NCBI GenBank assembly: GCA_963813025.1
Contig: CAWEXO010000011.1
Span: 128,001-192,000 of the forward strand
Reading direction: 5' to 3'
Length of the DNA: 64,000 nucleotides
Source of the DNA: an uncultured Verrucomicrobiae bacterium
Lineage (GTDB): Bacteria; Verrucomicrobiota; Verrucomicrobiia; Chthoniobacterales; JAFAMB01
Below, one piece after another: positions 1-64,000 of this stretch (position 1 is the stretch's first letter; each line of letters begins with the position of its first letter). A program made the position numbers and the translations under genes. Below the pieces are notes generated by a model. It was not told where the DNA came from and did not search any database. It saw only the letters and a list, made by a program, of their open reading frames with translations.

Positions 1-372
1 TTTCTCCAGCTGGTCGATCGTTGCGATCTGGAGTTTGTCGTAAAGCGCCTTGACTTTTTTCCCTCCCAGCCCTTGCAGCTCAAAGAGTTCGAAAATGGTT
101 TCCGGAAAGGTGGCGCGCAACTCTTCGAAGTATGCCAAACGACCGGTTTGGACGAACTCGGATACCTTTGCCGCGATCGCGTCCCCAATTCCCACAAGTT
201 CCTTCAGCCGCTTGTTCTCCACTGCTTCGAGCAGATTGCCGGAGAACGATTCGATCGCGCGCGCCGCGTTAGTGTACGCCCGAATTTTAAAAGCGTTTTC
301 TCCTTTGATCTCGAGCAGACGCGCGATGGTCTCCAGCAAATCGGCCGTCTCGGATTTTTTGACCGTTGGCAT
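1..372 (-). CDS. polX: DNA polymerase X family (PolX), N-terminal part; runs off the window start
   Basis: Not in the ORF track. Manual translation from ATG 372 gives MPTVKKSETADLLETIARLLEIKGENAFKIRAYTNAARAIE...LVGIGDAIAAKV...LQGLGGKKVKALY, the PolX 8-kDa/HhH signature. Confidence 0.9.
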   Translation of the reverse strand, partial: MPTVKKSETADLLETIARLLEIKGENAFKIRAYTNAARAIESFSGNLLEAVENKRLKELVGIGDAIAAKVSEFVQTGRLAYFEELRATFPETIFELFELQGLGGKKVKALYDKLQIATIDQLEK

Positions 373-377
373 AACTT

Positions 378-836
378 TCAGCTGCGCGGCAGGCCGGCGA
401 CAACCGCGCCGGGTTCCACCCGATGCCGGGCGAACCAACCTTCGTTCGCTTCCAAGGCAAAGGCGACCTCGTCAGATCGGCTCTGGATGTTGGTCTCATC
501 GAATGGTTTCATCGAACGAATCTCCAGGACTTTGCCGGATGCATCGATGAAAGCGATCGACAGCGGGATTTTTGTATTGCGCATCCAGAACTGAGCCTGC
601 TTTGGCGGCTTAAATTCGAAAATCATCCCATGATCTTCCGGCAAGGAATCGCGGAACATCAGGCCGGTGGCCTCTTTATCCGGTGTGTCAGCCACCTCTG
701 CGACAATTGGTTCTGATCCGACCTGAAGCCGAACGGTTTTCCAACCAAAGGCGTTTGTTTCCGCCTTTTCGCCACATCCGGCGACGAGGAAAAACAGGGG
801 GAGGCAAACCGCTCTGATTGCTCGCGGTAAGATCAT
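378..836 (-). CDS. DUF192 family lipoprotein
   Basis: Lipobox LVAGC; motifs AEVADTP..GLMFR, GMIF, FWMRNTKIPLSIAFID, ALEANEGWF. Start trimmed to ATG 836. Confidence 0.88.
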   Translation of the reverse strand: MILPRAIRAVCLPLFFLVAGCGEKAETNAFGWKTVRLQVGSEPIVAEVADTPDKEATGLMFRDSLPEDHGMIFEFKPPKQAQFWMRNTKIPLSIAFIDASGKVLEIRSMKPFDETNIQSRSDEVAFALEANEGWFARHRVEPGAVVAGLPRS

Positions 837-838
837 CC

Positions 839-2011
839 TCACGCGCCGGACCTTTCTTCCGAGGAGGCAAGCCGCGTCGCTTGCACAATCTGCTCTCTCA
901 ACACCAGAGCATCCTTGAGCGCTCTCTTCACCGTCGGTGCGAGCACGCAGAAATGGCCCATTTTTCTTCCCGGCCGACCTTCGGATTTGCCATACAAATG
1001 CAATTTCGCCTCTGGATGGTTGAGGATCGGAGTCCAGTTGGGTGGTTGACCGTTGCGCCACAAATCGCCAAGGAGATTCACCATGACAACGGGCCGCAGA
1101 AGATCGGTCGAGCCGAACCTCAAGCCGCAAACCGCCCTCAGCTGTTGTTCGAACTGGCTGGTCACGCATGCGTCGAAACTATAATGACCGGAATTATGTG
1201 GTCTCGGGGCCAGCTCATTGACAAAAAGTTTGCCGTCCGGAAGTAGAAAGAATTCAACTGCGAGAACACCCACGATCTCCAGGTCGACCGCGATCGATTC
1301 TGCGATTTGCCGCGCTTCTCTTTTGACCGACGGCGAAAACCTGCCCGGGACAATCGTATGGTCAAGGATACGATTGGCGTGCACGTTTTCGGCCACCGGA
1401 AACGAAGTGACCGCGCCGTCAAGCCCCCGAGCGCAGATTACCGACAGCTCAGCCGTACGGTCCAACCAGCTCTCCAGAACGCCGATCGTTCCCGCGAAGC
1501 GTTCAAAATTGAACGGTTCGCCTTTCGGGAGACGGACCTGCCCTTTTCCGTCATAGCCAAAAGTCGCCGTCTTAAGGACAACCTCAGACCCAAGCCTCCG
1601 GCGGGCCTGATCAAGCTCACGTTGGCTCGCCACAATCTCAAATGGAACGACGGGATAACCCCGGTCGCGCAAGAAGGCTTTTTCCCGCTTCCGGTTTTGG
1701 CAGCTCAAGAGCACCTCCGCACGGGGATGCACTGGCTTCGATTGGGCGATACGCGTTACCACCTTCGTCGGAATGTTTTCAAATTCGAAGGTGACGACGT
1801 CGACCGATTCGGCGAACTCGGTGACAAGATCATCGTCAGAAAATGATCCGCAGAATTCCCGGTCCGAGATTTGCCCAGCCGGACTATCCGACCGGGATTC
1901 GTAGGTGTGCACGCGATAACCCATCCTACGGGCCGCGATCGCAAACATCCGTCCAAGCTGGCCGCCGCCAAGCAGCCCAATAATCGAGCCCGGCGGGATC
2001 ACCTGTTGCAT
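839..2011 (-). CDS. purK: N5-carboxyaminoimidazole ribonucleotide synthase
   Basis: IGLLGGGQLGRM, TFEFEN, GYDGKGQ, NELAPRPHNSGH, HLYGK..RPGRKMGH. Confidence 0.97.
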   Translation of the reverse strand: MQQVIPPGSIIGLLGGGQLGRMFAIAARRMGYRVHTYESRSDSPAGQISDREFCGSFSDDDLVTEFAESVDVVTFEFENIPTKVVTRIAQSKPVHPRAEVLLSCQNRKREKAFLRDRGYPVVPFEIVASQRELDQARRRLGSEVVLKTATFGYDGKGQVRLPKGEPFNFERFAGTIGVLESWLDRTAELSVICARGLDGAVTSFPVAENVHANRILDHTIVPGRFSPSVKREARQIAESIAVDLEIVGVLAVEFFLLPDGKLFVNELAPRPHNSGHYSFDACVTSQFEQQLRAVCGLRFGSTDLLRPVVMVNLLGDLWRNGQPPNWTPILNHPEAKLHLYGKSEGRPGRKMGHFCVLAPTVKRALKDALVLREQIVQATRLASSEERSGA

Positions 2012-2095
2012 AGCCTGCACATTGGAGAAAACTTCCTTCTCTGCACGGCTTTTTTCGATCTTTCCTCCCCATTGCCGCTTGATAAAATACGCTGG

Positions 2096-2590
2096 ATGTT
2101 TGCCGAATGGGAGATCAAGCCTCGAGGAAGAAAATGCGCGCGGACGAGCCAGCAGTTTCGTGACGGGGAACCGATTTACACACTCCTCTTCCGTCAGGGC
2201 GGCGGTTTCCGGCGGGAAGATATTTCCGAGGCGGCTTGGGCGACTCGGCCAGCGGAACTGGTACCTTTCTCTTTTTGGCGCTCTGCTTATAAAGAACCGG
2301 ATCCACCCGCCCCGGAGACTCTTCCAAAAGAAACCGGCGAAAACTTACTGCGCCGTTTGCTTCGAGAAGATCGGCCGGAGGACGCCAATACGCGCTATAT
2401 CCTTGCCTTGATGCTTGAAAGGAAAAAAGTGCTTCGCCAGGTGGATGCTCGAGCTTTGGAGTCAGGGCGCCTTTTGGTTTACGAGCATGCCAAGACCGGC
2501 GAAGTGTTCCTTATCGCCGATCCCCAATTGCAGCTTTCGGAGCTCGAGAAGATTCAAAGCGAGATTTACGCTCGTCTCGCCGCCGGCTGA
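2096..2590 (+). CDS. Conserved hypothetical protein
   Basis: ATG 2096 (MFAEWEIK...), coding-like composition, motif YILALMLERKKVLR; divergent from purK. Confidence 0.7.
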   Translation: MFAEWEIKPRGRKCARTSQQFRDGEPIYTLLFRQGGGFRREDISEAAWATRPAELVPFSFWRSAYKEPDPPAPETLPKETGENLLRRLLREDRPEDANTRYILALMLERKKVLRQVDARALESGRLLVYEHAKTGEVFLIADPQLQLSELEKIQSEIYARLAAG

Positions 2591-2669
2591 GACACCACCA
2601 GCCGGCATAGGGCCAAAGACCTGGTGCAATACGGGAGTCCGCAAAGGGGACAGGTCAACTTGATCCGCT

Positions 2670-2726
2670 GTAGAACGAGGTTCCAGCTTGCCGGGTTTTA
2701 GCGACCGGCAGGGATGCCGATGCTAC
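2670..2726. repeat. Degenerate head-to-head GTAG-type REP pair
   Basis: GTAGAACGAGGTTCCAGCTTGCCGG ... ACCGGCAGGGATGCCGATGCTAC. The right arm reads GTAGCATCGGCATCCCTGCCGG on the minus strand, with hairpin CGGCA-TCCC-TGCCG. Intergenic. Confidence 0.55.
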
Positions 2727-2788
2727 GGCGGGGGACGACCCATCGGCCCCGTTGATTCCGCGACGACGCAACGTAAAGTAGGCCCCGC

Positions 2789-3793
2789 ATGTTACCCTGG
2801 TTCACGAATAGTAAGTGTCCCCTCTATCTGGCGCCGATGGCCGGGGTAACCGATTCGGTCTTCCGCCGGCTGTGCAAAGAACAGGGAGCTGATGTCCTGG
2901 TCACCGAATTTGTTTCGGCGGAGGGAATTCTCCGGCGGAACGAGCGAACCCGGGAGATGATTCGTTTCGTGCCCGCAGAAAGGCCGATCGGCGTTCAACT
3001 TTTCGGCTCAGAAGCAGCCCGAATGGCGGAGGCCGCCCGGGCGGTGCTCGACTGGACGGAACCGGATTTTATTGACCTGAATTTCGGATGCCCGGTGAAC
3101 AAGGTGGTTTGCCGGCACGGCGGCGCGGCGCTCCTCCGGGATTGCCCGCTTTTGGCGAAGGTAGCACAAGAAGTAGCGAAAGCTGCTTCTCCTGCGCCCG
3201 TAACGGCAAAGATACGACTTGGGTGGAGCAGCGATTCGATTAACGCCGTGACTACCGCGCGCATTCTCGAGCAAGCAGGTATTCAGGCGATCGCCGTGCA
3301 TGGCCGGACGAAAGAGCAGTCTTACGGCGGTGAAGCGGATTGGAATAGAATAGCCGAGGTGGCTGCGGCCGTCCGAGTTCCGGTAATCGGAAACGGTGAC
3401 ATCCGTTCTGCGCGAGACGCCGCAGACCGCCGGACTGGCTCAGGGGTGACTGGTCTTATGATCGGGCGAGCCGCAATGACTGCGCCGTGGCTTTTTCGCC
3501 AAATCAAAGCATTTCTCATAAATGGGGAAACTTTGCCGGATCCGAGCCTGGAGGACCGATGGCAGCATATCAGGACCCATTGTCGTTTGGCGGTTGCCGA
3601 GAGCACTGGCGAAAACGCGACGATGACTTCGCTGCGAGGACGCCTGATGGCCTATTCCAAAGGGATGCCCGAAAGCCGGCTACTCCGCGCTGAACTCCAA
3701 AAAATCGTCAGCCTGGCCGAGTTGGACTTGATCGCTGAACAGCATCTCGTGTGGGCAAGGAAGGCAACCGATCTAGAACTTATCGTCGGGTAG
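2789..3793 (+). CDS. dusB: tRNA-dihydrouridine synthase DusB
   Basis: LAPMAGVTD, QLFG, IDLNFGCP, KIRLGW, AVHGRT, IGNGDI, MIGR. Confidence 0.95.
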   Translation: MLPWFTNSKCPLYLAPMAGVTDSVFRRLCKEQGADVLVTEFVSAEGILRRNERTREMIRFVPAERPIGVQLFGSEAARMAEAARAVLDWTEPDFIDLNFGCPVNKVVCRHGGAALLRDCPLLAKVAQEVAKAASPAPVTAKIRLGWSSDSINAVTTARILEQAGIQAIAVHGRTKEQSYGGEADWNRIAEVAAAVRVPVIGNGDIRSARDAADRRTGSGVTGLMIGRAAMTAPWLFRQIKAFLINGETLPDPSLEDRWQHIRTHCRLAVAESTGENATMTSLRGRLMAYSKGMPESRLLRAELQKIVSLAELDLIAEQHLVWARKATDLELIVG

Positions 3794-4530
3794 GGCTTCC
3801 GCAGCAGTGCTTATACTTTTTCCCACTGCCGCACGGACAGGGGGCGTTGCGCGGAACCTGGGTTTCGGCGACCGCCTGCTGAGGTTCCACAAAGTCGTCC
3901 AACTCCGCCTCAAACTGCCAATACCTCGAGATCAGCGGAACCAGATCGCCGATGAGTCCAATTGTTACCGCGGCTCCTTCCTCGGTATTGGCAACCTTGA
4001 TTGCTCGCCACATCTCAGGATCAGCCGTCGCGATAATGACGGCGATGGCTTTCTCGCGGCGCAGGTCTTCGAACCAGTTTCGGATCGCGCTCAGTCCGCC
4101 CGCTTTCAGAGTGATGGGCAGACGATCCGCAATAGATGCTTTTTCTGGACCCGCCGCGATCGCGGTGAATAGCCCATGCAGTTTCGCTATACTGATTCGT
4201 TCCCCAGGGTTCGGTTCGAGGAACTGCATCATCTCCGCTTCCTCTTCGTCCGAGAGCACAGAAGACTCATCCTCGCAGGCTTCCCATTCCTCCTCCTTTG
4301 CCAGGTCGTGCTCGCCCCCATTTCCCGTTCCCTGGGCAGCTCGTCCGAGGAGGTCGGTGCTGTCGCCGGCGCTTGCTGGTTCTCCGGTTCAGCTTGGAGA
4401 TCGCCCACTTGAATCTCGAGGGCGGCTAACCAATCGATAGCGATCTGGCGCATCCGCGCGCTGTGGAAACTCAACCATTGATCATGCGTCTGGGAGTCGT
4501 GCCTCAAGGTATCTCTGAAACGACGAATTT
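3780..4530 (-). pseudogene. 5'-truncated, frameshifted UPF0158-like + YecA/UPF0149-like + SEC-C fusion
   Basis: RRFRDTLRHD..QWLSF..RQIAIDWL (UPF0158 C-terminal-like), then an acidic linker, then LSDEEEAEMMQFL..LHGLFTAIAAGPE (YecA-like), ending VPRNAPCPCGSGKKYKHCCG (SEC-C). Confidence 0.6.
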
Positions 4531-4581
4531 AACCAATGTTCCCCTATATGCACGAATAACTCCTCGGTCTGAAGGCGGGGC

Positions 4582-5951
4582 TCACGAGACCAGTTGAGAA
4601 TGGATCGGGGGTTCTGATACCCCGGGAAAACGGCTCAACCGAAAAAAACGCAGGGTGAAGACCGCAGCGGCGACGAACAAACCCAGCGCCAGCCCACACC
4701 ACACACCAAGAGCGCCGAAACCCATAACAAACCCGCAGAGATAGGCAAAGGGAATCGCGACTCCCCAATAGCATCCGCAAGAAATCCACATTGGGATGCG
4801 GACGTCAGCCATACCACGAAGCGCTCCTGCCGCTGTGACCTGGACCCCGTCCGCTAGCTGAAAGATTCCTGCGACCAGGACAAGCAAGCTGGCAATGGAC
4901 ACGACTTCGCGATCGATCGAGAACAGCTGCGGGATTTGATGATTCCAAAATCCAAAGGCAACAGCAGAACACCCCATCACTGCGACCGCTGCCGCCGTCC
5001 GCCGCAACCGATTATTCGCGTTAACGCCTGTTGACCCGCGCCGAGCGCGTGACCGATGCGAATGGTGACTGCTTGGGAAATCCCGAGCGGAAACATGAAC
5101 GTCGTCGCCGCGCAGGTGATGGCTATCTGATGAGCCGCCAAGGTGCTCGCGCCGATCCAGCCCATCATGACGGCGCTGAAGCTGAAAGCCCCCACCTCGG
5201 CCAGGTATTGCAATCCGACGGGAATCCCCATGGCTAGAAGAGATCGCAATAGCCGGCTATCGAGCAATCCGGGGGACAAGTCTCTGACACGGATGCCGGT
5301 AATCCGGAGCGCATAGAAAAGGGTGCCGAGCATCGCGAATGACCTCGACCAAAAAGTCGCATACGCCGATCCGGCAAGTCCCAGCCTTGGCGCGCCCAGC
5401 AAACCAAAAACCAGAACGACGTTCAAAACAAAATTCAGCACAACCGAGAGGTAGAGAATCACCATCGGCACGGTGGGTCGCCCCAGCGATTCACAGAACG
5501 ATGGTGCAGCGATATAGCCAAGGCCAGGAACCAAGGACCACGCCACAATAATCAGAAAGGGGCTGCTCGCCGCTAAAACCAGTCGCGGCTGGCCAAGCAC
5601 GGGAAGAACGGGAAAAGAAAAACAGACCAGCAGAGCCAAGGCGCTTCCCAAACCAAGAGAAAGCCAGAGCGAAGTTCCCAAAAGCTTCCGTCTCTCTTCG
5701 ATTAGTCCAGCCCCGTGCGCTTGAGCGCCAATGATCGCGGTTGACGCGAGTATTCCAAGCCCAAAAACGAAAAGCATGGTGACAATGGAATTGGCGAAAG
5801 CAATGGCAGCGAGCGCGGTTACCCCGAGGTGCCCAACAACCAGTGTGTCAGTGAGGGCCATTAACATTTGGCCAGCCTGTCCGAACATCATCGGCAGGGC
5901 TAGCTGAACAGTTTTGCGCAGTTCAGACAGGAAAAGACGGATCCGCGACAC
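4582..5951 (-). CDS. MATE family efflux transporter (frameshift near 5005)
   Basis: LALPMMFGQAGQ..DTLVVGHLG, LAAHQIA, FQLADGVQV..GALRG..D; split between two overlapping ORFs. Confidence 0.9.
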
Positions 5952-6049
5952 AGGGCGGCTACGGTGGCACAGGGTTGCCGGTCTGTCAGTGCAGTTTCAT
6001 TTCACCTCACCTCATTTGCTTTTAGGCCAACCGGATTCCATATTCGCGC

Positions 6050-6417
6050 GTGATTGCCAGACGCAAGTTAAGTATAAGATTGGCAACGAACGGCTGGTTA
6101 AGGTGACTGAGCGTGCCGCCGCGAAGGTCGCGCAACTTTTACAACGACAGGGAAGACCTGGAGGGGCTTTGCGCGTTGCGGTGATCGGCGGCGGCTGTTC
6201 CGGACTCCAGTACAAAATGGACTTGGTTGACGGTCCCGCAAATCGCGACATCCTGGTAGAATCAAATCGCGTCCGCGTCGTGGTTGATCCGAAAAGCGCG
6301 TTCTTTGTCAGCGGCTCCATGCTGGATTTCAGTGACGATCTCCAAAAAGGTGGATTCAAGGTCACAAATCCGAATGCGGTCGCGCATTGTTCGTGCGGAG
6401 AGAGTTTTTCTGCATGA
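6050..6417 (+). CDS. iscA: Fe-S cluster assembly accessory protein, HesB/IscA family (start uncertain)
   Basis: LRVAVIGGGCSGLQY, VVVDPKS, GFKVTNPNA..CSCGESFS. Confidence 0.9.
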
Positions 6418-6977
6418 CGGATTACTTCGCTTTACTCGGGATGCCTCGCCGTGCTGTGCTCGACAACAACCTTTTAAAAGAAGTCTTTATTCGCCAAAGT
6501 GAACAACTCCGTCGAAGAACTGGATGCGACCGCTGAATTGCAAGTTCTAAACGAAGCTTTCGTGCTCTCCAAAACCCAAGCAGGCGCATTCGGCATCTTC
6601 TCGAACTCGAGCAGAGTCCAGTTGCCAACGACAGAGACCAATTTGAACTTGCACAGCTTTTCGGAACAGTCGTGCGAGCGATCGAAGAGTTCGATGGAAG
6701 GTTTGATTCGGCTAACTCCGAGAATTCTCTCGTAGTACGCGCAATCAGGATGCACGGCTTAGCCACGGCCCGGCAGGAGCTGGAGACTGCCGAAACGTCC
6801 GTCGAATCGGAGGAACAACGGTTGCACGATGAACTCAGCGAGATCGACCGCGAATGGGCATCCCATCGCGAGAGATGCGGCCCGCGCCTTGCCCAGATCG
6901 CCGCCGAACTTAGTTTTCTCCAAAAATGGTCCGGCCAAATCCGGGAGCGGACTTTGCGCTTCGAGGAACTCGTCTAG
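6414..6977 (+). CDS. hscB: Fe-S co-chaperone HscB-like J-domain protein (several frameshifts)
   Basis: ATG overlaps the iscA stop. MTDYFALLGMPRR..., LNEAF, LQNPSRRIRHLLEL, C-terminal ELSFLQKWSGQIRER. Lies between iscA and an Hsp70. Confidence 0.75.
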
Positions 6978-7070
6978 TATATCATCTCGCAGGTAACCTC
7001 CCGGCAGCCACCAGCGTCACCAATCATGCGAGGCGGTACACTAAGCACGCTCTGATCAGAGATCCAAAAC

Positions 7071-8939
7071 ATGAGCGACATCGTCGGAATCGACCTGGGA
7101 GCCACTAACTCGCTGATTGGAGTGATGGATTCCGGGTTTCCGATCCTTTTGGCAGATGAAAACGGCTCGCGTCTAACGCCCTCGGTGGTACACTTGGATG
7201 AAAGGGATCAATGGATAGTCGGCGCGACCGCCGATCGGATGCGGGTGCTGCAGCCTGGGCGCACGATCTACTCGATCAAACGCCTGATGGGACGGCGTCC
7301 AGGTGAGTCCGAGAAAGACGATTTTACCAGCATATCGCGTTCGTTCAGCCGAGGGTCAGTCTATCATCGAGATCGGAGAGCGTGGTTTCGGCCCGAGCAG
7401 TTGTCGGGCCTCATTCTTACCAAGTTGAAATACGATGCCGAACGTGTGCTCGGGCACGAAGTTGACCGCGCAGTGATCACCGTTCCCGCCTATTTCAATG
7501 AACTCCAGCGCCAAGCAACAAAACGGGCCGGTGAACTCGCCGGTTTGACGGTTGAAAGGATCATCAATGAACCGACCGCAGCCGCACTTGCCTATGGTCT
7601 TGAGCGTCTCACTGACCGCTCTCATGTTGCCGTTTACGATTTAGGCGGCGGAACATTCGACATTTCTATCCTCGAACTCAACGAAGGTGCTTTTCGGGTT
7701 CGCTCAACTAACGGCAACACTCGTCTCGGGGGAGATGATATCGATCGCGAATTGATCCGCTTGTTGAAAGAGCGAGTAATAGCCCGGTATCCGGAACTCC
7801 GTCGTGATCTTGAAGAGCCGCAATCGCTGGCTCGATTACGTGAAATCGCTCGCAACGCGAAAATACGACTTTCGAGCGAAGAGGTTGTCCCGGTTGAAAT
7901 TCCGTTCCTGGCACCTTCGCAAAGCTTTTCTTATATGCTGACCCGACAGGAACTCGAAGCGCTCGTTCGACCGCTGATTCGCAAGACAAGATCGCATTGT
8001 TTGCGGTCGCTGGAAGATGCAAACTTGCGCCTCAGCAGATCGACGAAGTCATCCTGGTCGGTGGCGTCACTCGGATGCCCTTGGTTCGACAGGTCGTGGC
8101 CGAGATTTTTCAGCGTTTGCCCAACGTCAGTCAGAACCCCGACGAAGCGGTCGCCATAGGAGCGACCATTCAAGCCGGGATTCTCTCGGGCGATATCCAG
8201 AACATCGTCCTGCTCGATGTAACTCCGCTCTCCCTCGGGATCGAGACATTCGGCGGTCTGATGAACGTAATCATTCCGCGCAACTCGACGATCCCTTGCA
8301 AAAGCGGCGAAATGTTTACCAATGCTGTCGCCAACCAAACGGTCATGGGGGTAAAAGTCTGCAGGGAGAGCGTGAACTAGCCAAGGATAATTGGGAACTG
8401 GGCAGCGTCACCCTGAATTTCGAACCAGTGCCAAAAGGAGTAGCTCGAGTAGGCGTTCAATTCGAAATCGATGCGAACGGAATGTTGAAAGTTCTGGCAC
8501 GCGACACCCGCACCGGCAAAGAAGAGATCTTAGAGTTGAAAGCGCGGTGGACGTCTCGGACGAAGCCGTTGAAATGATGATTGCGGAATCTCTCGATCAC
8601 GCGTTTGACGACATGAGCGAGAGGGTCTGGACAGAGACGTTACTGAAGAGCAACGAACTGGTTCCGGCAGTGCACAGCGCCTTGACGATGATAGGCGATC
8701 AGATCTCGAAAACAGAACGCGGTCACATCCAGGAACTCTTAGAGAGAGTTGAGGTTGCCCAAAGAGGTCACAACGTCGGTGAGTTGAAAAAAGCAAACGC
8801 CGCCCTGGACGAAGGAACTCAGCATCTGGCGACACTCCTGATCGAAAGAGCCATGGCGGAAGCTGCACGACGAAGGAGAAATTTTGAAAGAAAACGACTG
8901 TTGGATTCGTCGCCAATCTCTTCGCCGCGCGGAAATTGA
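7071..8939 (+). CDS. hscA: Hsp70-family chaperone, HscA-like (frameshifts near 8030, 8360, 8540; end uncertain)
   Basis: [86 protein letters not shown]; follows iscA-hscB. Confidence 0.85.
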
Positions 8940-9043
8940 TAATGGTCAACCAAACGAATTGCTTCAATCGCAAACGCGCCTGCCACGGCACGATCATAGA
9001 TTGCGATTAGATTGTCGCCATTGCTCTCTTCACCGCCGCTCGA
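8933..9043 (-). pseudogene. Short relic of the C-terminus of a phospholipase D-like nuclease-domain protein
   Basis: [37 protein letters not shown] resembles the post-HKD tail of PLD-like proteins (recognised from memory). Confidence 0.45.
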
Positions 9044-9199
9044 TCTACCACCCGTTGGTTGAAGATCTTCGTCACGGCACGTACTCAAGAGCAATCGGGT
9101 AGGTGCGTCGAATCCCGGATGCAGACGGCGAGGCGCTACCAGAGCGGGACGGAACCGCCTTGACATGCTTGCGGAGAACTTGTTGAAAAAGAGGTCGCA

Positions 9200-9617
9200 A
9201 TGAAAAACGGCGAGCGTCCGTAGTTCCCCCTTTTTCTTACGGCGGTTTTGCTGGTTCTCGCCGCCAGCTTCTATGGCTGCGCGACTACCCAGAACACCGA
9301 GTCTCTCCTTTCTGCCGCCGGCTTTCGCACCCGGATGCCGAGCACCGCTGGACAATTAGCGATGTTCAATAACATGCAACCGTACCGAATCGAGCGTCGG
9401 GAGAGAAACGGGAAGGTTCTTTATACCTACGCCGATAAACAAAGGAATCTGGTCTACATCGGAGGCGAGAGCGAATTCCAGCGTTACAAACAATCGGGTT
9501 ACAACAGTCGATCGCCGAGAAAACCTCACGCGGCTCAGATCAATCAGGAAACCTCTCTTGAGGTTTTCGGTCCAGAGTTCGGCCCTTATTGGGGACCTTG
9601 GAAGTACTTGGTGGTGA
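9200..9617 (+). CDS. Hypothetical lipoprotein (frameshifted)
   Basis: Signal peptide ending FYGC, then TESLLSAAGF..LYTYAD..LVYIGG..EFQRY. Confidence 0.6.
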
Positions 9618-9754
9618 GCGACCCTTCGGTGGGGAAGCGATTTGCGGCTCAGATGAATTTCCGCCTCACAATCTCTGGGTCGCGACTGGTGCGCTAAGGG
9701 CGAATTCTCGCTTTCGAAACGCGCCCGGAGTGCGGTGAGTCCCCTAACTAAGTC

Positions 9755-10701
9755 TAGCTCAATACCAGACAGCCGCGTTTGAGTCATAGGTAAAGATGCC
9801 CTTTTCGGGAATCGTTCGCCAAAGCCCACGCCAGGCAGGCCTGATTAAATTGGCGATCGATCTCCTGCCGGAGCAAGCGCACGCCCTGCGCCCGGTTGTA
9901 AGCGGCTCGCAGTAAGAAAGCCATGACGGGGCCCCGGTCGATCGCAAGGACCGCTCAAAATAAGTGTCCAGCACCGAAAGCTTCGCCGCGATCAACACTT
10001 CCAGAATCTGTTTCTGTGTTTCCAAGTCGAGTGGTCGGAACACAATCCGCTCGGTGATCCGAGCAAAGAGTTCCGGGCGGAGGAACTGACTGGCGATATC
10101 GAGCGCCACGCTCTCCATCGTGGTGTACGGCGCGCTTTCCATTTTAGCGAAATCGCCGCTTCCCAGATTACTGGTCAGGACAACATAGAACTGGCGAACG
10201 CCAACCTTTTTCCGTCCAGGTTAGTCAGTTGTCCTTCTTCAAGGAGTGAAAGAAAGATGTCGATCACCCGGGGATTGGCCTTCTCGATTTCATCAAACAG
10301 AATCGTAGTTCCCGAGGGATTTCGCCTGATGGCAGCCTCAGTCCTTTCAACAAATTCAGAAAACCGGGACTCGGCGGAATATTCGTTCATGAAAAGAATT
10401 TCCAGCGGCACGCCCGACCCGAACAGATATTCGGTGAATTGTTTCGCTGATTCGGTTTTTCCTACACCCGTCGGTCCGAGGAAAAGAAAACTGCTTTTGG
10501 GCCGATCAGATAATCCGTTTAACCCTAGCTCGGACGCTTGCAAAGCCCGGGCGATTCGCGCGATCGCGTCCGTCTGTCCGAGAATCAGGCCGTCCAGATG
10601 ATGCTGCAGCCGGCCGAGATAGCGCTTCCAAAAAGAGCGGGATGGGTTTCGCCGCTATCGTCAAATTGGCTCTCACAACGAGAAAGAGAACACTTGTTCA
10701 T
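9755..10701 (-). CDS. Stand-alone ClpA/ClpB-type D2 (AAA_2) ATPase, last gene of the T4SS operon (frameshifted)
   Basis: ILGQTDAI, RPKSSFLFLGPTGVGKTE (Walker A), ILFDEIEKA (Walker B), LLEEGQLT, VVLTSNLGS, FLRPELFARI, VFRPL, QGVRLLRQEI. No Clp_N or D1 domain. Confidence 0.85.
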
Positions 10702-11356
10702 TGCGGACCGCGCACGGTGACACAAGCGTCAGGGGACTCTCCGGAACCGGCAGCCGCCGAAGCGTCCGCTTGTTGCCGTTGTCGCCTTCCAGCCGTTTCA
10801 CTCGCTCATTGAGCAGAGAAACAACAGTGGTTAGCTTTTGTTCGGTCTCAGCCGTCTGCTTGGCCAGCCCAGCCACTTGACCAGCGAGTTTGTCCTGACT
10901 CCGTCTTTCTGCTTCGATCTCTCTGGCCGATTCTTCGGCCGCTCGGCGGGCCTGAACGATTTGTTGGACTGTTTCGCCAGGCAACGGTGGGGTGCGTACT
11001 CCGGTCTTTTCAGCCCGACAATCGGACCCAGCAGAACTTCCGGACGGCAGCTTGCGGCGAGCGAGTTACCCAGGAGGGCTGTTGTTCGAGCCGATAAATG
11101 GCATGTCGTTCATGCATCATGCTCGAATCGGCCGGATCGACATAACGATTGACCCCATAGACCTTCACTACTCCATTTTGACGAATGCTCCCGTCCGGGC
11201 TTGCCCCGGAATGCTCCCCGTTGCTGGATACTGGGAGGCCGTCCGCGCTACGATTTCCTTACCCAGGCTGCGGAGCCAACGAGGTGGTCTTCGGGGTTGC
11301 GGTGCGGCAGGCGACCAGGATACAGCCGAGCACCAAGACTACCAATAACGATGCAT
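10673..11356 (-). CDS. TraV/VirB7-like T4SS lipoprotein with C-terminal coiled coil (frameshifted; one in-frame TAA near 11260)
   Basis: Manual translation: lipobox ILVAC; VKVYGVNRYVDPADSSMMHERHAIYRLEQQPSW resembles the TraV core pattern; helical tail in ORF 10673..10984. Confidence 0.55.
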
Positions 11357-11358
11357 TT

Positions 11359-12506
11359 TCAATTTGCGTTATGAGTTGTTGCTTCCAATGCCGGAAGCAG
11401 AGGTTTGACCAAGTCTGTCGGATCTACGGGGAGGGCCCGACGGACTTCTTCCCGCAGTTTCTTCCTTTGAAAATCCGCTTCATCTCGAGCGATGCGCTCA
11501 TCGTCTGCGGCCACTTTGGCGCGATCCAGGTCGATCGCTTCCATACAATACAAATAGAACTGCTTGCCCGCCGGAACTCGAAGAAAAAACCATCCCGTTC
11601 GATCGAAGAAGCAATTTGGGAAGCATAACGATCCAGCACCGCCTGAGTGCCTCCCCAGGCGGGATTGACCACACCATTCTGCAAGGCGCTCAACCCAAGG
11701 GAATTGCTATTCGTGTAAACGCGGTTGCCGAGCAGCCCGGACGCACTACTGGAGAAAGCTCCGGCAATACCATTAATCAAAGACGCCGCATACAGCTTGA
11801 TGACATCACTATTTGACGTCCGAATCACATCACCACGTAGTCCGGCGCTACCGTCGGTGATGCCGTAACTATCAATCTGCTCGTCGTGCTCCATGTCGAG
11901 CACCATGGCTCGAACGACAAGTTCACGTCCCAGCCCGCTGGGCTCGTTCAACACAAACGTAAATTCACCGTTGCCCGCGATCCGCTCCCGGACAGTATCG
12001 ACACTCGCCAACCCATGAACCTCCGAGTTAGCCCGAATAATCACCTTGCCGTTCCACCACACGTCTTCGTTTACGAAGCCGATGATCGGCGTAGTAAGAT
12101 TACTGGAGTCCACGGTATTAACCAATTGACATTTGACCATCCGAAACGCCGGGGCATAGTCGGCTTTTGGACCTCGCTCCGGCGCCGGTGCCGGCTGAGG
12201 ATCGGCCGCCAGAATAGTAGAGAAGAAGCGGCTGGATCCGACGTGGATGGGTATTCAGAGGCTGACCGGGTAGCAGCGACGACACTCCGGGATTTTTAAC
12301 CGGTTTAGGCCGTTCGGGCAGAACAGGGTTAAAGTTCCTAATGAGGAGGTCATCGAGTCCGTAATATTACCGGCGTCTCGCAGGATCTCGTCTTGACGCC
12401 GATTAAGACGGCGAACTCCGCCGCGCTGCAAAAGCGCGTAGACAAATACACCGCCCAAACAGGGCGCAGCCGTGCCGCCAACGAACAGCGTGCGACGATT
12501 AATCAT
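11359..12506 (-). CDS. virB10: VirB10/TrbI-like T4SS core protein (frameshifted)
   Basis: N-terminal TM, Pro/Ser linker, then YAPAFRMVKCQLVNTVDSS..PIIGFVNEDVWWNGKVII..G and DGSAGLRG (TrbI beta-barrel pattern). Confidence 0.75.
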
Positions 12507-13556
12507 GTTGAGCCACCTTTTGCTCCTTACCGGACCCGTGGTGAGGAGCGTTTGCGATGACGGGAGAGGGCTCGGTATCGGTCTTGGTGGCCGATTCTCC
12601 GCCGGTTCGTTCGTGGGCGATTGATCGGACGAACCGCAGGCTCTTCGGCATGCTGTCCGGGGGCTCCTGCCATTCTGCGGACACCTTCCGCTGCGGATCG
12701 ATCTCAGCGATCACCTGACGAAGCACGACCTCGAATTTATTCGCCACCGCCAAATCGTTCCGGTTCCCGTCGGCTGAGCCGGTGACAACAAAATAGACAA
12801 TCTGAGATTTTCCGGCCGGCACCAGACCGCCAGCATCGGAGACCGCCTGCGCGTAAACCTCATCCCCAACCCGTGCTCCAAAGCTTTCGGGATCGTAAAG
12901 GAAATCATGATCGGTCGGGTTAATGAGTTCGACTTCAAAGCCAACTGAGTCAAGCGCATCATCCCGCATCACTCGCCTCAGCACGATACCAACTCCGTTG
13001 GCCTCCGTGCGGTTTTCCGGCTCGGCGATCTCGAGATTAGCAAACATTTCGGGAGCGCTGTTCTTTAGAGCCGGAAAACCTTTGACCTTGTCCAGAAACC
13101 CTATCACCCTGGCCGGGGAGGCGACTTTAGTTTTCGCCAGCGTTTCGGCAGGCTTGGTCGAATGCCGGCTCGGGCCTTCATCGAAGATAACAACAAATGA
13201 CGCGTCCGCCGCTTCTTTGCAGAAAAGTGAGTAGACTTTACTGTCGAGTACAACACGTAAGATTACCTTCCGCGCCGGGGTGACACCGCTTTCAGTGAGA
13301 GGAAGTTCGTTCCTTTATTGAAAGAGATCTGGAATAGGTCCGGACCATCGGGCGAAGGGTTCAAAGAAAATCCGTATCCATCAAGAGCTTCGACCTTCAT
13401 AGGGAATTCCATCGTGGTGATTCCCTGGATTCCTACTTGAATTATCGAAGGCTCATTCTGGTTCAGCGAAAGGTGGACGATCTTCGAACTCAGATCAGGC
13501 TGACCGAACGACAAAGCTGGTAAGGTGGCGATCAGGAGCGAAACGATTTTACGCAT
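12499..13556 (-). CDS. VirB9/TraK-like T4SS outer-membrane core protein (frameshift near 13270)
   Basis: Signal peptide, IQVGIQGITTMEFP, NFLSLKA, NLNVVLDSKVY; beta-rich C-terminal domain; position between VirB8-like and VirB10-like genes. Confidence 0.6.
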
Positions 13557-13557
13557 A

Positions 13558-14352
13558 TCATTTCTTCTCAGTGGTCTGGAGTTGTAATTGTTCAGGCGGT
13601 CCGAAGTTATAATCCGTCACCGCAAAGGGGTATCGCCGATTTCTGCCGAGATAAGGATTTCGGACTAACTTCAAATTCAAGGAGACAGGCTGCGGCTGAG
13701 TGATCTGCTCACCGTCTATCTCCGCCTGGATCAACAACTGGCCGACGATGTGGGCGAGGATGGTCCCATTGTCAATCCGCTGCAGATCTAGCCGACCAAT
13801 CTCCAGTTTCTGGTGGATGCTCTTCTTGCGAAATTCGGAAGCTGCCGTTTCGAAGTCTTTCTTTGCCTTCTCGAAGGCTTGCGGAAGAAAAACTCTTTCC
13901 AGGGTTTCGGGCGCATCAAAACCTTGAGGCCCTCGGTCAAGAAACGATTTCGCCGCCCAGTAAGAAATCGACTCGAGGACCTCCCGGCTCTGCTCCGCCG
14001 GCACCAGCGGCGCGATAATCAACGATTCGGTACCGTCCAGAAGGGCTACTTTTTCCGGTTGACGCATAACGCTGACCAGATAAGTCGGAATAATGAGGTG
14101 CGCGACCAGGGAAATCAGCAGGGCCGCCCAAAGAAGGCGGACCTTCTGGCGACCCGAGGCTAGTTGACTGGCAGCGCGATGTCGCTCAACGGCCGCGGCA
14201 GAGTCTGAGATCCGTTTGACCTCCGATTCGATTAATTGCTGGCTGCGCAGCCACGACTCCGGGCCAGTGGGCGCACCATCGGAGGCAGTGATCGGCACCT
14301 CCGGCAAAGCCGGGGATTTGCGATTAACAGCGGCGTTTGGCGACGTACTCAT
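13558..14352 (-). CDS. VirB8/TrbF-like bitopic T4SS protein
   Basis: One TM (LLWAALLISLVAHLIIP), then an NTF2-like periplasmic part ending LVRNPYLGRNRRYPFAVTDY (NP motif). Confidence 0.65.
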   Translation of the reverse strand: MSTSPNAAVNRKSPALPEVPITASDGAPTGPESWLRSQQLIESEVKRISDSAAAVERHRAASQLASGRQKVRLLWAALLISLVAHLIIPTYLVSVMRQPEKVALLDGTESLIIAPLVPAEQSREVLESISYWAAKSFLDRGPQGFDAPETLERVFLPQAFEKAKKDFETAASEFRKKSIHQKLEIGRLDLQRIDNGTILAHIVGQLLIQAEIDGEQITQPQPVSLNLKLVRNPYLGRNRRYPFAVTDYNFGPPEQLQLQTTEKK

Positions 14353-14360
14353 AGCCGGCG

Positions 14361-15490
14361 CTAGTGCCTAATTGCGTAAGTTAGTTATATGTATGGCGAC
14401 TTTCCCCTGATGTACCTGGGATTTGGTCCATTCGAAGGGAGCCGCATTGTTATTGTAGTTCTTGATGAAGGTGTCGATGGCGTTGCGCAGCTCTGCCACG
14501 CTGGTGAAGTTTGCCCCCTGGAGGGCTTGGCGGCTCAAGATACTAAACCAGATCTCAATCTGGTTGAGCCAAGAAGCGTGGGTTGGAGTGAAATGAAAAT
14601 GCACATTGGGGTGAGCCTTCAACCAGCGATCTTGCTTTGGCTTATGGGTCGCAAGGTTGTCTAAGACCACATGAATTTCTTTGTCGAGATTTCCGGCAAC
14701 TACCTGGTTCATAAACTCCAGGAATTCCCGTCGGCGCTGGCGCCGGTAATGACCAGCCTGCACTTGGCCGCTGGCAATGTTGAGGGCGGCAAAGAGAGTG
14801 GAGGTGCCATGGCGCTTGTACTCGTGGCTAAAACCCGTCAGCGCCCTGCCATTGGGCAAGCGAATCCAACCTTGGGCTCTTTCCAGGGCTTGAATGGCTG
14901 GTTTTTCATCAATGGCCAAGATGAGCGCATTCTGGGGCGGATTGAGATAAAGACCGACAATGTCAGCGGCCTTGCGCACAAACTCCGGATCGGTGGAAAT
15001 GCACCAGCTGCGGCGCCGTTCCAATTCAATGCCTTGTTGGCGCAAAATGCGCCAGACTTGATCGGAGGAAACATCGGCCAGACTCTGCGCCAGCAGTCGC
15101 CCATTCCAGCGCCCGTAGCCCGCCGGTGGATCTTCATCCAGCAGCGCCAAGACCCGCTTGACCGTCATTTGATCATACTTGGCCGGCTTTCCACTGCGTG
15201 GCGCGTCTTCCAAGCCAGCCAGGCCTTGGCGCACAAAGCGCCGCCGCCATTTACTCACCGTCACCTCGGGAATGCGCAGGCTCTTGGCAATCGCACGTCC
15301 ACTCAAGCCCGCTGCCGCCTTCAAGATAATCTGACTCCTGACCTTGAGCCGGTGTTCGACCCGTTGCGCTCGACTCCAACCCTCCAAGAGCTTGCGGTTT
15401 TCCACAGAAAGTTTGATGCAACCCATTGCCATCCATCCAACAAATCATAATTTTTCATAAATATAAAGAACTAAAGCAACTAAGTACTAG
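14361..15490 (-). mobile_element. IS630-family insertion sequence, copy 1
   Basis: CTAG at both ends (TA duplication); imperfect terminal inverted repeats CTAGTGCCTAATTGCGTAAGTT / CTAGTACTTAGTTGCTTTAGTT; near-identical copy at 43241. Confidence 0.95.
14368..15432 (-). CDS. IS630-family transposase
   Basis: HTH (KWRRRF..GLAGLEDAPRSG), DEK, HEYKRHGT, LDNL..H, HFTPTHASWLNQIEIWF. Confidence 0.96.
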   Translation of the reverse strand: MAMGCIKLSVENRKLLEGWSRAQRVEHRLKVRSQIILKAAAGLSGRAIAKSLRIPEVTVSKWRRRFVRQGLAGLEDAPRSGKPAKYDQMTVKRVLALLDEDPPAGYGRWNGRLLAQSLADVSSDQVWRILRQQGIELERRRSWCISTDPEFVRKAADIVGLYLNPPQNALILAIDEKPAIQALERAQGWIRLPNGRALTGFSHEYKRHGTSTLFAALNIASGQVQAGHYRRQRRREFLEFMNQVVAGNLDKEIHVVLDNLATHKPKQDRWLKAHPNVHFHFTPTHASWLNQIEIWFSILSRQALQGANFTSVAELRNAIDTFIKNYNNNAAPFEWTKSQVHQGKVAIHITNLRN

Positions 15491-17031
15491 TCCCACATGT
15501 ACTGTTGGGCTCGATTCGAAGAATTTGTGACGCGTCCGTTCCGCTTAGTTAGCGCGCCGAAGGAACTCAGACCGTGGGCTGCGCCGACGGAATCTCCGGC
15601 GGCGTGCGCAGTGAGTGAGCCCAATGAACCCATCAAGTTTCCCCCGACCGATGTCAAGGAGTCGGCCGTGTCGAGGGGGGCCGCCAAGGCATCGGCCGCA
15701 CCAGTAATTATCCCGCCCACCAGGTTCTTCGCCTTGGAAGAAGACGATGTTCGCCCACCCCTCGAACCGCCCCGATTCCCGGGGAACTCTGTCCTAGCCA
15801 GACCTGAAGCGAACGCTCGACCATCGGCCAACGCCGGCAATCCTCGATCCTGGCCGACAGAGTTCGCTGCGCCGGCTTGAGAGTTCTTTGCCCCAAAGAG
15901 TCCACGACCGAAACCATTGACCATGTTCGACAATCCGCCCCCGACCTGACGAATCCCCGCGGCGACAGTTGAGGCGATCCCGCTATAGGCCGCGCCGGTC
16001 AGTGGACCGGTGGCCGCGAGCATGGACCCGGCGAAGCCCTGTAGTGCTGCTCCGCCGTGCGTAACGATCTTTTGCGCATAAAAGGGTGCCAGAAAATGAC
16101 CGATCAAGGTCCAGAAGAAAATCGGAATAATGGCGATAAGACCCAGCAAGATCGAGCCCAAATTGAGCGGATCGATCTGGGACATTCCGTCGAGTAGCCC
16201 GACCGTGATGATGTTGACAAAGACCCAGCCCACCGGCCAGCAATACGCCCCGACCAGGGTTTTCAGATACAGCACGCCTTGCGAGCGCAGCGAGTGAACG
16301 GTCAGCTCGGCTAATCCGATGGGCAGGTAGATTGAAAGAAAAATGAGAATAACTTGCTGGAGCAGCTGCATCAACCGCACTACAAAATCGCACGAGCGAA
16401 AAAGCAGGAGCACCAGCCATAGCAGCAGATTGCGGACGAAGCCCATCGCCCATTCAAACGACCCTGAATGCATCAGTTGCCAGGCAAACCAAGCGTTGAA
16501 TTGCAAGATTGAAGGTGACTTATCATTTGATTGACTGCTGTTCGGGCCGGTTGGGGTTTCGTTCGAGTTCGTCGTGTTTTGCGGGTTCGGATATTTCCTG
16601 TTCAGAACATCATCGATCATCGCCAGATCTGGTTGCAGGGTGTATTGAAACATCACTGGCTTGCCGGTACTCGTTAGCTGCATCTGCGTCGCTACCGTCG
16701 ATTTGGTAATTCCGTTCGCGGCCTGATCCAGCCAGTTTCTCCAGGTCTTCCCGCCAAAGATGAGGCTGGTGATAAGCATTAGACGAAGGACTGTTCCAAA
16801 AAAGTGGCGTTGATCCGCTCGTAGAAAATTCTGGACAGCGCTTACCACCAGCAGAACGAACGCGATGACAAGACTGATTTCCGCCAGGTTGTCGGCAAAG
16901 TTTTGTGCCGTGTCTATTACCTTCTGGACATCCAGAAAACCCGTGAAAGCGGACCCGGACCCGGTACCAGGCAAAGGACTGGGCGCCGTGGTTGCGGCAA
17001 ACAAAAAGAAACCCTGGATTCCGGCAAACAT
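15487..17031 (-). CDS. VirB6/TrbL-like polytopic T4SS membrane protein
   Basis: Several TMs, LPIGLAELT, WPVGW, Gly/Ala-rich tail typical of TrbL; follows the VirB5-like gene. True start may be ATG 17092 via a frameshift. Confidence 0.65.
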   Translation of the reverse strand: MFAGIQGFFLFAATTAPSPLPGTGSGSAFTGFLDVQKVIDTAQNFADNLAEISLVIAFVLLVVSAVQNFLRADQRHFFGTVLRLMLITSLIFGGKTWRNWLDQAANGITKSTVATQMQLTSTGKPVMFQYTLQPDLAMIDDVLNRKYPNPQNTTNSNETPTGPNSSQSNDKSPSILQFNAWFAWQLMHSGSFEWAMGFVRNLLLWLVLLLFRSCDFVVRLMQLLQQVILIFLSIYLPIGLAELTVHSLRSQGVLYLKTLVGAYCWPVGWVFVNIITVGLLDGMSQIDPLNLGSILLGLIAIIPIFFWTLIGHFLAPFYAQKIVTHGGAALQGFAGSMLAATGPLTGAAYSGIASTVAAGIRQVGGGLSNMVNGFGRGLFGAKNSQAGAANSVGQDRGLPALADGRAFASGLARTEFPGNRGGSRGGRTSSSSKAKNLVGGIITGAADALAAPLDTADSLTSVGGNLMGSLGSLTAHAAGDSVGAAHGLSSFGALTKRNGRVTNSSNRAQQYMWD

Positions 17032-17127
17032 CTTTCTTCAGTACAATCGATAGATTTTTTCCTAATGGGCTTCCGGTCTGCCTGCTCGTCATTGGCAGAG
17101 CTCCCGCGTCACTTCTGGAAGACTCTT

Positions 17128-17979
17128 TCAGCGCCCCGACAGCTCAGGGGCACTCTGGAAAAATTGATGTCCGCCGTTTAATAGCGTTGCCGTGTCGCTG
17201 GCAAAACCCTGAGCAGCTTGCTGCTTCGCTGCCAATGCTTGTCGCGCCTCGTCGTTCTGGTTCGCGGCCTGCTGGACCAGGACTTTCATAGCCGTGGCAT
17301 GAAGGCGGGACGACCAGTTGTCAAGACTGCCTTGCACCGCTTCAAGCTTTGCCTGCCATTTTTCTGTTTCCACCAGGGAGCCGGCCGCGTTCAACTGCTG
17401 CAAGCTCTGGTGTTTTTCCTGCTGCAACCGGGCAAGGGACTCATTGGCTGATAGCATCTCAGTATTATAAGATTCGTACAAGTCCTGCACCGCGCCGAAT
17501 CGTTTGAAACTGTTCGCATCGAATTGAACCTTCTGACCGAATCGATCCGGCAGGTTTGATAAATCGTCGTACAACCCTCCTGCCGTATTTTTTAACGCCA
17601 TGACTCCGTTGGCCGTTATTCGTATTTCGCCTATTGTCTGTCCGACTCCGCTCTTGATCTTGTTTACATCGGCCAGCAATGCATCGAGTCCGAGCATGTT
17701 TGTATAGTAGTCCGGGCTGCCGAAACGCTTGAGCGCTTCCGTACTCTGATTAATGACCTGCGTCAGTTGTTGGATTTGTTGAGCCTGTTTATTGATCATC
17801 TCACTGTATTTGGCTACGTCCTGTGCGTGATACCCGGCTTCCTTTACCTGGCCAATCGTTTGTTGAAGGATGTTGAGGACGGTGTGGATCGGGTCATGAA
17901 CGGTCGTGGCTTTCCCTTGATCCAACCCGGCTAAAGCCATTAGGAAGATCGCCGCTGAAAGGCCGCCCTTATTCGACAA
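17128..17979 (-). CDS. VirB5/TrbJ-like secreted helical protein
   Basis: Signal peptide, then TVHDP and Gln-rich coiled coils (QAQQIQQLTQ); probable TTG start overlapping the upstream stop. Confidence 0.65.
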   Translation of the reverse strand: MSNKGGLSAAIFLMALAGLDQGKATTVHDPIHTVLNILQQTIGQVKEAGYHAQDVAKYSEMINKQAQQIQQLTQVINQSTEALKRFGSPDYYTNMLGLDALLADVNKIKSGVGQTIGEIRITANGVMALKNTAGGLYDDLSNLPDRFGQKVQFDANSFKRFGAVQDLYESYNTEMLSANESLARLQQEKHQSLQQLNAAGSLVETEKWQAKLEAVQGSLDNWSSRLHATAMKVLVQQAANQNDEARQALAAKQQAAQGFASDTATLLNGGHQFFQSAPELSGR

Positions 17980-18331
17980 TTGGAATCGTGATTTCACGAG
18001 AAACCCGGATAACCCCAGTACCGTCTTCATGTTCCGGCACGGTCGCGTTGTAATAACGAATATGGCCTTCATCAGTTTGCTGACTTGTTCTTTGGTTTTG
18101 TTGCTGCGCCCAATAGCTGCGTTTGATCTGGTCCGAAACACCTTTGGTGTAGCCTTTCGCAAATTCGATTGGCACCTTTCGCGCGTTCTCACCATCAGCC
18201 AGCAGCGGATCACCTTGGTCGGTCAGCGCTTCCGCTCCTCTTCCTTGCATCGTCTGCTGGCCTTTAGGCACAGTTGGGCCGACGGTGCACCCAGTGGCCA
18301 GCACGGCAATGAACACAAACCACTTCTTCAT
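17969..18331 (-). CDS. Small T4SS-associated lipoprotein
   Basis: MKKWFVFIAVLATGC lipobox; start overlaps the virB4 stop. Confidence 0.75.
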   Translation of the reverse strand: MKKWFVFIAVLATGCTVGPTVPKGQQTMQGRGAEALTDQGDPLLADGENARKVPIEFAKGYTKGVSDQIKRSYWAQQQNQRTSQQTDEGHIRYYNATVPEHEDGTGVIRVSREITIPIVE

Positions 18332-21177
18332 AAGATTGGCTCGGTCGCGCATTCTTCGCTGGCAGCGTCGATCTTCTCCGATTCGGCAATAATCCCGGCA
18401 ACAATATTCCGGTACTGGCTCAGGGTAAGGGTGCGCAGATCAAAGATCTCATTATCACTCGAAGCCGCGTAGAGAAGCTCCCGGGAAGCCACATTCTTAA
18501 CCGTACCGACGAGCCGTCGGTTCTTATCGTTGGCCACGTAGGTAAACGCGCTAAAGCGCTCCCTCGGATCCATCAGCTCGGGCAAGGGATAGTTATGAAT
18601 CGTCTCAACCGCTTTCTCCGACAGACTGAGTGCTTCACCAATATCGCGGGCATCTTCTCTGCTTTGTTGAGACGTAATCAGAAACATCTTTGAGTTTCCG
18701 ATCATCGCGCTGCGAACGGGTGATTGTTTGAGAATGTCGTACTGCTGAACGACAGCCAGGATGTTACAGCCGAACTTGCGCATCTGTCGATAGTACTCCT
18801 GGATCATCTTCACTCCTCCGGGGATATCGAGTGTCCGGGCCGCTTCTTCAAAGATCGCTAGTTTTGGGACGGCACGCGGCATTGAGATAATCTTTTGGCG
18901 CCCGTAATTAGCGACCAGAAAGTTAGCGGCCGCGCGCAATTCGATGGCGTGTTCGGGAATCTGACCTAATTCGAAGTGAGCAACCCGGCCATCAATACGG
19001 ATATTGCTCACTCCGTCAAAAAGCTTTCCGCGCTCACCGTGACGGCTCCATGCTCGCAGCAATTTCCCTACCCGATCGGTTTCCTGACGGTCCCTCTCTC
19101 CGCCGCTTGAACTATAGAGTAGCTGTTCGACCAACGCGTTATGCGTGGGAAACTGCTCGGGTCGGAAATAGGCAAAGGCTAAATCGCGCACAAGCGATGC
19201 CGTCGCCGGATTTTTGGCGAACTCCGCTACTTCATTTTCGTCTTGTGATTGAAGGAAGACATGAGCCTCGTCCGCGCACGCTTTCTCCCAGTCCCGGAAA
19301 GCGGCAAACGCATCGACAAAGTTAAATTGCGAACTTCTCATTTTTGTCCGCAAATACCTGTCGATAGCCGAGGCGCGCCACCGGAGTTCCTCGCCGGCTG
19401 CTTCATGGGCCACTAACCAATCGTGAAAAACATCGGTATAAAGTTGCTGCAGATGTTCCACGATCATCGTTTGGCGGAGCGCTTTCCGTTCATTATCCAA
19501 ACCGTGGTCACCGCAAAAGAGCAGGCAAAGTCCGGCGCTAAAAGCGAGATGCATGGGGGATAGCGGCGACTCGCAGGTGTCAAGGTAATTAATTGTTAAG
19601 TTTCCATTCGGGTTAATCACGACAGGGTTGCACCCCTGCGTCTGAGTAAGAACGCCATGAGAAAGGCCCTCTTCAACAACTAAACGAAAACCGAATCGGT
19701 GCCCGATCTGGGCCAGCAGGTCACCGATAATAACCGACTTACCAGCGCCCGTCATACCAAAGACCACGCCGTGCTGCGGAGTGTTTCCCAAGCGGGTCTT
19801 GATCCCCACCAGGTTACCCCGGGCGCCATTGTAAATGGCTTCCGCTCCGTCCAAATGGCCGGTAAAGGTCGCCGACCAGGGTATCAGATCGGCAAGATAG
19901 GCGTCTTCCGCTGGCAGATCGAACTCCCGATAGGTGCCGCAGGTCCAGCCGGGCCAGGTCTGGTAGAATAGTTGGCGGGCGTTTTCCGGAATGATTGCGT
20001 GATGAACCACGGCACCGCCCATCGCGATAAACGCGTTCCGCATCGCGACACAACGAGCCGCCAGCGCGTCGGGATTCTGATGCCACAATCGAACAACGTA
20101 AAGGCAATCAAGGGGAATAACTTTGCCTTGCTGGATTTCGTGTACCTTCTCCTGTTTCGCGATCAGATCGGCGACTAACGACTGCTTTCGCTCGGAAGCG
20201 GCATCGATCTGGAGTCGTTGAATATGGCCCTCCTCGCGTTCGATGACTCGATCGATCGCTTTCGGGTAAACGTTGAGGGTAATTCCGTACTCTTGAAAGC
20301 CCATGCCGGTCAACGCCGTGACGATCCCGGGGAACGTTCGCCGAGGCCATTGGCGAACCGCGAAAATCGCGTGGTGATAGGAGCCGAGTGTAAAAGAGAC
20401 ACCAGGAAGATGTGACGGGCTGATGCCATCGGTATGGAGGCAGTTCTGCTGGATGGAAACGCCGGGATCGAAAAGCTCTATCGGATTGATCTCGGTCACG
20501 CCGAAGTTGGTGTTCAGGAACCGGTAATAAAAGAGAAAATGATCTCGATCAGAAAGCGGCGCTGTCCGGCAATCCGCGAACAAGCGGTTCAAAGTTCCGA
20601 GACCAAAATCGAGCAGCGCCCGACTTTCTTTGCGGGCCAGCGTATCGAAATACTCGGTCAAAACTCGCGGAGTCGTCAGCGGGGCGTGCGTCTCAATGGT
20701 ACGAGTAACAAAAACCGTCAGCCGTTCCCGGCGGAGGCGCCCTTCTTCCATCGCCGCTTTATAACGTTCGTAACGTTCCGCTCTGACCAGCACACCAAAC
20801 TGCCCGTAAACCGGGTCTTTCCGCCGAATCGAGAGTGTCTCCCGGTGATATTGATCGAGTTCGTGTCGATAGTCGCTGTCGATACTCCACTGGAATTGCA
20901 AACTGTGTTCTTCACCCATCGTGCCAACGAGAATACGGAGCCGCTCGTGAAGATCGTTGAGCTGGGTCACGCTGAAAGTGTTCACCTCGCCCGGCTCGAC
21001 GCTGAATCCGCGGGAAATCGCGGTTCGCCGGGAAGCGCCGTCGCCGAACCAGAGCAGGTCATGCAGGAAGAAACCATTCGGCATGCCGTGCCGCAACACG
21101 CGCGAGCTCGGTGCGCCCCGCCTCCCGGTCATCCGGCAGGCAATCGTACTCCCCAGATTGACAAGGGGTTGGATCAT
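18328..21177 (-). CDS. virB4: VirB4-family T4SS ATPase
   Basis: 949 aa; HGVVFGMTGAGKS (Walker A), INYLD, GKLFDG, LAIFEEA (Walker B), RQMRKFG, VVQQ. Confidence 0.9.
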   Translation of the reverse strand: MIQPLVNLGSTIACRMTGRRGAPSSRVLRHGMPNGFFLHDLLWFGDGASRRTAISRGFSVEPGEVNTFSVTQLNDLHERLRILVGTMGEEHSLQFQWSIDSDYRHELDQYHRETLSIRRKDPVYGQFGVLVRAERYERYKAAMEEGRLRRERLTVFVTRTIETHAPLTTPRVLTEYFDTLARKESRALLDFGLGTLNRLFADCRTAPLSDRDHFLFYYRFLNTNFGVTEINPIELFDPGVSIQQNCLHTDGISPSHLPGVSFTLGSYHHAIFAVRQWPRRTFPGIVTALTGMGFQEYGITLNVYPKAIDRVIEREEGHIQRLQIDAASERKQSLVADLIAKQEKVHEIQQGKVIPLDCLYVVRLWHQNPDALAARCVAMRNAFIAMGGAVVHHAIIPENARQLFYQTWPGWTCGTYREFDLPAEDAYLADLIPWSATFTGHLDGAEAIYNGARGNLVGIKTRLGNTPQHGVVFGMTGAGKSVIIGDLLAQIGHRFGFRLVVEEGLSHGVLTQTQGCNPVVINPNGNLTINYLDTCESPLSPMHLAFSAGLCLLFCGDHGLDNERKALRQTMIVEHLQQLYTDVFHDWLVAHEAAGEELRWRASAIDRYLRTKMRSSQFNFVDAFAAFRDWEKACADEAHVFLQSQDENEVAEFAKNPATASLVRDLAFAYFRPEQFPTHNALVEQLLYSSSGGERDRQETDRVGKLLRAWSRHGERGKLFDGVSNIRIDGRVAHFELGQIPEHAIELRAAANFLVANYGRQKIISMPRAVPKLAIFEEAARTLDIPGGVKMIQEYYRQMRKFGCNILAVVQQYDILKQSPVRSAMIGNSKMFLITSQQSREDARDIGEALSLSEKAVETIHNYPLPELMDPRERFSAFTYVANDKNRRLVGTVKNVASRELLYAASSDNEIFDLRTLTLSQYRNIVAGIIAESEKIDAASEECATEPIL

Positions 21178-21512
21178 TCCGGGAAGAGGAAAGGATGGTG
21201 CGGTTGGGCTTTTGCCGGACGAAACGCCGGGCCATTCACCCAGGAAGCGAGCAGATCACGATCGAAACGCGGAGGGCGCCGGTTGCGGAACAAGATGATG
21301 TAGCCCGCGGTCAAAACGGTCGGAGCCAGGGACACCATGAATTTGACGGCGAGAGGGAGCATATTGCGCCCGCTGAAAAGCATCGTAAGGACAAAGACCG
21401 AGACCATGCCCGCGACGATCACCGGCATGCCGAGATTCCCCTCAAACCCAAAGGCATGTCCTGTCGATTTCGCCCGTGGCCGGGTGTCGGTGTAGATCAG
21501 ATTATCTTTCAT
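21174..21512 (-). CDS. VirB3-like two-TM protein
   Basis: Two TMs, RNRRPPRFDRDL; stop overlaps the virB4 start. Confidence 0.65.
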   Translation of the reverse strand: MKDNLIYTDTRPRAKSTGHAFGFEGNLGMPVIVAGMVSVFVLTMLFSGRNMLPLAVKFMVSLAPTVLTAGYIILFRNRRPPRFDRDLLASWVNGPAFRPAKAQPHHPFLFPE

Positions 21513-21537
21513 CGAGTCGCGGTATACCGAGCGTGAC

Positions 21538-21903
21538 CTAAAATCCGCTAACCGCGTTCGCGGTGGGGCTGCCGCCACTGAAGAGCGCGAACAACGCCTT
21601 CATCAAAACTACGGCGCCGGCCACGCCGATTCCGTAGACGACTGTCATCTTCCAGTTTTCGTCCCGTTTCGCGTTCAGAAATCCTCCCATTACCATCACG
21701 CAGCCGGCGATGAAGCCAAAAATGGTGATTAGATTCAGACCGCTCTGGAGCGGATTAGTAAAGTTGCTCAGGTTGGCAGCCTGACCGGTTTGAGCAAAAA
21801 TCGGTGTTGCCTGGAGAAGAAGGCTTGCCAGCAAGCCCGCGAAAAGCTTCAGCACTCCGGGCCGGCTCGCTCGCGGGAGCGCTGTGGACGATGCTCTGTT
21901 CAT
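21538..21903 (-). CDS. VirB2/TrbC-like pilin
   Basis: Long signal peptide (…IFAQ) plus two Gly-rich hydrophobic helices separated by AKRDENWK; first gene of the operon. Confidence 0.65.
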   Translation of the reverse strand: MNRASSTALPRASRPGVLKLFAGLLASLLLQATPIFAQTGQAANLSNFTNPLQSGLNLITIFGFIAGCVMVMGGFLNAKRDENWKMTVVYGIGVAGAVVLMKALFALFSGGSPTANAVSGF

Positions 21904-21975
21904 AACTCTATTTATAAACGTATGTTTAGAAGTGGCAAGATAATTCTTACTGGATTTTTAAGTGTTATATGTAGA
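21904..21975. promoter_or_regulatory. AT-rich divergent promoter region between the T4SS operon and nadC, containing palindrome TAAAC-N4-GTTTA (21915-21928)
   Basis: Sharp local AT-richness; palindrome 12-25 nt upstream of the pilin ATG. Confidence 0.45.
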
Positions 21976-22084
21976 TCCGCGCTGAGCGCGACTCGGCGCC
22001 TCGATAGAACCGATGGATCAGAGGACCTGTAGCGAACAAGTTTCCAACTTGTCGGGGGCTTTAATCCCGGTATTTTCGCTGCCG

Positions 22085-22927
22085 GTGCCAGAGAATGATC
22101 CAATAGCTTTTGCCTTGGCCGAAGACATCGGATCGGGGGACCTGACCTCGACCTTCTTCGTGCCAAAACACCGGCGATCGCGGGCCCGCATTTTCGCCAA
22201 GGAACCAGCCGTTGTTGCCGGCACCGGAGTGGCTGAGCAGGTATATCAAACGGTCGACTCAAGCCTCGACGTAGTCATCACTATTCCAGATGGCACGCCT
22301 GTCTCGGCGGGTGACACCGTGTTGCAAATCAGTGGAACTACTCGTTCGATTTTGACTGGTGAACGCGTGGCGTTGAATTTCATCCAGCGACTCTCCGGGA
22401 TCGCTACGCTGACGCGAGAGTTTGTTCGCCGAACCGCCGGAACAAGTGCGAAGATCCTCGACACGCGTAAGACCACCCCCGGGCTACGCCGCCTGGAGAA
22501 GGCAGCGGTGAAAGCAGGCGGTGGACAGAACCATCGGATGGGTTTGTTCGATGGCGTTATCGTCAAGGATAATCATCTCCTCACTCGACCAGAACTGGCG
22601 GAGGCCATCCACGCTCTCAAGCAGACTCATCCCGACGTCATGATCGAGGTGGAGGCTGATTCGTTGGATCAGGTAAAAACGTTTGTCCAATTGCCCGGGG
22701 TCGACCGCATCCTCCTGGATAATATGTCGCCGACTGCGTTGAGAGCGTGTGTCGCGCTGCGCCGACCGAACCTGACTTTCGAAGCGAGTGGCGGGATTAG
22801 CCTGGACACGGTTGAGGAAATCGCGAAAACGGGGGTGGATTACATTTCGGTCGGGCAACTGACCCATTCGGCTCGCGCGATTGATTTTTCCTTGGAGCTG
22901 CTCGATGAAGAAATCGGGCGAAAGTGA
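22085..22927 (+). CDS. nadC: Nicotinate-nucleotide diphosphorylase (carboxylating)
   Basis: ALAEDIG..DLTS, ERVALNF, DTRKTTPGLR, NHRMGL, KDNH, EVE, LLDNM, EASGG. Confidence 0.96.
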   Translation: MPENDPIAFALAEDIGSGDLTSTFFVPKHRRSRARIFAKEPAVVAGTGVAEQVYQTVDSSLDVVITIPDGTPVSAGDTVLQISGTTRSILTGERVALNFIQRLSGIATLTREFVRRTAGTSAKILDTRKTTPGLRRLEKAAVKAGGGQNHRMGLFDGVIVKDNHLLTRPELAEAIHALKQTHPDVMIEVEADSLDQVKTFVQLPGVDRILLDNMSPTALRACVALRRPNLTFEASGGISLDTVEEIAKTGVDYISVGQLTHSARAIDFSLELLDEEIGRK

Positions 22928-23660
22928 GCTGCTCCGTTTTCTTCTTCATAGAGAGCGGACGTCAACCGAACTACAAACGCAGTTTGGCTGGGACAGACCT
23001 ACACTGGAGACCAACCTGGCGTCCCTGCAGGACGCCGGAATCGTCTTCCACCGGAACAACCAACGCATTTGTCTGGTGCGTGAACCTGACCAGCTGATCC
23101 CGGCGACGATCCTCGCTCGATTAGAAACCGAATTTGTGGGGCGGGAGGTCGTCGTCCTCCGTGAGACCGGATCGACCAATGACCGGGTTCGGCAGGCCGC
23201 CCTCGGTGGTGAAAAAGCGGGTCTGGTCATCTTTGCCGAAAAACAGACGACGGGGCGAGGACAGCATGGCCGACGTTGGGTCTCGGCGGAAGGAGCCGGT
23301 CTCTGGGGCTCGCTGCTGCTCGCCTCTGATCCGGCGAAAGAAAGTGACGCGATTCTCCGCGGCGCCGCAGAGGCGACACTCCACTCTCTCGAAACCTTGC
23401 TACCGGTGAAAGTCAGTCTGAAACTACCGAACGATCTGCTGATCGACGGCGCTAAAATTGGTGGGTTTCTCCTGGAAAGTGTCGTTACTCCTCCTTGTCG
23501 CGTCTTGGGATTTGGCGTTAACGTGCGGAGTTCTCCTTCAATGCCAGAGTATCCGACGACCTTTGCGGATCACTACGCCGCGCGTCCACTCAGTCGGGCG
23601 GCGCTGGCGGCGGAAATCCTGAATCGGTTCGACCGATGGTACCTGAGAGGCCAGCTCTAA
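22905..23660 (+). CDS. birA: Biotin--[acetyl-CoA-carboxylase] ligase with N-terminal HTH
   Basis: STND, AEKQTTGRGQHGRRW, KLPNDL, KIGGFLLE, GFGVNV. Confidence 0.9.
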   Translation: MKKSGESELLRFLLHRERTSTELQTQFGWDRPTLETNLASLQDAGIVFHRNNQRICLVREPDQLIPATILARLETEFVGREVVVLRETGSTNDRVRQAALGGEKAGLVIFAEKQTTGRGQHGRRWVSAEGAGLWGSLLLASDPAKESDAILRGAAEATLHSLETLLPVKVSLKLPNDLLIDGAKIGGFLLESVVTPPCRVLGFGVNVRSSPSMPEYPTTFADHYAARPLSRAALAAEILNRFDRWYLRGQL

Positions 23661-23785
23661 CAAAGGGGGTCGTCCGAGAAGGAGGCATGTCTGCCTTACC
23701 TGGCCACGGTGCGTTATCGCGGGACGAAGGGATCGCCCAGCGTGTCGTGCGATGCCCTCGATCCCGTGACCCAGAAAGGCGTGTG

Positions 23786-23925
23786 CGTTGCGTAGCGCCG
23801 ACGGCCCCGTCGGTACTCCGGGGAGATGCCCAGCGCGGCCTTGAGCATCACCGGATCAAGTAGATCGCGCGACGTCTTGGGCGTGTTCACCGGAGTACCG
23901 ACGGGGCCGTCGGCGCTACGCAACG
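23786..23925. repeat. REP doublet (REPIN-like): perfect 36-bp inverted repeat
   Basis: 23786-23821 CGTTGCGTAGCGCCGACGGCCCCGTCGGTACTCCGG is the exact reverse complement of 23890-23925. Each arm has GTAG plus hairpin CCGACGG-CC-CCGTCGG. Confidence 0.9.
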
Positions 23926-24022
23926 TCTTACGCAGGGCCTGATGCGTCGTCGATGAATCGAGGGATCGCGCAAAGGTCAAAGTCCGACACGGACGAGGCC
24001 GTCCGCGCTACTCGGCCCATCC

Positions 24023-25342
24023 TCACGTTTTCGTTTCGCCGCCGTTATCCCGGCCGTCGGCCAGCAACTCATGCTGTAAAGGCAGTCGCACAGTAAACGT
24101 CGCGCCCGCTCCGGGCCGGCTCTCCACCGCGACCGTACCGCCATGCGCCTGCACAGTGTGTTTGACGATCGAAAGACCGATCCCGGTCCCTCCCGCGTCA
24201 CGCGATCGATCTTTGTGAACCCGATAAAACCGTTCGAAGATATGCGGTTGATCGCTCAACGGAATACCTGGTCCGTTGTCTTTGACCTGGAGAACAAGAT
24301 CGTCCTTATCGCATCCGGCGGTAATGACGACCTTGGTGCCGGGCACGCGGCCATATTTCAAAGCGTTGTCGACCAGGTTTAAGAGAACTTGCTCGAGTCG
24401 CAAAGGATCAGCCTCGATCACCGGGAGCGAGTCGGGTAGTTCCGCCGAAACCTCCGCCTGAAGCGCGGTAATCATCGTCTCAAGCCTTTCCACGACTCGG
24501 TCAACGCACTCACCAATATCGACTGGCTCGAAATGCAAACTGAGCTTCTGCGACTCCAATTGAGCGAGCGTCAGAAGATCCTCGACCAGCAGGTTTAAAC
24601 GTTGGGCGTGCTTCCGCATGACCTGAAGAAAACGACGAGTCATTTCTGGTTCCGCATCTCCATCCAGCAACGTTTCCAGATAGCCGGTGATAACCGATAA
24701 AGGTGTTCGCAATTCATGAGATACGTTGGCCACAAAATCTTTCCTGACGATCTCCAAAGAACGTACCTGCGAAACATCGTGAAAAATGAGGAGAACGCCG
24801 GCCAGCGGTTCGTGTTCCCTGGGCCGGAGGCGAACGGAAGTGATCTGAAAATTCCGTTGGCGAAATTGCCCGCTTTCCTGAAGCTCGACCTGCAGCTCTT
24901 CATACTGAGCTTCTTCGGAGGAAACGGTTCGACTGACCAGCTGGTGGAGTTGATGATTGCGAAACGCTTCCATGACAGTTCGACCGACAGGAGCGGTGGG
25001 CAGAGAAAACATCTGACCCAGCCGTTCGTTGGTCAGCCGGATTCGCAGTTCGGTATCGGTAATGAGGACACCTTCGACCATGCTGCTCAGGATGGCGCGA
25101 AGGCTGAAGTCTTCGTCAGCGACCCGGCGCGCAATCTCTTGTTGATGCGCCTGGATCCGTTGCAGATCGCGGTAAATGTCCTGGATAACCGGGGAGCCTT
25201 GGAGTCGCGCTTTCAATTCGCCATCGGAGGCCAAGCCGTGGACGGCTTGGCGAAGCTGAATCAGCTGCCGTCTGCAGGACCAGGCCATGATCGCCAGAGG
25301 CAGACTCACGGCTCCCCATAAGATAATCCACCAGAGCATCAC
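24023..25342 (-). CDS. phoR: PhoR-like PAS sensor histidine kinase
   Basis: ILSSMVEGV (PAS), RKDFVANVSHELRTPL, NLVDNALKY, DNGPGI, IFERFYRV..RSR..GGTGIGL. Confidence 0.85.
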   Translation of the reverse strand: MMLWWIILWGAVSLPLAIMAWSCRRQLIQLRQAVHGLASDGELKARLQGSPVIQDIYRDLQRIQAHQQEIARRVADEDFSLRAILSSMVEGVLITDTELRIRLTNERLGQMFSLPTAPVGRTVMEAFRNHQLHQLVSRTVSSEEAQYEELQVELQESGQFRQRNFQITSVRLRPREHEPLAGVLLIFHDVSQVRSLEIVRKDFVANVSHELRTPLSVITGYLETLLDGDAEPEMTRRFLQVMRKHAQRLNLLVEDLLTLAQLESQKLSLHFEPVDIGECVDRVVERLETMITALQAEVSAELPDSLPVIEADPLRLEQVLLNLVDNALKYGRVPGTKVVITAGCDKDDLVLQVKDNGPGIPLSDQPHIFERFYRVHKDRSRDAGGTGIGLSIVKHTVQAHGGTVAVESRPGAGATFTVRLPLQHELLADGRDNGGETKT

Positions 25343-26028
25343 GACTCGCGCTGTGCCAGAAACCGGTAGCCTTCGCCCCTGACCGTCACGATGCGATTAG
25401 CGACCGGGCCAAGTTTCTCGCGCAATCGTCGAACATGGGTATCCACAGTGCGCGTGTCGATCGGGTTCTCGTATCCCCAGACATCCTGCAAAAGCATTTC
25501 CCGGGTGAGAGTTCGGCCGCGTCGCTCGACCATGACTGCCAATAATTTGAACTCCGTGAGGGTCAGGTCGAGACGTTTGCCGCGGACGGTGATTCCGAAG
25601 TTGGCTTTATCCAGGTGAAAATCATCAACGTTGACGACGGCCGACCTCTGCACGGCGCGCAGCCGACGCAGGAGATTTTGAATTCTCAGGACCAACTCGC
25701 GGGGGCTAAAGGGCTTGGTGATGTAATCGTCGACACCCATCTCCAGACCGGCAAGGCGCTCGGCCGGCGCTGCCTTTGCCGTCAGAACCAAAATCGGGAT
25801 ATCACAAGTCCCTTTATTCTTGCGAAGGGCCTCAAAGACTTCCGTCCCAGTCATCTGAGGCAGCATGATGTCGAGGACGATCGCGTTGGGTCGGGTTTGC
25901 GTAGCCGCGGTCAGCCCCGACGGACCGTTCAAAGCAACGAGGACGTTAAAGCCGGCCCGATGCAAATGGTATCGGACAAGATCGACTACGTCCGGTTCAT
26001 CATCGACAACCAGGATTGTGTCCCGCAT
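25339..26028 (-). CDS. phoB: OmpR/PhoB-family response regulator
   Basis: ILVVDDE, LDIMLP, DDYITKPFS, TRTVDTHVRRLREKL; coupled to the phoR-like gene. Confidence 0.85.
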   Translation of the reverse strand: MRDTILVVDDEPDVVDLVRYHLHRAGFNVLVALNGPSGLTAATQTRPNAIVLDIMLPQMTGTEVFEALRKNKGTCDIPILVLTAKAAPAERLAGLEMGVDDYITKPFSPRELVLRIQNLLRRLRAVQRSAVVNVDDFHLDKANFGITVRGKRLDLTLTEFKLLAVMVERRGRTLTREMLLQDVWGYENPIDTRTVDTHVRRLREKLGPVANRIVTVRGEGYRFLAQRES

Positions 26029-26293
26029 CGGATTCGCACCCTATCGAATGGGTTCGAAGCCATCAAGGTTTGACAAAAAAAATGATTCGGGCTGCGCACG
26101 CCAAGGAGTAGAGTCGAGAGAAACCGTGCGCAAACCCGAATCGCCTTAACCGATCAAAGTAGACATGAGCCTTGGCCCTGCCGTTCAAAGTTTCTTCTTT
26201 TTATTTTCGAATGATTCAGATTTAACCTTCCGGGTTTGGCAGCCCAAGGAAGGCGGTACAGCCGATAGACGATTAGCTTGAGAAACGACGATC

Positions 26294-27766
26294 GTGATCG
26301 CTAAACCCTTTATTGCCTGCGACTTAGGAGCTGAAAGCGGACGCATCGTTCTCGGCCGTTTGGACGGCGGCAAGGTCACCCTGGAGGAAGTTCATCGATT
26401 CGCCACGGGGCCTTCAACGGTGCAAGGAACTCTGCGCTGGGACATTCTTCGGTTCTTCGATGAGATCAAAGACGGCCTGCGCAAGACCAAGACGGCAGGC
26501 AACCGTCCGGCTGTGATCAGCGTGGACAGCTGGGGAGTCGACTATGCTTTGTTCTCGCGTTCTGAGCCCCTTCTTGGCCTACCTTTTCATTATCGGGACA
26601 GCCGAACGGATTCGTCTTCGGAGGAGCTGCTGAAGAAGACGGGACGAGAGTTGATTTTTCGGGAAACCGGAATTCAGTTCATGGCGATCAACACCCTTTA
26701 CCAGCTCTACGACGATGTTCTGCATCGGCCTGGGTTGCTGAGGCTGGCTGAAAAATTCCTACCAATCGCCGACTACCTCCAATACCTCCTCTGCGGGCAT
26801 CCGGCGGCCGAGATCAGCTCGGCGAGTACCACCCAGATTTTCAATCCCGTGACGGGTCGCTGGTCGGACGCGCTGATCGAGTCTGTGGGCGTGCCCCGTT
26901 CGCTGTTTCCCGACGTCGTCCCGTCCGGAACACTCCTGGGTAAACTGAGCCCTGACGTCGCAACGATGACCGGGCTGGCCGACTGCCAGGTCTGCGCCAC
27001 CTGCTCTCATGATACCGGGGCAGCGGTCGCTGGCGTTCCCGCGCGCGGAAAAAATTGGGCTTTTATCAGTTCCGGCACTTGGTCGCTCCTCGGCGTAGAG
27101 TTGGCGGAGCCAGTCATTAATGACGAGAGTCTTGCCGCCAATTACACCAACGAACTCGGCTTTGGACGGAAAGTGCGTTTCCTTAAGAATATCCTGGGAC
27201 TCTGGATTCTTCAGGAAGTCAAACGTGAATTGGCTGATCAAGGGTCAAACCTGGATTATCCGGCGCTCAATCTCCTGGCGGAACAAAGTGCTCCCCTCGT
27301 CTCGATTATTAATCCGAATCACGGGCCTTTTTTGAAGCCCGGGCACATGATCGAAAAGATCCAGGAATTTTGCCGGGCGACCGGACAGGTCGTGCCGAGC
27401 GATCCGGGAGCGATTGCGCGGTGTACCCTGGAAAGCCTCGCTCTCTCGTATGCGGATCAGCTGGCAGAGATCCGGCGGCTGGTCGGGACCTCCATCGAAC
27501 TAGTGCACGTCGTCGGCGGAGGCAGTAGAAGCCGTCTGCTGAACCAGTTCACGGCAGACGCTTCACGAATACCGGTTTCAGCGGGTCCGGTCGAGGCGAC
27601 CGCTCTGGGCAATCTCTTAGTCCAAGCCGTCGCTGCCGGTGAATTAGGTTCGCAGGACGATATTCGGGAGGTTATTCGAAACTCGTTTACTTTGGAGACG
27701 TTTCTGCCGGCCAATCCTGATCCATGGTCGGAGGCGCTGGCTTACTACCGAAAGATTATCTCATGA
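26294..27766 (+). CDS. rhaB: Rhamnulokinase
   Basis: DLGAESGR, VDSWGVDY, YRDSR, TGIQFM.INTLYQL, SHDT, ISSGTWSL, NELG, LKNI.GLW, GPVEATALGN. Confidence 0.92.
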   Translation: MIAKPFIACDLGAESGRIVLGRLDGGKVTLEEVHRFATGPSTVQGTLRWDILRFFDEIKDGLRKTKTAGNRPAVISVDSWGVDYALFSRSEPLLGLPFHYRDSRTDSSSEELLKKTGRELIFRETGIQFMAINTLYQLYDDVLHRPGLLRLAEKFLPIADYLQYLLCGHPAAEISSASTTQIFNPVTGRWSDALIESVGVPRSLFPDVVPSGTLLGKLSPDVATMTGLADCQVCATCSHDTGAAVAGVPARGKNWAFISSGTWSLLGVELAEPVINDESLAANYTNELGFGRKVRFLKNILGLWILQEVKRELADQGSNLDYPALNLLAEQSAPLVSIINPNHGPFLKPGHMIEKIQEFCRATGQVVPSDPGAIARCTLESLALSYADQLAEIRRLVGTSIELVHVVGGGSRSRLLNQFTADASRIPVSAGPVEATALGNLLVQAVAAGELGSQDDIREVIRNSFTLETFLPANPDPWSEALAYYRKIIS

Positions 27767-29943
27767 AATCTGACTTCCGCTTTGTACGTTATCTCTGGGA
27801 CGAAGCTTACGCCGCGCGGCTCAGCGCGGTGGAGCGACTGGTCTACCGATCCAACCTGCTGGGCGCTGACCAGCGAATCACGAATACCGGCGGCGGTAAC
27901 ACGTCGTCCAAGGTTGAAGAGAAAGATCCGTTGACTGGCGAACCAGTCGAGGTGCTCTGGGTGAAAGGTTCGGGCGGCGATTTGCGCACGGCGAAAACAG
28001 AGAATTTCGCGAGCCTGACGATGCCCTGCCTCCAACGTCTGCGGACCATCTATGAACGATCCGACAAAAAAGGTCCAAAAACAGATGTTGAGGACCGGAT
28101 GGTGTCCAATTACCCGCACTGCACGTACAATCTTAACCCGCGCGCATCCTCGATTGACACTCCTTTGCACGCCTTCGTTCCTTTTAAGAATGTCGATCAC
28201 ACGCATCCCAACGCGGTGATCGCGGTGGCAGCGTCGAGGAATGGTGAAGCGATCGCCAAGAAGATCTATGGCGATGAGATTGTCTGGCTGCCGTGGCAAC
28301 GCCCGGGATTCGATCTTGGGCTGATGCTGGCCGAGGCTTGCGCTCGCAATCCAAAGGCGAAGGGAGCGATTCTCGGGCAGCACGGTTTAATCAACTGGGC
28401 AAATGACGATCGCGCAGTATACGATCTGAGCCTCGAACTTATTGAAAAGACCGCTGCCCACATTGAACATGAAGCAACAGCGAGTCCTTTTGGCGGTCAA
28501 AAGTATTCCCGCCTCTCTCCGGACGAACGTGACGATCTGCTTGTTGGCATCCTGCCTTGGCTTCGCGGTCAAATCAGCCAGGGGCGGCGCTTGATCGGAA
28601 CCGTCCAGACCGATGACGCTATTCTGCAGTTTGTAAACAGTCACGACGCGCCCCGTTTGGCTGAACTTGGTACATCGTGTCCGGACCACTTCCTGCGCAC
28701 CAAGATCAGGCCCCTTTTTGTCGACTGGGATCCGGTGGCAAAAGATCTCGTGCTCCTCAAAAGAATGCTGGCGGAAGGTCTGGAGAAGTATCGGGCGGAT
28801 TATGCGGCGTACTACAACCGGTGCCGCCACCCCGATTCTCCCGCGATGCGCGATCCTAATCCAACCGTTATTCTCATTCCCGGGCTTGGCATGGCGGCGT
28901 GGGGCAAAGACAAAAGCGAGTCCAGGGTTACCGCGGAATTTTATAATTGTGCGGTTGAAGTCATGCTCGGTGCGGAAACGCTCGACGAGTACATTGCCCT
29001 GCCGCAACAGGAAGCTTTCGACATCGAATATTGGCGCCTGGAAGAGGCCAAGCTGCGGCGTATGCCTCCCGAAAAGGAACTTGCCCGCAAGGTCATTGTT
29101 GTTTTTGGTGCGGGCAGTGGAATCGGGCGTGAAGTGGGCCGTCGGGTCGTGCGCGATGGCGCACACCTCGTGAGCGTCGATTTGAACCAGGATGCCGCGA
29201 ACGACACGGCCGACGAAATTATCCAGACTTACGGCCAAGGTATCGGGGTGGCAGGTTCGGGAGTTTCGCAAGCAGGTCCGGCCGTCGGATTGGCGGCCGA
29301 TATTACCGACCGTCCCTCGGTCCGCAGCGTTTTCCGGAACGCCGTTCTGGCCTATGGCGGATTTGACGGGATCGCGATTACCGCTGCGGTCTTTTTCCCG
29401 CCGGATCCAACTGGAAAATTGTCCGATTCGAAATGGGCCGCGACGCTGAACGTGAACATCACCGGGTCCTATATTGCGGCCGACGAAGGCAGAACCATTC
29501 TGGTTGAACAAGGTTTGCCGGCTTCAATCGTTCTCACGTCGAGTGCCAACGCCATCGTCGCGAAAAAGGGCAGCATCGCTTACGACATCAGCAAGGCGGC
29601 AACCAATCACCTGGTCCGCGAACTCGCGATCGAGTACGCGCCGCTCATCCGAGTCAATGCCGTGGCTCCGGCGACTGTGGTGCAGGGCAGCGGGATGTTT
29701 CCTCGCGAACGCGTAAGAGGATCTCTGCAGAAATACCAGATCACCTTTTTGGAGACTGAATCCACTGAAGAATTGACGGCGAAGCTCGCGCAGTTTTATG
29801 CCGATCGCACCCTGACGCATGTGCCGATCACTCCGGCCGATCAAGCGGAGGCCTACTTCGCCCTGCTGTCGGATCGCTTTCGGCAGACTGCTGGACAGAT
29901 CTTCGCGGTGGATGGCGGTCTGAGCGAGGCGTTCTTGAGGTAG
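27763..29943 (+). CDS. Bifunctional rhamnulose-1-phosphate aldolase / short-chain dehydrogenase (RhaEW/YuxG type)
   Basis: RSNLLG.DQRITNTGGGNTS, VKGSGGD, SIDTPLH, HTHP, SCPDHFLRTK, EYWRLEEAKL, then SDR domain GAGSGIG..YDISK. Confidence 0.93.
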   Translation: MKSDFRFVRYLWDEAYAARLSAVERLVYRSNLLGADQRITNTGGGNTSSKVEEKDPLTGEPVEVLWVKGSGGDLRTAKTENFASLTMPCLQRLRTIYERSDKKGPKTDVEDRMVSNYPHCTYNLNPRASSIDTPLHAFVPFKNVDHTHPNAVIAVAASRNGEAIAKKIYGDEIVWLPWQRPGFDLGLMLAEACARNPKAKGAILGQHGLINWANDDRAVYDLSLELIEKTAAHIEHEATASPFGGQKYSRLSPDERDDLLVGILPWLRGQISQGRRLIGTVQTDDAILQFVNSHDAPRLAELGTSCPDHFLRTKIRPLFVDWDPVAKDLVLLKRMLAEGLEKYRADYAAYYNRCRHPDSPAMRDPNPTVILIPGLGMAAWGKDKSESRVTAEFYNCAVEVMLGAETLDEYIALPQQEAFDIEYWRLEEAKLRRMPPEKELARKVIVVFGAGSGIGREVGRRVVRDGAHLVSVDLNQDAANDTADEIIQTYGQGIGVAGSGVSQAGPAVGLAADITDRPSVRSVFRNAVLAYGGFDGIAITAAVFFPPDPTGKLSDSKWAATLNVNITGSYIAADEGRTILVEQGLPASIVLTSSANAIVAKKGSIAYDISKAATNHLVRELAIEYAPLIRVNAVAPATVVQGSGMFPRERVRGSLQKYQITFLETESTEELTAKLAQFYADRTLTHVPITPADQAEAYFALLSDRFRQTAGQIFAVDGGLSEAFLR

Positions 29944-29968
29944 CTAAGGAAGGAGTCACAGGACTCCG

Positions 29969-30439
29969 TCAGCCTCCATGCTGTTCGCCCTTCGATCCCT
30001 CTGCCAGACAGACCAGCAGATAGGCGGTTTGCCCGTGCCAGTTCACCGGAACGACATAACTCCTCTGCTGCCGTTTCGGGAACTGATCGGAGCCGTTCAT
30101 CATGAAAGGGACAGAGATGCGGAAGTCGCTGCCAAACTGCTCGCGAGCGTTTCCGCTGAGAGTATTGGCAATCTCTCCGACCAGATCCCGTTTAGCGGTT
30201 TCGCCGGTTTCCGGCTCATCAAGCAAAGAGAGGATTTGGCGGAGCATTGGGCTGTTCGCGGTGAAGCAAACAATGCCGTGAACCCGACCCGAGATGTTAA
30301 TGACCCCGGTGTATTCAAGCAATGGTTCGGGATGATCGCGCAGGAAAGGGGGCTCGATGACTACCCGATCATCCTCATCCAGGGATTCAAAATACCGGTG
30401 AATGTTGGCAATGAAAACCTGGATTTCGTCGTCCTTCAT
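29969..30439 (-). CDS. cheX: CheX-family phosphatase
   Basis: YTGVINISG..G, DLVGEIANTLSGNAR (ExxN motif), ISVP. Confidence 0.85.
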   Translation of the reverse strand: MKDDEIQVFIANIHRYFESLDEDDRVVIEPPFLRDHPEPLLEYTGVINISGRVHGIVCFTANSPMLRQILSLLDEPETGETAKRDLVGEIANTLSGNAREQFGSDFRISVPFMMNGSDQFPKRQQRSYVVPVNWHGQTAYLLVCLAEGSKGEQHGG

Positions 30440-30804
30440 CTGATTGAGTCATCCATGAGCAACTGGAATGATTCGCGCAGTTCGTCCGGATGAATCGGCT
30501 TGCAAAGAAAGCCGCTCGCGCCGCGTTTGATCGCGTCGATCGCCGTACTTCGATCGCGCAGCGCAGAAATTACGAGCACCTTGACCCCAGGGTTCAATGT
30601 GATAATGCGATCAAGACAGGTCAGTCCATCCATCAAAGGCATCGTGATATCCATCGTCACGACTTCGTGATGTTTTTCCTGGTAAAGACGAACGGCCTCT
30701 TCGCCATTTGAAGCCTGGTCGACCTCCGATATTGCTCCCAGCCCCAGATCGCGTTCAATTGCGCGCCGGACAACCAACGAGTCATCGACGATTAAGAGCT
30801 TCAT
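30436..30804 (-). CDS. Stand-alone CheY-like response regulator
   Basis: LLIVDDS, VTMDITMP.MDG, VISA, FLCKP; 122 aa. Confidence 0.92.
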   Translation of the reverse strand: MKLLIVDDSLVVRRAIERDLGLGAISEVDQASNGEEAVRLYQEKHHEVVTMDITMPLMDGLTCLDRIITLNPGVKVLVISALRDRSTAIDAIKRGASGFLCKPIHPDELRESFQLLMDDSIR

Positions 30805-33800
30805 GTGCAGGGCAACTCAACGCGAAATTCACAGTACGCGTCCTCCTGACATTCCAACCCGAGCGATCCACCCAAACGAGCGACCAAATCCTTGACCGCA
30901 TCCAAACCCACTCCGCGCCCGGCATCCGAAGTCGGGGTTCGCAAAGTCGTAAAACCGGGTCGGTACAAAATACTGGCCAATTTTGCCTGGCTCCAATTCT
31001 TTATTTCCGAATCAGTGGCATAGCCTAGCTCGACGGCTCGTCCCCGAATTTCCTCGTAATTGATGCCCCGGCCGTCGTCGCGCACCAGTAGGGTAACAAG
31101 TTGATCATTCTTCTGCAGCAAAGCAATCTGGATCGTTCCGACCGGACTTTTTTTCTTTTCGACGCGCTCGACCGGCGCTTCGATTCCATGGACGACCGCG
31201 TTGCGCACCAACTGGGACAGGATGGATTGGATCGGCTCCCGAAGCTTTTCCGGTAAATGCTCGGATTGCGAATTTCCATTGAAGCTGACTCTGACCTGTT
31301 TTCCGCTCCGGTCGCAGATATCGCGGGCCAGGCTCACCAAGGCATTATGATCTGTCGTACCATTTCGCTCGGCCGGCAGAGCTTCTTTCCGATTCAGCCG
31401 ATGGAGGACATCGCGCGTCATCTGCACCTGGTCCTGCACTGAGGCCAGTCCGGATGTAATCGGCAGAAATTGCTCGCCGGTGATAACATCGGCGGCTCGC
31501 AGATCCGCGATCTTGTCCTCGACCTCGTGAGCCAATTCTTCAAAGAAAGGCAGCTGCAACATTCCGGCATCGCCCTTTACCAAATGAACCGTACGAAAAA
31601 TCTTGTCCAAAAGGATTCGATAGCGGGCCGAGCGATCTGTTTCCGTCTCGCTTGTGCGAGCACTGAGATGTTCCGCTTCGAGCAGGCGAAGCGCTTCTCC
31701 AATTTTTGTATCAACTGTCTCGAGGAACTCCGCCAGAACCGCGGAGTTCACATGGAGCACACCGAACAGGCGATCGATCTGCGACCGCGCTTTTGCTTCG
31801 TTCTCGCGGATCTCTCTGCTCAGAAAGACACGTGAGGTCACATCGAGCGCGGTCACCATGATGTGGGCGACCTCATCGCCTTCAACGACTCGGTTGAACC
31901 GAAATTCGATGAAGCGGCTCCGCATCTTACCGTACGCGTCCAAATACTGCAGTTCGACCTCGGTGAGTGGATTCGTCTTTTGAATGAGCTTTTCCTTCAC
32001 ACGCGGATTCAAAAGCAATTCCAGGTAATGCTTTGAAGATTCCCGGACTTCGTCCGAGATCTTCGGTCGAAGACCGCCAGCGGTACCCCGTTCGAGTAGA
32101 GTCAGGAAATTCAACCCTTCGATTTTTCCGCCGAACATTTCCTCCGTCGCGCGCGAGCACTCCGGCTGAACCACAAAATTATTGTCGATCAGGAACAATC
32201 CATCGTTCACCGTTTCCAGAATCTTACGAACCTGCCGGTTCCGATCTTCGACTTGACCGATCATCTTGTTGAAGCGGCTGGCAAGAAATCCGATCTCGTC
32301 CCGGCTGCTGACGGGAGCCCGCACTCCGAGATGCCCGGCCGCGATCCGTTCGGCCGCCGTCACCAGCTGCAAAATGGGTCGGGAAAGGAAATGGGAAACG
32401 AGAATAGTCGCCAAGATCGCGGCCAGCAAAAGGACCAATCCGCCTTCGACAACCAGGCGAACCATTCGCGATGCCGGGGCAAACGCCTCTGCCGTATCCA
32501 TGCGAACGACCAACCCCCAGTCCAGATCAGGAATGTTGAGCGGCCCGAAAGAGCTGAGCGACTCACGCCCGATCTCATCGACAAAAGTCGTTTCCCCGAC
32601 GCTTGATAGCTCGTCGCTTGAGAAAACCCGGTTCACGGCGGCATTCATCAGAGGCAGGCTCAGGATGGCGCTCGGTGAACCCGGTGTGCCGTTGCTCAAG
32701 TACGTCCGAGTCTTGTATTCCGCCGGCAACAGGTTTAGGAACCGAGGCTCAGTGCGCAGCTTCCGATCGGGACCGACGATGTAGGTTTCCCCGGTTTCGC
32801 CCAAGCCAGCCTCGGTCCAGTGCTGACTGAAGCTCACTATATTGGTGAACTGGTAAGTCCTGAGCGCGTGCACCGCGATACCGATTCGTGAGCCTGTCCG
32901 GCTTACGATCGGACTACCCAAAAACATGACGGGAGCATCGTAAGCTGCCGGATAGCGCTCAAAGTCGGTGAGCGAGACAAGTTCAGGCGATGAACGAACG
33001 GCACCCGTCAAAGGCATATACCAGGCGCCCAAAAAAGCCTTCTTCAGCGCGCCATGACTCTGCCATCCTTTCAGAACATTCGTCCCAAAATCCCAAGCCT
33101 TGTTGAAGGTGTAAATGAGATCACCATTGGCATCAATCAGGATGAGATCATCATAACCGTTGCGGCGCATCACCATCTCGAACGACGATTGGTAACGATC
33201 GATCGCGCGAGCATACATCGTTTTGGCAAAGGCCTGCCGGAAATCTTTTGGCAAGTTTTCGTTAGCAGCGATATCGCCCGAGAAGTTGTTGAGGAACTTA
33301 CTGCCCTGAGGCGCCGGATTCCGCAGGATATAGACATACTGCACCAGTACGCCCTGCCAGGTCAGCGCGTCGACAGCTTCTGCCTGTTCCAGCGGGCGTC
33401 CCAGTCCTTTCAAAGCTGGGAGCAGCGACTGATCGTACTGCTCTCGCAATTGCTGCCGCAGACTATCAATAAAAGCGTCGTCGACCTTGAATCCACCAGC
33501 GTCGAGGTCGTCCAGCAGATGATCGTAGGCTGACCCCAGTTCGCCAATGGCATACCGGAAGGTTTGCAGATCGGCCTGAGTAGCCAGATCGCGGCGCTGG
33601 TTTGTCAGAAACGTATTGACCGCCAGTGAAATTGACCGGCGCAGAGTTCGCAACTCCCCGAAGCGCACGTCGCGAAGCGAAAAGATGGATAGATAAAAGG
33701 TGGTGACCGCCAACACACCCAAGAGAAGAGCGCACAGGACAATAACAAAGCAGAGCAGCTTACTTCGGATCGACGGTCCCCGCGGACGCAACCGACTTTC

Positions 33801-33833
33801 CCGCGAATCCGAGTCCATGGTCGTGCGCGTCAT
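30801..33833 (-). CDS. Membrane-bound sensor kinase: periplasmic Cache-like domain, HAMP, PAS-like, Hpt, CheA-type HATPase; no CheW domain
   Basis: Two TMs, HAMP (DEIGFLASRFNKM), Hpt IFRTVHLVKGDA, QLVRNAVVHGIE, DDGRGI, PGFTT..AGRGVGLDAVK; ends VELPCT. Confidence 0.88.
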   Translation of the reverse strand: MTRTTMDSDSRESRLRPRGPSIRSKLLCFVIVLCALLLGVLAVTTFYLSIFSLRDVRFGELRTLRRSISLAVNTFLTNQRRDLATQADLQTFRYAIGELGSAYDHLLDDLDAGGFKVDDAFIDSLRQQLREQYDQSLLPALKGLGRPLEQAEAVDALTWQGVLVQYVYILRNPAPQGSKFLNNFSGDIAANENLPKDFRQAFAKTMYARAIDRYQSSFEMVMRRNGYDDLILIDANGDLIYTFNKAWDFGTNVLKGWQSHGALKKAFLGAWYMPLTGAVRSSPELVSLTDFERYPAAYDAPVMFLGSPIVSRTGSRIGIAVHALRTYQFTNIVSFSQHWTEAGLGETGETYIVGPDRKLRTEPRFLNLLPAEYKTRTYLSNGTPGSPSAILSLPLMNAAVNRVFSSDELSSVGETTFVDEIGRESLSSFGPLNIPDLDWGLVVRMDTAEAFAPASRMVRLVVEGGLVLLLAAILATILVSHFLSRPILQLVTAAERIAAGHLGVRAPVSSRDEIGFLASRFNKMIGQVEDRNRQVRKILETVNDGLFLIDNNFVVQPECSRATEEMFGGKIEGLNFLTLLERGTAGGLRPKISDEVRESSKHYLELLLNPRVKEKLIQKTNPLTEVELQYLDAYGKMRSRFIEFRFNRVVEGDEVAHIMVTALDVTSRVFLSREIRENEAKARSQIDRLFGVLHVNSAVLAEFLETVDTKIGEALRLLEAEHLSARTSETETDRSARYRILLDKIFRTVHLVKGDAGMLQLPFFEELAHEVEDKIADLRAADVITGEQFLPITSGLASVQDQVQMTRDVLHRLNRKEALPAERNGTTDHNALVSLARDICDRSGKQVRVSFNGNSQSEHLPEKLREPIQSILSQLVRNAVVHGIEAPVERVEKKKSPVGTIQIALLQKNDQLVTLLVRDDGRGINYEEIRGRAVELGYATDSEIKNWSQAKLASILYRPGFTTLRTPTSDAGRGVGLDAVKDLVARLGGSLGLECQEDAYCEFRVELPCT

Positions 33834-35065
33834 AGTTTGCCGACCAAAGCAGGTCGCCTCAGCACCTGAACAACCCTCGCCCGGCCTCCGCTGATCTGAG
33901 TGAGAAACACGGGATGATCGCTTCTCGCCGCACTTGCCTCATTCTTCGTTGCCCGGAGATCCGAATTCTGCAAAGCTTTCAGGAAGCTTTGTCCGGTCAG
34001 TTCTGGACCCGCTTTATCCAAAGCGGAAACCAGGACCCTCGCGTTGACGTAACCCTCGAGTCCAGCATAAGTAAAGTCCTGCGAACCGACACTGCGCAAA
34101 TCGTCCTGGTATTCGCGCACGACCGGGTCCGACCGATTCTCCGGCGATGGAACAACCTCTGCAATGACCATTCCGTCGGCAGCGGACCCGAGCAGCTTGA
34201 TCAGGTTCTCTGTACCGGTTGGGCTCAAACAGGCAAAGATCACGCCGGTTAAGCCTCGGGCTCGCATGGCCGAAACCAGATTGGCGCAGGGCTGATAAGT
34301 TCCGACCAGCACGACCGCCTCGGGTTTGGCCGGCACCAGTTGGTCGAGCGCGGGTTGGACATCCACCGAATTGCGAATGTAAACGCCTTCTCCGGCTAAC
34401 TCGAGTCCCCGCTGGTGGAGAGCTTCCTCGAGCGCGTTTCGACCGGCATCGCCAAAAGCGTCATCCTGTCGAAAAAGACCGATGCGGGTTATGCCGAGAT
34501 CTTTCGTCAGATGGCTGACAATCATTTCGATCCGCTGCCGGGAAGTGGGGCGATTAACGAAGACCAGCGATTGCGCGGGATCGTCCGATTCCGAGTTGTT
34601 CGTAATAGCCCCGACGAGCGGAATATTCGCTTCGCGCAGCATCGGCCGGACCGCGTCGCAAACCGCGGTTCCCACATATCCGAACAAAGCAAAGACGCGA
34701 TCCTGGTTGATCAATCGCTCGGTGTTCACGACCGCGTTCAACGGTTCGTACCGATCGTCATAAGCAACTAGCTTCAGTTTTCGCCCGTGGACGCCTCCTT
34801 GCCGATTGACTCGGCCAAAATAGGCTTCCGTGGCGAGTTTGAGAGCGGAACCGACGGCCCCGAATCGGCCTGACTGGCAATTCGACATCCCGATGCGGAT
34901 CTCATCTTTCGCCAATGGTCGATCGCGGATCAGAAACTGCGCTGGACCGAGCTGGCAGGTAAACGACGCGGCGGCCAGCAAAAAAACGCGGAGACCAGCC
35001 CTGCAGAATACGAGCTGCGTTCTTTTAAACCGGGACTCTCGCCGCATTAAGATTTCAGAGCACAA
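33830..35065 (-). CDS. Type-1 periplasmic ligand-binding protein (LivJ-like family)
   Basis: IRIGM, VNRQGGVHGRKLKLVAYDDRYEP, FGYVGT, QDDAFG, LEGYVNA; stop overlaps the kinase start. Confidence 0.88.
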   Translation of the reverse strand: MCSEILMRRESRFKRTQLVFCRAGLRVFLLAAASFTCQLGPAQFLIRDRPLAKDEIRIGMSNCQSGRFGAVGSALKLATEAYFGRVNRQGGVHGRKLKLVAYDDRYEPLNAVVNTERLINQDRVFALFGYVGTAVCDAVRPMLREANIPLVGAITNNSESDDPAQSLVFVNRPTSRQRIEMIVSHLTKDLGITRIGLFRQDDAFGDAGRNALEEALHQRGLELAGEGVYIRNSVDVQPALDQLVPAKPEAVVLVGTYQPCANLVSAMRARGLTGVIFACLSPTGTENLIKLLGSAADGMVIAEVVPSPENRSDPVVREYQDDLRSVGSQDFTYAGLEGYVNARVLVSALDKAGPELTGQSFLKALQNSDLRATKNEASAARSDHPVFLTQISGGRARVVQVLRRPALVGKL

Positions 35066-35194
35066 GCAGGCAGGTTGAGAACCGAGAAGATATCGCCGGG
35101 AGGCATAAAGTTCAACGCCCGCATTTTTTAGGCTCTTCCGCTACGCTGCCGGAAAGTCTCGATTTTGAAAACGCGGCGGCCGTTCCGGTCGGCG

Positions 35195-35364
35195 TGAGCG
35201 TGCTGCCGAGCGCGCAGCAATTGGGTGAAATCAACCGATTGATTGCTGCAGGGAAACTGAAAACCCATGTCGCAATGGTTCTACCGTTGGCGGAGGTCAG
35301 GAAGGCGCATCAGTTTTCTCAAAGCGGCCGGACCCGCGGCAAAATTATCTTGCGGCCAGGATAG
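35195..35364 (+). pseudogene. C-terminal relic of an NADP-dependent (MDR/quinone) oxidoreductase
   Basis: PSAQQLGEINRLIAAGKLKTHVAMVLPLAEVRKAHQFSQSGRTRGKIIL*; no N-terminal part. Confidence 0.7.
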
Positions 35365-35419
35365 TCTTGCGAACCTGAGAGCGAGAACCCCGCGGCGGTG
35401 ACGTAACATATTCGCGATG

Positions 35420-35745
35420 GGCAGCATCCGATATTCCGTATCAAACCCACGCCGGGTTTGCAGCAAGCGCATTACTGCTTCCGGCGTCGGTGCTCGATCC
35501 TCGGGGTGTACGCGATCGATAAATTTTTGAAAGTCGAGCCGTTCACTCGCCTCGAAGCCGAAAAGCGAGCGACATTTTGCCGTCGCCAAATCTTGTCGTG
35601 CGGAATGTCTTACACCCACATCCCGAGGTTCGCCGATTCCGCAGCGAGGCTCATCCGCTCCTCGCTGTCACGCAGCGATCCAGCCGCCCCTTTCCACCTC
35701 GAGCGCTGAACGATTAAGCCCACGATGAGCTCCTGGCCTATGTTG
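35420..35745 (-). pseudogene. Internal relic of a PAS-domain sensor kinase
   Basis: LIVGLIVQRSR..LRDSEERMSLAAESANLGMWV*DI..LFG..FIDRVHPEDR..FDTEYRM, with an in-frame TAA and a frameshift. Confidence 0.7.
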
Positions 35746-36031
35746 GTGGTTTGGCACAGCATCAAGCTTATCAGCAGCTCCGTTTGGCAAATAAATTGGC
35801 TAACGAAAATCTCGAAGCCGCGGAGATTAACCGGGATGCATCGATGGATTGGGGCCGGTGGGGCGGATGGGGAGGCGCGGGATGGGTAAGGCTAAGATAA
35901 TGGACCGATACGGAACAGTGGCGCGCGAGCGCCCCGGAGCGCGCTCTTTACGGAAGCCATCCCGAACTCATACCAGGTTAAAGTGCGACAACGACAAAGA
36001 TAGACGTATTCTGAAACAGGTGGAATTAACT

Positions 36032-37519
36032 ATGAATCATTCGACGGAAAGGAACTTTGCGACTACGCCAAGGCAGGTTTCCAGGAAGAAAGCGCGGTTG
36101 CTGCCCCTCCTTCCTTTGGCCTTTACGCTGCTATTGGCCGCTTGTGCCGCATATGGACCCTACCACCCCAATACATCCAGTGAGCCGCTCAATTCAGTCC
36201 GGGGACCCGCCGATGGCCGCTACAAATTGGCCTTCGTCGAATTCGGTGATCAAGGTTCGGCGCTTGACACATCCCAGCGAACAGCTGCGCTGGATATCAT
36301 CCACCAAGCTCCACGCCCGATGCTTTTTGTCTATATTCACGGCTGGCAGAACAATGCAAACTCAGGCGATGTCTGCCGCTTCGAGCACTTCATTGATACA
36401 ATGTCGCGCTTTCCCGAGGTCACGGGGCGAAAGCTTAACGTGATTGGGGTCTATATCGCGTGGCGCGGCGAAGACATTACCCTACCCATAGCGAAATTTC
36501 TTACGTTCTGGAGCCGCAAGTCCGCTGGCTCTACAATCGCCGCACAAAACGGCATCCTGGCGGCGATCAGCGAACTCGCCTTGGCAGCGCGCGCCCCTGA
36601 CAAGACGTTTCACCATTGCGTGCTGTTAGGCCATTCTTTTGGCGGACTCGTGCTGGAGAATACAATTTCTCATTCTATCCTTGATGCCAGCAGCGCAGGT
36701 TCGCGCAATACCAGCCCATGGGACATGGCCGTGGCCTTTAACCCGGCGGATAGCTCTATCGGTACCCGGCAGTTGATGTCGGAACTCGACTACCTTTATC
36801 AGTACGACCCGGTACGGCATGGGTACGTCGCTCGATCTCCCGGAGCTGAAAAGGGCGACGTCCTGGGCGAAAACCGTCCATTCCTTGTCATTCTCCAATC
36901 TGAAAACGACAAAGCGACAGGTCAATTCTTTCCGATGGGCACAGAACTCTTTAATATCGTAAATCTGCGTGCCCATTGGGATAGAGTTCCTCTGCCCGGC
37001 AGCAACGGACAAAAAATGTCGGAGAGAGAATTCTATACCCATACACCCGGCAACAATAAGTACCTGGTCAATTACCACGTCGTTCCACTTGGAGGAGCTA
37101 CGCCGCCGCCAGTCCTGCGATCCGGCGAAAACAGGGCGTTCCAAGCCAATATCAGGGAGAACCACCCGAACTATACTTTTTATACGAGCGAGCATAACGA
37201 CGGCCACGAGGACCGCTTCTGCCACGGCTCAAACTATAACCCCGATGAAATACGTCCTGTTACCGGACGAGAAACATGGCGCCGGTGGCAATTTGTTTAT
37301 TCTGGAAATGCCCGCGTGCCGTGCTGGATTGTGCGCGTGCCGAAAGAGATTATTTGGGGGCATGGCGGATTATGGAGCGACAACTCTGTTGCCATGCTGG
37401 CAGCTCTCTTTCGCATCCATTTCCCGTTGACCGCTGAAGGCGGGATAGTTCCTCCATCGCCGCGTCTCGCCCCAAAAACTCCCGACCTTGAAGGACTCAA
37501 GCAGGATAGGCTGCACTAA
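36032..37519 (+). CDS. Putative lipoprotein, alpha/beta-hydrolase fold
   Basis: Lipobox LLAAC; VEFGDQG, FVYIHGWQNNA, IAWRG, TFWSRK, GHSFGG, SENDKAT, IIWGHGG. Confidence 0.8.
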   Translation: MNHSTERNFATTPRQVSRKKARLLPLLPLAFTLLLAACAAYGPYHPNTSSEPLNSVRGPADGRYKLAFVEFGDQGSALDTSQRTAALDIIHQAPRPMLFVYIHGWQNNANSGDVCRFEHFIDTMSRFPEVTGRKLNVIGVYIAWRGEDITLPIAKFLTFWSRKSAGSTIAAQNGILAAISELALAARAPDKTFHHCVLLGHSFGGLVLENTISHSILDASSAGSRNTSPWDMAVAFNPADSSIGTRQLMSELDYLYQYDPVRHGYVARSPGAEKGDVLGENRPFLVILQSENDKATGQFFPMGTELFNIVNLRAHWDRVPLPGSNGQKMSEREFYTHTPGNNKYLVNYHVVPLGGATPPPVLRSGENRAFQANIRENHPNYTFYTSEHNDGHEDRFCHGSNYNPDEIRPVTGRETWRRWQFVYSGNARVPCWIVRVPKEIIWGHGGLWSDNSVAMLAALFRIHFPLTAEGGIVPPSPRLAPKTPDLEGLKQDRLH

Positions 37520-37549
37520 AGGAATTTCGGCGCCAAATCTGGGCACCCC

Positions 37550-38514
37550 CGTCACGATCCCGATCGTTGTGGGTCTGAAGGAATTACACCTGAAAGCTTC
37601 CCACCTGGGATACCTGTTCACGGCCATGGCCGTCGGCGCCGTCATCAGCGGCAGTTTCATCATTCCGTGGGCGCGCGCCGAGTATTCGCCGCAACGGGTC
37701 ACGACCGCCGCGAATTTCGTGTTGCTGCTGGTTTGCTGCCTAATGGCTTTTGTCCATCGACCCTACGTATTCTTGGTGGTTGCCGGGCTCGCGGGCATGG
37801 GATGGACCCTTTCGGCTTCCGAGCTCTGGGCAGCAAGCCAACGTGCGATGCCGGACTGGGCACGGGGACGCATGAACGCGACCATGGTCATGGTCTCGCA
37901 GGCGGCAACGGCGCTGGGCGGAATCATCTGGGGATTGGCGGCGCATCTTCTGGGGGTCGTTCCCACGTTCCTGGGAGGTGCCGTGGTGGGCACCTTGATC
38001 ATGATCGTGGTCCGTGTAGTTCCCCGCCTTCAGATCTCGATCGACATACCAAAGCCTCACGTTTGAGTCGACGCCGGTCTCCATCTTCGGCCAAGGCCTT
38101 GAGCCGGGCCGGTCGCCTGCGCACGAAGATGGGCCGGTATCCGTCACCGCCGAATTCCAGATTGATCCGACGCGCCGAAACGAATGCATCAACTTGATGC
38201 GCGACGCCCGCCTGATCTTTTTGCGAAATGGCGCCTTCCCGTGGCATTTGTACGAGGATCTTCATCAGCCGAACAAATTCCGGATGGAAGTGGTGGTGCC
38301 TTCCTGGAAGCAACACTTACTCCAACGCGAGCGGATGACAAAGCAGGAAAAGGACGTCCTGCTCAAGCTTCGTGGCTTGCGAACCGATCCCAACCCTCCG
38401 GAGGAATGGATCTTTCTGTCTGTGCAGAAGGAAGTTCTTAACAAGGCAGTTAGGACAGGGGAGACTGCCGTCCAATCACCTCGATCAATAAGCGCCTCCC
38501 CTGAGCAAGGCTAA
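37550..38514 (+). pseudogene. 5'-truncated MFS transporter (MFS_3 / transmembrane secretion effector type) with C-terminal soluble domain
   Basis: Only the C-terminal TM bundle (QRAMPDWARGR) plus R..FLRNGA..W.LYEDL..PSW..HLLQRERMTK; N-terminal half missing; frameshifts. Confidence 0.72.
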
Positions 38515-38899
38515 CTAAGTTATGCGCGACCCTTGCAGACCCGGCGAGTCGTCCTACGCGATGGGCAAGCGTTTTTCCTCGCAGGAGGTGATGAAGCAAG
38601 AAACCACGCGCAACCTAGCCGCGGACGCGAGACCGTTTGCTCAACTTCGAGGTCGGTTCTAGTTGGCTGGTGTCAGTTCACTGACACGGTTTTGGAAGGG
38701 AACTCGGCCAGACCTGGCAACACGCCACCGAGGAACTGGCGAATCGGTATCTGGTGCCGTCCGGCGAAGAAACTTCTCACTTAAGCATTTAAGCCTGCGT
38801 CAGTTCTTCCAAGTGGTGCTCGGAGCTCGGACCATGTTCCTCCACAAAATCCGCTTGGCCTCCTCCCAGGATGCGCTAATCTGCTTCTCCTCGGAAAAC

Positions 38900-38972
38900 G
38901 GTGGCCGTAGCTCAATGGTAGAGCCCTGGATTGTGGTTCCAGCTGTTGCGGGTTCGAGTCCCGTCGGCCACC
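38900..38972 (+). tRNA. tRNA-His (GUG)
   Basis: G-1 plus GTGGCCG/CGGCCAC acceptor stem, AGCTCAATGGTAGAGC D arm, CTGGA-TTGTGGT-TCCAG anticodon arm, GGTTCGAGTCC T arm; full CCA not encoded. Confidence 0.97.
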
Positions 38973-39056
38973 CCGTGCTGGTGCTTCGTCACCGGGACAA
39001 CCATTCGCTGATAGCGATCGAGACTCGCCATCTAGCTAAAGCCTGTTGCGAAATGG

Positions 39057-39407
39057 TTAAATTTTTTTCGCCTTGGTCGCGATGAGTCGCTCCTTGTTTA
39101 AGGAGGCAAGTTCGCGCAAACGATCCTGAAGTTGAGACCAAGCGTCGACTCCCAGCCGGATTTGAGCCTCTAGATGGTGGGGAACATAGTAGCCGGTGGT
39201 TTTTCCGGTCTTTCCGCGATAGCTGATATATAAATGTGGACCGTGTTTAGGGCCGCCATGGTGGCAGCGGCAGTCTGGATTTCCACATCGGGCGATAAGT
39301 CTCAGATAACGATCCGTAAATGGCCGCCTGTGCCAATTGCCTAATCTGCCTGAGCAGTTGCAGCCGGGCAGCGGAAGCTTGGTTTTTGGTCGTTGGCATC
39401 GCTTCAC
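39057..39407 (-). CDS. DUF6788-like small Cys/His protein carried by the IS
   Basis: RCGNPDCRCHHGGPKHGPHLYISY..GKT..YV; start overlaps the transposase stop and its own stop lies at the inner edge of the terminal inverted repeat. Confidence 0.75.
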   Translation of the reverse strand: MKRCQRPKTKLPLPGCNCSGRLGNWHRRPFTDRYLRLIARCGNPDCRCHHGGPKHGPHLYISYRGKTGKTTGYYVPHHLEAQIRLGVDAWSQLQDRLRELASLNKERLIATKAKKI

Positions 39408-40126
39408 CCACTACGACAGCGCTCATTGCCGTTCTTCACACGGGCTCGACTCATCGCCACAAGATTGTGGGCGATGATGCACCAGCCAACGTGTCTTTCA
39501 AATCCAATCTCACCCTTGTAAAAGGCCCGCCGCATGCCGAAACAGTGTTTGAGCGTGCTCAGCCGCGCTTCAATGCCTGTTCTCCAGCCTTGGCCACGCC
39601 GAAACCAGCGCTGTTTCTGTCGCGCAGCTCGGGCGGCGCTTAAGCGACCGCAGCTCGGCAGCACTACTTGCTTGACTCCCAGCTCCAAGCGCAGCCTTTT
39701 CGTTGGCACTACTCCAGAAGCCTCGGTCAGCCGCAGCCAATTCTGGTGCTCGACCGAATCGCTCCAGATGTGTTTCCAGCGCCGGCATCCACTGTTGCCG
39801 ATCGCAAAGGTTGCCCGGGGCCACAGCATAATTGCTGACCAGCCCGTTTTCGACTTCGTCGATCCGGACCAAGCGACCAAATTCATTGGGTTTGTGAGCT
39901 TTACCCTTGCGAATGACCACACTGTGGGGCTCAAAGAGGCTCAAGATTTTCTCCGGATGGCGCGTCTGTGCCTGGAAAATTCGCGCCCGACTCTGAGCGA
40001 TAACTTTCTCAACCAAGGGCAGGTAATGTTTGAGAGAAGCTTCTGCTGCAAGGACCTTCAAAGAAGTCTCCTGCCGGGCCACTTGTACTTGCCCCGAAAA
40101 AACGGACTCGAAATATGATCGGTTGG

Positions 40127-41164
40127 TTAGCTTAGTTTCTCGTGGGTTGCAAGGCAGAAGGCTGCACTTCGGGCAAGGTCGCAATCCGGCATAAACGGCA
40201 GCCTTCCCGCGCTTTCGCGCGGGCCCCTGCCATTTATTCCGTTTGCTCGTTTGCCCTTCGTTTCACCTTCTGCGGAAGGGGTAGCCATCACTTTTTCCTT
40301 CGAAAAAGTTGTTCTCTGTTTCTGTTGGTAAGCCGCTTCGTATTGGCGGGGCGTTTGATATCCTAACGCGCTGTGGAGACGTTTGTTGTTGTAGTAGACC
40401 TCGATGTATTCGAAGATGGTACTCCGGGCTTGAGCCTTGGAAGCGAAGCAGTTGGTCACCGGAAAACATTCGGTTTTTAACGTACTGAAAAAGGCTTCCA
40501 TCTTGGCGTTGTCATAGCAATTGCCGGCGCCACTCATGCTCTGGCAGGCTTGGATGACCTCCAGCGGTTTGCGCACTGCTTGGCTGGTATACTGACAGCC
40601 CCGATCGGTGTGAAAATATAGCCCCGGTGGTGGTTGGCGCAGCACCAGGGCGTTGTGGAGCGCTCTGACCACCAGACTGGCCTCCAGGCTCTCGGCCAGC
40701 TTCCAGCCCACCACCCGGCGACTAAAGAGGTCCAGAATAATCGCCAGATAAAGCCAGCCTTCGGCCGTCGCGACATAGGTGATATCACTCAGCCAAATCT
40801 GATCTGGCCCCTCGGAGACAAGCTCCGCAATCCGATTGGGTTCGGCCTCTTGGCCAGCCACGGTTGTCCGGGGACGAAAAGCACGTTTTTTCCGAGCCAT
40901 CAGCTTCTGCTCCCGCATGAGCCGAGCGACCCGATTCTTCCCCACTCGCCGGCCGGCAGCGCGCAAAGCCAAGGTGACTCGTGGACTGCCGTAACGTTGC
41001 TCATTTTGCGCGAAGATTTCCTGAATCTCGCTGAGCAATTGAGCTTCTGCTCGGGCGCGCTGGGTGACTTCCCCTTTTTTCCACTGGTAATACCCGCTGC
41101 GCGATATCCCAAGAGCGGCGCAACTTTCCTTGACGCCATACTGAACCGAGAGCCCTTCAATCAT
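40127..41164 (-). CDS. IS3 transposase OrfB (DDE integrase core)
   Basis: YGSPR, WLSDITY, LDLFSRRVVGW, HTDRGCQY, CYDNAKMEAFF..LKTE, YNNKRLHSALGY. Confidence 0.95.
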   Translation of the reverse strand: MIEGLSVQYGVKESCAALGISRSGYYQWKKGEVTQRARAEAQLLSEIQEIFAQNEQRYGSPRVTLALRAAGRRVGKNRVARLMREQKLMARKKRAFRPRTTVAGQEAEPNRIAELVSEGPDQIWLSDITYVATAEGWLYLAIILDLFSRRVVGWKLAESLEASLVVRALHNALVLRQPPPGLYFHTDRGCQYTSQAVRKPLEVIQACQSMSGAGNCYDNAKMEAFFSTLKTECFPVTNCFASKAQARSTIFEYIEVYYNNKRLHSALGYQTPRQYEAAYQQKQRTTFSKEKVMATPSAEGETKGKRANGINGRGPRESAGRLPFMPDCDLARSAAFCLATHEKLS

Positions 41165-41493
41165 CGCATACCGGGATTCGGTTCTTCCCCCAGGATGCTC
41201 ATCGCTTTTTTTAAGATTTCCCGTTGGCGTTTGAGATACTCAATCTCTTTGTGCTGCTGCCGAATCAGCTCCGCCATTTCTTCAGGACTTTTCATCTCCC
41301 CGTTGATCTCGGCGGGCACTTGCTGGCCCAGATACGCCTTTTTCCAGAGGTTTAAACTGTACGCGCTGACGTCCAGCTCCCGGGCCACTTGCCGCTGTGT
41401 TTTGCCGCTGTGGATGATCAGTTCCACCGCTTGGCGTTTGAATTCTTCCCCGTATCGACGGGCCATTTTACTCTTCTTCACGGTCTCGTTCAT
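41161..41493 (-). CDS. IS3 transposase OrfA (HTH)
   Basis: RRYGEEFKRQAV..VARELDV..W, EILKKAM; A7G slippery site near 41205-41212 and ATGA overlap with orfB. Confidence 0.93.
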   Translation of the reverse strand: MNETVKKSKMARRYGEEFKRQAVELIIHSGKTQRQVARELDVSAYSLNLWKKAYLGQQVPAEINGEMKSPEEMAELIRQQHKEIEYLKRQREILKKAMSILGEEPNPGMR

Positions 41494-42717
41494 TTTACTT
41501 TGAGTTCCCGTGTCCGCCAATTCGGGGGAGGTTCAACTAATTGGCCATTTTTGAGAGCCCTAAGCACCGATAGGCCCTGAGTCCTTACTCCTTGGGTCAG
41601 TCCGATGAGCTTTTTATAGCTTTGCTTTAACTGCTCCTGGCCTGCTTGCGTACAAGTCCGGGCCGCTCGGCCAATCTCCAACACTCGATGTTTGACCGCC
41701 CGAGCATGATGGACAATGCGAAGCTCCGATTCCTGACAACCTCCGGCGATACGTTGCAAAGACCGGCTCATGACCCGCACTGAATCGGCCAGCAACGAGC
41801 TGTCGGTTGGGTGGTGAATATTCGTTTCGACCGCGGTGGTATCGGTGCGCAGCTTCTTTCCGGCAATGATGGTCGCCTCTTTGGCCTGCTCTACGATCTG
41901 CTGGTGAATCTGCTGGAGTGCCTTCCTTGCCAAAGAGCGCAAAAGCCCGACACAGATTGCTAAAATCTGGAATCGGATCCTCATAAAAGCGCGTGAAGCG
42001 TCGATAGAGAAGGCTGACTCGCAGTTCGTGGTGCAGTTCACGGTAGGACCAACCTTTGATGTGCTTAAGCACCGCACAGCGCAGCAGCCGATCCGGCGCA
42101 ATTCCTTCGCGGCCAACTTTGCCTGAGCCTGGCGAGCGGCTCGTCAAAGCCCGAGTGCTCAAAGCCAATAAGCCCGGGTCGTCAAGCAGCCCATCAACCG
42201 AATCGAGCACCGGGTCAGTAATGGTGGCTACTTCCTTGAAGAAAGCGAAAGCAAATAGAGAAGCTGGCCGAACGGTCTTACCGATCACTACCTAATCGAT
42301 ATAGTCGATTAGGTAACTCCCGACAACAACAAAATCAAAATTTCTTTGAAGAACTACTCGTTCGCCCTCCGCCGCGCCACGCCGAGGGGAAAAACCATTT
42401 CGCAACAGCCTTTAGCTAGAACGCGGGCGGGCCTCAAGAGGATGTGGATCGCCGCGGTCTCGCAGCTGTTCATAGTTTCTAACCGACCGTCCTTAAATCG
42501 TTGACGATAAGCCAGCGAGGGTGGTAAATAATGCTCAGACGTACTGCGGACTGGAGATTGCCATCATGCAAACAACGCCGAAGCCGAGCTGGATCCAACG
42601 CGCTGAGGATTGAGGACGAGGAGCGGTAACGGGGTGTTCCAGCATAAGACCGACTGGTGAGGAGCTATGGTCGGGTTGCGCACAGGCTGTGCCACCTTTC
42701 TAAGGCGAAGCCGGCGA

Positions 42718-43107
42718 TCACGCTGAATCTGCGAGGACCGAGAGTTCCCAACGGTAACCGTCCGGATCGTGAAACCACAAGCCCATGTTGGCTGAGCCCG
42801 GAGCCTCCGGTCCGATTTCGTCACCCGGATCTTCGACCGCAACGCCAGCTTGCTTCAGATGTTCGAGTGCCTTTCGCAATTTCGCCATGCTAGGCAAATG
42901 AAATGACATGTGATCAAGCGTTTTCGGCGAGGGCGTTCCCTTGAACAACACGATCGTCACGTTGGCGTTGCCGACCGCAACGCCGTCTTCAAACTCAAAT
43001 TCAGGGGACAAGCCCAACGCGCGTTCGAACCATTCCGCGCTGCGTTTTGGATTACGAACAGCCAATCCGAAATGACCGACTGTTCCTAACGTGAAAGGAA
43101 CTTTCAT
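42718..43107 (-). CDS. VOC/glyoxalase family protein
   Basis: GHFGLAV..SAEWFERALG, LDHMSF, WFHDPDGYRWEL. Confidence 0.88.
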   Translation of the reverse strand: MKVPFTLGTVGHFGLAVRNPKRSAEWFERALGLSPEFEFEDGVAVGNANVTIVLFKGTPSPKTLDHMSFHLPSMAKLRKALEHLKQAGVAVEDPGDEIGPEAPGSANMGLWFHDPDGYRWELSVLADSA

Positions 43108-43240
43108 GGTAGTTATTGTAGCCGATCGGGCGAGGAGGTCGTTGAGAAGTTTGAGCTGGAGTTGCCCATGCGGCCGGCTCCGCGCGCATTAATGTCCGAA
43201 GAAACCACCAGCGGACCAGAAGAGGGCCTCGCGCGGAGAC

Positions 43241-44370
43241 CTAGTGCCTAATTGCGTAAGTTAGTTATATGTATGGCGACTTTCCCCTGATGTACCTGGG
43301 ATTTGGTCCATTCGAAGGGAGCCGCATTGTTATTGTAGTTCTTGATGAAGGTGTCGATGGCGTTGCGCAGCTTTGCCACGCTGGCGAAGTTTGCCCCCTG
43401 GAGGGCTTGGCGGCTCAAGATACTAAACCAGATCTCAATCTGGTTGAGCCAAGAAGCGTGGGTTGGAGTGAAATGGAAATGCACATTGGGGTGAGCCTTC
43501 AACCAGCGATCTTGCTTTGGCTTATGGGTCGCAAGGTTGTCTAAGACCACATGAATTTCTTTGTCGAGATTTCCGGCAACTACCTGGTTCATAAACTCCA
43601 GGAATTCCCGTCGGCGCTGGCGCCGGTAATGACCAGCCTGCACTTGGCCGCTGGCAATGTTGAGGGCGGCAAAGAGAGTGGAGGTGCCATGGCGCTTGTA
43701 CTCGTGGCTAAAACCCGTCAGCGCCCTGCCATTGGGCAAGCGAATCCAACCTTGGGCTCTTTCCAGGGCTTGAATGGCTGGTTTTTCATCAATGGCCAAG
43801 ATGAGCGCATTCTGGGGCGGATTGAGATAAAGACCGACAATGTCAGCGGCCTTGCGCACAAACTCCGGATCGGTGGAAATGCACCAGCTGCGGCGCCGTT
43901 CCAATTCAATGCCTTGTTGGCGCAAAATGCGCCAGACTTGATCGGAGGAAACATCGGCCAGACTCTGCGCCAGCAGTCGCCCATTCCAGCGCCCGTAGCC
44001 CGCCGGTGGATCTTCATCCAGCAGCGCCAAGACCCGCTTGACCGTCATTTGATCATACTTGGCCGGCTTTCCACTGCGTGGCGCGTCTTCCAAGCCAGCC
44101 AGGCCTTGGCGCACAAAGCGCCGCCGCCATTTACTCACCGTCACCTCGGGAATGCGCAGGCTCTTGGCAATCGCACGTCCACTCAAGCCCGCTGCCGCCT
44201 TCAAGATAATCTGACTCCTGACCTTGAGCCGGTGTTCGACCCGTTGCGCTCGACTCCAACCCTCCAAGAGCTTGCGCTTTTCCACAGAAAGTTTGATGCG
44301 ACCCGTTGCCATCCATCCAACAAATCATAATTTTTCATAAATATAAAGAACTAAAGCAACTAAGTACTAG
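43241..44370 (-). mobile_element. IS630-family insertion sequence, copy 2
   Basis: Same length (1130 bp including CTAG ends) and near-identical to copy 1. Confidence 0.95.
43248..44312 (-). CDS. IS630-family transposase
   Basis: As copy 1, with 5 amino-acid differences. Confidence 0.96.
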   Translation of the reverse strand: MATGRIKLSVEKRKLLEGWSRAQRVEHRLKVRSQIILKAAAGLSGRAIAKSLRIPEVTVSKWRRRFVRQGLAGLEDAPRSGKPAKYDQMTVKRVLALLDEDPPAGYGRWNGRLLAQSLADVSSDQVWRILRQQGIELERRRSWCISTDPEFVRKAADIVGLYLNPPQNALILAIDEKPAIQALERAQGWIRLPNGRALTGFSHEYKRHGTSTLFAALNIASGQVQAGHYRRQRRREFLEFMNQVVAGNLDKEIHVVLDNLATHKPKQDRWLKAHPNVHFHFTPTHASWLNQIEIWFSILSRQALQGANFASVAKLRNAIDTFIKNYNNNAAPFEWTKSQVHQGKVAIHITNLRN

Positions 44371-44410
44371 CGCCGCGGAGCCGCAACCAGAGCGGCCGTG
44401 CAGAGTCCAG

Positions 44411-44467
44411 TGACAGGTTGGAAGCCTGTGCCACTTTCCCGCCGTGACACCGGCATCTTTGCCCGTG
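44411..44467. repeat. Two degenerate GTRG-type REP-like hairpins
   Basis: GTGGCACAGGCTTCCAACCTGTCA (minus strand) and GTGACACCGGCATCTTTGCCCGTG (plus strand); related to the arm at 2704-2726. Confidence 0.5.
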
Positions 44468-44593
44468 AGCCTTCAAACTGTTCAGCTCCTCGTAAATCCT
44501 CGCATGAAAAAAAGATTTTCACGGACAGTAGTACGGTGTGCATGGAGGTGTTGAAAAACACCCTCGGCGTACTCCGTGACCTCCGTGCGCGAC

Positions 44594-45401
44594 TCAATGG
44601 ACAACAACGCCGAGCCCGGTGCAGCCCAAGACCTGCGCCGCCGTAAGCGCATAAACCCTCGCACATTGGACAATATTGCGGATTGGAACAAACTCGTTCG
44701 GTCCGTGGGAGACAGTCGGTAATCCCGGCCCATAGGCGAACGCGGGAATGCCGTGAGCTGCGTAGAATCGCGTTTCGAGCAGGTCCGGGCACATCTCGAA
44801 CGTGGGTTCTTTACCGGTCAGGCTCGCGATCTGACGCGACAGAATCACGCCGGGCGGATTTTGCGCCGGAGTCGCCGCCGCGGCTTCCTCCTGAAGCGTC
44901 TCGATTTCGAAACCTACCAACGCGTCGCACAACCGACATTTTCTTCTTCGAGGTTTTCTTCGGGATTAATGCGACGATCAACCGTGAAGGAACAGAAATC
45001 GGGCGTGACGTTGAAAATCGTACCTGCTTCGACCCGCCCGCCGAGCATCAGGATCGATCTTCGCGCCGCCGCCGGAGCGATGTCCTGCTGCGTTTCGCGG
45101 AGCTCGACTTCATTCTTAATTTCAACAAGCCGCACTATTGCCGGCAGCGCGCGTTCGAACGCGTTGAGGCCTTCGAATTGCCGACCGACGTGCGCCGCCT
45201 TCCCCCTGCATGGTGGCCCGCAGCGAAATGGCTCCGCGGTTGGCATTCCAGATGACGCCGCCGAGCACATTCCTCATATTGATTCCCTGGTGGATTTTCC
45301 GATGGAATCGCGATCAAACGCTGCGTAAGATCCAGCATCGCCGGCTCGGAAAGCCGCTCGCGGAGTCGGGCTTCAAGTGGCTTCGTATTTAAGGTCTCCA
45401 T
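44594..45401 (-). pseudogene. M20 (ArgE/DapE-like) metallopeptidase with a large internal deletion and frameshifts
   Basis: RLIAIPSENPPGN..EECA joins directly to IWNANRG..GKAAHVG..NAF; the HxD, DMK and EE metal-ligand segment is absent; ends YGPG..SHGPNEFV. Confidence 0.8.
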
Positions 45402-45482
45402 TCAGCAACTCAGACCAACACTGATCTGATTGCACACGTAAAGATCTGTTTACATCCGCAGTTTGTCCGCGAATCGTTTCTC

Positions 45483-45716
45483 GTGCGAAAGAAAGTTGTA
45501 CGTGCAGCAGGACCGATCGTGGTCGGGTTGATAACTTCTTTGGTCGCATGCCAAAGCGGAGGAAATGCCACTTCGAAGGCAGAAACAACGGATCCAAACG
45601 CGGCTTTCGCCCGGGGTGGCGCGCAGACAAGTGCTCCTACCGAAACGCCGAGCGGTGTTTCATCTCGTAAAGGGGGGCTTTTGCGAGGGGCTGACACAGA
45701 AAGCCAGAGTCGGTGA
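45483..45716 (+). CDS. Possible small lipoprotein
   Basis: Basic N-terminus, hydrophobic stretch, LVAC lipobox, low-complexity tail. Confidence 0.4.
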   Translation: MRKKVVRAAGPIVVGLITSLVACQSGGNATSKAETTDPNAAFARGGAQTSAPTETPSGVSSRKGGLLRGADTESQSR

Positions 45717-45726
45717 GACATGACAA

Positions 45727-46779
45727 TCATTGAGCCGGAAGCAAAACCGCTTTCACGATTTCGCCGGAATGCATGGCTTCAAATGCGTCGTGCCACTCAG
45801 CCAAAGGCGAAATGCGACTGAACTCCGGACCGATATCCAATTGATCCGAGGAAAGCAAACGGATGACCCGTTCCCAGATCGGCCAGTTATGCGAAAAGCT
45901 GCCCTGCAATGTCACGGCTTTCTGAACTAACGGATCGAGCGAAAAATTGAACGGTTGCGGTCCCCAACCAACTTTGCTGATCTGGCCGGCAGGCCGGACA
46001 ATATCGATGGCGAGCTTCAGCGTGGCGGAAACCCCAGCGGCATCGAGCACGACATCAAAACCGTACCCATCGCGCAGCGATCGGGTCCACGCGACAATGT
46101 CTTCGCCGTTGGCGCCGAGGGTCGCGGACGCGCCGATCTGCTCGGCGACCTGCAATCGACGCGTATCCGCGGCGTGCCGATGACAACTATCTCACCGGCG
46201 CCGGCGAGCTTTGCCATCGACGGCACAGAGCAGACCGATCGGCCCAGGTCCAATGACCGCTACCGCGTCGCCGGGAGCAATGCGGGCGTTGCCGCACGTG
46301 GCGTTGTAAGCAACACAGCAGGGCTCGGTCAGGGCTGCGACTTCAAAGGGCAGCGTAACGGGAATGTGGTGCAGGACGCGTTCCGGCACTTTCGTGTAGT
46401 GCGTCATGGCGCCGTCAACTCCGAACCCAAACCCGCGCCGGCCGGGATCCAGGTTATAGAGGCCGCGATGAACAAAAGGCGAGTTTTCATCGATGAACGC
46501 CGCGGTTTCGCTGACCACTCGATCGCCTTCCTTGAAACCGCGAACGTTCTTGCCGACTTGAGCAATTACCCCACCGAACTCGTGGCCTAATATAACCGGA
46601 TAGTTTATTTTCCAGCTATGCTGCTCATAGGCCACGTGAATATCGGTGCCGCACACGCCGACCGCTTGAACGGCTAACAGCACGTCCTGATCGCCGATTT
46701 CCGGAACCGGAACTTCGCGGAGCTCCACACTGTGAGGTTCGGGCCCATAGTTAACAACAGCGGGCATCTTCTTATTCAT
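45727..46779 (-). CDS. Zinc-dependent sugar/alcohol dehydrogenase (frameshifts near 46160-46215)
   Basis: GVCGTDIH, GHEFGG, LTEPCCVAY, GPGPIG, KVGWG, GSFSHNW. Confidence 0.88.
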
Positions 46780-46988
46780 GAATGATGACGAAATCTAAAG
46801 TTAAGATTTAGGAATCGTTCGTTGAGCGGCATTATCCCATGAGCCGGAGTTAAAACACGGAGTTCAAGCCAACGAGATTGTTGCGTATGGCCCGCAACGT
46901 CGCCGCTTCCAAACGAAAAAGCCGCGAACCGTCCAATGCGTTCCAAATCCGATTGCAAATTTGCGCTCATGCGAGTGAAGACAATGCT

Positions 46989-47805
46989 TATGGACCCTTG
47001 CCATCGCCTTCAGCACCTTGGCGTTCCCGGACACAACCCTGGCGGAGGCTACTTCGCTTGGCCGCTCCTGGGGCTACGCTGGCGTCGAGCTGCGGCTCAT
47101 CGATGGCCAACTGATTGATCTTCGATGCCCGCTACCGAACGCGTCGGGTGAAGCAGACGTGCACTGCCGCCGACTTGCCGATTGTTTCCGTCGACAGCTC
47201 GATCCTTCTCACAGCCGACGATGCTGGATCCCAACTCCGTGGGTTTCTCGAACTAGCGAACGAATGGGAATCGCCAGTCATTCGCGTCTACGGCGGTCCA
47301 TTGGCCGAAGAGCCGGGGGCACGCCGGACACAGATGGAGGCTGCGGCAAGGGTGCTCCAGGGAGCGATCCCCATCGCCGAACGGCTCGGTGTGGCCATCG
47401 CCATCGAGACCCACGACGCCTTCTCGGCCTCTTCGGTGGTTGCGGAGCTGCTGGCAATGGTAGAGTCGAAGTGGGTCGGCGCCTTGTGGGACACCCATCA
47501 CCCTCACCGGATGGGAGAATCGTCCGACCGAGGTCTACGAGCACATCGGCCCTCGGGTCTTGCACGTGCAAGTCAAGGATGCCCGACGCTCAGCGGAGCA
47601 CAAAGGTGGCTGGCAGCTCGTACCTCTGGGCGAGGGAGAGGTACCGGTTCGGGAGATAATCGGATTGCTGGCTGCCGGTGGTTACGATGGGTATCTCTCG
47701 GTCGAGTGGGAAAAGTACTGGCACCCGGAGATCGAAAAGCCCGAGATCGCGCTGCCCCAGCACCTGAAAGTGCTCGCCGAATGGACACAGAACCTTGTGA
47801 GGTGA
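46989..47805 (+). CDS. Sugar phosphate isomerase/epimerase, TIM barrel (frameshifted)
   Basis: IAFSTLAFP, GVELR, IRVYGG, IETHD, LWDTHH, HVQVKD, GEG, SVEWEKYWHPEI. Confidence 0.82.
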
Positions 47806-47866
47806 CGAGTGTCCCTCGTCCCGAGTGACCCGGGAACCGGGACTCGGGACTCGGAACACGGAACTG

Positions 47867-48922
47867 CTACGCGGCGCTCGCCGCAGAGGCCCGGCTCCGG
47901 CGATACAATTCAGGCAACGGCAGGGATTTCACGACTGCCCGGCCACCGTTGGACATGGAAACCAGTACTGCCTCCGTTATAGTCGCCGCGCGATAGCCGT
48001 CCCACGCATCGGCCCCATCTACCGGAACTCCTTCGGTATTACCCGAACGCCAACGAAAAATTGCGTCAACCCAGCTCTGCAACTCAAGCCGGTATGCCAC
48101 GGCAAAGCGGCCTCGCCAATCCGGGGGGATGTCCTGGCAGATTTTCAAACCAGAGCGCACAACTGTCCGTGCAGTCGCAGCCAACTCAACTGTACCTTTC
48201 TCGCCGACGATTTCACATCGGATCTCGTAACCATATCTAGATCGCATCAAGATTTCGACGATGACAAGCGCGCCACCCTCAAGTTCCAAAATCATCACCT
48301 GCGGGTCCGGCAACTTGCCGCCAGCCGCTCGGATTGGGGAAAACCAGTTCACCGCGACCACCTCCCGGCCGAATAGCCACGGCATCACGTCAAACTCATG
48401 CACAGCCGAGCTGATCACCGTGTCTTCCGCGGTCCAGCGCGCCGGTGCGCGGAGGTTGCGGTGCGCACAATGGGCCAGCAATGGAGTGCCGGCTATTCCC
48501 GATACGATTTGTTTACGCAGTTCGACATATCCTGGATCAAATCGCCGCATGAATCCCACCTGCACAAGACGTAACCCTGCAGCCTCTTCATGACGCAGGA
48601 TAGCCTCACATTCGGTCACCGTCGGTGCGAGCGGCTTCTCGCAAAGAACTGGTTTGCGCGCGGCGATAGTCGCGATGACGTAGCCGGCATGCGTCGTGTT
48701 GCTCGAAGCGATGATCACAGCGTCCACCTCAGGCGACCAAATGAGGTCCTCAGCTGATGCGAGCGCTCTTGCACCGGGAACATGTGCGGCCATGCTTTCG
48801 GCACGCTTCAGGTCGATATCCGCGATCGCCCGTACTTCTGCTCCAGAAATCGCGGAGGCAATAATGTTAATGTGTTCGGCTCCCATATTACCGATGCCAA
48901 TCACTCCGATACCTAGATTCAT
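47867..48922 (-). CDS. Gfo/Idh/MocA oxidoreductase, inositol 2-dehydrogenase-like
   Basis: GVIGIGNMG, CEKPLA, VQVGFMRRFD, HRN, VHEFD, YGYEIRCE, WDGY. Confidence 0.9.
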   Translation of the reverse strand: MNLGIGVIGIGNMGAEHINIIASAISGAEVRAIADIDLKRAESMAAHVPGARALASAEDLIWSPEVDAVIIASSNTTHAGYVIATIAARKPVLCEKPLAPTVTECEAILRHEEAAGLRLVQVGFMRRFDPGYVELRKQIVSGIAGTPLLAHCAHRNLRAPARWTAEDTVISSAVHEFDVMPWLFGREVVAVNWFSPIRAAGGKLPDPQVMILELEGGALVIVEILMRSRYGYEIRCEIVGEKGTVELAATARTVVRSGLKICQDIPPDWRGRFAVAYRLELQSWVDAIFRWRSGNTEGVPVDGADAWDGYRAATITEAVLVSMSNGGRAVVKSLPLPELYRRSRASAASAA

Positions 48923-49184
48923 TGTGGTGGGTCCTTAAACGCCTTCTTCGAGAAGCAAGGGTTTTCGTCAGAATTCAAAGAAAAGGATCTGGTAAATATC
49001 GCGGCCAGCTTAGCACCAATGGGCGCGAGCAGTCACTACTGATAGCGCGGAAGCCGGACAGCGATGGGGTACTCGCCACGCAGCCCGATCTTTTCGACGA
49101 GCCAGAGCACAGGGGTTAAGCCAGAGAAATAGTGGAAAGCGCGTCCATGGCTCACGGTCAATTACTTCTGAAGACATATTCGTA

Positions 49185-50321
49185 TCACTTTGGAGTGGTC
49201 CCGAGATACTGATAGAGGAGGTCACGCCAAGCCGGTTCGTGAATTTTGCGCAATAACACCCGGTTTATTCCTTCACGCAGAGGACTGCCTTCCTTGAGCG
49301 CGAAGGCATAAAGTTGAGTCTCCAGATCCAATCGGATAACGATAAACTGACCGCGAAACTTGCTGCGGATGATGTTGCGCAAGAACGGCTCATCATAAAA
49401 CACGGCCTGAATCTTCCCGGCTTTGAGTGCCGCAAATAGGTCGTTTCGGGAAAAGGCCTGATAGTCAATATGGTTTTCCTCGAGGTATTCCGCCGTTGAG
49501 CTATTCGCGAATGTGCCAACACGAATCCGTCGAAGATCATCAAGACCCCGAATGTCAGACTCTCGTCCGAGTCGCTCCGCGGTGAGGATTGAAGCGATGC
49601 TTGCCGTGAATGTCGAGATTAGCACCACGCTGATTAACATCCAGGAAACGGCAATCACCCGTCCTGTTAAAGTCTTGGGAGTAATATCGCCATAGCCAAT
49701 CCCGGTCATCGTTACCGACGACCACCAGACAGCACTGCCGAAACCGGCGCTTCTTTTGCCGCCGAATTGCTCGGGGTTTTTTTTGCGCTCGCAGAGCCAG
49801 ACTAGCGCTGCCACGACCACCATGACCAACAAAAGGCCAAGCACGATTCGGACAAACGCTCGGAGGATGTGCAAACTGGCGACGGACAACCGGTCCGGCC
49901 GTATAGCGACAGCCAGACTCGAACTGTAGTAGGGCTGAGTAAAGTCGCAGACTTCTTCGCGGCGCTCCGTGATCGTCAGGGGGCCGACCGCGATATCGAG
50001 CCAGCCCTCTGCAAGACCAGCGAAATATCCGCTCAAATCTGTCTCGCGAATCTCGAAATTGAGTCCCAGTTCGCTAGCAATCTGGCGCCAGAGCTCAACA
50101 CTTATCCCGGTCCAGGTACCATCAGCGTTTCGGATGTTAAATGGCGGACCAACAGCCAAGCCGACGACAAGCTTTTTGTTGGGAATTGGCGGCAGCGGTC
50201 TTGGCGGCGGCAGGGACTCGTCGCGAGGCCCGGCGGCGATCGTCCAGGAAGCTATCAAACACAGAAGTCCGGCACACGAAGCGATTGTTCGTCTCATTTG
50301 ACTAGGCAAAAATTTTGACAT
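49185..50321 (-). CDS. GluR0-like ligand-gated channel (SBP_bac_3 ligand-binding domain split by a K+ channel pore)
   Basis: PPF..GISVELW..LTITERREE..DFTQPY (S1), TM, WWSSVTMTGIGYGD pore, TM with FTASIAS.LT, then S2 domain. Confidence 0.88.
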   Translation of the reverse strand: MSKFLPSQMRRTIASCAGLLCLIASWTIAAGPRDESLPPPRPLPPIPNKKLVVGLAVGPPFNIRNADGTWTGISVELWRQIASELGLNFEIRETDLSGYFAGLAEGWLDIAVGPLTITERREEVCDFTQPYYSSSLAVAIRPDRLSVASLHILRAFVRIVLGLLLVMVVVAALVWLCERKKNPEQFGGKRSAGFGSAVWWSSVTMTGIGYGDITPKTLTGRVIAVSWMLISVVLISTFTASIASILTAERLGRESDIRGLDDLRRIRVGTFANSSTAEYLEENHIDYQAFSRNDLFAALKAGKIQAVFYDEPFLRNIIRSKFRGQFIVIRLDLETQLYAFALKEGSPLREGINRVLLRKIHEPAWRDLLYQYLGTTPK

Positions 50322-50526
50322 CGTCTTGGATTCCTAAAAAAACAGGTTCGTCACCGTTGGATTACTCCTGACTAACCTCTTCTTGGACCAGACGCGATGC
50401 GATTGTGATCGAAGTGACAGCAGCGCTGCCTTTCTGTTCCAACAGACTGACGCGGTTACCGTGCAGTGGGAGGGATACTATCTCGTTCGCATCAATGCCG
50501 GTCCGGAGCGATTCCCCTATCTATCT

Positions 50527-51435
50527 TCACCGGCCTGCATTTGCGGCAATTAAGTTGAGATCGGCGATCGTTTGCGGAGGCAGTTGGAGCGTTGCAGCTT
50601 TGACGTTCTCGCGGAGATGCTTCACGGACGAGGTACCGGGAATCAGGAGGATGTTCGGGGCCCGCTGCAACAGCCATGCGAGAGCGATCTGCATGGGCGT
50701 TGCCTGCAGTGACGCTGCTGCTGCTTCAAGTGCCGATGACTGTAAAGGATTGAACCCGCCTAGCGGAAAGAACGGCACATACGCTATGCCTTGGTGCGCG
50801 AGTTCCCCGATGAATCCGTCATCGTTGCGTTGCGCCACGTTGTACAGGTTCTGCACGCAGACTATCTCGGTTACCTTCTGAGCCTCCGCCAACTGGCCTG
50901 GACTGACATTGCTCAGACCGAGATGACGAATCAATCCTTGAACTTTGAGTTCGGCAAGCACACTCAAGGGTTCTTTAACGGAAGCCTCTGATGGCCAGTT
51001 GACTCCTCCGACTCGAAGATTCACTGCGTCAAGCCTATCGAGTCCTAGATTTCGGAGGTTGTCATGAATGGAGCCGATCAGCTCTTGGCGGGACAGTGCA
51101 TGAACCCACGACTTATCATCACCACGGCGAGCGCCCACCTTACTGACAATCACCAGCCCCTCTGGATAGGGGTGAAGAGCCTGCCGGATGATTTGGTTAG
51201 TGATGTGCGGACCGTAAAAGTCGGCCGTGTCGATATGGTTGATTCCGAGTGCTACCGCCTCGCGCAGCACAGCAACGGCTGCATCCATATCGCGGGGCGG
51301 CCCCCAGACGCCCGGCCCAGCGAGCTGCATGGCACCATATCCTAACCGGTTCACGGTTATGGAAGTACCGGGCAGAGTGAAGCTGCCACCGAGATTCGTT
51401 TGAGCAGTCGCGCGGGTGTCGCTGGTCGGTTTCAT
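50527..51435 (-). CDS. Aldo/keto reductase (YdbC-like)
   Basis: RLGYGAMQL, IDTADFYG, GLSNV, VQNLYN, PFFPLG, IPGTSS..HLREN. Confidence 0.93.
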   Translation of the reverse strand: MKPTSDTRATAQTNLGGSFTLPGTSITVNRLGYGAMQLAGPGVWGPPRDMDAAVAVLREAVALGINHIDTADFYGPHITNQIIRQALHPYPEGLVIVSKVGARRGDDKSWVHALSRQELIGSIHDNLRNLGLDRLDAVNLRVGGVNWPSEASVKEPLSVLAELKVQGLIRHLGLSNVSPGQLAEAQKVTEIVCVQNLYNVAQRNDDGFIGELAHQGIAYVPFFPLGGFNPLQSSALEAAAASLQATPMQIALAWLLQRAPNILLIPGTSSVKHLRENVKAATLQLPPQTIADLNLIAANAGR

Positions 51436-51483
51436 TAGAGTAAGGAGACTCTTCTGCGAGACGCGGGGAATTGCAAAATGGGG

Positions 51484-52047
51484 CTACTCTCCCGCTTTCA
51501 AGGCCATATGCACGGTGGGAAGAACCGCATCGGCCAGCTCGTCGGCCGAATTCTTTTTTTCGCGACTCCATTGTAACGCGGCGCCGGCGATCGCCCAGCT
51601 CACCATCGTCGCCTTGAGTTCCGGGTTCTTGGCTCCACGCTGACGAAGCCCGGCCATCAAGGACTCGCGCATGACAGACTTTACCTGGAACTCAACCATC
51701 GGCTCGAATTGACGCTGGTGTTTTTGACAGCCGGAAGAGACTTCAGCCAGAAAGTCGCACGCCGCCAGGATCAATTGCCTCAACGCCGTTTCGCAAGTGC
51801 CTTCGCTTCCCGCCGTCCGCGCGGCGATCAAGGCGCCGAATCGCTCGCCCATCATGGCTTCGAGCAGGGCGAACTTGTCCGTGAAGTGATCATAAAAGGT
51901 AGCCCGGTTGAGCGTAGAGCGTTCGGCAATGTCCTGCACTGTGATGAGGTCGAAGGTTTTCTCCGAGAGCAGTGAGTGAAACGCATCGAAGAGCATCTGT
52001 CTGGTGCGCCGGATGCGCGGGTCAAGTTTCGCTGGTGCGACCGGCAT
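51484..52047 (-). CDS. TetR/AcrR family transcriptional regulator
   Basis: DPRIRRTR..ITVQDIAERSTLNRATFYDHFTDK. Confidence 0.92.
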   Translation of the reverse strand: MPVAPAKLDPRIRRTRQMLFDAFHSLLSEKTFDLITVQDIAERSTLNRATFYDHFTDKFALLEAMMGERFGALIAARTAGSEGTCETALRQLILAACDFLAEVSSGCQKHQRQFEPMVEFQVKSVMRESLMAGLRQRGAKNPELKATMVSWAIAGAALQWSREKKNSADELADAVLPTVHMALKAGE

Positions 52048-52157
52048 GCATGCAGGGTAGCGTTTGACAACCTTTCCGTCCAATGATGTATTCACAACAT
52101 CTGTCGTTTTCCGATCTCACTGATGACAGTCTAAACCCAAATCGAAAGGAACCCATC

Positions 52158-52595
52158 ATGACTACCGCAAAGAATCTGACCAAAGAACCGCCGCGCAGCC
52201 CTCGTTATCACCTCGGCAATTATGCGCTCATGGCCCGCATGATAGACAAAGGCCGTGCCGATCTTCAAGGTACTGTCGGCGAATATCACTTCGCCTGTCC
52301 GCTCGACCAAATGATCTTTAACTTTAAGGGCGTACAGGCCGACGAAGTTAAGAAGCTGCTTGCTTCCGGCACAAGTGACGAGCAAGTCGTATCTTGGTTC
52401 GACACTCATGGCGAAAAGAAGACGGCCGAGGAAATCAAGGCATGGTCCAGCCAAGTCGAAGGCTACCGTCCTTATGACGATCCGGAAAAGAGAGACTGGT
52501 TTTCCGAAGAATGCGCGAAAGTGGGGCTCAAACCGGAGAATTCAACTCTGGTTGAGTACCTGGAAGCCGACGATGCCGCTAGTTTCAAAAGCTAA
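52158..52595 (+). CDS. DUF5069 domain protein
   Basis: KNLTKEPPRSP..LG..MARMIDKGRA..GEYHFACPLD, LEADD; GGA-containing RBS upstream. Confidence 0.85.
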   Translation: MTTAKNLTKEPPRSPRYHLGNYALMARMIDKGRADLQGTVGEYHFACPLDQMIFNFKGVQADEVKKLLASGTSDEQVVSWFDTHGEKKTAEEIKAWSSQVEGYRPYDDPEKRDWFSEECAKVGLKPENSTLVEYLEADDAASFKS

Positions 52596-52607
52596 AGATA
52601 ACAGGGC

Positions 52608-52640
52608 AGAAGGGCGGCGGACTTGCTCCGCCGTCCTTCT
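52608..52640 (+). terminator. GC-rich hairpin after the DUF5069 gene
   Basis: AGAAGGGCGGCGGA-CTTGC-TCCGCCGTCCTTCT; weak U tract. Confidence 0.55.
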
Positions 52641-53057
52641 TCGTCGTTCAGTTCGTCGCCGTAAACATCGGCGATGAAATAGCTCTCTGGCTTGCTCAAA
52701 ACCTCCTCGGTGAATTCTTTGGTAACGACTGAACCCGTCGCGTTCGGCTTTGTCGCATAGGCGGTGTCTTAAAAAAGGCAACTGACCTGCGGCGATGCCA
52801 TCATTATAGGCGAGACGGTGCAATAGTTGGCGCGGACGAAATTAGTGCTGGTTTGATGGACCGCGCTTACCTCAGTTTGGCGAGCGCGAACGAGTACATC
52901 ACTATGCTTTTTTCAAGCGCCACATCGTCAGCTCCTGCGGTTCCCCCCGCCGCCATCGCGTTTCGGCCCTGGCCGGCCGCAAAGACCCCCTACCACTAAA
53001 ACGGTCCGGACGACGCAATAAGGATAATAGCCCGCCCCACTTTATGAAGATCAATCG

Positions 53058-53378
53058 CTACAGACCGGTTTGAGACTTCAGACTATGTGCCGCTTCTTCG
53101 AGCGCATTCGGCATGAGCTGAATATTGTTGAGTACGTAGAGCATGAAATGATCAATCGGCATCGAGCGCCGAGATGCCCTCCCTGTCTCTGTCTCTTTCG
53201 CTTTCTTCTCACAACCTGCGCAGTGAAAAAGAGGCGCAGCAATAGCCCCGGGGTTCAGTTCTTCAGTATCGAACAGGGCAACTCCGTCGGCGTAATTCTC
53301 AATGACCCCTCCACAGGAATCACACTGTATTTTTGGGTGCGCCTGGCCTTCGTTATCTACCTGGAGTACAAGTGCCAT
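53058..53378 (-). CDS. Hypothetical protein with two CxxC motifs
   Basis: CDSC and CAGC; 106 aa, coding-like. Confidence 0.6.
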   Translation of the reverse strand: MALVLQVDNEGQAHPKIQCDSCGGVIENYADGVALFDTEELNPGAIAAPLFHCAGCEKKAKETETGRASRRSMPIDHFMLYVLNNIQLMPNALEEAAHSLKSQTGL

Positions 53379-53759
53379 AAGACAAGGCTATCGGTAGATC
53401 GCTCCGTCTGCAACTGGGACGCAAAGAGCTCCCGCTTGACCTCCTTGATGTTGGATCAGATCTGGATCCGGACGAGCTGGCCACCTCCGCAAGGCTACCG
53501 CGCGCCCTCCGGTCAGGCGTTGGTGCCATTCCATATCCGGGCCGCGACGAAGGCTTGTGCGTAGTCGGGAGCTCATCCAGGAGCTCATCCCTACCGCCAA
53601 TCGCTTGGCGGCGCGCTACAAATTACCCAAAATCCGACACGCACTTCCGGCCGGTCAGTGGAGTCTGCGCGGATGCTTTGGTTGCGGCTCTGCTGCGCTG
53701 TGAAGACGTTGAAATCGAGACCGTTGATGTGGTGAGCTCTCCACAGGCGCGTGGCGGGA

Positions 53760-54368
53760 TCAAAGCCAGGCTCGGGCTTGCACGATGTCGTCTTGCACTA
53801 GTCCGTGCGAGGCACCGAGCATCTTGACCGTCACGTTGGCGCCGTGGTGTATTAGTTGTTGGGCGAGGCGCTGGGAGTCGCCGGGCGAAATGAGCGGATC
53901 GCGGTCACCCGTAAGCAGAAGAACCCGCCGGCCCGTGAGATCGGTCGCCGGAATATCGTCAGTAATGAACATCGGACGAAACAAGATTGCCGCGCCAATC
54001 ACCTCGGGACGAAGCAAAAGAAGGCCCTGCGCGATGTTCGCGCCGTTCGAGTAGCCCACTGCGGTAAGTGTCTCCGGGAGAATTCCGTGTTCGACACAAG
54101 TGGCCGTGACGAAATCCGCCAGCTCTTCGGAACGCTCTCGCCAATCGTCAACATCGAGAACACCCTCTGCAAAACGTCGGAAAAATCTCGGCGCTCCACT
54201 CTCGATGATCTGACCGCGGGGACTTATCACCGTCGCACCGGGCGCGATTTCACCCGCCAAAGGTACCATATCCTGTTCATCTCCGCCCGTACCATGCAAC
54301 AATAGAAGGCTGGAGCGGTTTGAGGTGGAACCCGGTCGATAGATATAGCGAAAGGGCGGCGTGCTCAT
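53760..54368 (-). CDS. Alpha/beta hydrolase (MhqD/YodD-like carboxylesterase)
   Basis: LLLHGTGGDE, SPRG, RFFRRFAEGV, GYSNGANIA, GDRDP, H. Confidence 0.9.
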   Translation of the reverse strand: MSTPPFRYIYRPGSTSNRSSLLLLHGTGGDEQDMVPLAGEIAPGATVISPRGQIIESGAPRFFRRFAEGVLDVDDWRERSEELADFVTATCVEHGILPETLTAVGYSNGANIAQGLLLLRPEVIGAAILFRPMFITDDIPATDLTGRRVLLLTGDRDPLISPGDSQRLAQQLIHHGANVTVKMLGASHGLVQDDIVQARAWL

Positions 54369-54552
54369 GATTTGGCCTTTGCTTTGAGCTATAGCGGTCA
54401 GGTGATGGATATCACTCAGGCCCATAAGATTAGAAGACGAAACATTCGCAGCCACCGCTTTGTTTGAGCGTTTCCTCTGCTTTTTTCCGCTGATCGATCT
54501 CAACCTGCAGGGCCTGATTGATCTGTTCCAAGTCGGCGAGCCTTGACTATTC

Positions 54553-54591
54553 GTAACGAATCAGTTACGGTATTCGTAACCAAATGGTTAC
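54553..54591. promoter_or_regulatory. Tandem palindromic operators GTAAC-N6-GTTAC for the ArsR gene
   Basis: 54553-54568 and 54576-54591, just downstream of TTGACT (54543); the second overlaps the ATG. Confidence 0.75.
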
Positions 54592-54934
54592 AGCAAGGCA
54601 CCAGCAAAGCAACGCGGTTTTCCGCGCCATTGCCGATCCGACTCGCCGAGAGATCCTCAGGCTCTTGCGCGACGGTCGCCTCACCGTCGGAGAGGTCGCG
54701 GCAAACTTTCGCACCAGTCGTCCGGCAATCTCGAAGCATCTTCGTCTGCTGCGCGCCGCGGGTTTAGTGGTCTGTCACAAAGACGGCACGACCCGTATCT
54801 GTGATTTGAATGCCAAACCGTTGCGCGCCGTTAACGCGTGGCTCCGGGATTACGAAGCGTTCTGGGGAGAGAGCCTGCGTAACCTAAAGAGCTACATCGA
54901 GAAAACCGAACATCAAAGAGAGAAGAAGTTATGA
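54584..54934 (+). CDS. ArsR/SmtB family transcriptional regulator
   Basis: VFRAIADPTRREIL, SRPAISKHLRLL..AGLV, FW..L..LKSY. Confidence 0.93.
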   Translation: MVTARHQQSNAVFRAIADPTRREILRLLRDGRLTVGEVAANFRTSRPAISKHLRLLRAAGLVVCHKDGTTRICDLNAKPLRAVNAWLRDYEAFWGESLRNLKSYIEKTEHQREKKL

Positions 54935-55398
54935 ATCCGACGAATACGAGCGATATCATCGTCCAGGAAATCACAATCAGGGGGTCAGCGGAATACATCT
55001 TCGAGGCACTGACAGATCCCGGCCAGCTGGTCAGTTGGTGGGGGGCCAAAGGACAGTTCCAGACTACTCATGTAGTGTCTGACCTGCGCGTTGGCGGCAA
55101 GCGGATCATGTGTGGAATCGGCTTGAGCGGAGAGCCCTTCACCGTCGAGGGAGAATATCGCGAAATCGATCGACCCAAACTGCTCGTGTTTAGCTGGCTT
55201 CCCAGTTGGCAGGCGGATGCGACCGAGACAATGGTCTGCTTTGATCTGGAGGAGAAAGATGGCGTCACGACGGTCCGTTTGACACACTCCGGCCTTGCGA
55301 GTGAGAGTTCCCGCGCAAGTCATAAAGGATGGCCTCAGATCCTCTCCCTGCTGCAAGCTTACGTCGAGCAGGCGCCGATCCCAAAGCAGCAGAAGTAA
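54931..55398 (+). CDS. SRPBCC/AHSA1 domain protein
   Basis: IFEALTDP..WWG, DLRVGG, GEYREIDRP..LVFSW, LTHSG, GW. Confidence 0.92.
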   Translation: MNPTNTSDIIVQEITIRGSAEYIFEALTDPGQLVSWWGAKGQFQTTHVVSDLRVGGKRIMCGIGLSGEPFTVEGEYREIDRPKLLVFSWLPSWQADATETMVCFDLEEKDGVTTVRLTHSGLASESSRASHKGWPQILSLLQAYVEQAPIPKQQK

Positions 55399-55700
55399 AT
55401 TGATAACTATCGAGTTGCGCACAGAGGTCACGGAGCATGCCTTGCCGTTGATCAAGCGTTTTGTGGCAGTCGTAAGCTGAGCTTTGCTAAAATCTGGAAG
55501 CTAGATTCAAACAAACCGTGAACGAGCCTGGTTTACCCAGGATCAACGAACAAAGCTTATCATCATCTAACCAACAAAGAAGGTGTAATATTTTCAATCA
55601 TTCCGTGTACACCGTGGCCTCCGTGCGAGGTCCTCTTTTCCTTTAGCGATGCACTCAATGATACGATCGAGCTCGTCGAGAGTCATTTAAAGCTGACGTA

Positions 55701-56777
55701 TCAATTGTATCCGCGGTGACCGTGCCGGTGATGTAGGTCGGGCAGGTGAGCATGGCGATGAACCATTGGTTTGTGCCGGTGCCAATGTGTATGCGGTTCT
55801 CCGGGCGGATCGGTCGGCCGATGCTCGTGCTGATGATGTTCGTCGTGACGATGCGGATGCTCGTGTTCCAAGGCCTCATGGAAATGCTCGTGCTCGTGGT
55901 GCTCGGTCAAATGCAGCCAAACGCCGAGCAGCATGAGTAAAAGCGCGGGCCAGAAAAGAAGCTGGGGTACTTCACGCAGCAGCAGCAGCGAAAGGAGGAC
56001 GCCGATAAATGGCGCGGTCGAAAAGTAGGCGCCGGTCCGTGCCGTACCCAGGTCGCGCAAGGCTAAGACAAAGCAAGTAAGGCTCACCCCGTAACTGAGG
56101 AAGCCGAGTAGCCCCGCACTTGCCAAGGAGATCATCGGCGGCGCTTTCCCGCTCATCAGGAGACCGATCGCGAGATTGACTGTTCCAGCACTGAGTCCTT
56201 TGAACATGGCAATCTGCGATGGATCGAACCCGGAGACTTTACGCGTCAGATTGTTATCGATTGCCCAGCAGAAACATGCGCCGGCGATCATTAAGGCCCC
56301 CCAGGAGAAACCAAGCGCGTCACTCGGTTTCCAGGATAAGAGAAACCCTCCCGCGACAATGGCGATCATTCCAAAAAGGATACGCTTGTCAAAATTTTCG
56401 CGGAACGCAAACCAGGCGAGTAGCGTGGTGAGCACCCCTTCCAAATTCAACAATAGAGAAGTGCTGGATGCGGGGGTTGTTGATAAGCCGGCGAGCAGCA
56501 AGACCGGACCGATAATTCCGCCGCAGATGATAGCTCCAGTCAGCCACCCCCACGCTGAGCGGTCGAGCGCTGCTTCTGCTGCGGGCGCCTTCTCGCGAGA
56601 TGGCTGAATCCATCGCCACAAGGCCAGTCCCAGCCCGGAGCCGAAGTAAAGCGCGCCCGCCAATTCGATCGGTGACAAGCCATGTAGAAGAATCTTTGCC
56701 AACGGCGCGCTCGCCCCAAAAAGGAGCGCTGCGAAGAACGCGTTCCTTACCCCGGCAGAGAAGGATATGGGCTTCAC
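55701..56777 (-). CDS. DMT/EamA transporter with His-rich C-terminal tail
   Basis: LFGASAPLAK, SLLLNLEG, WAIDNNLTR, LGTARTGAYFSTAPF, tail HEHEH..HLPDLHHRHGH. Confidence 0.92.
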   Translation of the reverse strand: MKPISFSAGVRNAFFAALLFGASAPLAKILLHGLSPIELAGALYFGSGLGLALWRWIQPSREKAPAAEAALDRSAWGWLTGAIICGGIIGPVLLLAGLSTTPASSTSLLLNLEGVLTTLLAWFAFRENFDKRILFGMIAIVAGGFLLSWKPSDALGFSWGALMIAGACFCWAIDNNLTRKVSGFDPSQIAMFKGLSAGTVNLAIGLLMSGKAPPMISLASAGLLGFLSYGVSLTCFVLALRDLGTARTGAYFSTAPFIGVLLSLLLLREVPQLLFWPALLLMLLGVWLHLTEHHEHEHFHEALEHEHPHRHDEHHQHEHRPTDPPGEPHTHWHRHKPMVHRHAHLPDLHHRHGHRGYN

Positions 56778-56886
56778 GGATATGTGCTTTTTATGATCCG
56801 TTGCTTACATCTTTCGGACAACGTCCCAATGCCGTCCCGGGTTTTGATTTGACCGGCGATTTGGCTGGTGTCAAAAAAGATGCTGG

Positions 56887-57657
56887 ATGATCAAATTCTT
56901 GGTAAGCAGTGACTTGCCCGAGGTTGTTACCGCCTCTCGGCCGCCTTGGCCGTTCAATACCCAGTACGCTCACGCTTTCCTGCTCGGAGTGTTTCTCACA
57001 ATCGCCCCAACCGCAAGCGTCGCGCAACTTGGTCGAGCTAAGCTAACTCATCAAACTCAAGCCGGTCACGCGTTACAAAAGCCAGCCGTTATCTATGTCA
57101 CGGACTTCGCCTTGGACCCTGGTCAACTTCAGTCTTCGAATCCTGTTCAGGAAAAAATCCAACAGGGCGGTGCCTTGAGACAGCGTTTGAACCAGTTTCG
57201 TGGCCAGGACAGCAGCCCGGAGGGACGTGCACAATCGCTGGTGAATCTCATGGCGGATTCGATTGTCCGGGATTTACAGGAGAAGCAGCTCAGCGCGCAA
57301 CGCTATTCGGTGGGGCGCACACCGAGAACCGGGTGGATCGTCAAAGGCAGGTACAAAACGCTTGAGCAAGGCAATCGCGTGGCAAGTTCTGAAATTGGCT
57401 TCGGCGCGGGTTCCCCGGTAGTGGAAGTTGAGGTTACTCTGGATGAAATCCGAAACGGAAAACAACGGCCCATTCTCCTGTTTGGAACCAATAAGGAAGA
57501 CTCCAGGGCTCCCGGTGGAGCAGCCTTGGCTGCGGCGACACACAATCCCTACGCAATGGCCATCAAGTTTGTTCGTTCACGAAATGACCTCGAAAAAAGC
57601 GTTAAGCAGACGGCGAAGTTGATCGCCGATCAGATCGCCAGAAAGGCTGGTGTTTAG
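56887..57657 (+). CDS. DUF4410-like exported protein
   Basis: VIYVTDF, GWIVKG..EQGNR..IGFGAG..V, APGG, TAKLIA; true start probably further downstream. Confidence 0.7.
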   Translation: MIKFLVSSDLPEVVTASRPPWPFNTQYAHAFLLGVFLTIAPTASVAQLGRAKLTHQTQAGHALQKPAVIYVTDFALDPGQLQSSNPVQEKIQQGGALRQRLNQFRGQDSSPEGRAQSLVNLMADSIVRDLQEKQLSAQRYSVGRTPRTGWIVKGRYKTLEQGNRVASSEIGFGAGSPVVEVEVTLDEIRNGKQRPILLFGTNKEDSRAPGGAALAAATHNPYAMAIKFVRSRNDLEKSVKQTAKLIADQIARKAGV

Positions 57658-59515
57658 GGAGCCCGGACATTTCGTAGCCGATTACTGCCACGGACTCTGG
57701 AGCGCGGTCTTGGCAGTTCCCCTCCTCTTCGGCGGTTGCGTCGCTCAGCGGCAAGGCCAAGCTGCACCGCAGAACCAAGCCGAACGCCTTCTCACGCGGA
57801 CAGAACGCAGCGAGCTCCCTCCGGAGCAACGAACCGCTCAATACTTGGCCGTTTGTGAAACCGCCGAGAATCAACCGAAGCAGCGTCCCGGATCGCCGAT
57901 TTCTCCAAGCGCCGAGCCGGTCCTCATGTACGACCGTGCGTCCGCTGACTTGGCAAGCAGTTTGCCTGCCCTGCTCCGCAAACATCCGGGTTCCCGTAGT
58001 TTCGCGGTTCGTAACTCGCAGACAGGAGAAGCCTTCCTATTGCGACTTGAGTTCAGTCGTTCGGAAGAATATCGGCCTGATTTTTTTCAGCAAATTCTGA
58101 CGGCTCAGCGCGTTAAAAAGAAAGGACTTAACGTCAATGTTTCTCACGCTGGGTTTCGTGGCCCTGTTGTGGGTGTACATCACACTTTTCCCGTTGGGAC
58201 GCCGCCGCCGCGTTTCGAGCCTTTGCAAGGTTTTCGAATACCGATGACTGCGATTGTTGAGTTCGACAAGGCCAGTAAACCGACCACTGCTCGCGTTCGG
58301 CTCCTCGATCCCGACAAAGTTGAGTCTACGACTTTGGCGGGAAAACCGCGAGGGTTGGCCGCTGATTATTCCGCTACCTACGGCTCTTACCGATCGATTA
58401 ACGAAACCTGGATCGGCTTTTTGAACATGGCGCGCGGTCAGCACATGCGCGGCTCTTCCGGATTGTTGTTTGCTGACCCTTATAATTCCAAAAAAATTCC
58501 AGTGCTTTTGGTCCACGGTCTGCTCGCAACGAGTTACACCTGGAGAAACGTTGTAAACTCGCTGACCGCGGATCCTAGGATCCGCCGGCACTACCAATTC
58601 TGGGTTTTCTCGTATTCGACGGGCAATCCAATTGCCTACTCTGCTTACCTCCTCCGAACTGACCTGGCCGGCGCTCAGCAAGCGTTCAGATTCAAGCAAC
58701 TGATATTGATTGGTCACAGCATGGGCGGGATCCTGGCGCGTTTGCAGGTAACTAATTCCGGACGGAAAACCTGGGATGAGGCTTTTGGCGAACAAGCCAA
58801 CCAGCTCTACGCGGAGTTACCCGAAACGTCGCTGATCAAGCGGGCGTTGCTCTTTCGAGCTAACCCGGCAATCAAACGCGTCATCTTTCTGTCCACACCA
58901 CACCGCGGCGCTAGCCTGGCCTCTGGCGGGATCGGAGCTCTTGGCATCCGGCTGATTCGGTTACCATCCCGGATTGTCACCGCTATTCCTCAATCGTTAT
59001 TGGCAGCACTTACGCCCGATCGCAAAGCAAGAAAATACCGGTTACCGACCAGTATCAGCGGTCTGTCACCCAAGAGCCCATTGCTCATTGCGATGAACAG
59101 GCTTCCGATTGAAGCACCGCACAACTCGATCATTGGTGACCGTGGCCGGGGCGACACGCCAAACAGCTCCGATGGAGTGGTTCCTTACTGGAGTTCGCAC
59201 CTTGAGTCCGCGCAATCCGAGATCATCGTGCCGACCGATCACGGTTCGATGAAAAGCCCTCTGGCCGTCGCAGAAATCAGGCGAATTTTGCTGGAGGAGA
59301 TCGGGCAAAATCAAATGATTCATGTGCCAGTTGAACCACGCTATGGACGGACCGAAGAGCGAAACAAGCGAGCCGAGTTGAGGATGAAAGCCAGCTCCGA
59401 ACCCACATGGATCAGCGCCGCGATAATCGGCGCAAGCAGACCAAAGAATGCCAATCCTATTCCTACAGCGTCGACGACAATCGTACCCCAGAAGTTGAAC
59501 ATTATTACCCGATAG
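57650..59515 (+). CDS. Lipoprotein esterase/lipase, alpha/beta fold (3' end runs antisense into the ATPase)
   Basis: FGGC lipobox, KIPVLLVHGL, YQFW.F.Y.TG, GHSMGG, TPHRG, SDGVVPYWSSHL, H. Confidence 0.85.
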   Translation: MFREPGHFVADYCHGLWSAVLAVPLLFGGCVAQRQGQAAPQNQAERLLTRTERSELPPEQRTAQYLAVCETAENQPKQRPGSPISPSAEPVLMYDRASADLASSLPALLRKHPGSRSFAVRNSQTGEAFLLRLEFSRSEEYRPDFFQQILTAQRVKKKGLNVNVSHAGFRGPVVGVHHTFPVGTPPPRFEPLQGFRIPMTAIVEFDKASKPTTARVRLLDPDKVESTTLAGKPRGLAADYSATYGSYRSINETWIGFLNMARGQHMRGSSGLLFADPYNSKKIPVLLVHGLLATSYTWRNVVNSLTADPRIRRHYQFWVFSYSTGNPIAYSAYLLRTDLAGAQQAFRFKQLILIGHSMGGILARLQVTNSGRKTWDEAFGEQANQLYAELPETSLIKRALLFRANPAIKRVIFLSTPHRGASLASGGIGALGIRLIRLPSRIVTAIPQSLLAALTPDRKARKYRLPTSISGLSPKSPLLIAMNRLPIEAPHNSIIGDRGRGDTPNSSDGVVPYWSSHLESAQSEIIVPTDHGSMKSPLAVAEIRRILLEEIGQNQMIHVPVEPRYGRTEERNKRAELRMKASSEPTWISAAIIGASRPKNANPIPTASTTIVPQKLNIITR

Positions 59516-61308
59516 CATCTTTTAGCGATCGCTAGTACCTCCGTAAGACGTGAGAGATCGCTCGTCATCAAGGTTATATCCGCGGTCTCGAGCGCAACAT
59601 CGCTGCCGCCGCCCATTGCTATTCCAACGGTCGCTTCGGCCAGTGCCGGAGCGTCATTAACTCCGTCTCCGATCATCGCGACTTTGCGGCCTTGTCGAAG
59701 GAGTTCCCGGACTTTCTCGAGCTTCTGCTCAGGTAACAGATTGCCGATGGCCTCGTGAACTCCGAGCTGACTTCCGATTGCCGCCGCAGCCTCGCTGCTG
59801 TCACCGCTCAGGAGCACAGTGCGATAGCCCTTTCGCTTCAGTGCATCGATGGCTTGAACGGCTTCCTCGCGAAGCTGGTCAGCAACGGTCAACGCTCCCA
59901 AAAGCGTCGCGTTTCGGCCTACATAGATGAGCGTTTCTCCGGGCTTCGTTTCCGGCTGGAACGATCCCGCGGCGTTTGTCGCAATACGAATTCCGTTGTC
60001 CCTCAGGAGCGCCTGTGTTCCCACGATGATCTTGCTGCCCTGATCGAGACAAGTCAGGCCTTTGCCCGGGATGTACCGAAGATCAGTGTATTCGCGCAGA
60101 GAGAGCTGCGCGGCTCTGGCCTTGCGGATGACGGCTTCGCCCAGAGGATGTTCTGAGTGCTGTTCGGCGATGGCCGCATTTTGCAGTACGTCTTTGTCCG
60201 TCGCACCGTTGGTGACCCGAATTCCGGTAACCTCCGGGACGCCCATCGTTAGTGTACCGGTTTTGTCTAAAACGATGATATCAATGCCCGCGAGCTTTTC
60301 CAGATAGAGCCCGCCTTTGACGATAATTCCACGTCGGGCGGCACTTCCGATACCCGCTAAAATGGCTAACGGCGTACCAGCTGCAACGCCGCATGCCCCG
60401 GCCACTATGATCACGGCAATGGTGGAAGTGAGATTGCGCGTCACGACAAAAGTGAGGACGGCGGCCGTCAGCGCGAAGTAGACCAGACCGGCGGCGAGAC
60501 GATCGGCAATTCGCTGCGCCGGGGCTTTCGATTTTTCGGCTTGCTCGACAATCTCAACAATTTTTCCAAAGGTCGTGTCGCGTCCGATCCGCTCAGCGCT
60601 AACTTCCAACACTCCGTTCTTGTTGATGGTTCCGGCGAAGACCTTGCTGTGTTCAGTCTTTTCAATTGGAAGCGACTCGCCAGTGATCGAAGATTGATCA
60701 ACGTAACTGCTGCCTTTGGTCACTGTTCCGTCGACCGGGATTCTTTCTCCTGGACGAATCACGATTACTTCTCCGGCGGAAAGTTCTTCGGCCGGCAGCT
60801 CGCTTTCCTGACCATTCCGACGAACGGTCACGTGGCGCGGCAGTGCATTGATGAGCTTTTCGATGGCTCGGCGTCCGCCACTGACCGTATAGCCCTCAAG
60901 CAACTCCGCGAACAGAACAAAGAATGCGATAACAATTGCGGTAAAAAATTGTCCGATCGCAAGCGCCGCGAGAAGCGCGATCGTCATTGACAGTTCCATT
61001 GTCATCCGGCGCTTGCGGAGATTTTCCCAAGCCTCTCGATAGATGGGCAATCCGCCAATCACCGTTCCCGCGAATGCGAGCCAGTCCCGATGCATGAATG
61101 GGAGCCACCACCCTGTCACACTGGCCACGACGATGAGACCCATCAGAGCCAGTCGAATGTATCCCGCGGGGCCGTTCTGGTGATCATGGTCGTCATGATC
61201 GTGATCATCGCCATGGCGATGATGATGACCAGCGTCAGGTTGCTCATGGCCGTGCTCGGTGTCCGCAAGGTGGCCGGCGGGATCCATGGTTTTGCTCGTA
61301 GTCTTCAT
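59341..61308 (-). CDS. Heavy-metal P1B-type ATPase with His-rich N-terminus and atypical TM motif
   Basis: TGES, DKTGT, SEHPLG, SGD, GDGVNDAPAL; AGACG in place of CPC; HVGSE in the last TM. Confidence 0.93.
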   Translation of the reverse strand: MKTTSKTMDPAGHLADTEHGHEQPDAGHHHRHGDDHDHDDHDHQNGPAGYIRLALMGLIVVASVTGWWLPFMHRDWLAFAGTVIGGLPIYREAWENLRKRRMTMELSMTIALLAALAIGQFFTAIVIAFFVLFAELLEGYTVSGGRRAIEKLINALPRHVTVRRNGQESELPAEELSAGEVIVIRPGERIPVDGTVTKGSSYVDQSSITGESLPIEKTEHSKVFAGTINKNGVLEVSAERIGRDTTFGKIVEIVEQAEKSKAPAQRIADRLAAGLVYFALTAAVLTFVVTRNLTSTIAVIIVAGACGVAAGTPLAILAGIGSAARRGIIVKGGLYLEKLAGIDIIVLDKTGTLTMGVPEVTGIRVTNGATDKDVLQNAAIAEQHSEHPLGEAVIRKARAAQLSLREYTDLRYIPGKGLTCLDQGSKIIVGTQALLRDNGIRIATNAAGSFQPETKPGETLIYVGRNATLLGALTVADQLREEAVQAIDALKRKGYRTVLLSGDSSEAAAAIGSQLGVHEAIGNLLPEQKLEKVRELLRQGRKVAMIGDGVNDAPALAEATVGIAMGGGSDVALETADITLMTSDLSRLTEVLAIAKRCYRVIMFNFWGTIVVDAVGIGLAFFGLLAPIIAALIHVGSELAFILNSARLFRSSVRP

Positions 61309-61322
61309 CGCGAGGTAATGGG

Positions 61323-61601
61323 TTACTTCAGATATCGTTTAATGACTTCGATCAGCTCCTCGCCGGCAGCCGCTCTACTGGCGTTCTTCTGAGAATCGGT
61401 TTGCAAGAGGTGCAGCCGGACATGGCCCTCGAGGATTTCCGCCATCAGCGCGTTCAGAGCGCCGCGGCAGGCGGCCAAAGTAAGAAGTATATCGCCGCAC
61501 TCCCGTTCTTCATTGAGGGCCTTTTCCAAACCGTTGAGCTGGCCGCGAATGCGGCTGATTCTGGCCAGGAGTTTCTTTTTGTTTTGAATCGTGTGTGCCA
61601 T
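61323..61601 (-). CDS. RcnR/CsoR-family metal-sensing repressor (RcnR fingerprint)
   Basis: H3, C35, H60, H64 at E. coli RcnR positions; RISRIRGQ. Confidence 0.92.
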   Translation of the reverse strand: MAHTIQNKKKLLARISRIRGQLNGLEKALNEERECGDILLTLAACRGALNALMAEILEGHVRLHLLQTDSQKNASRAAAGEELIEVIKRYLK

Positions 61602-61633
61602 GACTTGCGCGTTTCACGTTTCGGCGAAGTAAC

Positions 61634-61650
61634 ATACCACGGTATGGTAT
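61634..61650. promoter_or_regulatory. CsoR/RcnR-type operator ATACC-N7-GGTAT
   Basis: ATACCACGGTATGGTAT, 33 nt upstream of the repressor ATG, between divergent metal genes. Confidence 0.7.
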
Positions 61651-61761
61651 TTTTTCAAGTTCGCTTCTCCTGCGCGCCCGTTCGAGCTCGAAGCGTTGTA
61701 CGGCGGCGGTGCCAAGATGATTCTTGCGGAAGAGGCTTATCGCTTTATCATATCCGGTTTA

Positions 61762-62136
61762 ATGGCATTCTTCGGTCGGCGTTTCCGTCTTTGGCTGATG
61801 GCATGGCTGGTTATAGCCCTGCCGAATGCCGGCCACGCTCAAACACTGGTTGCTATCTGCAGGCTACCTTGTGCTGCCCCGGAGAAAGCCTGCCATTCCT
61901 GTTGCGGCGATCATCAGGCGAGTTGCGGGATGACGGTCGATAAGGCCGTGACCGCCAGTCCGATCAAAGCGGTAAGCGCCAGCGGCTCCGTAGTATCGGA
62001 TTTGACGTCAGATGCGCCCGGTGATCTGCCGCGTATTTTTCTGCCGTTAGTTCTGGCGGTGATCGGACGAGCCCTCAATCTCAGTCCGCCACCCGCCATC
62101 GATTTTCAAGCTACGCACTGCGCGCGGTTGTTGTGA
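61762..62136 (+). CDS. Small exported Cys-rich protein preceding the efflux operon
   Basis: Signal peptide, C..C..CHSCC..C, C-terminal SPPP..CARLL. Confidence 0.55.
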   Translation: MAFFGRRFRLWLMAWLVIALPNAGHAQTLVAICRLPCAAPEKACHSCCGDHQASCGMTVDKAVTASPIKAVSASGSVVSDLTSDAPGDLPRIFLPLVLAVIGRALNLSPPPAIDFQATHCARLL

Positions 62137-62249
62137 GAGCAAGGACCGGCCCGGGTTCCGCTTCTTTCGCGGAATGAGGTGACCGGTGCTCCGCATGCCC
62201 GGGTTCCTCCGCTCGAGGAGCCATATCTTGTATTTCGCGCTCTCACACG

Positions 62250-63671
62250 ATGAAGATCATTTTTCCTTCAGGAACATGCTCAGTGCCGGCCGTACGCGGA
62301 ACCAATAATTCCTGCGTAGGGCTCGCTCAAACCACCGAAGCAGGCTCGCTCAACCAGATAAAAGTTGGCGTGCTTCTGATCTACCTCCTTGCACCTGGCA
62401 CAACGATTCTGGCCAAGCAGCCACCGAAAACTTTCGGCGCCACGAAAGTTGATGAACTGACGTTAGACACCGTCGTCGCCGCTGCTTTGCAGAATAACCC
62501 GATGATTAAAGCTGCCCGAGCCAAATGGGAATCGGCAAAGCAAAGAGTCCCGCAGTCAGCGGCCTGGGAAGATCCGAAGCTGGGCGCGAATACGCTGCTT
62601 GGCCGGTTTGTCGACGTCTCGCGAAACGGTTTCAGCGACCAAATGGTGAGCGTCGAACAGATGATCCCGCTTTCTGGAAAGAACCGCAGCCGGGAACGCG
62701 TCGCCGCGGCAGAAGCGCTGGGGAGTTTCGAAGACTTCAGACGCCAGGAGCTGGACGTCGTTGCGAAAACGAAAGCAAGTTACTTTCGGCTAGCCAACCT
62801 CTACTCACTTTTGGATTTGAACCGCCAGGATCAGGCTGCACTCACGCAAACCCTGGCGGCAGGTAATGCAAAATTCGAAGTCGGAGCCGAGTCGCAGGCA
62901 GATCTATTAACCTCCGACGTTGAACTGCAGAAAATCATCGAAGCACGACGCGACCTTGAGCAGAAGATCTCGGACGAACAAACGACCCTGAAAGTGCTGA
63001 TGCACCGAGATCCCTTTTCGTCGCTGGGTCACCCGGTTTCGCCGGAGCCATTGCAATATGATCTTTCGTATCAGCGCTTACGAAGTCTTACCCTGGCAAA
63101 CCGCCCGGAAATTCGACAAGCGCAGGCAATGACGACCGCCGCTTCGGCCAAGGTTCAACTCGCCCACCGAGAGTGGATTCCTGATCCTTCGGTTAGTTTG
63201 GGAGCACAGCATTACAATGGTGGTTCGCAAGTCGTCAGCGAACTAAATGCCGGAGTTTCGATCAGTCTGCCGTGGTTCAATGGTAAAAAATACCGTGCAG
63301 GTGAACGCGAAGCTGAGAGCGATTTGCTTGCTGCCCAACAAACCTTCGATGGTGCGCAGACCGAGGCGCTGGGTTTGCTGCGTGACCAGCTGCAGAAGCT
63401 CGAGACGCTCCACCATCACATCGAGCTCTACCGGGATCGATTGCTGCCGAGCGCAGCTCAGACAGTTTCGGCAAATCAATCCGATTACGTGACCGGCAAA
63501 ACAACTTTGATTCAGGTGCTTATCTCGGAGAACAACCTCCGGGAGCTTAAGACAATGTATTACCAGGATACGGCGGACTACCAAGTCGCGATTGCCGAGT
63601 TAGAAGCTCTCATCGGAACAGATTTGAACGTAGCCGATCGCTCACACCGCCAGGAGCACAGCAGACAATGA
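62250..63671 (+). CDS. TolC-family outer-membrane efflux protein (CusC/CzcC-like)
   Basis: ALQNNPMI, WEDP, EQMIPLSGK, NRPEI, PD, ISLPW, LEALIG. Confidence 0.9.
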   Translation: MKIIFPSGTCSVPAVRGTNNSCVGLAQTTEAGSLNQIKVGVLLIYLLAPGTTILAKQPPKTFGATKVDELTLDTVVAAALQNNPMIKAARAKWESAKQRVPQSAAWEDPKLGANTLLGRFVDVSRNGFSDQMVSVEQMIPLSGKNRSRERVAAAEALGSFEDFRRQELDVVAKTKASYFRLANLYSLLDLNRQDQAALTQTLAAGNAKFEVGAESQADLLTSDVELQKIIEARRDLEQKISDEQTTLKVLMHRDPFSSLGHPVSPEPLQYDLSYQRLRSLTLANRPEIRQAQAMTTAASAKVQLAHREWIPDPSVSLGAQHYNGGSQVVSELNAGVSISLPWFNGKKYRAGEREAESDLLAAQQTFDGAQTEALGLLRDQLQKLETLHHHIELYRDRLLPSAAQTVSANQSDYVTGKTTLIQVLISENNLRELKTMYYQDTADYQVAIAELEALIGTDLNVADRSHRQEHSRQ

Positions 63672-64000
63672 AAACTCGTCTTTACCCGTTACCGGCAATC
63701 TTGCCCATCTTGCTCCTGGGATCTGGCCTGCTCAGCAGTTGCTCGAAGCCGGCGATAACGGCTGCTGCTGTTGATCAGGACGTCGACTACTACACCTGTA
63801 CAATGCATCCGTCGGTCCATTCGAGGACACCGGGGAAATGCCCGATTTGCTCCATGGATCTGGTGCCGGTAAAAAAGAAGAAAGTTGGGAATACCGAAAC
63901 GAAGATCGTAGCCACCGCGCAGTCGGGCGCCGGGTCCATGGGAGATATGAAGATGGGTTCGGCCGGCCAGAAACCCGGCGAATCGAGCGAATTCACGGTC
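63668..64000 (+). CDS. CusB-like RND periplasmic adaptor with heavy-metal-binding domain (runs off the window end)
   Basis: Manual translation from ATG 63668: lipobox LSSC, YYTCTMHPSVHSRTPGKCPICSMDLVP, Met-rich linker. Confidence 0.85.
   Translation, partial: MKTRLYPLPAILPILLLGSGLLSSCSKPAITAAAVDQDVDYYTCTMHPSVHSRTPGKCPICSMDLVPVKKKKVGNTETKIVATAQSGAGSMGDMKMGSAGQKPGESSEFTV

Follow-up and report, generated by a model that had tools for sequence, protein, structure and literature searches.

By sequence comparison, the operon described here belongs to a type IV secretion system (T4SS) lineage specific to Verrucomicrobiota, in which a small ClpB-like AAA+ ATPase is a constant component. Three ATPase families, VirB4, VirD4 and VirB11, underlie what is known of T4SSs, and a lineage with a constant small ATPase of the ClpB type is previously undescribed. 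The initial annotation knew of no characterised system of such composition, and no paper describing one was found in a literature search. On balance we consider it probable that the locus is a T4SS channel operon of Verrucomicrobiota, fixed in the chromosome together with a coupling protein (T4CP) and without a conserved relaxase, and that the AAA protein would be a core subunit seated on VirB4.

When the 11 proteins of an intact relative from an Illumina MAG (L029) were compared by tblastn with the stretch of 64,000 nucleotides analysed here (the window), all 11 T4SS genes were recovered on the minus strand. The initial annotation had given the same genes, strand and order, but it missed an IS630 element, and the four distal genes are not open as assembled. 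The features are as follows, in the order of the operon and ending with its neighbour.

21538..21903, minus strand, VirB2-like pilin gene, 121 aa, 58% identity to the L029 orthologue
21174..21512, minus strand, VirB3-like small membrane protein, 65% identity to L029
18328..21177, minus strand, VirB4/TraC-family ATPase, 949 aa, intact
17969..18352, minus strand, small lipoprotein, lipobox ...ATGC, 62% identity to L029
17128..18030, minus strand, VirB5/TrbJ-like protein, start codon uncertain
15487..17031, minus strand, VirB6-like polytopic membrane protein, 514 aa, intact
14361..15491, minus strand, IS630-family insertion sequence, 1131 bp, transposase at 14368-15432 (DDE_3 75.8 bits plus N-terminal HTH)
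13558..14352, minus strand, VirB8-like gene, intact, 83% identity to L001 over 266 aa
12502..13556, minus strand, VirB9-like gene, two 1-nt insertions near 13230-13265
11359..12506, minus strand, VirB10/TrbI-like gene, three 1-nt indels
10673..11365, minus strand, second lipoprotein gene, two 1-nt deletions
9759..10701, minus strand, AAA_2 ATPase gene (ClpB-NBD2-like single-ring AAA+), about 310 aa when whole, three 1-nt deletions
22013..22927, plus strand, nadC, quinolinate phosphoribosyltransferase (QRPTase_C/N)

In close relatives, synteny extends over the whole set of 11 genes. The divergent nadC lies 109 bp from the pilin start, within the 200 bp proposed earlier, and is the neighbour of the operon in 16 close-clade loci. 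No T4SS component exceeded a curated NCBIfam cut-off, and several of the names used here are Pfam matches below curated cut-offs. The window VirB4, 89% identical to that of L001, matched PF19044 (P-loop_TraG) with 35.1 bits, above the cut-off of 25.8; for the L029 VirB4 the top NCBIfam model was TraC-F-type (73.5 bits, cut-off 567), with VirB4_CagE at 63.9 bits (cut-off 643), and some relatives carry PF11130 (TraC_F_IV). The pilin-like protein has a signal peptide and two hydrophobic segments, as read from its sequence, and no significant family in a Pfam scan. The VirB3-like protein, whose stop codon overlaps the VirB4 start, had no Pfam match and is labelled by position and size only. Sub-threshold matches of ICE-clade orthologues were found for the VirB5/TrbJ-like protein (PF07996 T4SS, 23.5 bits against 24.7; DUF4141; TrbJ_Ti, 25 bits against 100), the VirB6-like protein (TrbL, 21.2 bits against 25.9), which in the window aligns to residues 1-511 of 511 of L001, and the VirB9-like protein (CagX, 27.3 bits against 34.2). 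For the VirB10-like gene, TrbI scored 30.7 bits in the window piece (cut-off 35) and 70.1 bits in the L046 orthologue. The name VirB8-like comes solely from the nearest named Atlas clusters of the L029 protein (VirB8/DotI-IcmL/TraE, 0.94-0.95) and is a lead only. Neither lipoprotein had a family match in Pfam or NCBIfam. The second one carries a conserved HERH..YR..E....W motif and a long C-terminal helix; it had been called TraV-like, a name that we do not retain, as its Atlas matches are Verrucomicrobial hypothetical clusters only and its structural model is poor (pLDDT 64).

A domain search of the operon and of a set of related loci found no VirB11. One T2SSE-type ATPase gene on the same contig (C11:125530-126588) was considered as VirB11 and rejected, being PilT-like (pilT_fam 269.6 bits versus VirB11 47.9) and adjoining a prepilin gene. 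The earlier wording that the Clp-type ATPase stands "instead of VirB11" overstates the oddity, since according to PMC4027160 VirB11 is rare outside MPF_T (19%).

There were 402 tblastn-confirmed relatives in a collection with one genome per species. The locus would be the mating-pair-formation operon (channel and pilus) of a lineage with two sister forms. The first is borne on ICEs: both genomes examined carry a T4CP with ParA, a divergent TrwC (MOBF) relaxase-helicase of 941-949 aa (272-273 bits), an integrase and defence cargo, with the relaxase/T4CP module 8-37 kb from the channel operon, and unrelated MAGs share near-identical copies of VirB4. Some of the ICE-clade copies scanned have large Rhs or nuclease toxins as neighbours. 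The second form is chromosomal and would be fixed in one Chthoniobacterales-like family. Its VirB4 was present in 15/15 sampled genomes of the window's family and in 30/135 genomes from other families of the same order; it is single-copy, its flanks are housekeeping genes common to relatives, and purifying selection acts on each of the 11 genes (dN/dS 0.03-0.19; AAA 0.08-0.13). Since the operons of the sister clade sit in ICEs, a situation the initial annotation had linked to a decayed ICE, the window locus is ICE-derived, but its own clade is chromosomal and conserved rather than simply decayed. These data support the earlier idea of a domesticated, lineage-specific T4SS in so far as the window's clade is chromosomal and lineage-wide. 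The Clp-like ATPase cannot be counted as a sign of domestication, since the AAA gene is shared by the ICE-borne clade with its TrwC, T4CP and integrase.

Among the window ORFs scanned there was no relaxase, T4CP, VirB11 or tyrosine/serine integrase domain, in agreement with the earlier reading. The description of the operon as an orphan with an ATPase in place of VirD4, however, is contradicted by an intact T4CP gene at C11:117993-119819 (608 aa; TrwB_AAD_bind 40.4 bits, cut-off 20.5), 18 kb from the AAA gene and 8 kb outside the window. An orthologue is present in 37/41 family genomes, including 10/10 of the high-quality ones. In sister genomes the T4CP gene directly adjoins the AAA gene, convergently in several family genomes, and the trio of Rep3-like gene, F4 and T4CP adjoins the same housekeeping block in 10/10 genomes. 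The T4CP of one sister genome carries a TAA. The chromosomal form would be maintained without a conserved relaxase but alongside its T4CP, a winged-helix gene of Rep3-like type and a small partner gene.

The relaxase itself has been lost or has decayed in this family. The window's own genome yielded only two TrwC fragments, on other contigs, and its one PF03432 relaxase lies within a separate VirD4 element on contig C5. TrwC occurs in only 20/41 family genomes, mostly as fragments or in multiple copies, so that the distribution of relaxases does not follow that of the operon, which is present throughout. One genome of 95% completeness in two contigs (G010) has the system and none of PF08751, PF03432, PF03389 and PF07514, the four relaxase families covered by the search; a relaxase supplied in trans could still serve the operon. 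These observations bear on whether the chromosomal operon continues to act in conjugation, serving in-trans relaxases of mobilisable islands or resident ICEs, or moving chromosomal DNA. The retention of the T4CP in 37/41 genomes, TrwC genes or fragments in 20/41, the plainly conjugative sister clade and a Rep3-like DNA-binding protein fixed beside the T4CP would fit such a role; we nevertheless judge it unlikely, given G010, the independence of relaxase and operon, and the lack of an iteron-like repeat array near the Rep3-like gene. Conservation without a relaxase, the only basis for assigning a host function, hints that the chromosomal form may now serve its host through export of protein or DNA via the T4CP, and not self-transfer.

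The AAA gene was matched in 57/57 evaluable loci of both clades, with one match (L008) dubious, so the proposed linkage to this VirB4 lineage holds and the gene is a core part of the system, not a mark of domestication. Its position differs between the clades, at the end of the operon in one and divergent and transcribed alone in the ICE clade; in every case it goes with the channel operon and, in the ICEs, not with the distant relaxase/T4CP module. The possibility that it is a passenger, for instance a stress or maintenance gene without a role in secretion, draws on this solitary divergent arrangement and on the fact that the link to secretion consists of sequence and model. We hold it to be highly improbable, since the gene accompanies the operon in all evaluable loci despite its two positions, is under purifying selection, and encodes a family-specific motif, AT[ML]ER..L..A.Q, in an insertion between sensor 1 and the arginine finger that falls within the predicted VirB4 interface.

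The window AAA matched Pfam AAA_2 with 70.6 bits, and a PDB comparison matched the second nucleotide-binding domain (NBD2) of ClpB (E 1.4e-35). A model of the L016 orthologue (pLDDT 93.6) superposed on ClpB NBD2 with TMq 0.80-0.86. Walker A and B, sensor 1, the arginine finger and the GAR sensor 2 are conserved, and the D2-small domain is present. The protein, of 300-330 aa, covers only positions 556-851 of the 853 of the ClpB model, and comparison with PDB and NCBIfam entries revealed no N-domain, M-domain or first ring. The pore-loop tyrosine (GYVG) is not conserved: ICE-clade proteins have a different residue at its position, the loop of the close-clade proteins is shortened by 6 residues, and the model has a helix at this site. 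Against the ClpV/TssH model TIGR03345 the score was 103.7 bits, far below the cut-off of 885, and the neighbours are T4SS genes.

A ClpB fold with its catalytic motifs would also suit a substrate unfoldase or chaperone acting on relaxase or effectors, or a ClpV-like factor that disassembles pilus or channel, in place of a docked structural motor. Substrates of T4SSs have to be unfolded and the T6SS sheath is recycled by ClpV; the Rhs or nuclease toxins beside some ICE-clade copies could be read in the same direction. We think this quite improbable, as the threading tyrosine is not conserved and the pore loop is shortened, no N-domain, M-domain or first ring is available for substrate choice, and the gene always goes with the channel operon and not with the relaxase/T4CP module 8-37 kb away in ICEs.

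A docked subunit is what the complex models favour. VirB4 (residues 450-949) modelled with the AAA protein gave ipSAE values of 0.64, 0.68 and 0.71, against 0.00 for the best control, with 49-50 contacts, a partner pLDDT of 84 and full agreement between runs; VirB4 was the only partner tried. The mark used was reached by 116/157 solved complexes and 2/215 mismatched pairs, a calibration that is only approximate, the score being a model confidence obtained with our own alignments. Across 50 VirB4s linked to an AAA gene, the interface motifs LY.D.F.DW and P.H..L.E show conservation of 90% or more; part of these motifs is kept in the VirB4 of an AAA-less outgroup, the TAV5 plasmid, so co-variation adds weak evidence. 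We infer from the models that the AAA protein may dock on a conserved helical insertion of VirB4. The protein of about 310 aa would then be a core cytoplasmic subunit, an ATP-hydrolysing ring holding roughly the place of VirB11 in MPF_T systems, and it would thread no substrates, because the pore-loop tyrosine is missing.

The IS630 element separates the VirB6-like stop from the VirB8-like start and has the same orientation as the operon. CTAG is found at both junctions, and insertion took place at the TA inside CTAG, as for the IS630 family; the VirB6-like TAG stop falls inside this CTAG, the VirB8-like ATG lies 8 nt past the IS end, and no reading frame is interrupted. The genome holds 26 full-length copies, 25 of them near-identical and one at 85%. 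Ten 1-nt indels affect the four distal genes, from VirB9-like to AAA. Those of the VirB10-like gene lie at about 12350, about 12215 and in a T-run at about 11585; the first two bracket some 45 out-of-frame codons and give rise to an apparent in-frame TGA at 12255-12257. As assembled, therefore, the window copy may be non-functional. Many IS elements, further broken genes, 80% completeness and 16 contigs characterise this genome.

The ten indels are either assembly errors or a very recent inactivation. All are confined to the 4.6 kb on the downstream side of the IS, with the 6.4 kb upstream free of them, a pattern that under an even spread has a chance of (4.6/11.0)^10, about 2e-4 by simple arithmetic. 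Homopolymers of at least 5 bases are not enriched downstream (8, versus 20 upstream), and the 25 near-identical IS copies differ by only 2 indels over 28 kb. From these figures, together with the IS-rich, fragmented state of the genome and the TAA in the T4CP of a sister genome, the window copy could be a freshly dying remnant in which the IS630 element cut distal expression and indels followed, the system being functional across the family and lost here. This is a possibility that we take seriously yet do not favour. The broken distal pieces have dN/dS values of 0.05-0.25 versus L001, as low as the upstream genes, so any decay must be very recent. Damage also affects two neighbouring genes unrelated to the system, MatE and an Hsp70 gene that runs through three frames, and the lesions thus form one contiguous patch, from 4.9 to 13.3 kb, that is not T4SS-specific. 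Two lesion sites are covered by public contigs, and in both cases the contigs have the missing base: 4996 (otherwise 214/214 identical) and 9944 (a 95%-identical strain). The co-oriented IS breaks no frame.

If the account of a docked subunit is true, a ClpB-type ring without pore loop, predicted to sit on VirB4, would be a fourth kind of T4SS motor or regulator and would offer a natural opportunity to study the function of the third ATPase in T4SSs. More tentatively, we can envisage a new T4SS class that uses a single-ring ATPase derived from the second ClpB domain as an obligatory third motor on VirB4 and that is fixed family-wide in abundant soil Verrucomicrobia, with a T4CP and no relaxase, working outside conjugation, for example in delivering effectors or toxins or in releasing DNA. 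The mobile and family-fixed sister clades offer a clean system for studying how conjugation machines are domesticated. Current tools and curated models name none of these genes, so conjugative elements of Verrucomicrobiota are probably under-counted. VirB4 relatives are named in the cultured species Prosthecobacter algae and Phragmitibacter flavus, and genetics may therefore be possible, the AAA gene in these species being a candidate only.

Compared with the VirB/VirD4 systems (MPF_T; Agrobacterium VirB, R388 Trw), the window lineage has the same VirB2- to VirB10-like set in the usual order, a VirB4 motor, a core of TrbI/VirB10 and CagX/VirB9, a TrwB-type coupling protein and, in the ICE sister clade, a TrwC-type relaxase. 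It differs in having neither VirB11 nor VirB1, two extra lipoproteins, nothing above an NCBIfam cut-off, and a constant ClpB-NBD2-like ATPase. F-type systems (MPF_F) share the absence of VirB11 and the TraC-F-type model as the top NCBIfam hit of VirB4, although at 73.5 bits against a cut-off of 567, and the window lineage has VirB5-, VirB6- and VirB8-like genes rather than the F-specific Tra set. The nearest plasmid-borne relative is the Opitutaceae bacterium TAV5 plasmid (CP007054.1; MOBF typing), with a VirB4 of 27% identity over 96% of the query and homologues of the small lipoprotein and the VirB6-like protein, but no AAA homologue within 16 kb on either side of VirB4; all its genes are annotated as hypothetical.

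Helicobacter ComB, the Neisseria GGI and the bacteria-killing T4SS of Xanthomonas are likewise chromosomal T4SSs kept by selection. ComB works without a T4CP, which the window system keeps, while the GGI needs a relaxase, which is not conserved here. With ClpB NBD2 (T. thermophilus 4lj4/4fct) the AAA protein shares fold, catalytic motifs and the D2-small domain; it differs in standing alone, without N-domain, first ring, M-domain or GYVG tyrosine, and in its added family-specific motif. ClpV/TssH is likewise a Clp-family ATPase dedicated to a secretion machine, but it is a double-ring enzyme whose N-domain has no counterpart in the single-ring protein of this T4SS operon. VirB11 belongs to an unrelated fold family, and the analogy that we propose with it is functional only: both would be cytoplasmic ring ATPases encoded in the channel operon, with a predicted contact to VirB4.

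The operon was read by six-frame translation and by a search with the 11 proteins of L029, an intact related locus from an Illumina MAG. Composition and order were recovered in this way, so that the 11-gene minus-strand operon of the initial annotation is largely borne out; its gene order stands, while a 1131-bp IS630-family element and ten 1-nt indels depart from that description.

T4SS operon, 21903 to 9759, minus strand: 11 genes in the order pilin-like, VirB3-like, VirB4, small lipoprotein, VirB5-like, VirB6-like, VirB8-like, VirB9-like, VirB10-like, second lipoprotein, AAA_2 ATPase
VirB4, operon gene 3, minus strand: 949 aa, open frame
VirB6-like, operon gene 6, minus strand: 514 aa, open frame
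VirB8-like, operon gene 7, minus strand: 264 aa, open frame
IS630-family element, 14361-15491, minus strand, same direction as the operon: between the VirB6-like stop and the VirB8-like start
Second IS630 copy of the window, 43241-44371

Among the window's own pieces, VirB4 matched Pfam P-loop_TraG with 35.1 bits, the ATPase matched AAA_2 with 70.6 bits and VirB10 matched TrbI with 30.7 bits, below the cut-off of that family, and none of the operon components reached the NCBIfam curated cut-offs. Modelling of the second lipoprotein gave a result too poor for a fold search (pLDDT 64, pTM 0.26), which leaves its TraV-like name putative. nadC is divergent from the operon across a gap of 109 bp. 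The sole tRNA detected by a scan of the window is tRNA-His (38901-38974), away from the operon, and a repeat scan of the window returned only the two IS630 copies. Directly past this tRNA lies a nest of insertion sequences (39057-44371), made up of an rve transposase of IS3 type and its HTH ORF, fragments of DUF772 and DDE_Tnp_1_6, and the second IS630 copy.

In a pattern scan that took one genome for each species, VirB4 relatives were encoded at 402 places, and the 79 loci that were kept are nearly all titled Verrucomicrobiota; a full-text literature search, with subscription journals outside its scope, found no account of this lineage. The VirB4 tree (FastTree, 70 rows) was rooted on the nearest plasmid homologue, a long branch, which belongs to an all-hypothetical cluster on a plasmid of Opitutaceae TAV5 with 27% identity. 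It consists of two groups: the close clade, with 30 rows, to which the window belongs, and another with 38 rows. Sister to the former, chromosomal clade is the VirB4 of L038 (G001:C1:247645-270449), the second whole-operon copy of the sister genome G001. This copy is 45% identical, has the AAA gene last and a type IV coupling protein (T4CP) gene directly upstream of the pilin gene, and is missing from the window's genome.

The 38-row sister clade is mobile, and is referred to here as the ICE clade. Some genomes have several copies of its operon, near-identical copies occur in unrelated MAGs, and DUF932, RadC, recombinases, a giant methylase-helicase and Rhs-type toxins are encoded in its flanks. 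Two genomes were followed outward from the operon, and each has, within 8-37 kb, a T4CP accompanied by ParA, a divergently encoded TrwC relaxase-helicase (941 aa in one, 949 aa in the other), an integrase and defence cargo. Cargo lies between the T4SS and the relaxase in L083 and L085 (G003:C2, 1.98-2.03 Mb) and includes a Piwi-domain protein adjoining SIR2_2, HamA with a DEAD helicase, DUF1156/DUF499 proteins, AbiEii/AbiEi and an Hsp70-TPR protein. Upstream of the AAA gene, several ICE-clade loci also have large ORFs that resemble Rhs or polymorphic toxins, with domains that include TNT, HNH, Colicin-DNase and TcdB_toxin_midN:

L045, 522-5756
L046, 2-5701, with L082, 1-5448
L062, 86-3427
L042, 86-4372
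L047, 1116-2321
L049, 98-1321
L063, 37-1710

The close clade, for its part, behaves as a host gene set. All 15 genomes sampled from the window's family have its operon, versus 30 of 135 in the other families of the order, nadC neighbours it in 16 loci, and dN/dS was 0.03-0.19 for all 11 genes over seven informative pairs. For the family, the earlier reading of a domesticated system is supported, though unproven at the level of function.

An AAA gene was matched in all 57 loci with sufficiently long flanks (23 of the close clade and 34 of the other), a count that includes one dubious case, L008, with a 34% match beside a truncated VirB4. In the close clade, the gene is last and its start overlaps the stop of the lipoprotein gene; ICE-clade loci have it divergent and just upstream of the pilin gene. 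These positions tie it to the channel module and not to the relaxase/T4CP module, and its presence in both clades makes it older than their split. By sequence and fold, the protein is the second nucleotide-binding domain of ClpB with the D2-small domain (PDB 4lj8, E 1.4e-35; model pLDDT 93.6; Foldseek TMq 0.80-0.86), with conserved Walker A and B, sensor 1, arginine finger and GAR sensor 2. Since the tyrosine of the GYVG pore loop is not conserved and the loop is six residues shorter in the close clade, these residues make a canonical threading unfoldase unlikely. PLSDB held no orthologue: all 2273 matching records were below 60% identity, and the 30 matches listed reached at most 40.5% and were mainly annotated clpB. 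No Clp-type ATPase described as a T4SS component was found in a full-text literature search with subscription journals outside its scope. In this T4SS lineage, the Clp-like ATPase is a real core component that has apparently not been described before.

Two ORF families were observed beside this gene. A MORN_2-repeat protein family directly adjoins it in 19 loci. Another, f12, in ICE loci, was discarded as probably an antisense artefact of the greedy ORF caller; it occurs mainly where the pilin and VirB3 genes were uncalled, yet alongside one or both of them in several loci.

The ORFs of the 79 loci were clustered to find linked families, and a family of 490-620 aa emerged whose members converge on the AAA gene in eight close relatives. 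Its TrwB_AAD_bind and TraG-D_C domains identify it as a T4CP. The orthologue of the window's genome lies 8.2 kb before the first base of the window:

T4CP, C11:117993-119819: intact, 608 aa, 65% identical to the T4CPs of relatives
Rep3-like/F4/T4CP trio, C11:116546-119819 (L080:8546-11819): includes a Rep3/RepM-like winged-helix protein of 244 aa

With an intact T4CP some 18 kb away from the AAA gene, the description of the system as orphan and lacking VirD4 was wrong. Upstream of the T4CP gene, all ten family genomes examined have F4, a small gene, and a divergent Rep3-like winged-helix gene, and in all ten the trio adjoins the same CAAX-protease/comF/accD/folC block. Five of these genomes have the T4CP gene directly facing the end of the operon that carries the AAA gene, which is probably the ancestral layout. 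Neither F4 nor the Rep3-like protein had a detectable homologue in eight ICE-clade loci, and no iteron-like array was present near the Rep3-like gene. The T4CP orthologue was found in 37 of 41 family genomes and TrwC in just 20 of 41, where it is mainly fragmentary or multi-copy; in the window's genome, TrwC is limited to two fragments. G010, a genome that is 95% complete in two contigs and has operon and T4CP, gave zero matches to four relaxase families. A separate conjugative element of an unrelated VirD4/MOBP type is located on contig C5 of the window's genome, at about 260-281 kb, with an intact PF02534 VirD4 (617-aa frame), a second VirD4 in four pieces and a PF03432 relaxase.

The IS630 element of the operon entered a CTAG that holds the TAG stop of the VirB6-like gene and re-created CTAG at both flanks; no reading frame was interrupted, and its transposase is oriented like the operon. 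The genome has 26 full-length copies, 25 near-identical and one at 85% identity, and 23 of the 26 retain a 358-codon open frame. All ten single-base indels are in four distal genes (VirB9-like, VirB10-like, second lipoprotein and AAA). A TGA at 12255-12257 was rejected as a nonsense mutation, since a conserved RNFNPV stretch in another frame places it between two compensating indels. Other genes of the window are also broken:

MatE gene, 4582-5951: split over two frames
DnaK/HscA-like Hsp70 gene, 7071-8939: in three frames, adjoining an IscA-like gene
MFS_3 transporter, 37488-38514: in pieces

We consider it somewhat more probable that the lesions are assembly errors than that the copy is a recent pseudogene, to which we give somewhat less than an even chance. 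The lesions are contiguous, in a single patch (4.9-13.3 kb) in which the unrelated MatE and Hsp70 genes are broken as well, and no relaxed selection is seen when the broken pieces are compared with the sister genome (dN/dS 0.05-0.25). The missing base was present at both lesion sites reached by contigs of a public soil run, a comparison limited to one run with 6% of words, whose short contigs span 17 of 30 bins and a minority of lesion sites. At 4996, the public contig has one extra base and is otherwise identical over 214 bases; at 9944, the base is in the contig of a 95%-identical strain. On the other side, true decay is favoured by the position of all ten indels downstream of the IS, with none in the 6.4 kb upstream, by a homopolymer density downstream that is not above that upstream, and by the abundance of IS elements and other split genes in the genome. 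Just two indels among 25 near-identical IS copies over 28 kb also speak for decay, as a weak control in which identical sequence would share identical systematic errors. Completeness is about 80% in both genomes of the genus despite just 16 and 9 contigs (82-97% in family peers), which fits many broken genes or else error-rich assemblies.

Finally, the complex of AAA with the C-terminal half of VirB4 was predicted from alignments of 50 paired loci, together with three controls. The model scored 0.64, 0.68 and 0.71, versus 0.00 for the best control, with 49-50 contacts, a partner pLDDT of 84 and runs in full agreement. Of 157 solved complexes, 116 reached the docking mark, as did two of 215 mismatched pairs; these counts apply only roughly here, since the model was built on our own alignments. 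The contacts involve VirB4 stretches 578-590 and 677-689 and, on the AAA side, a helix specific to the family that lies between sensor 1 and the arginine finger. The VirB4 interface motifs reach a conservation of 90% or more among the 50 VirB4s linked to an AAA gene, and the AAA-less protein of TAV5 departs from them in part. The model supports, and falls short of showing, that AAA binds VirB4, and for the docking of an AAA ring on VirB4 we judge the chances to be about balanced. Docked on VirB4, such a ring would take the functional position of VirB11, which is rare outside MPF_T (PMC4027160).
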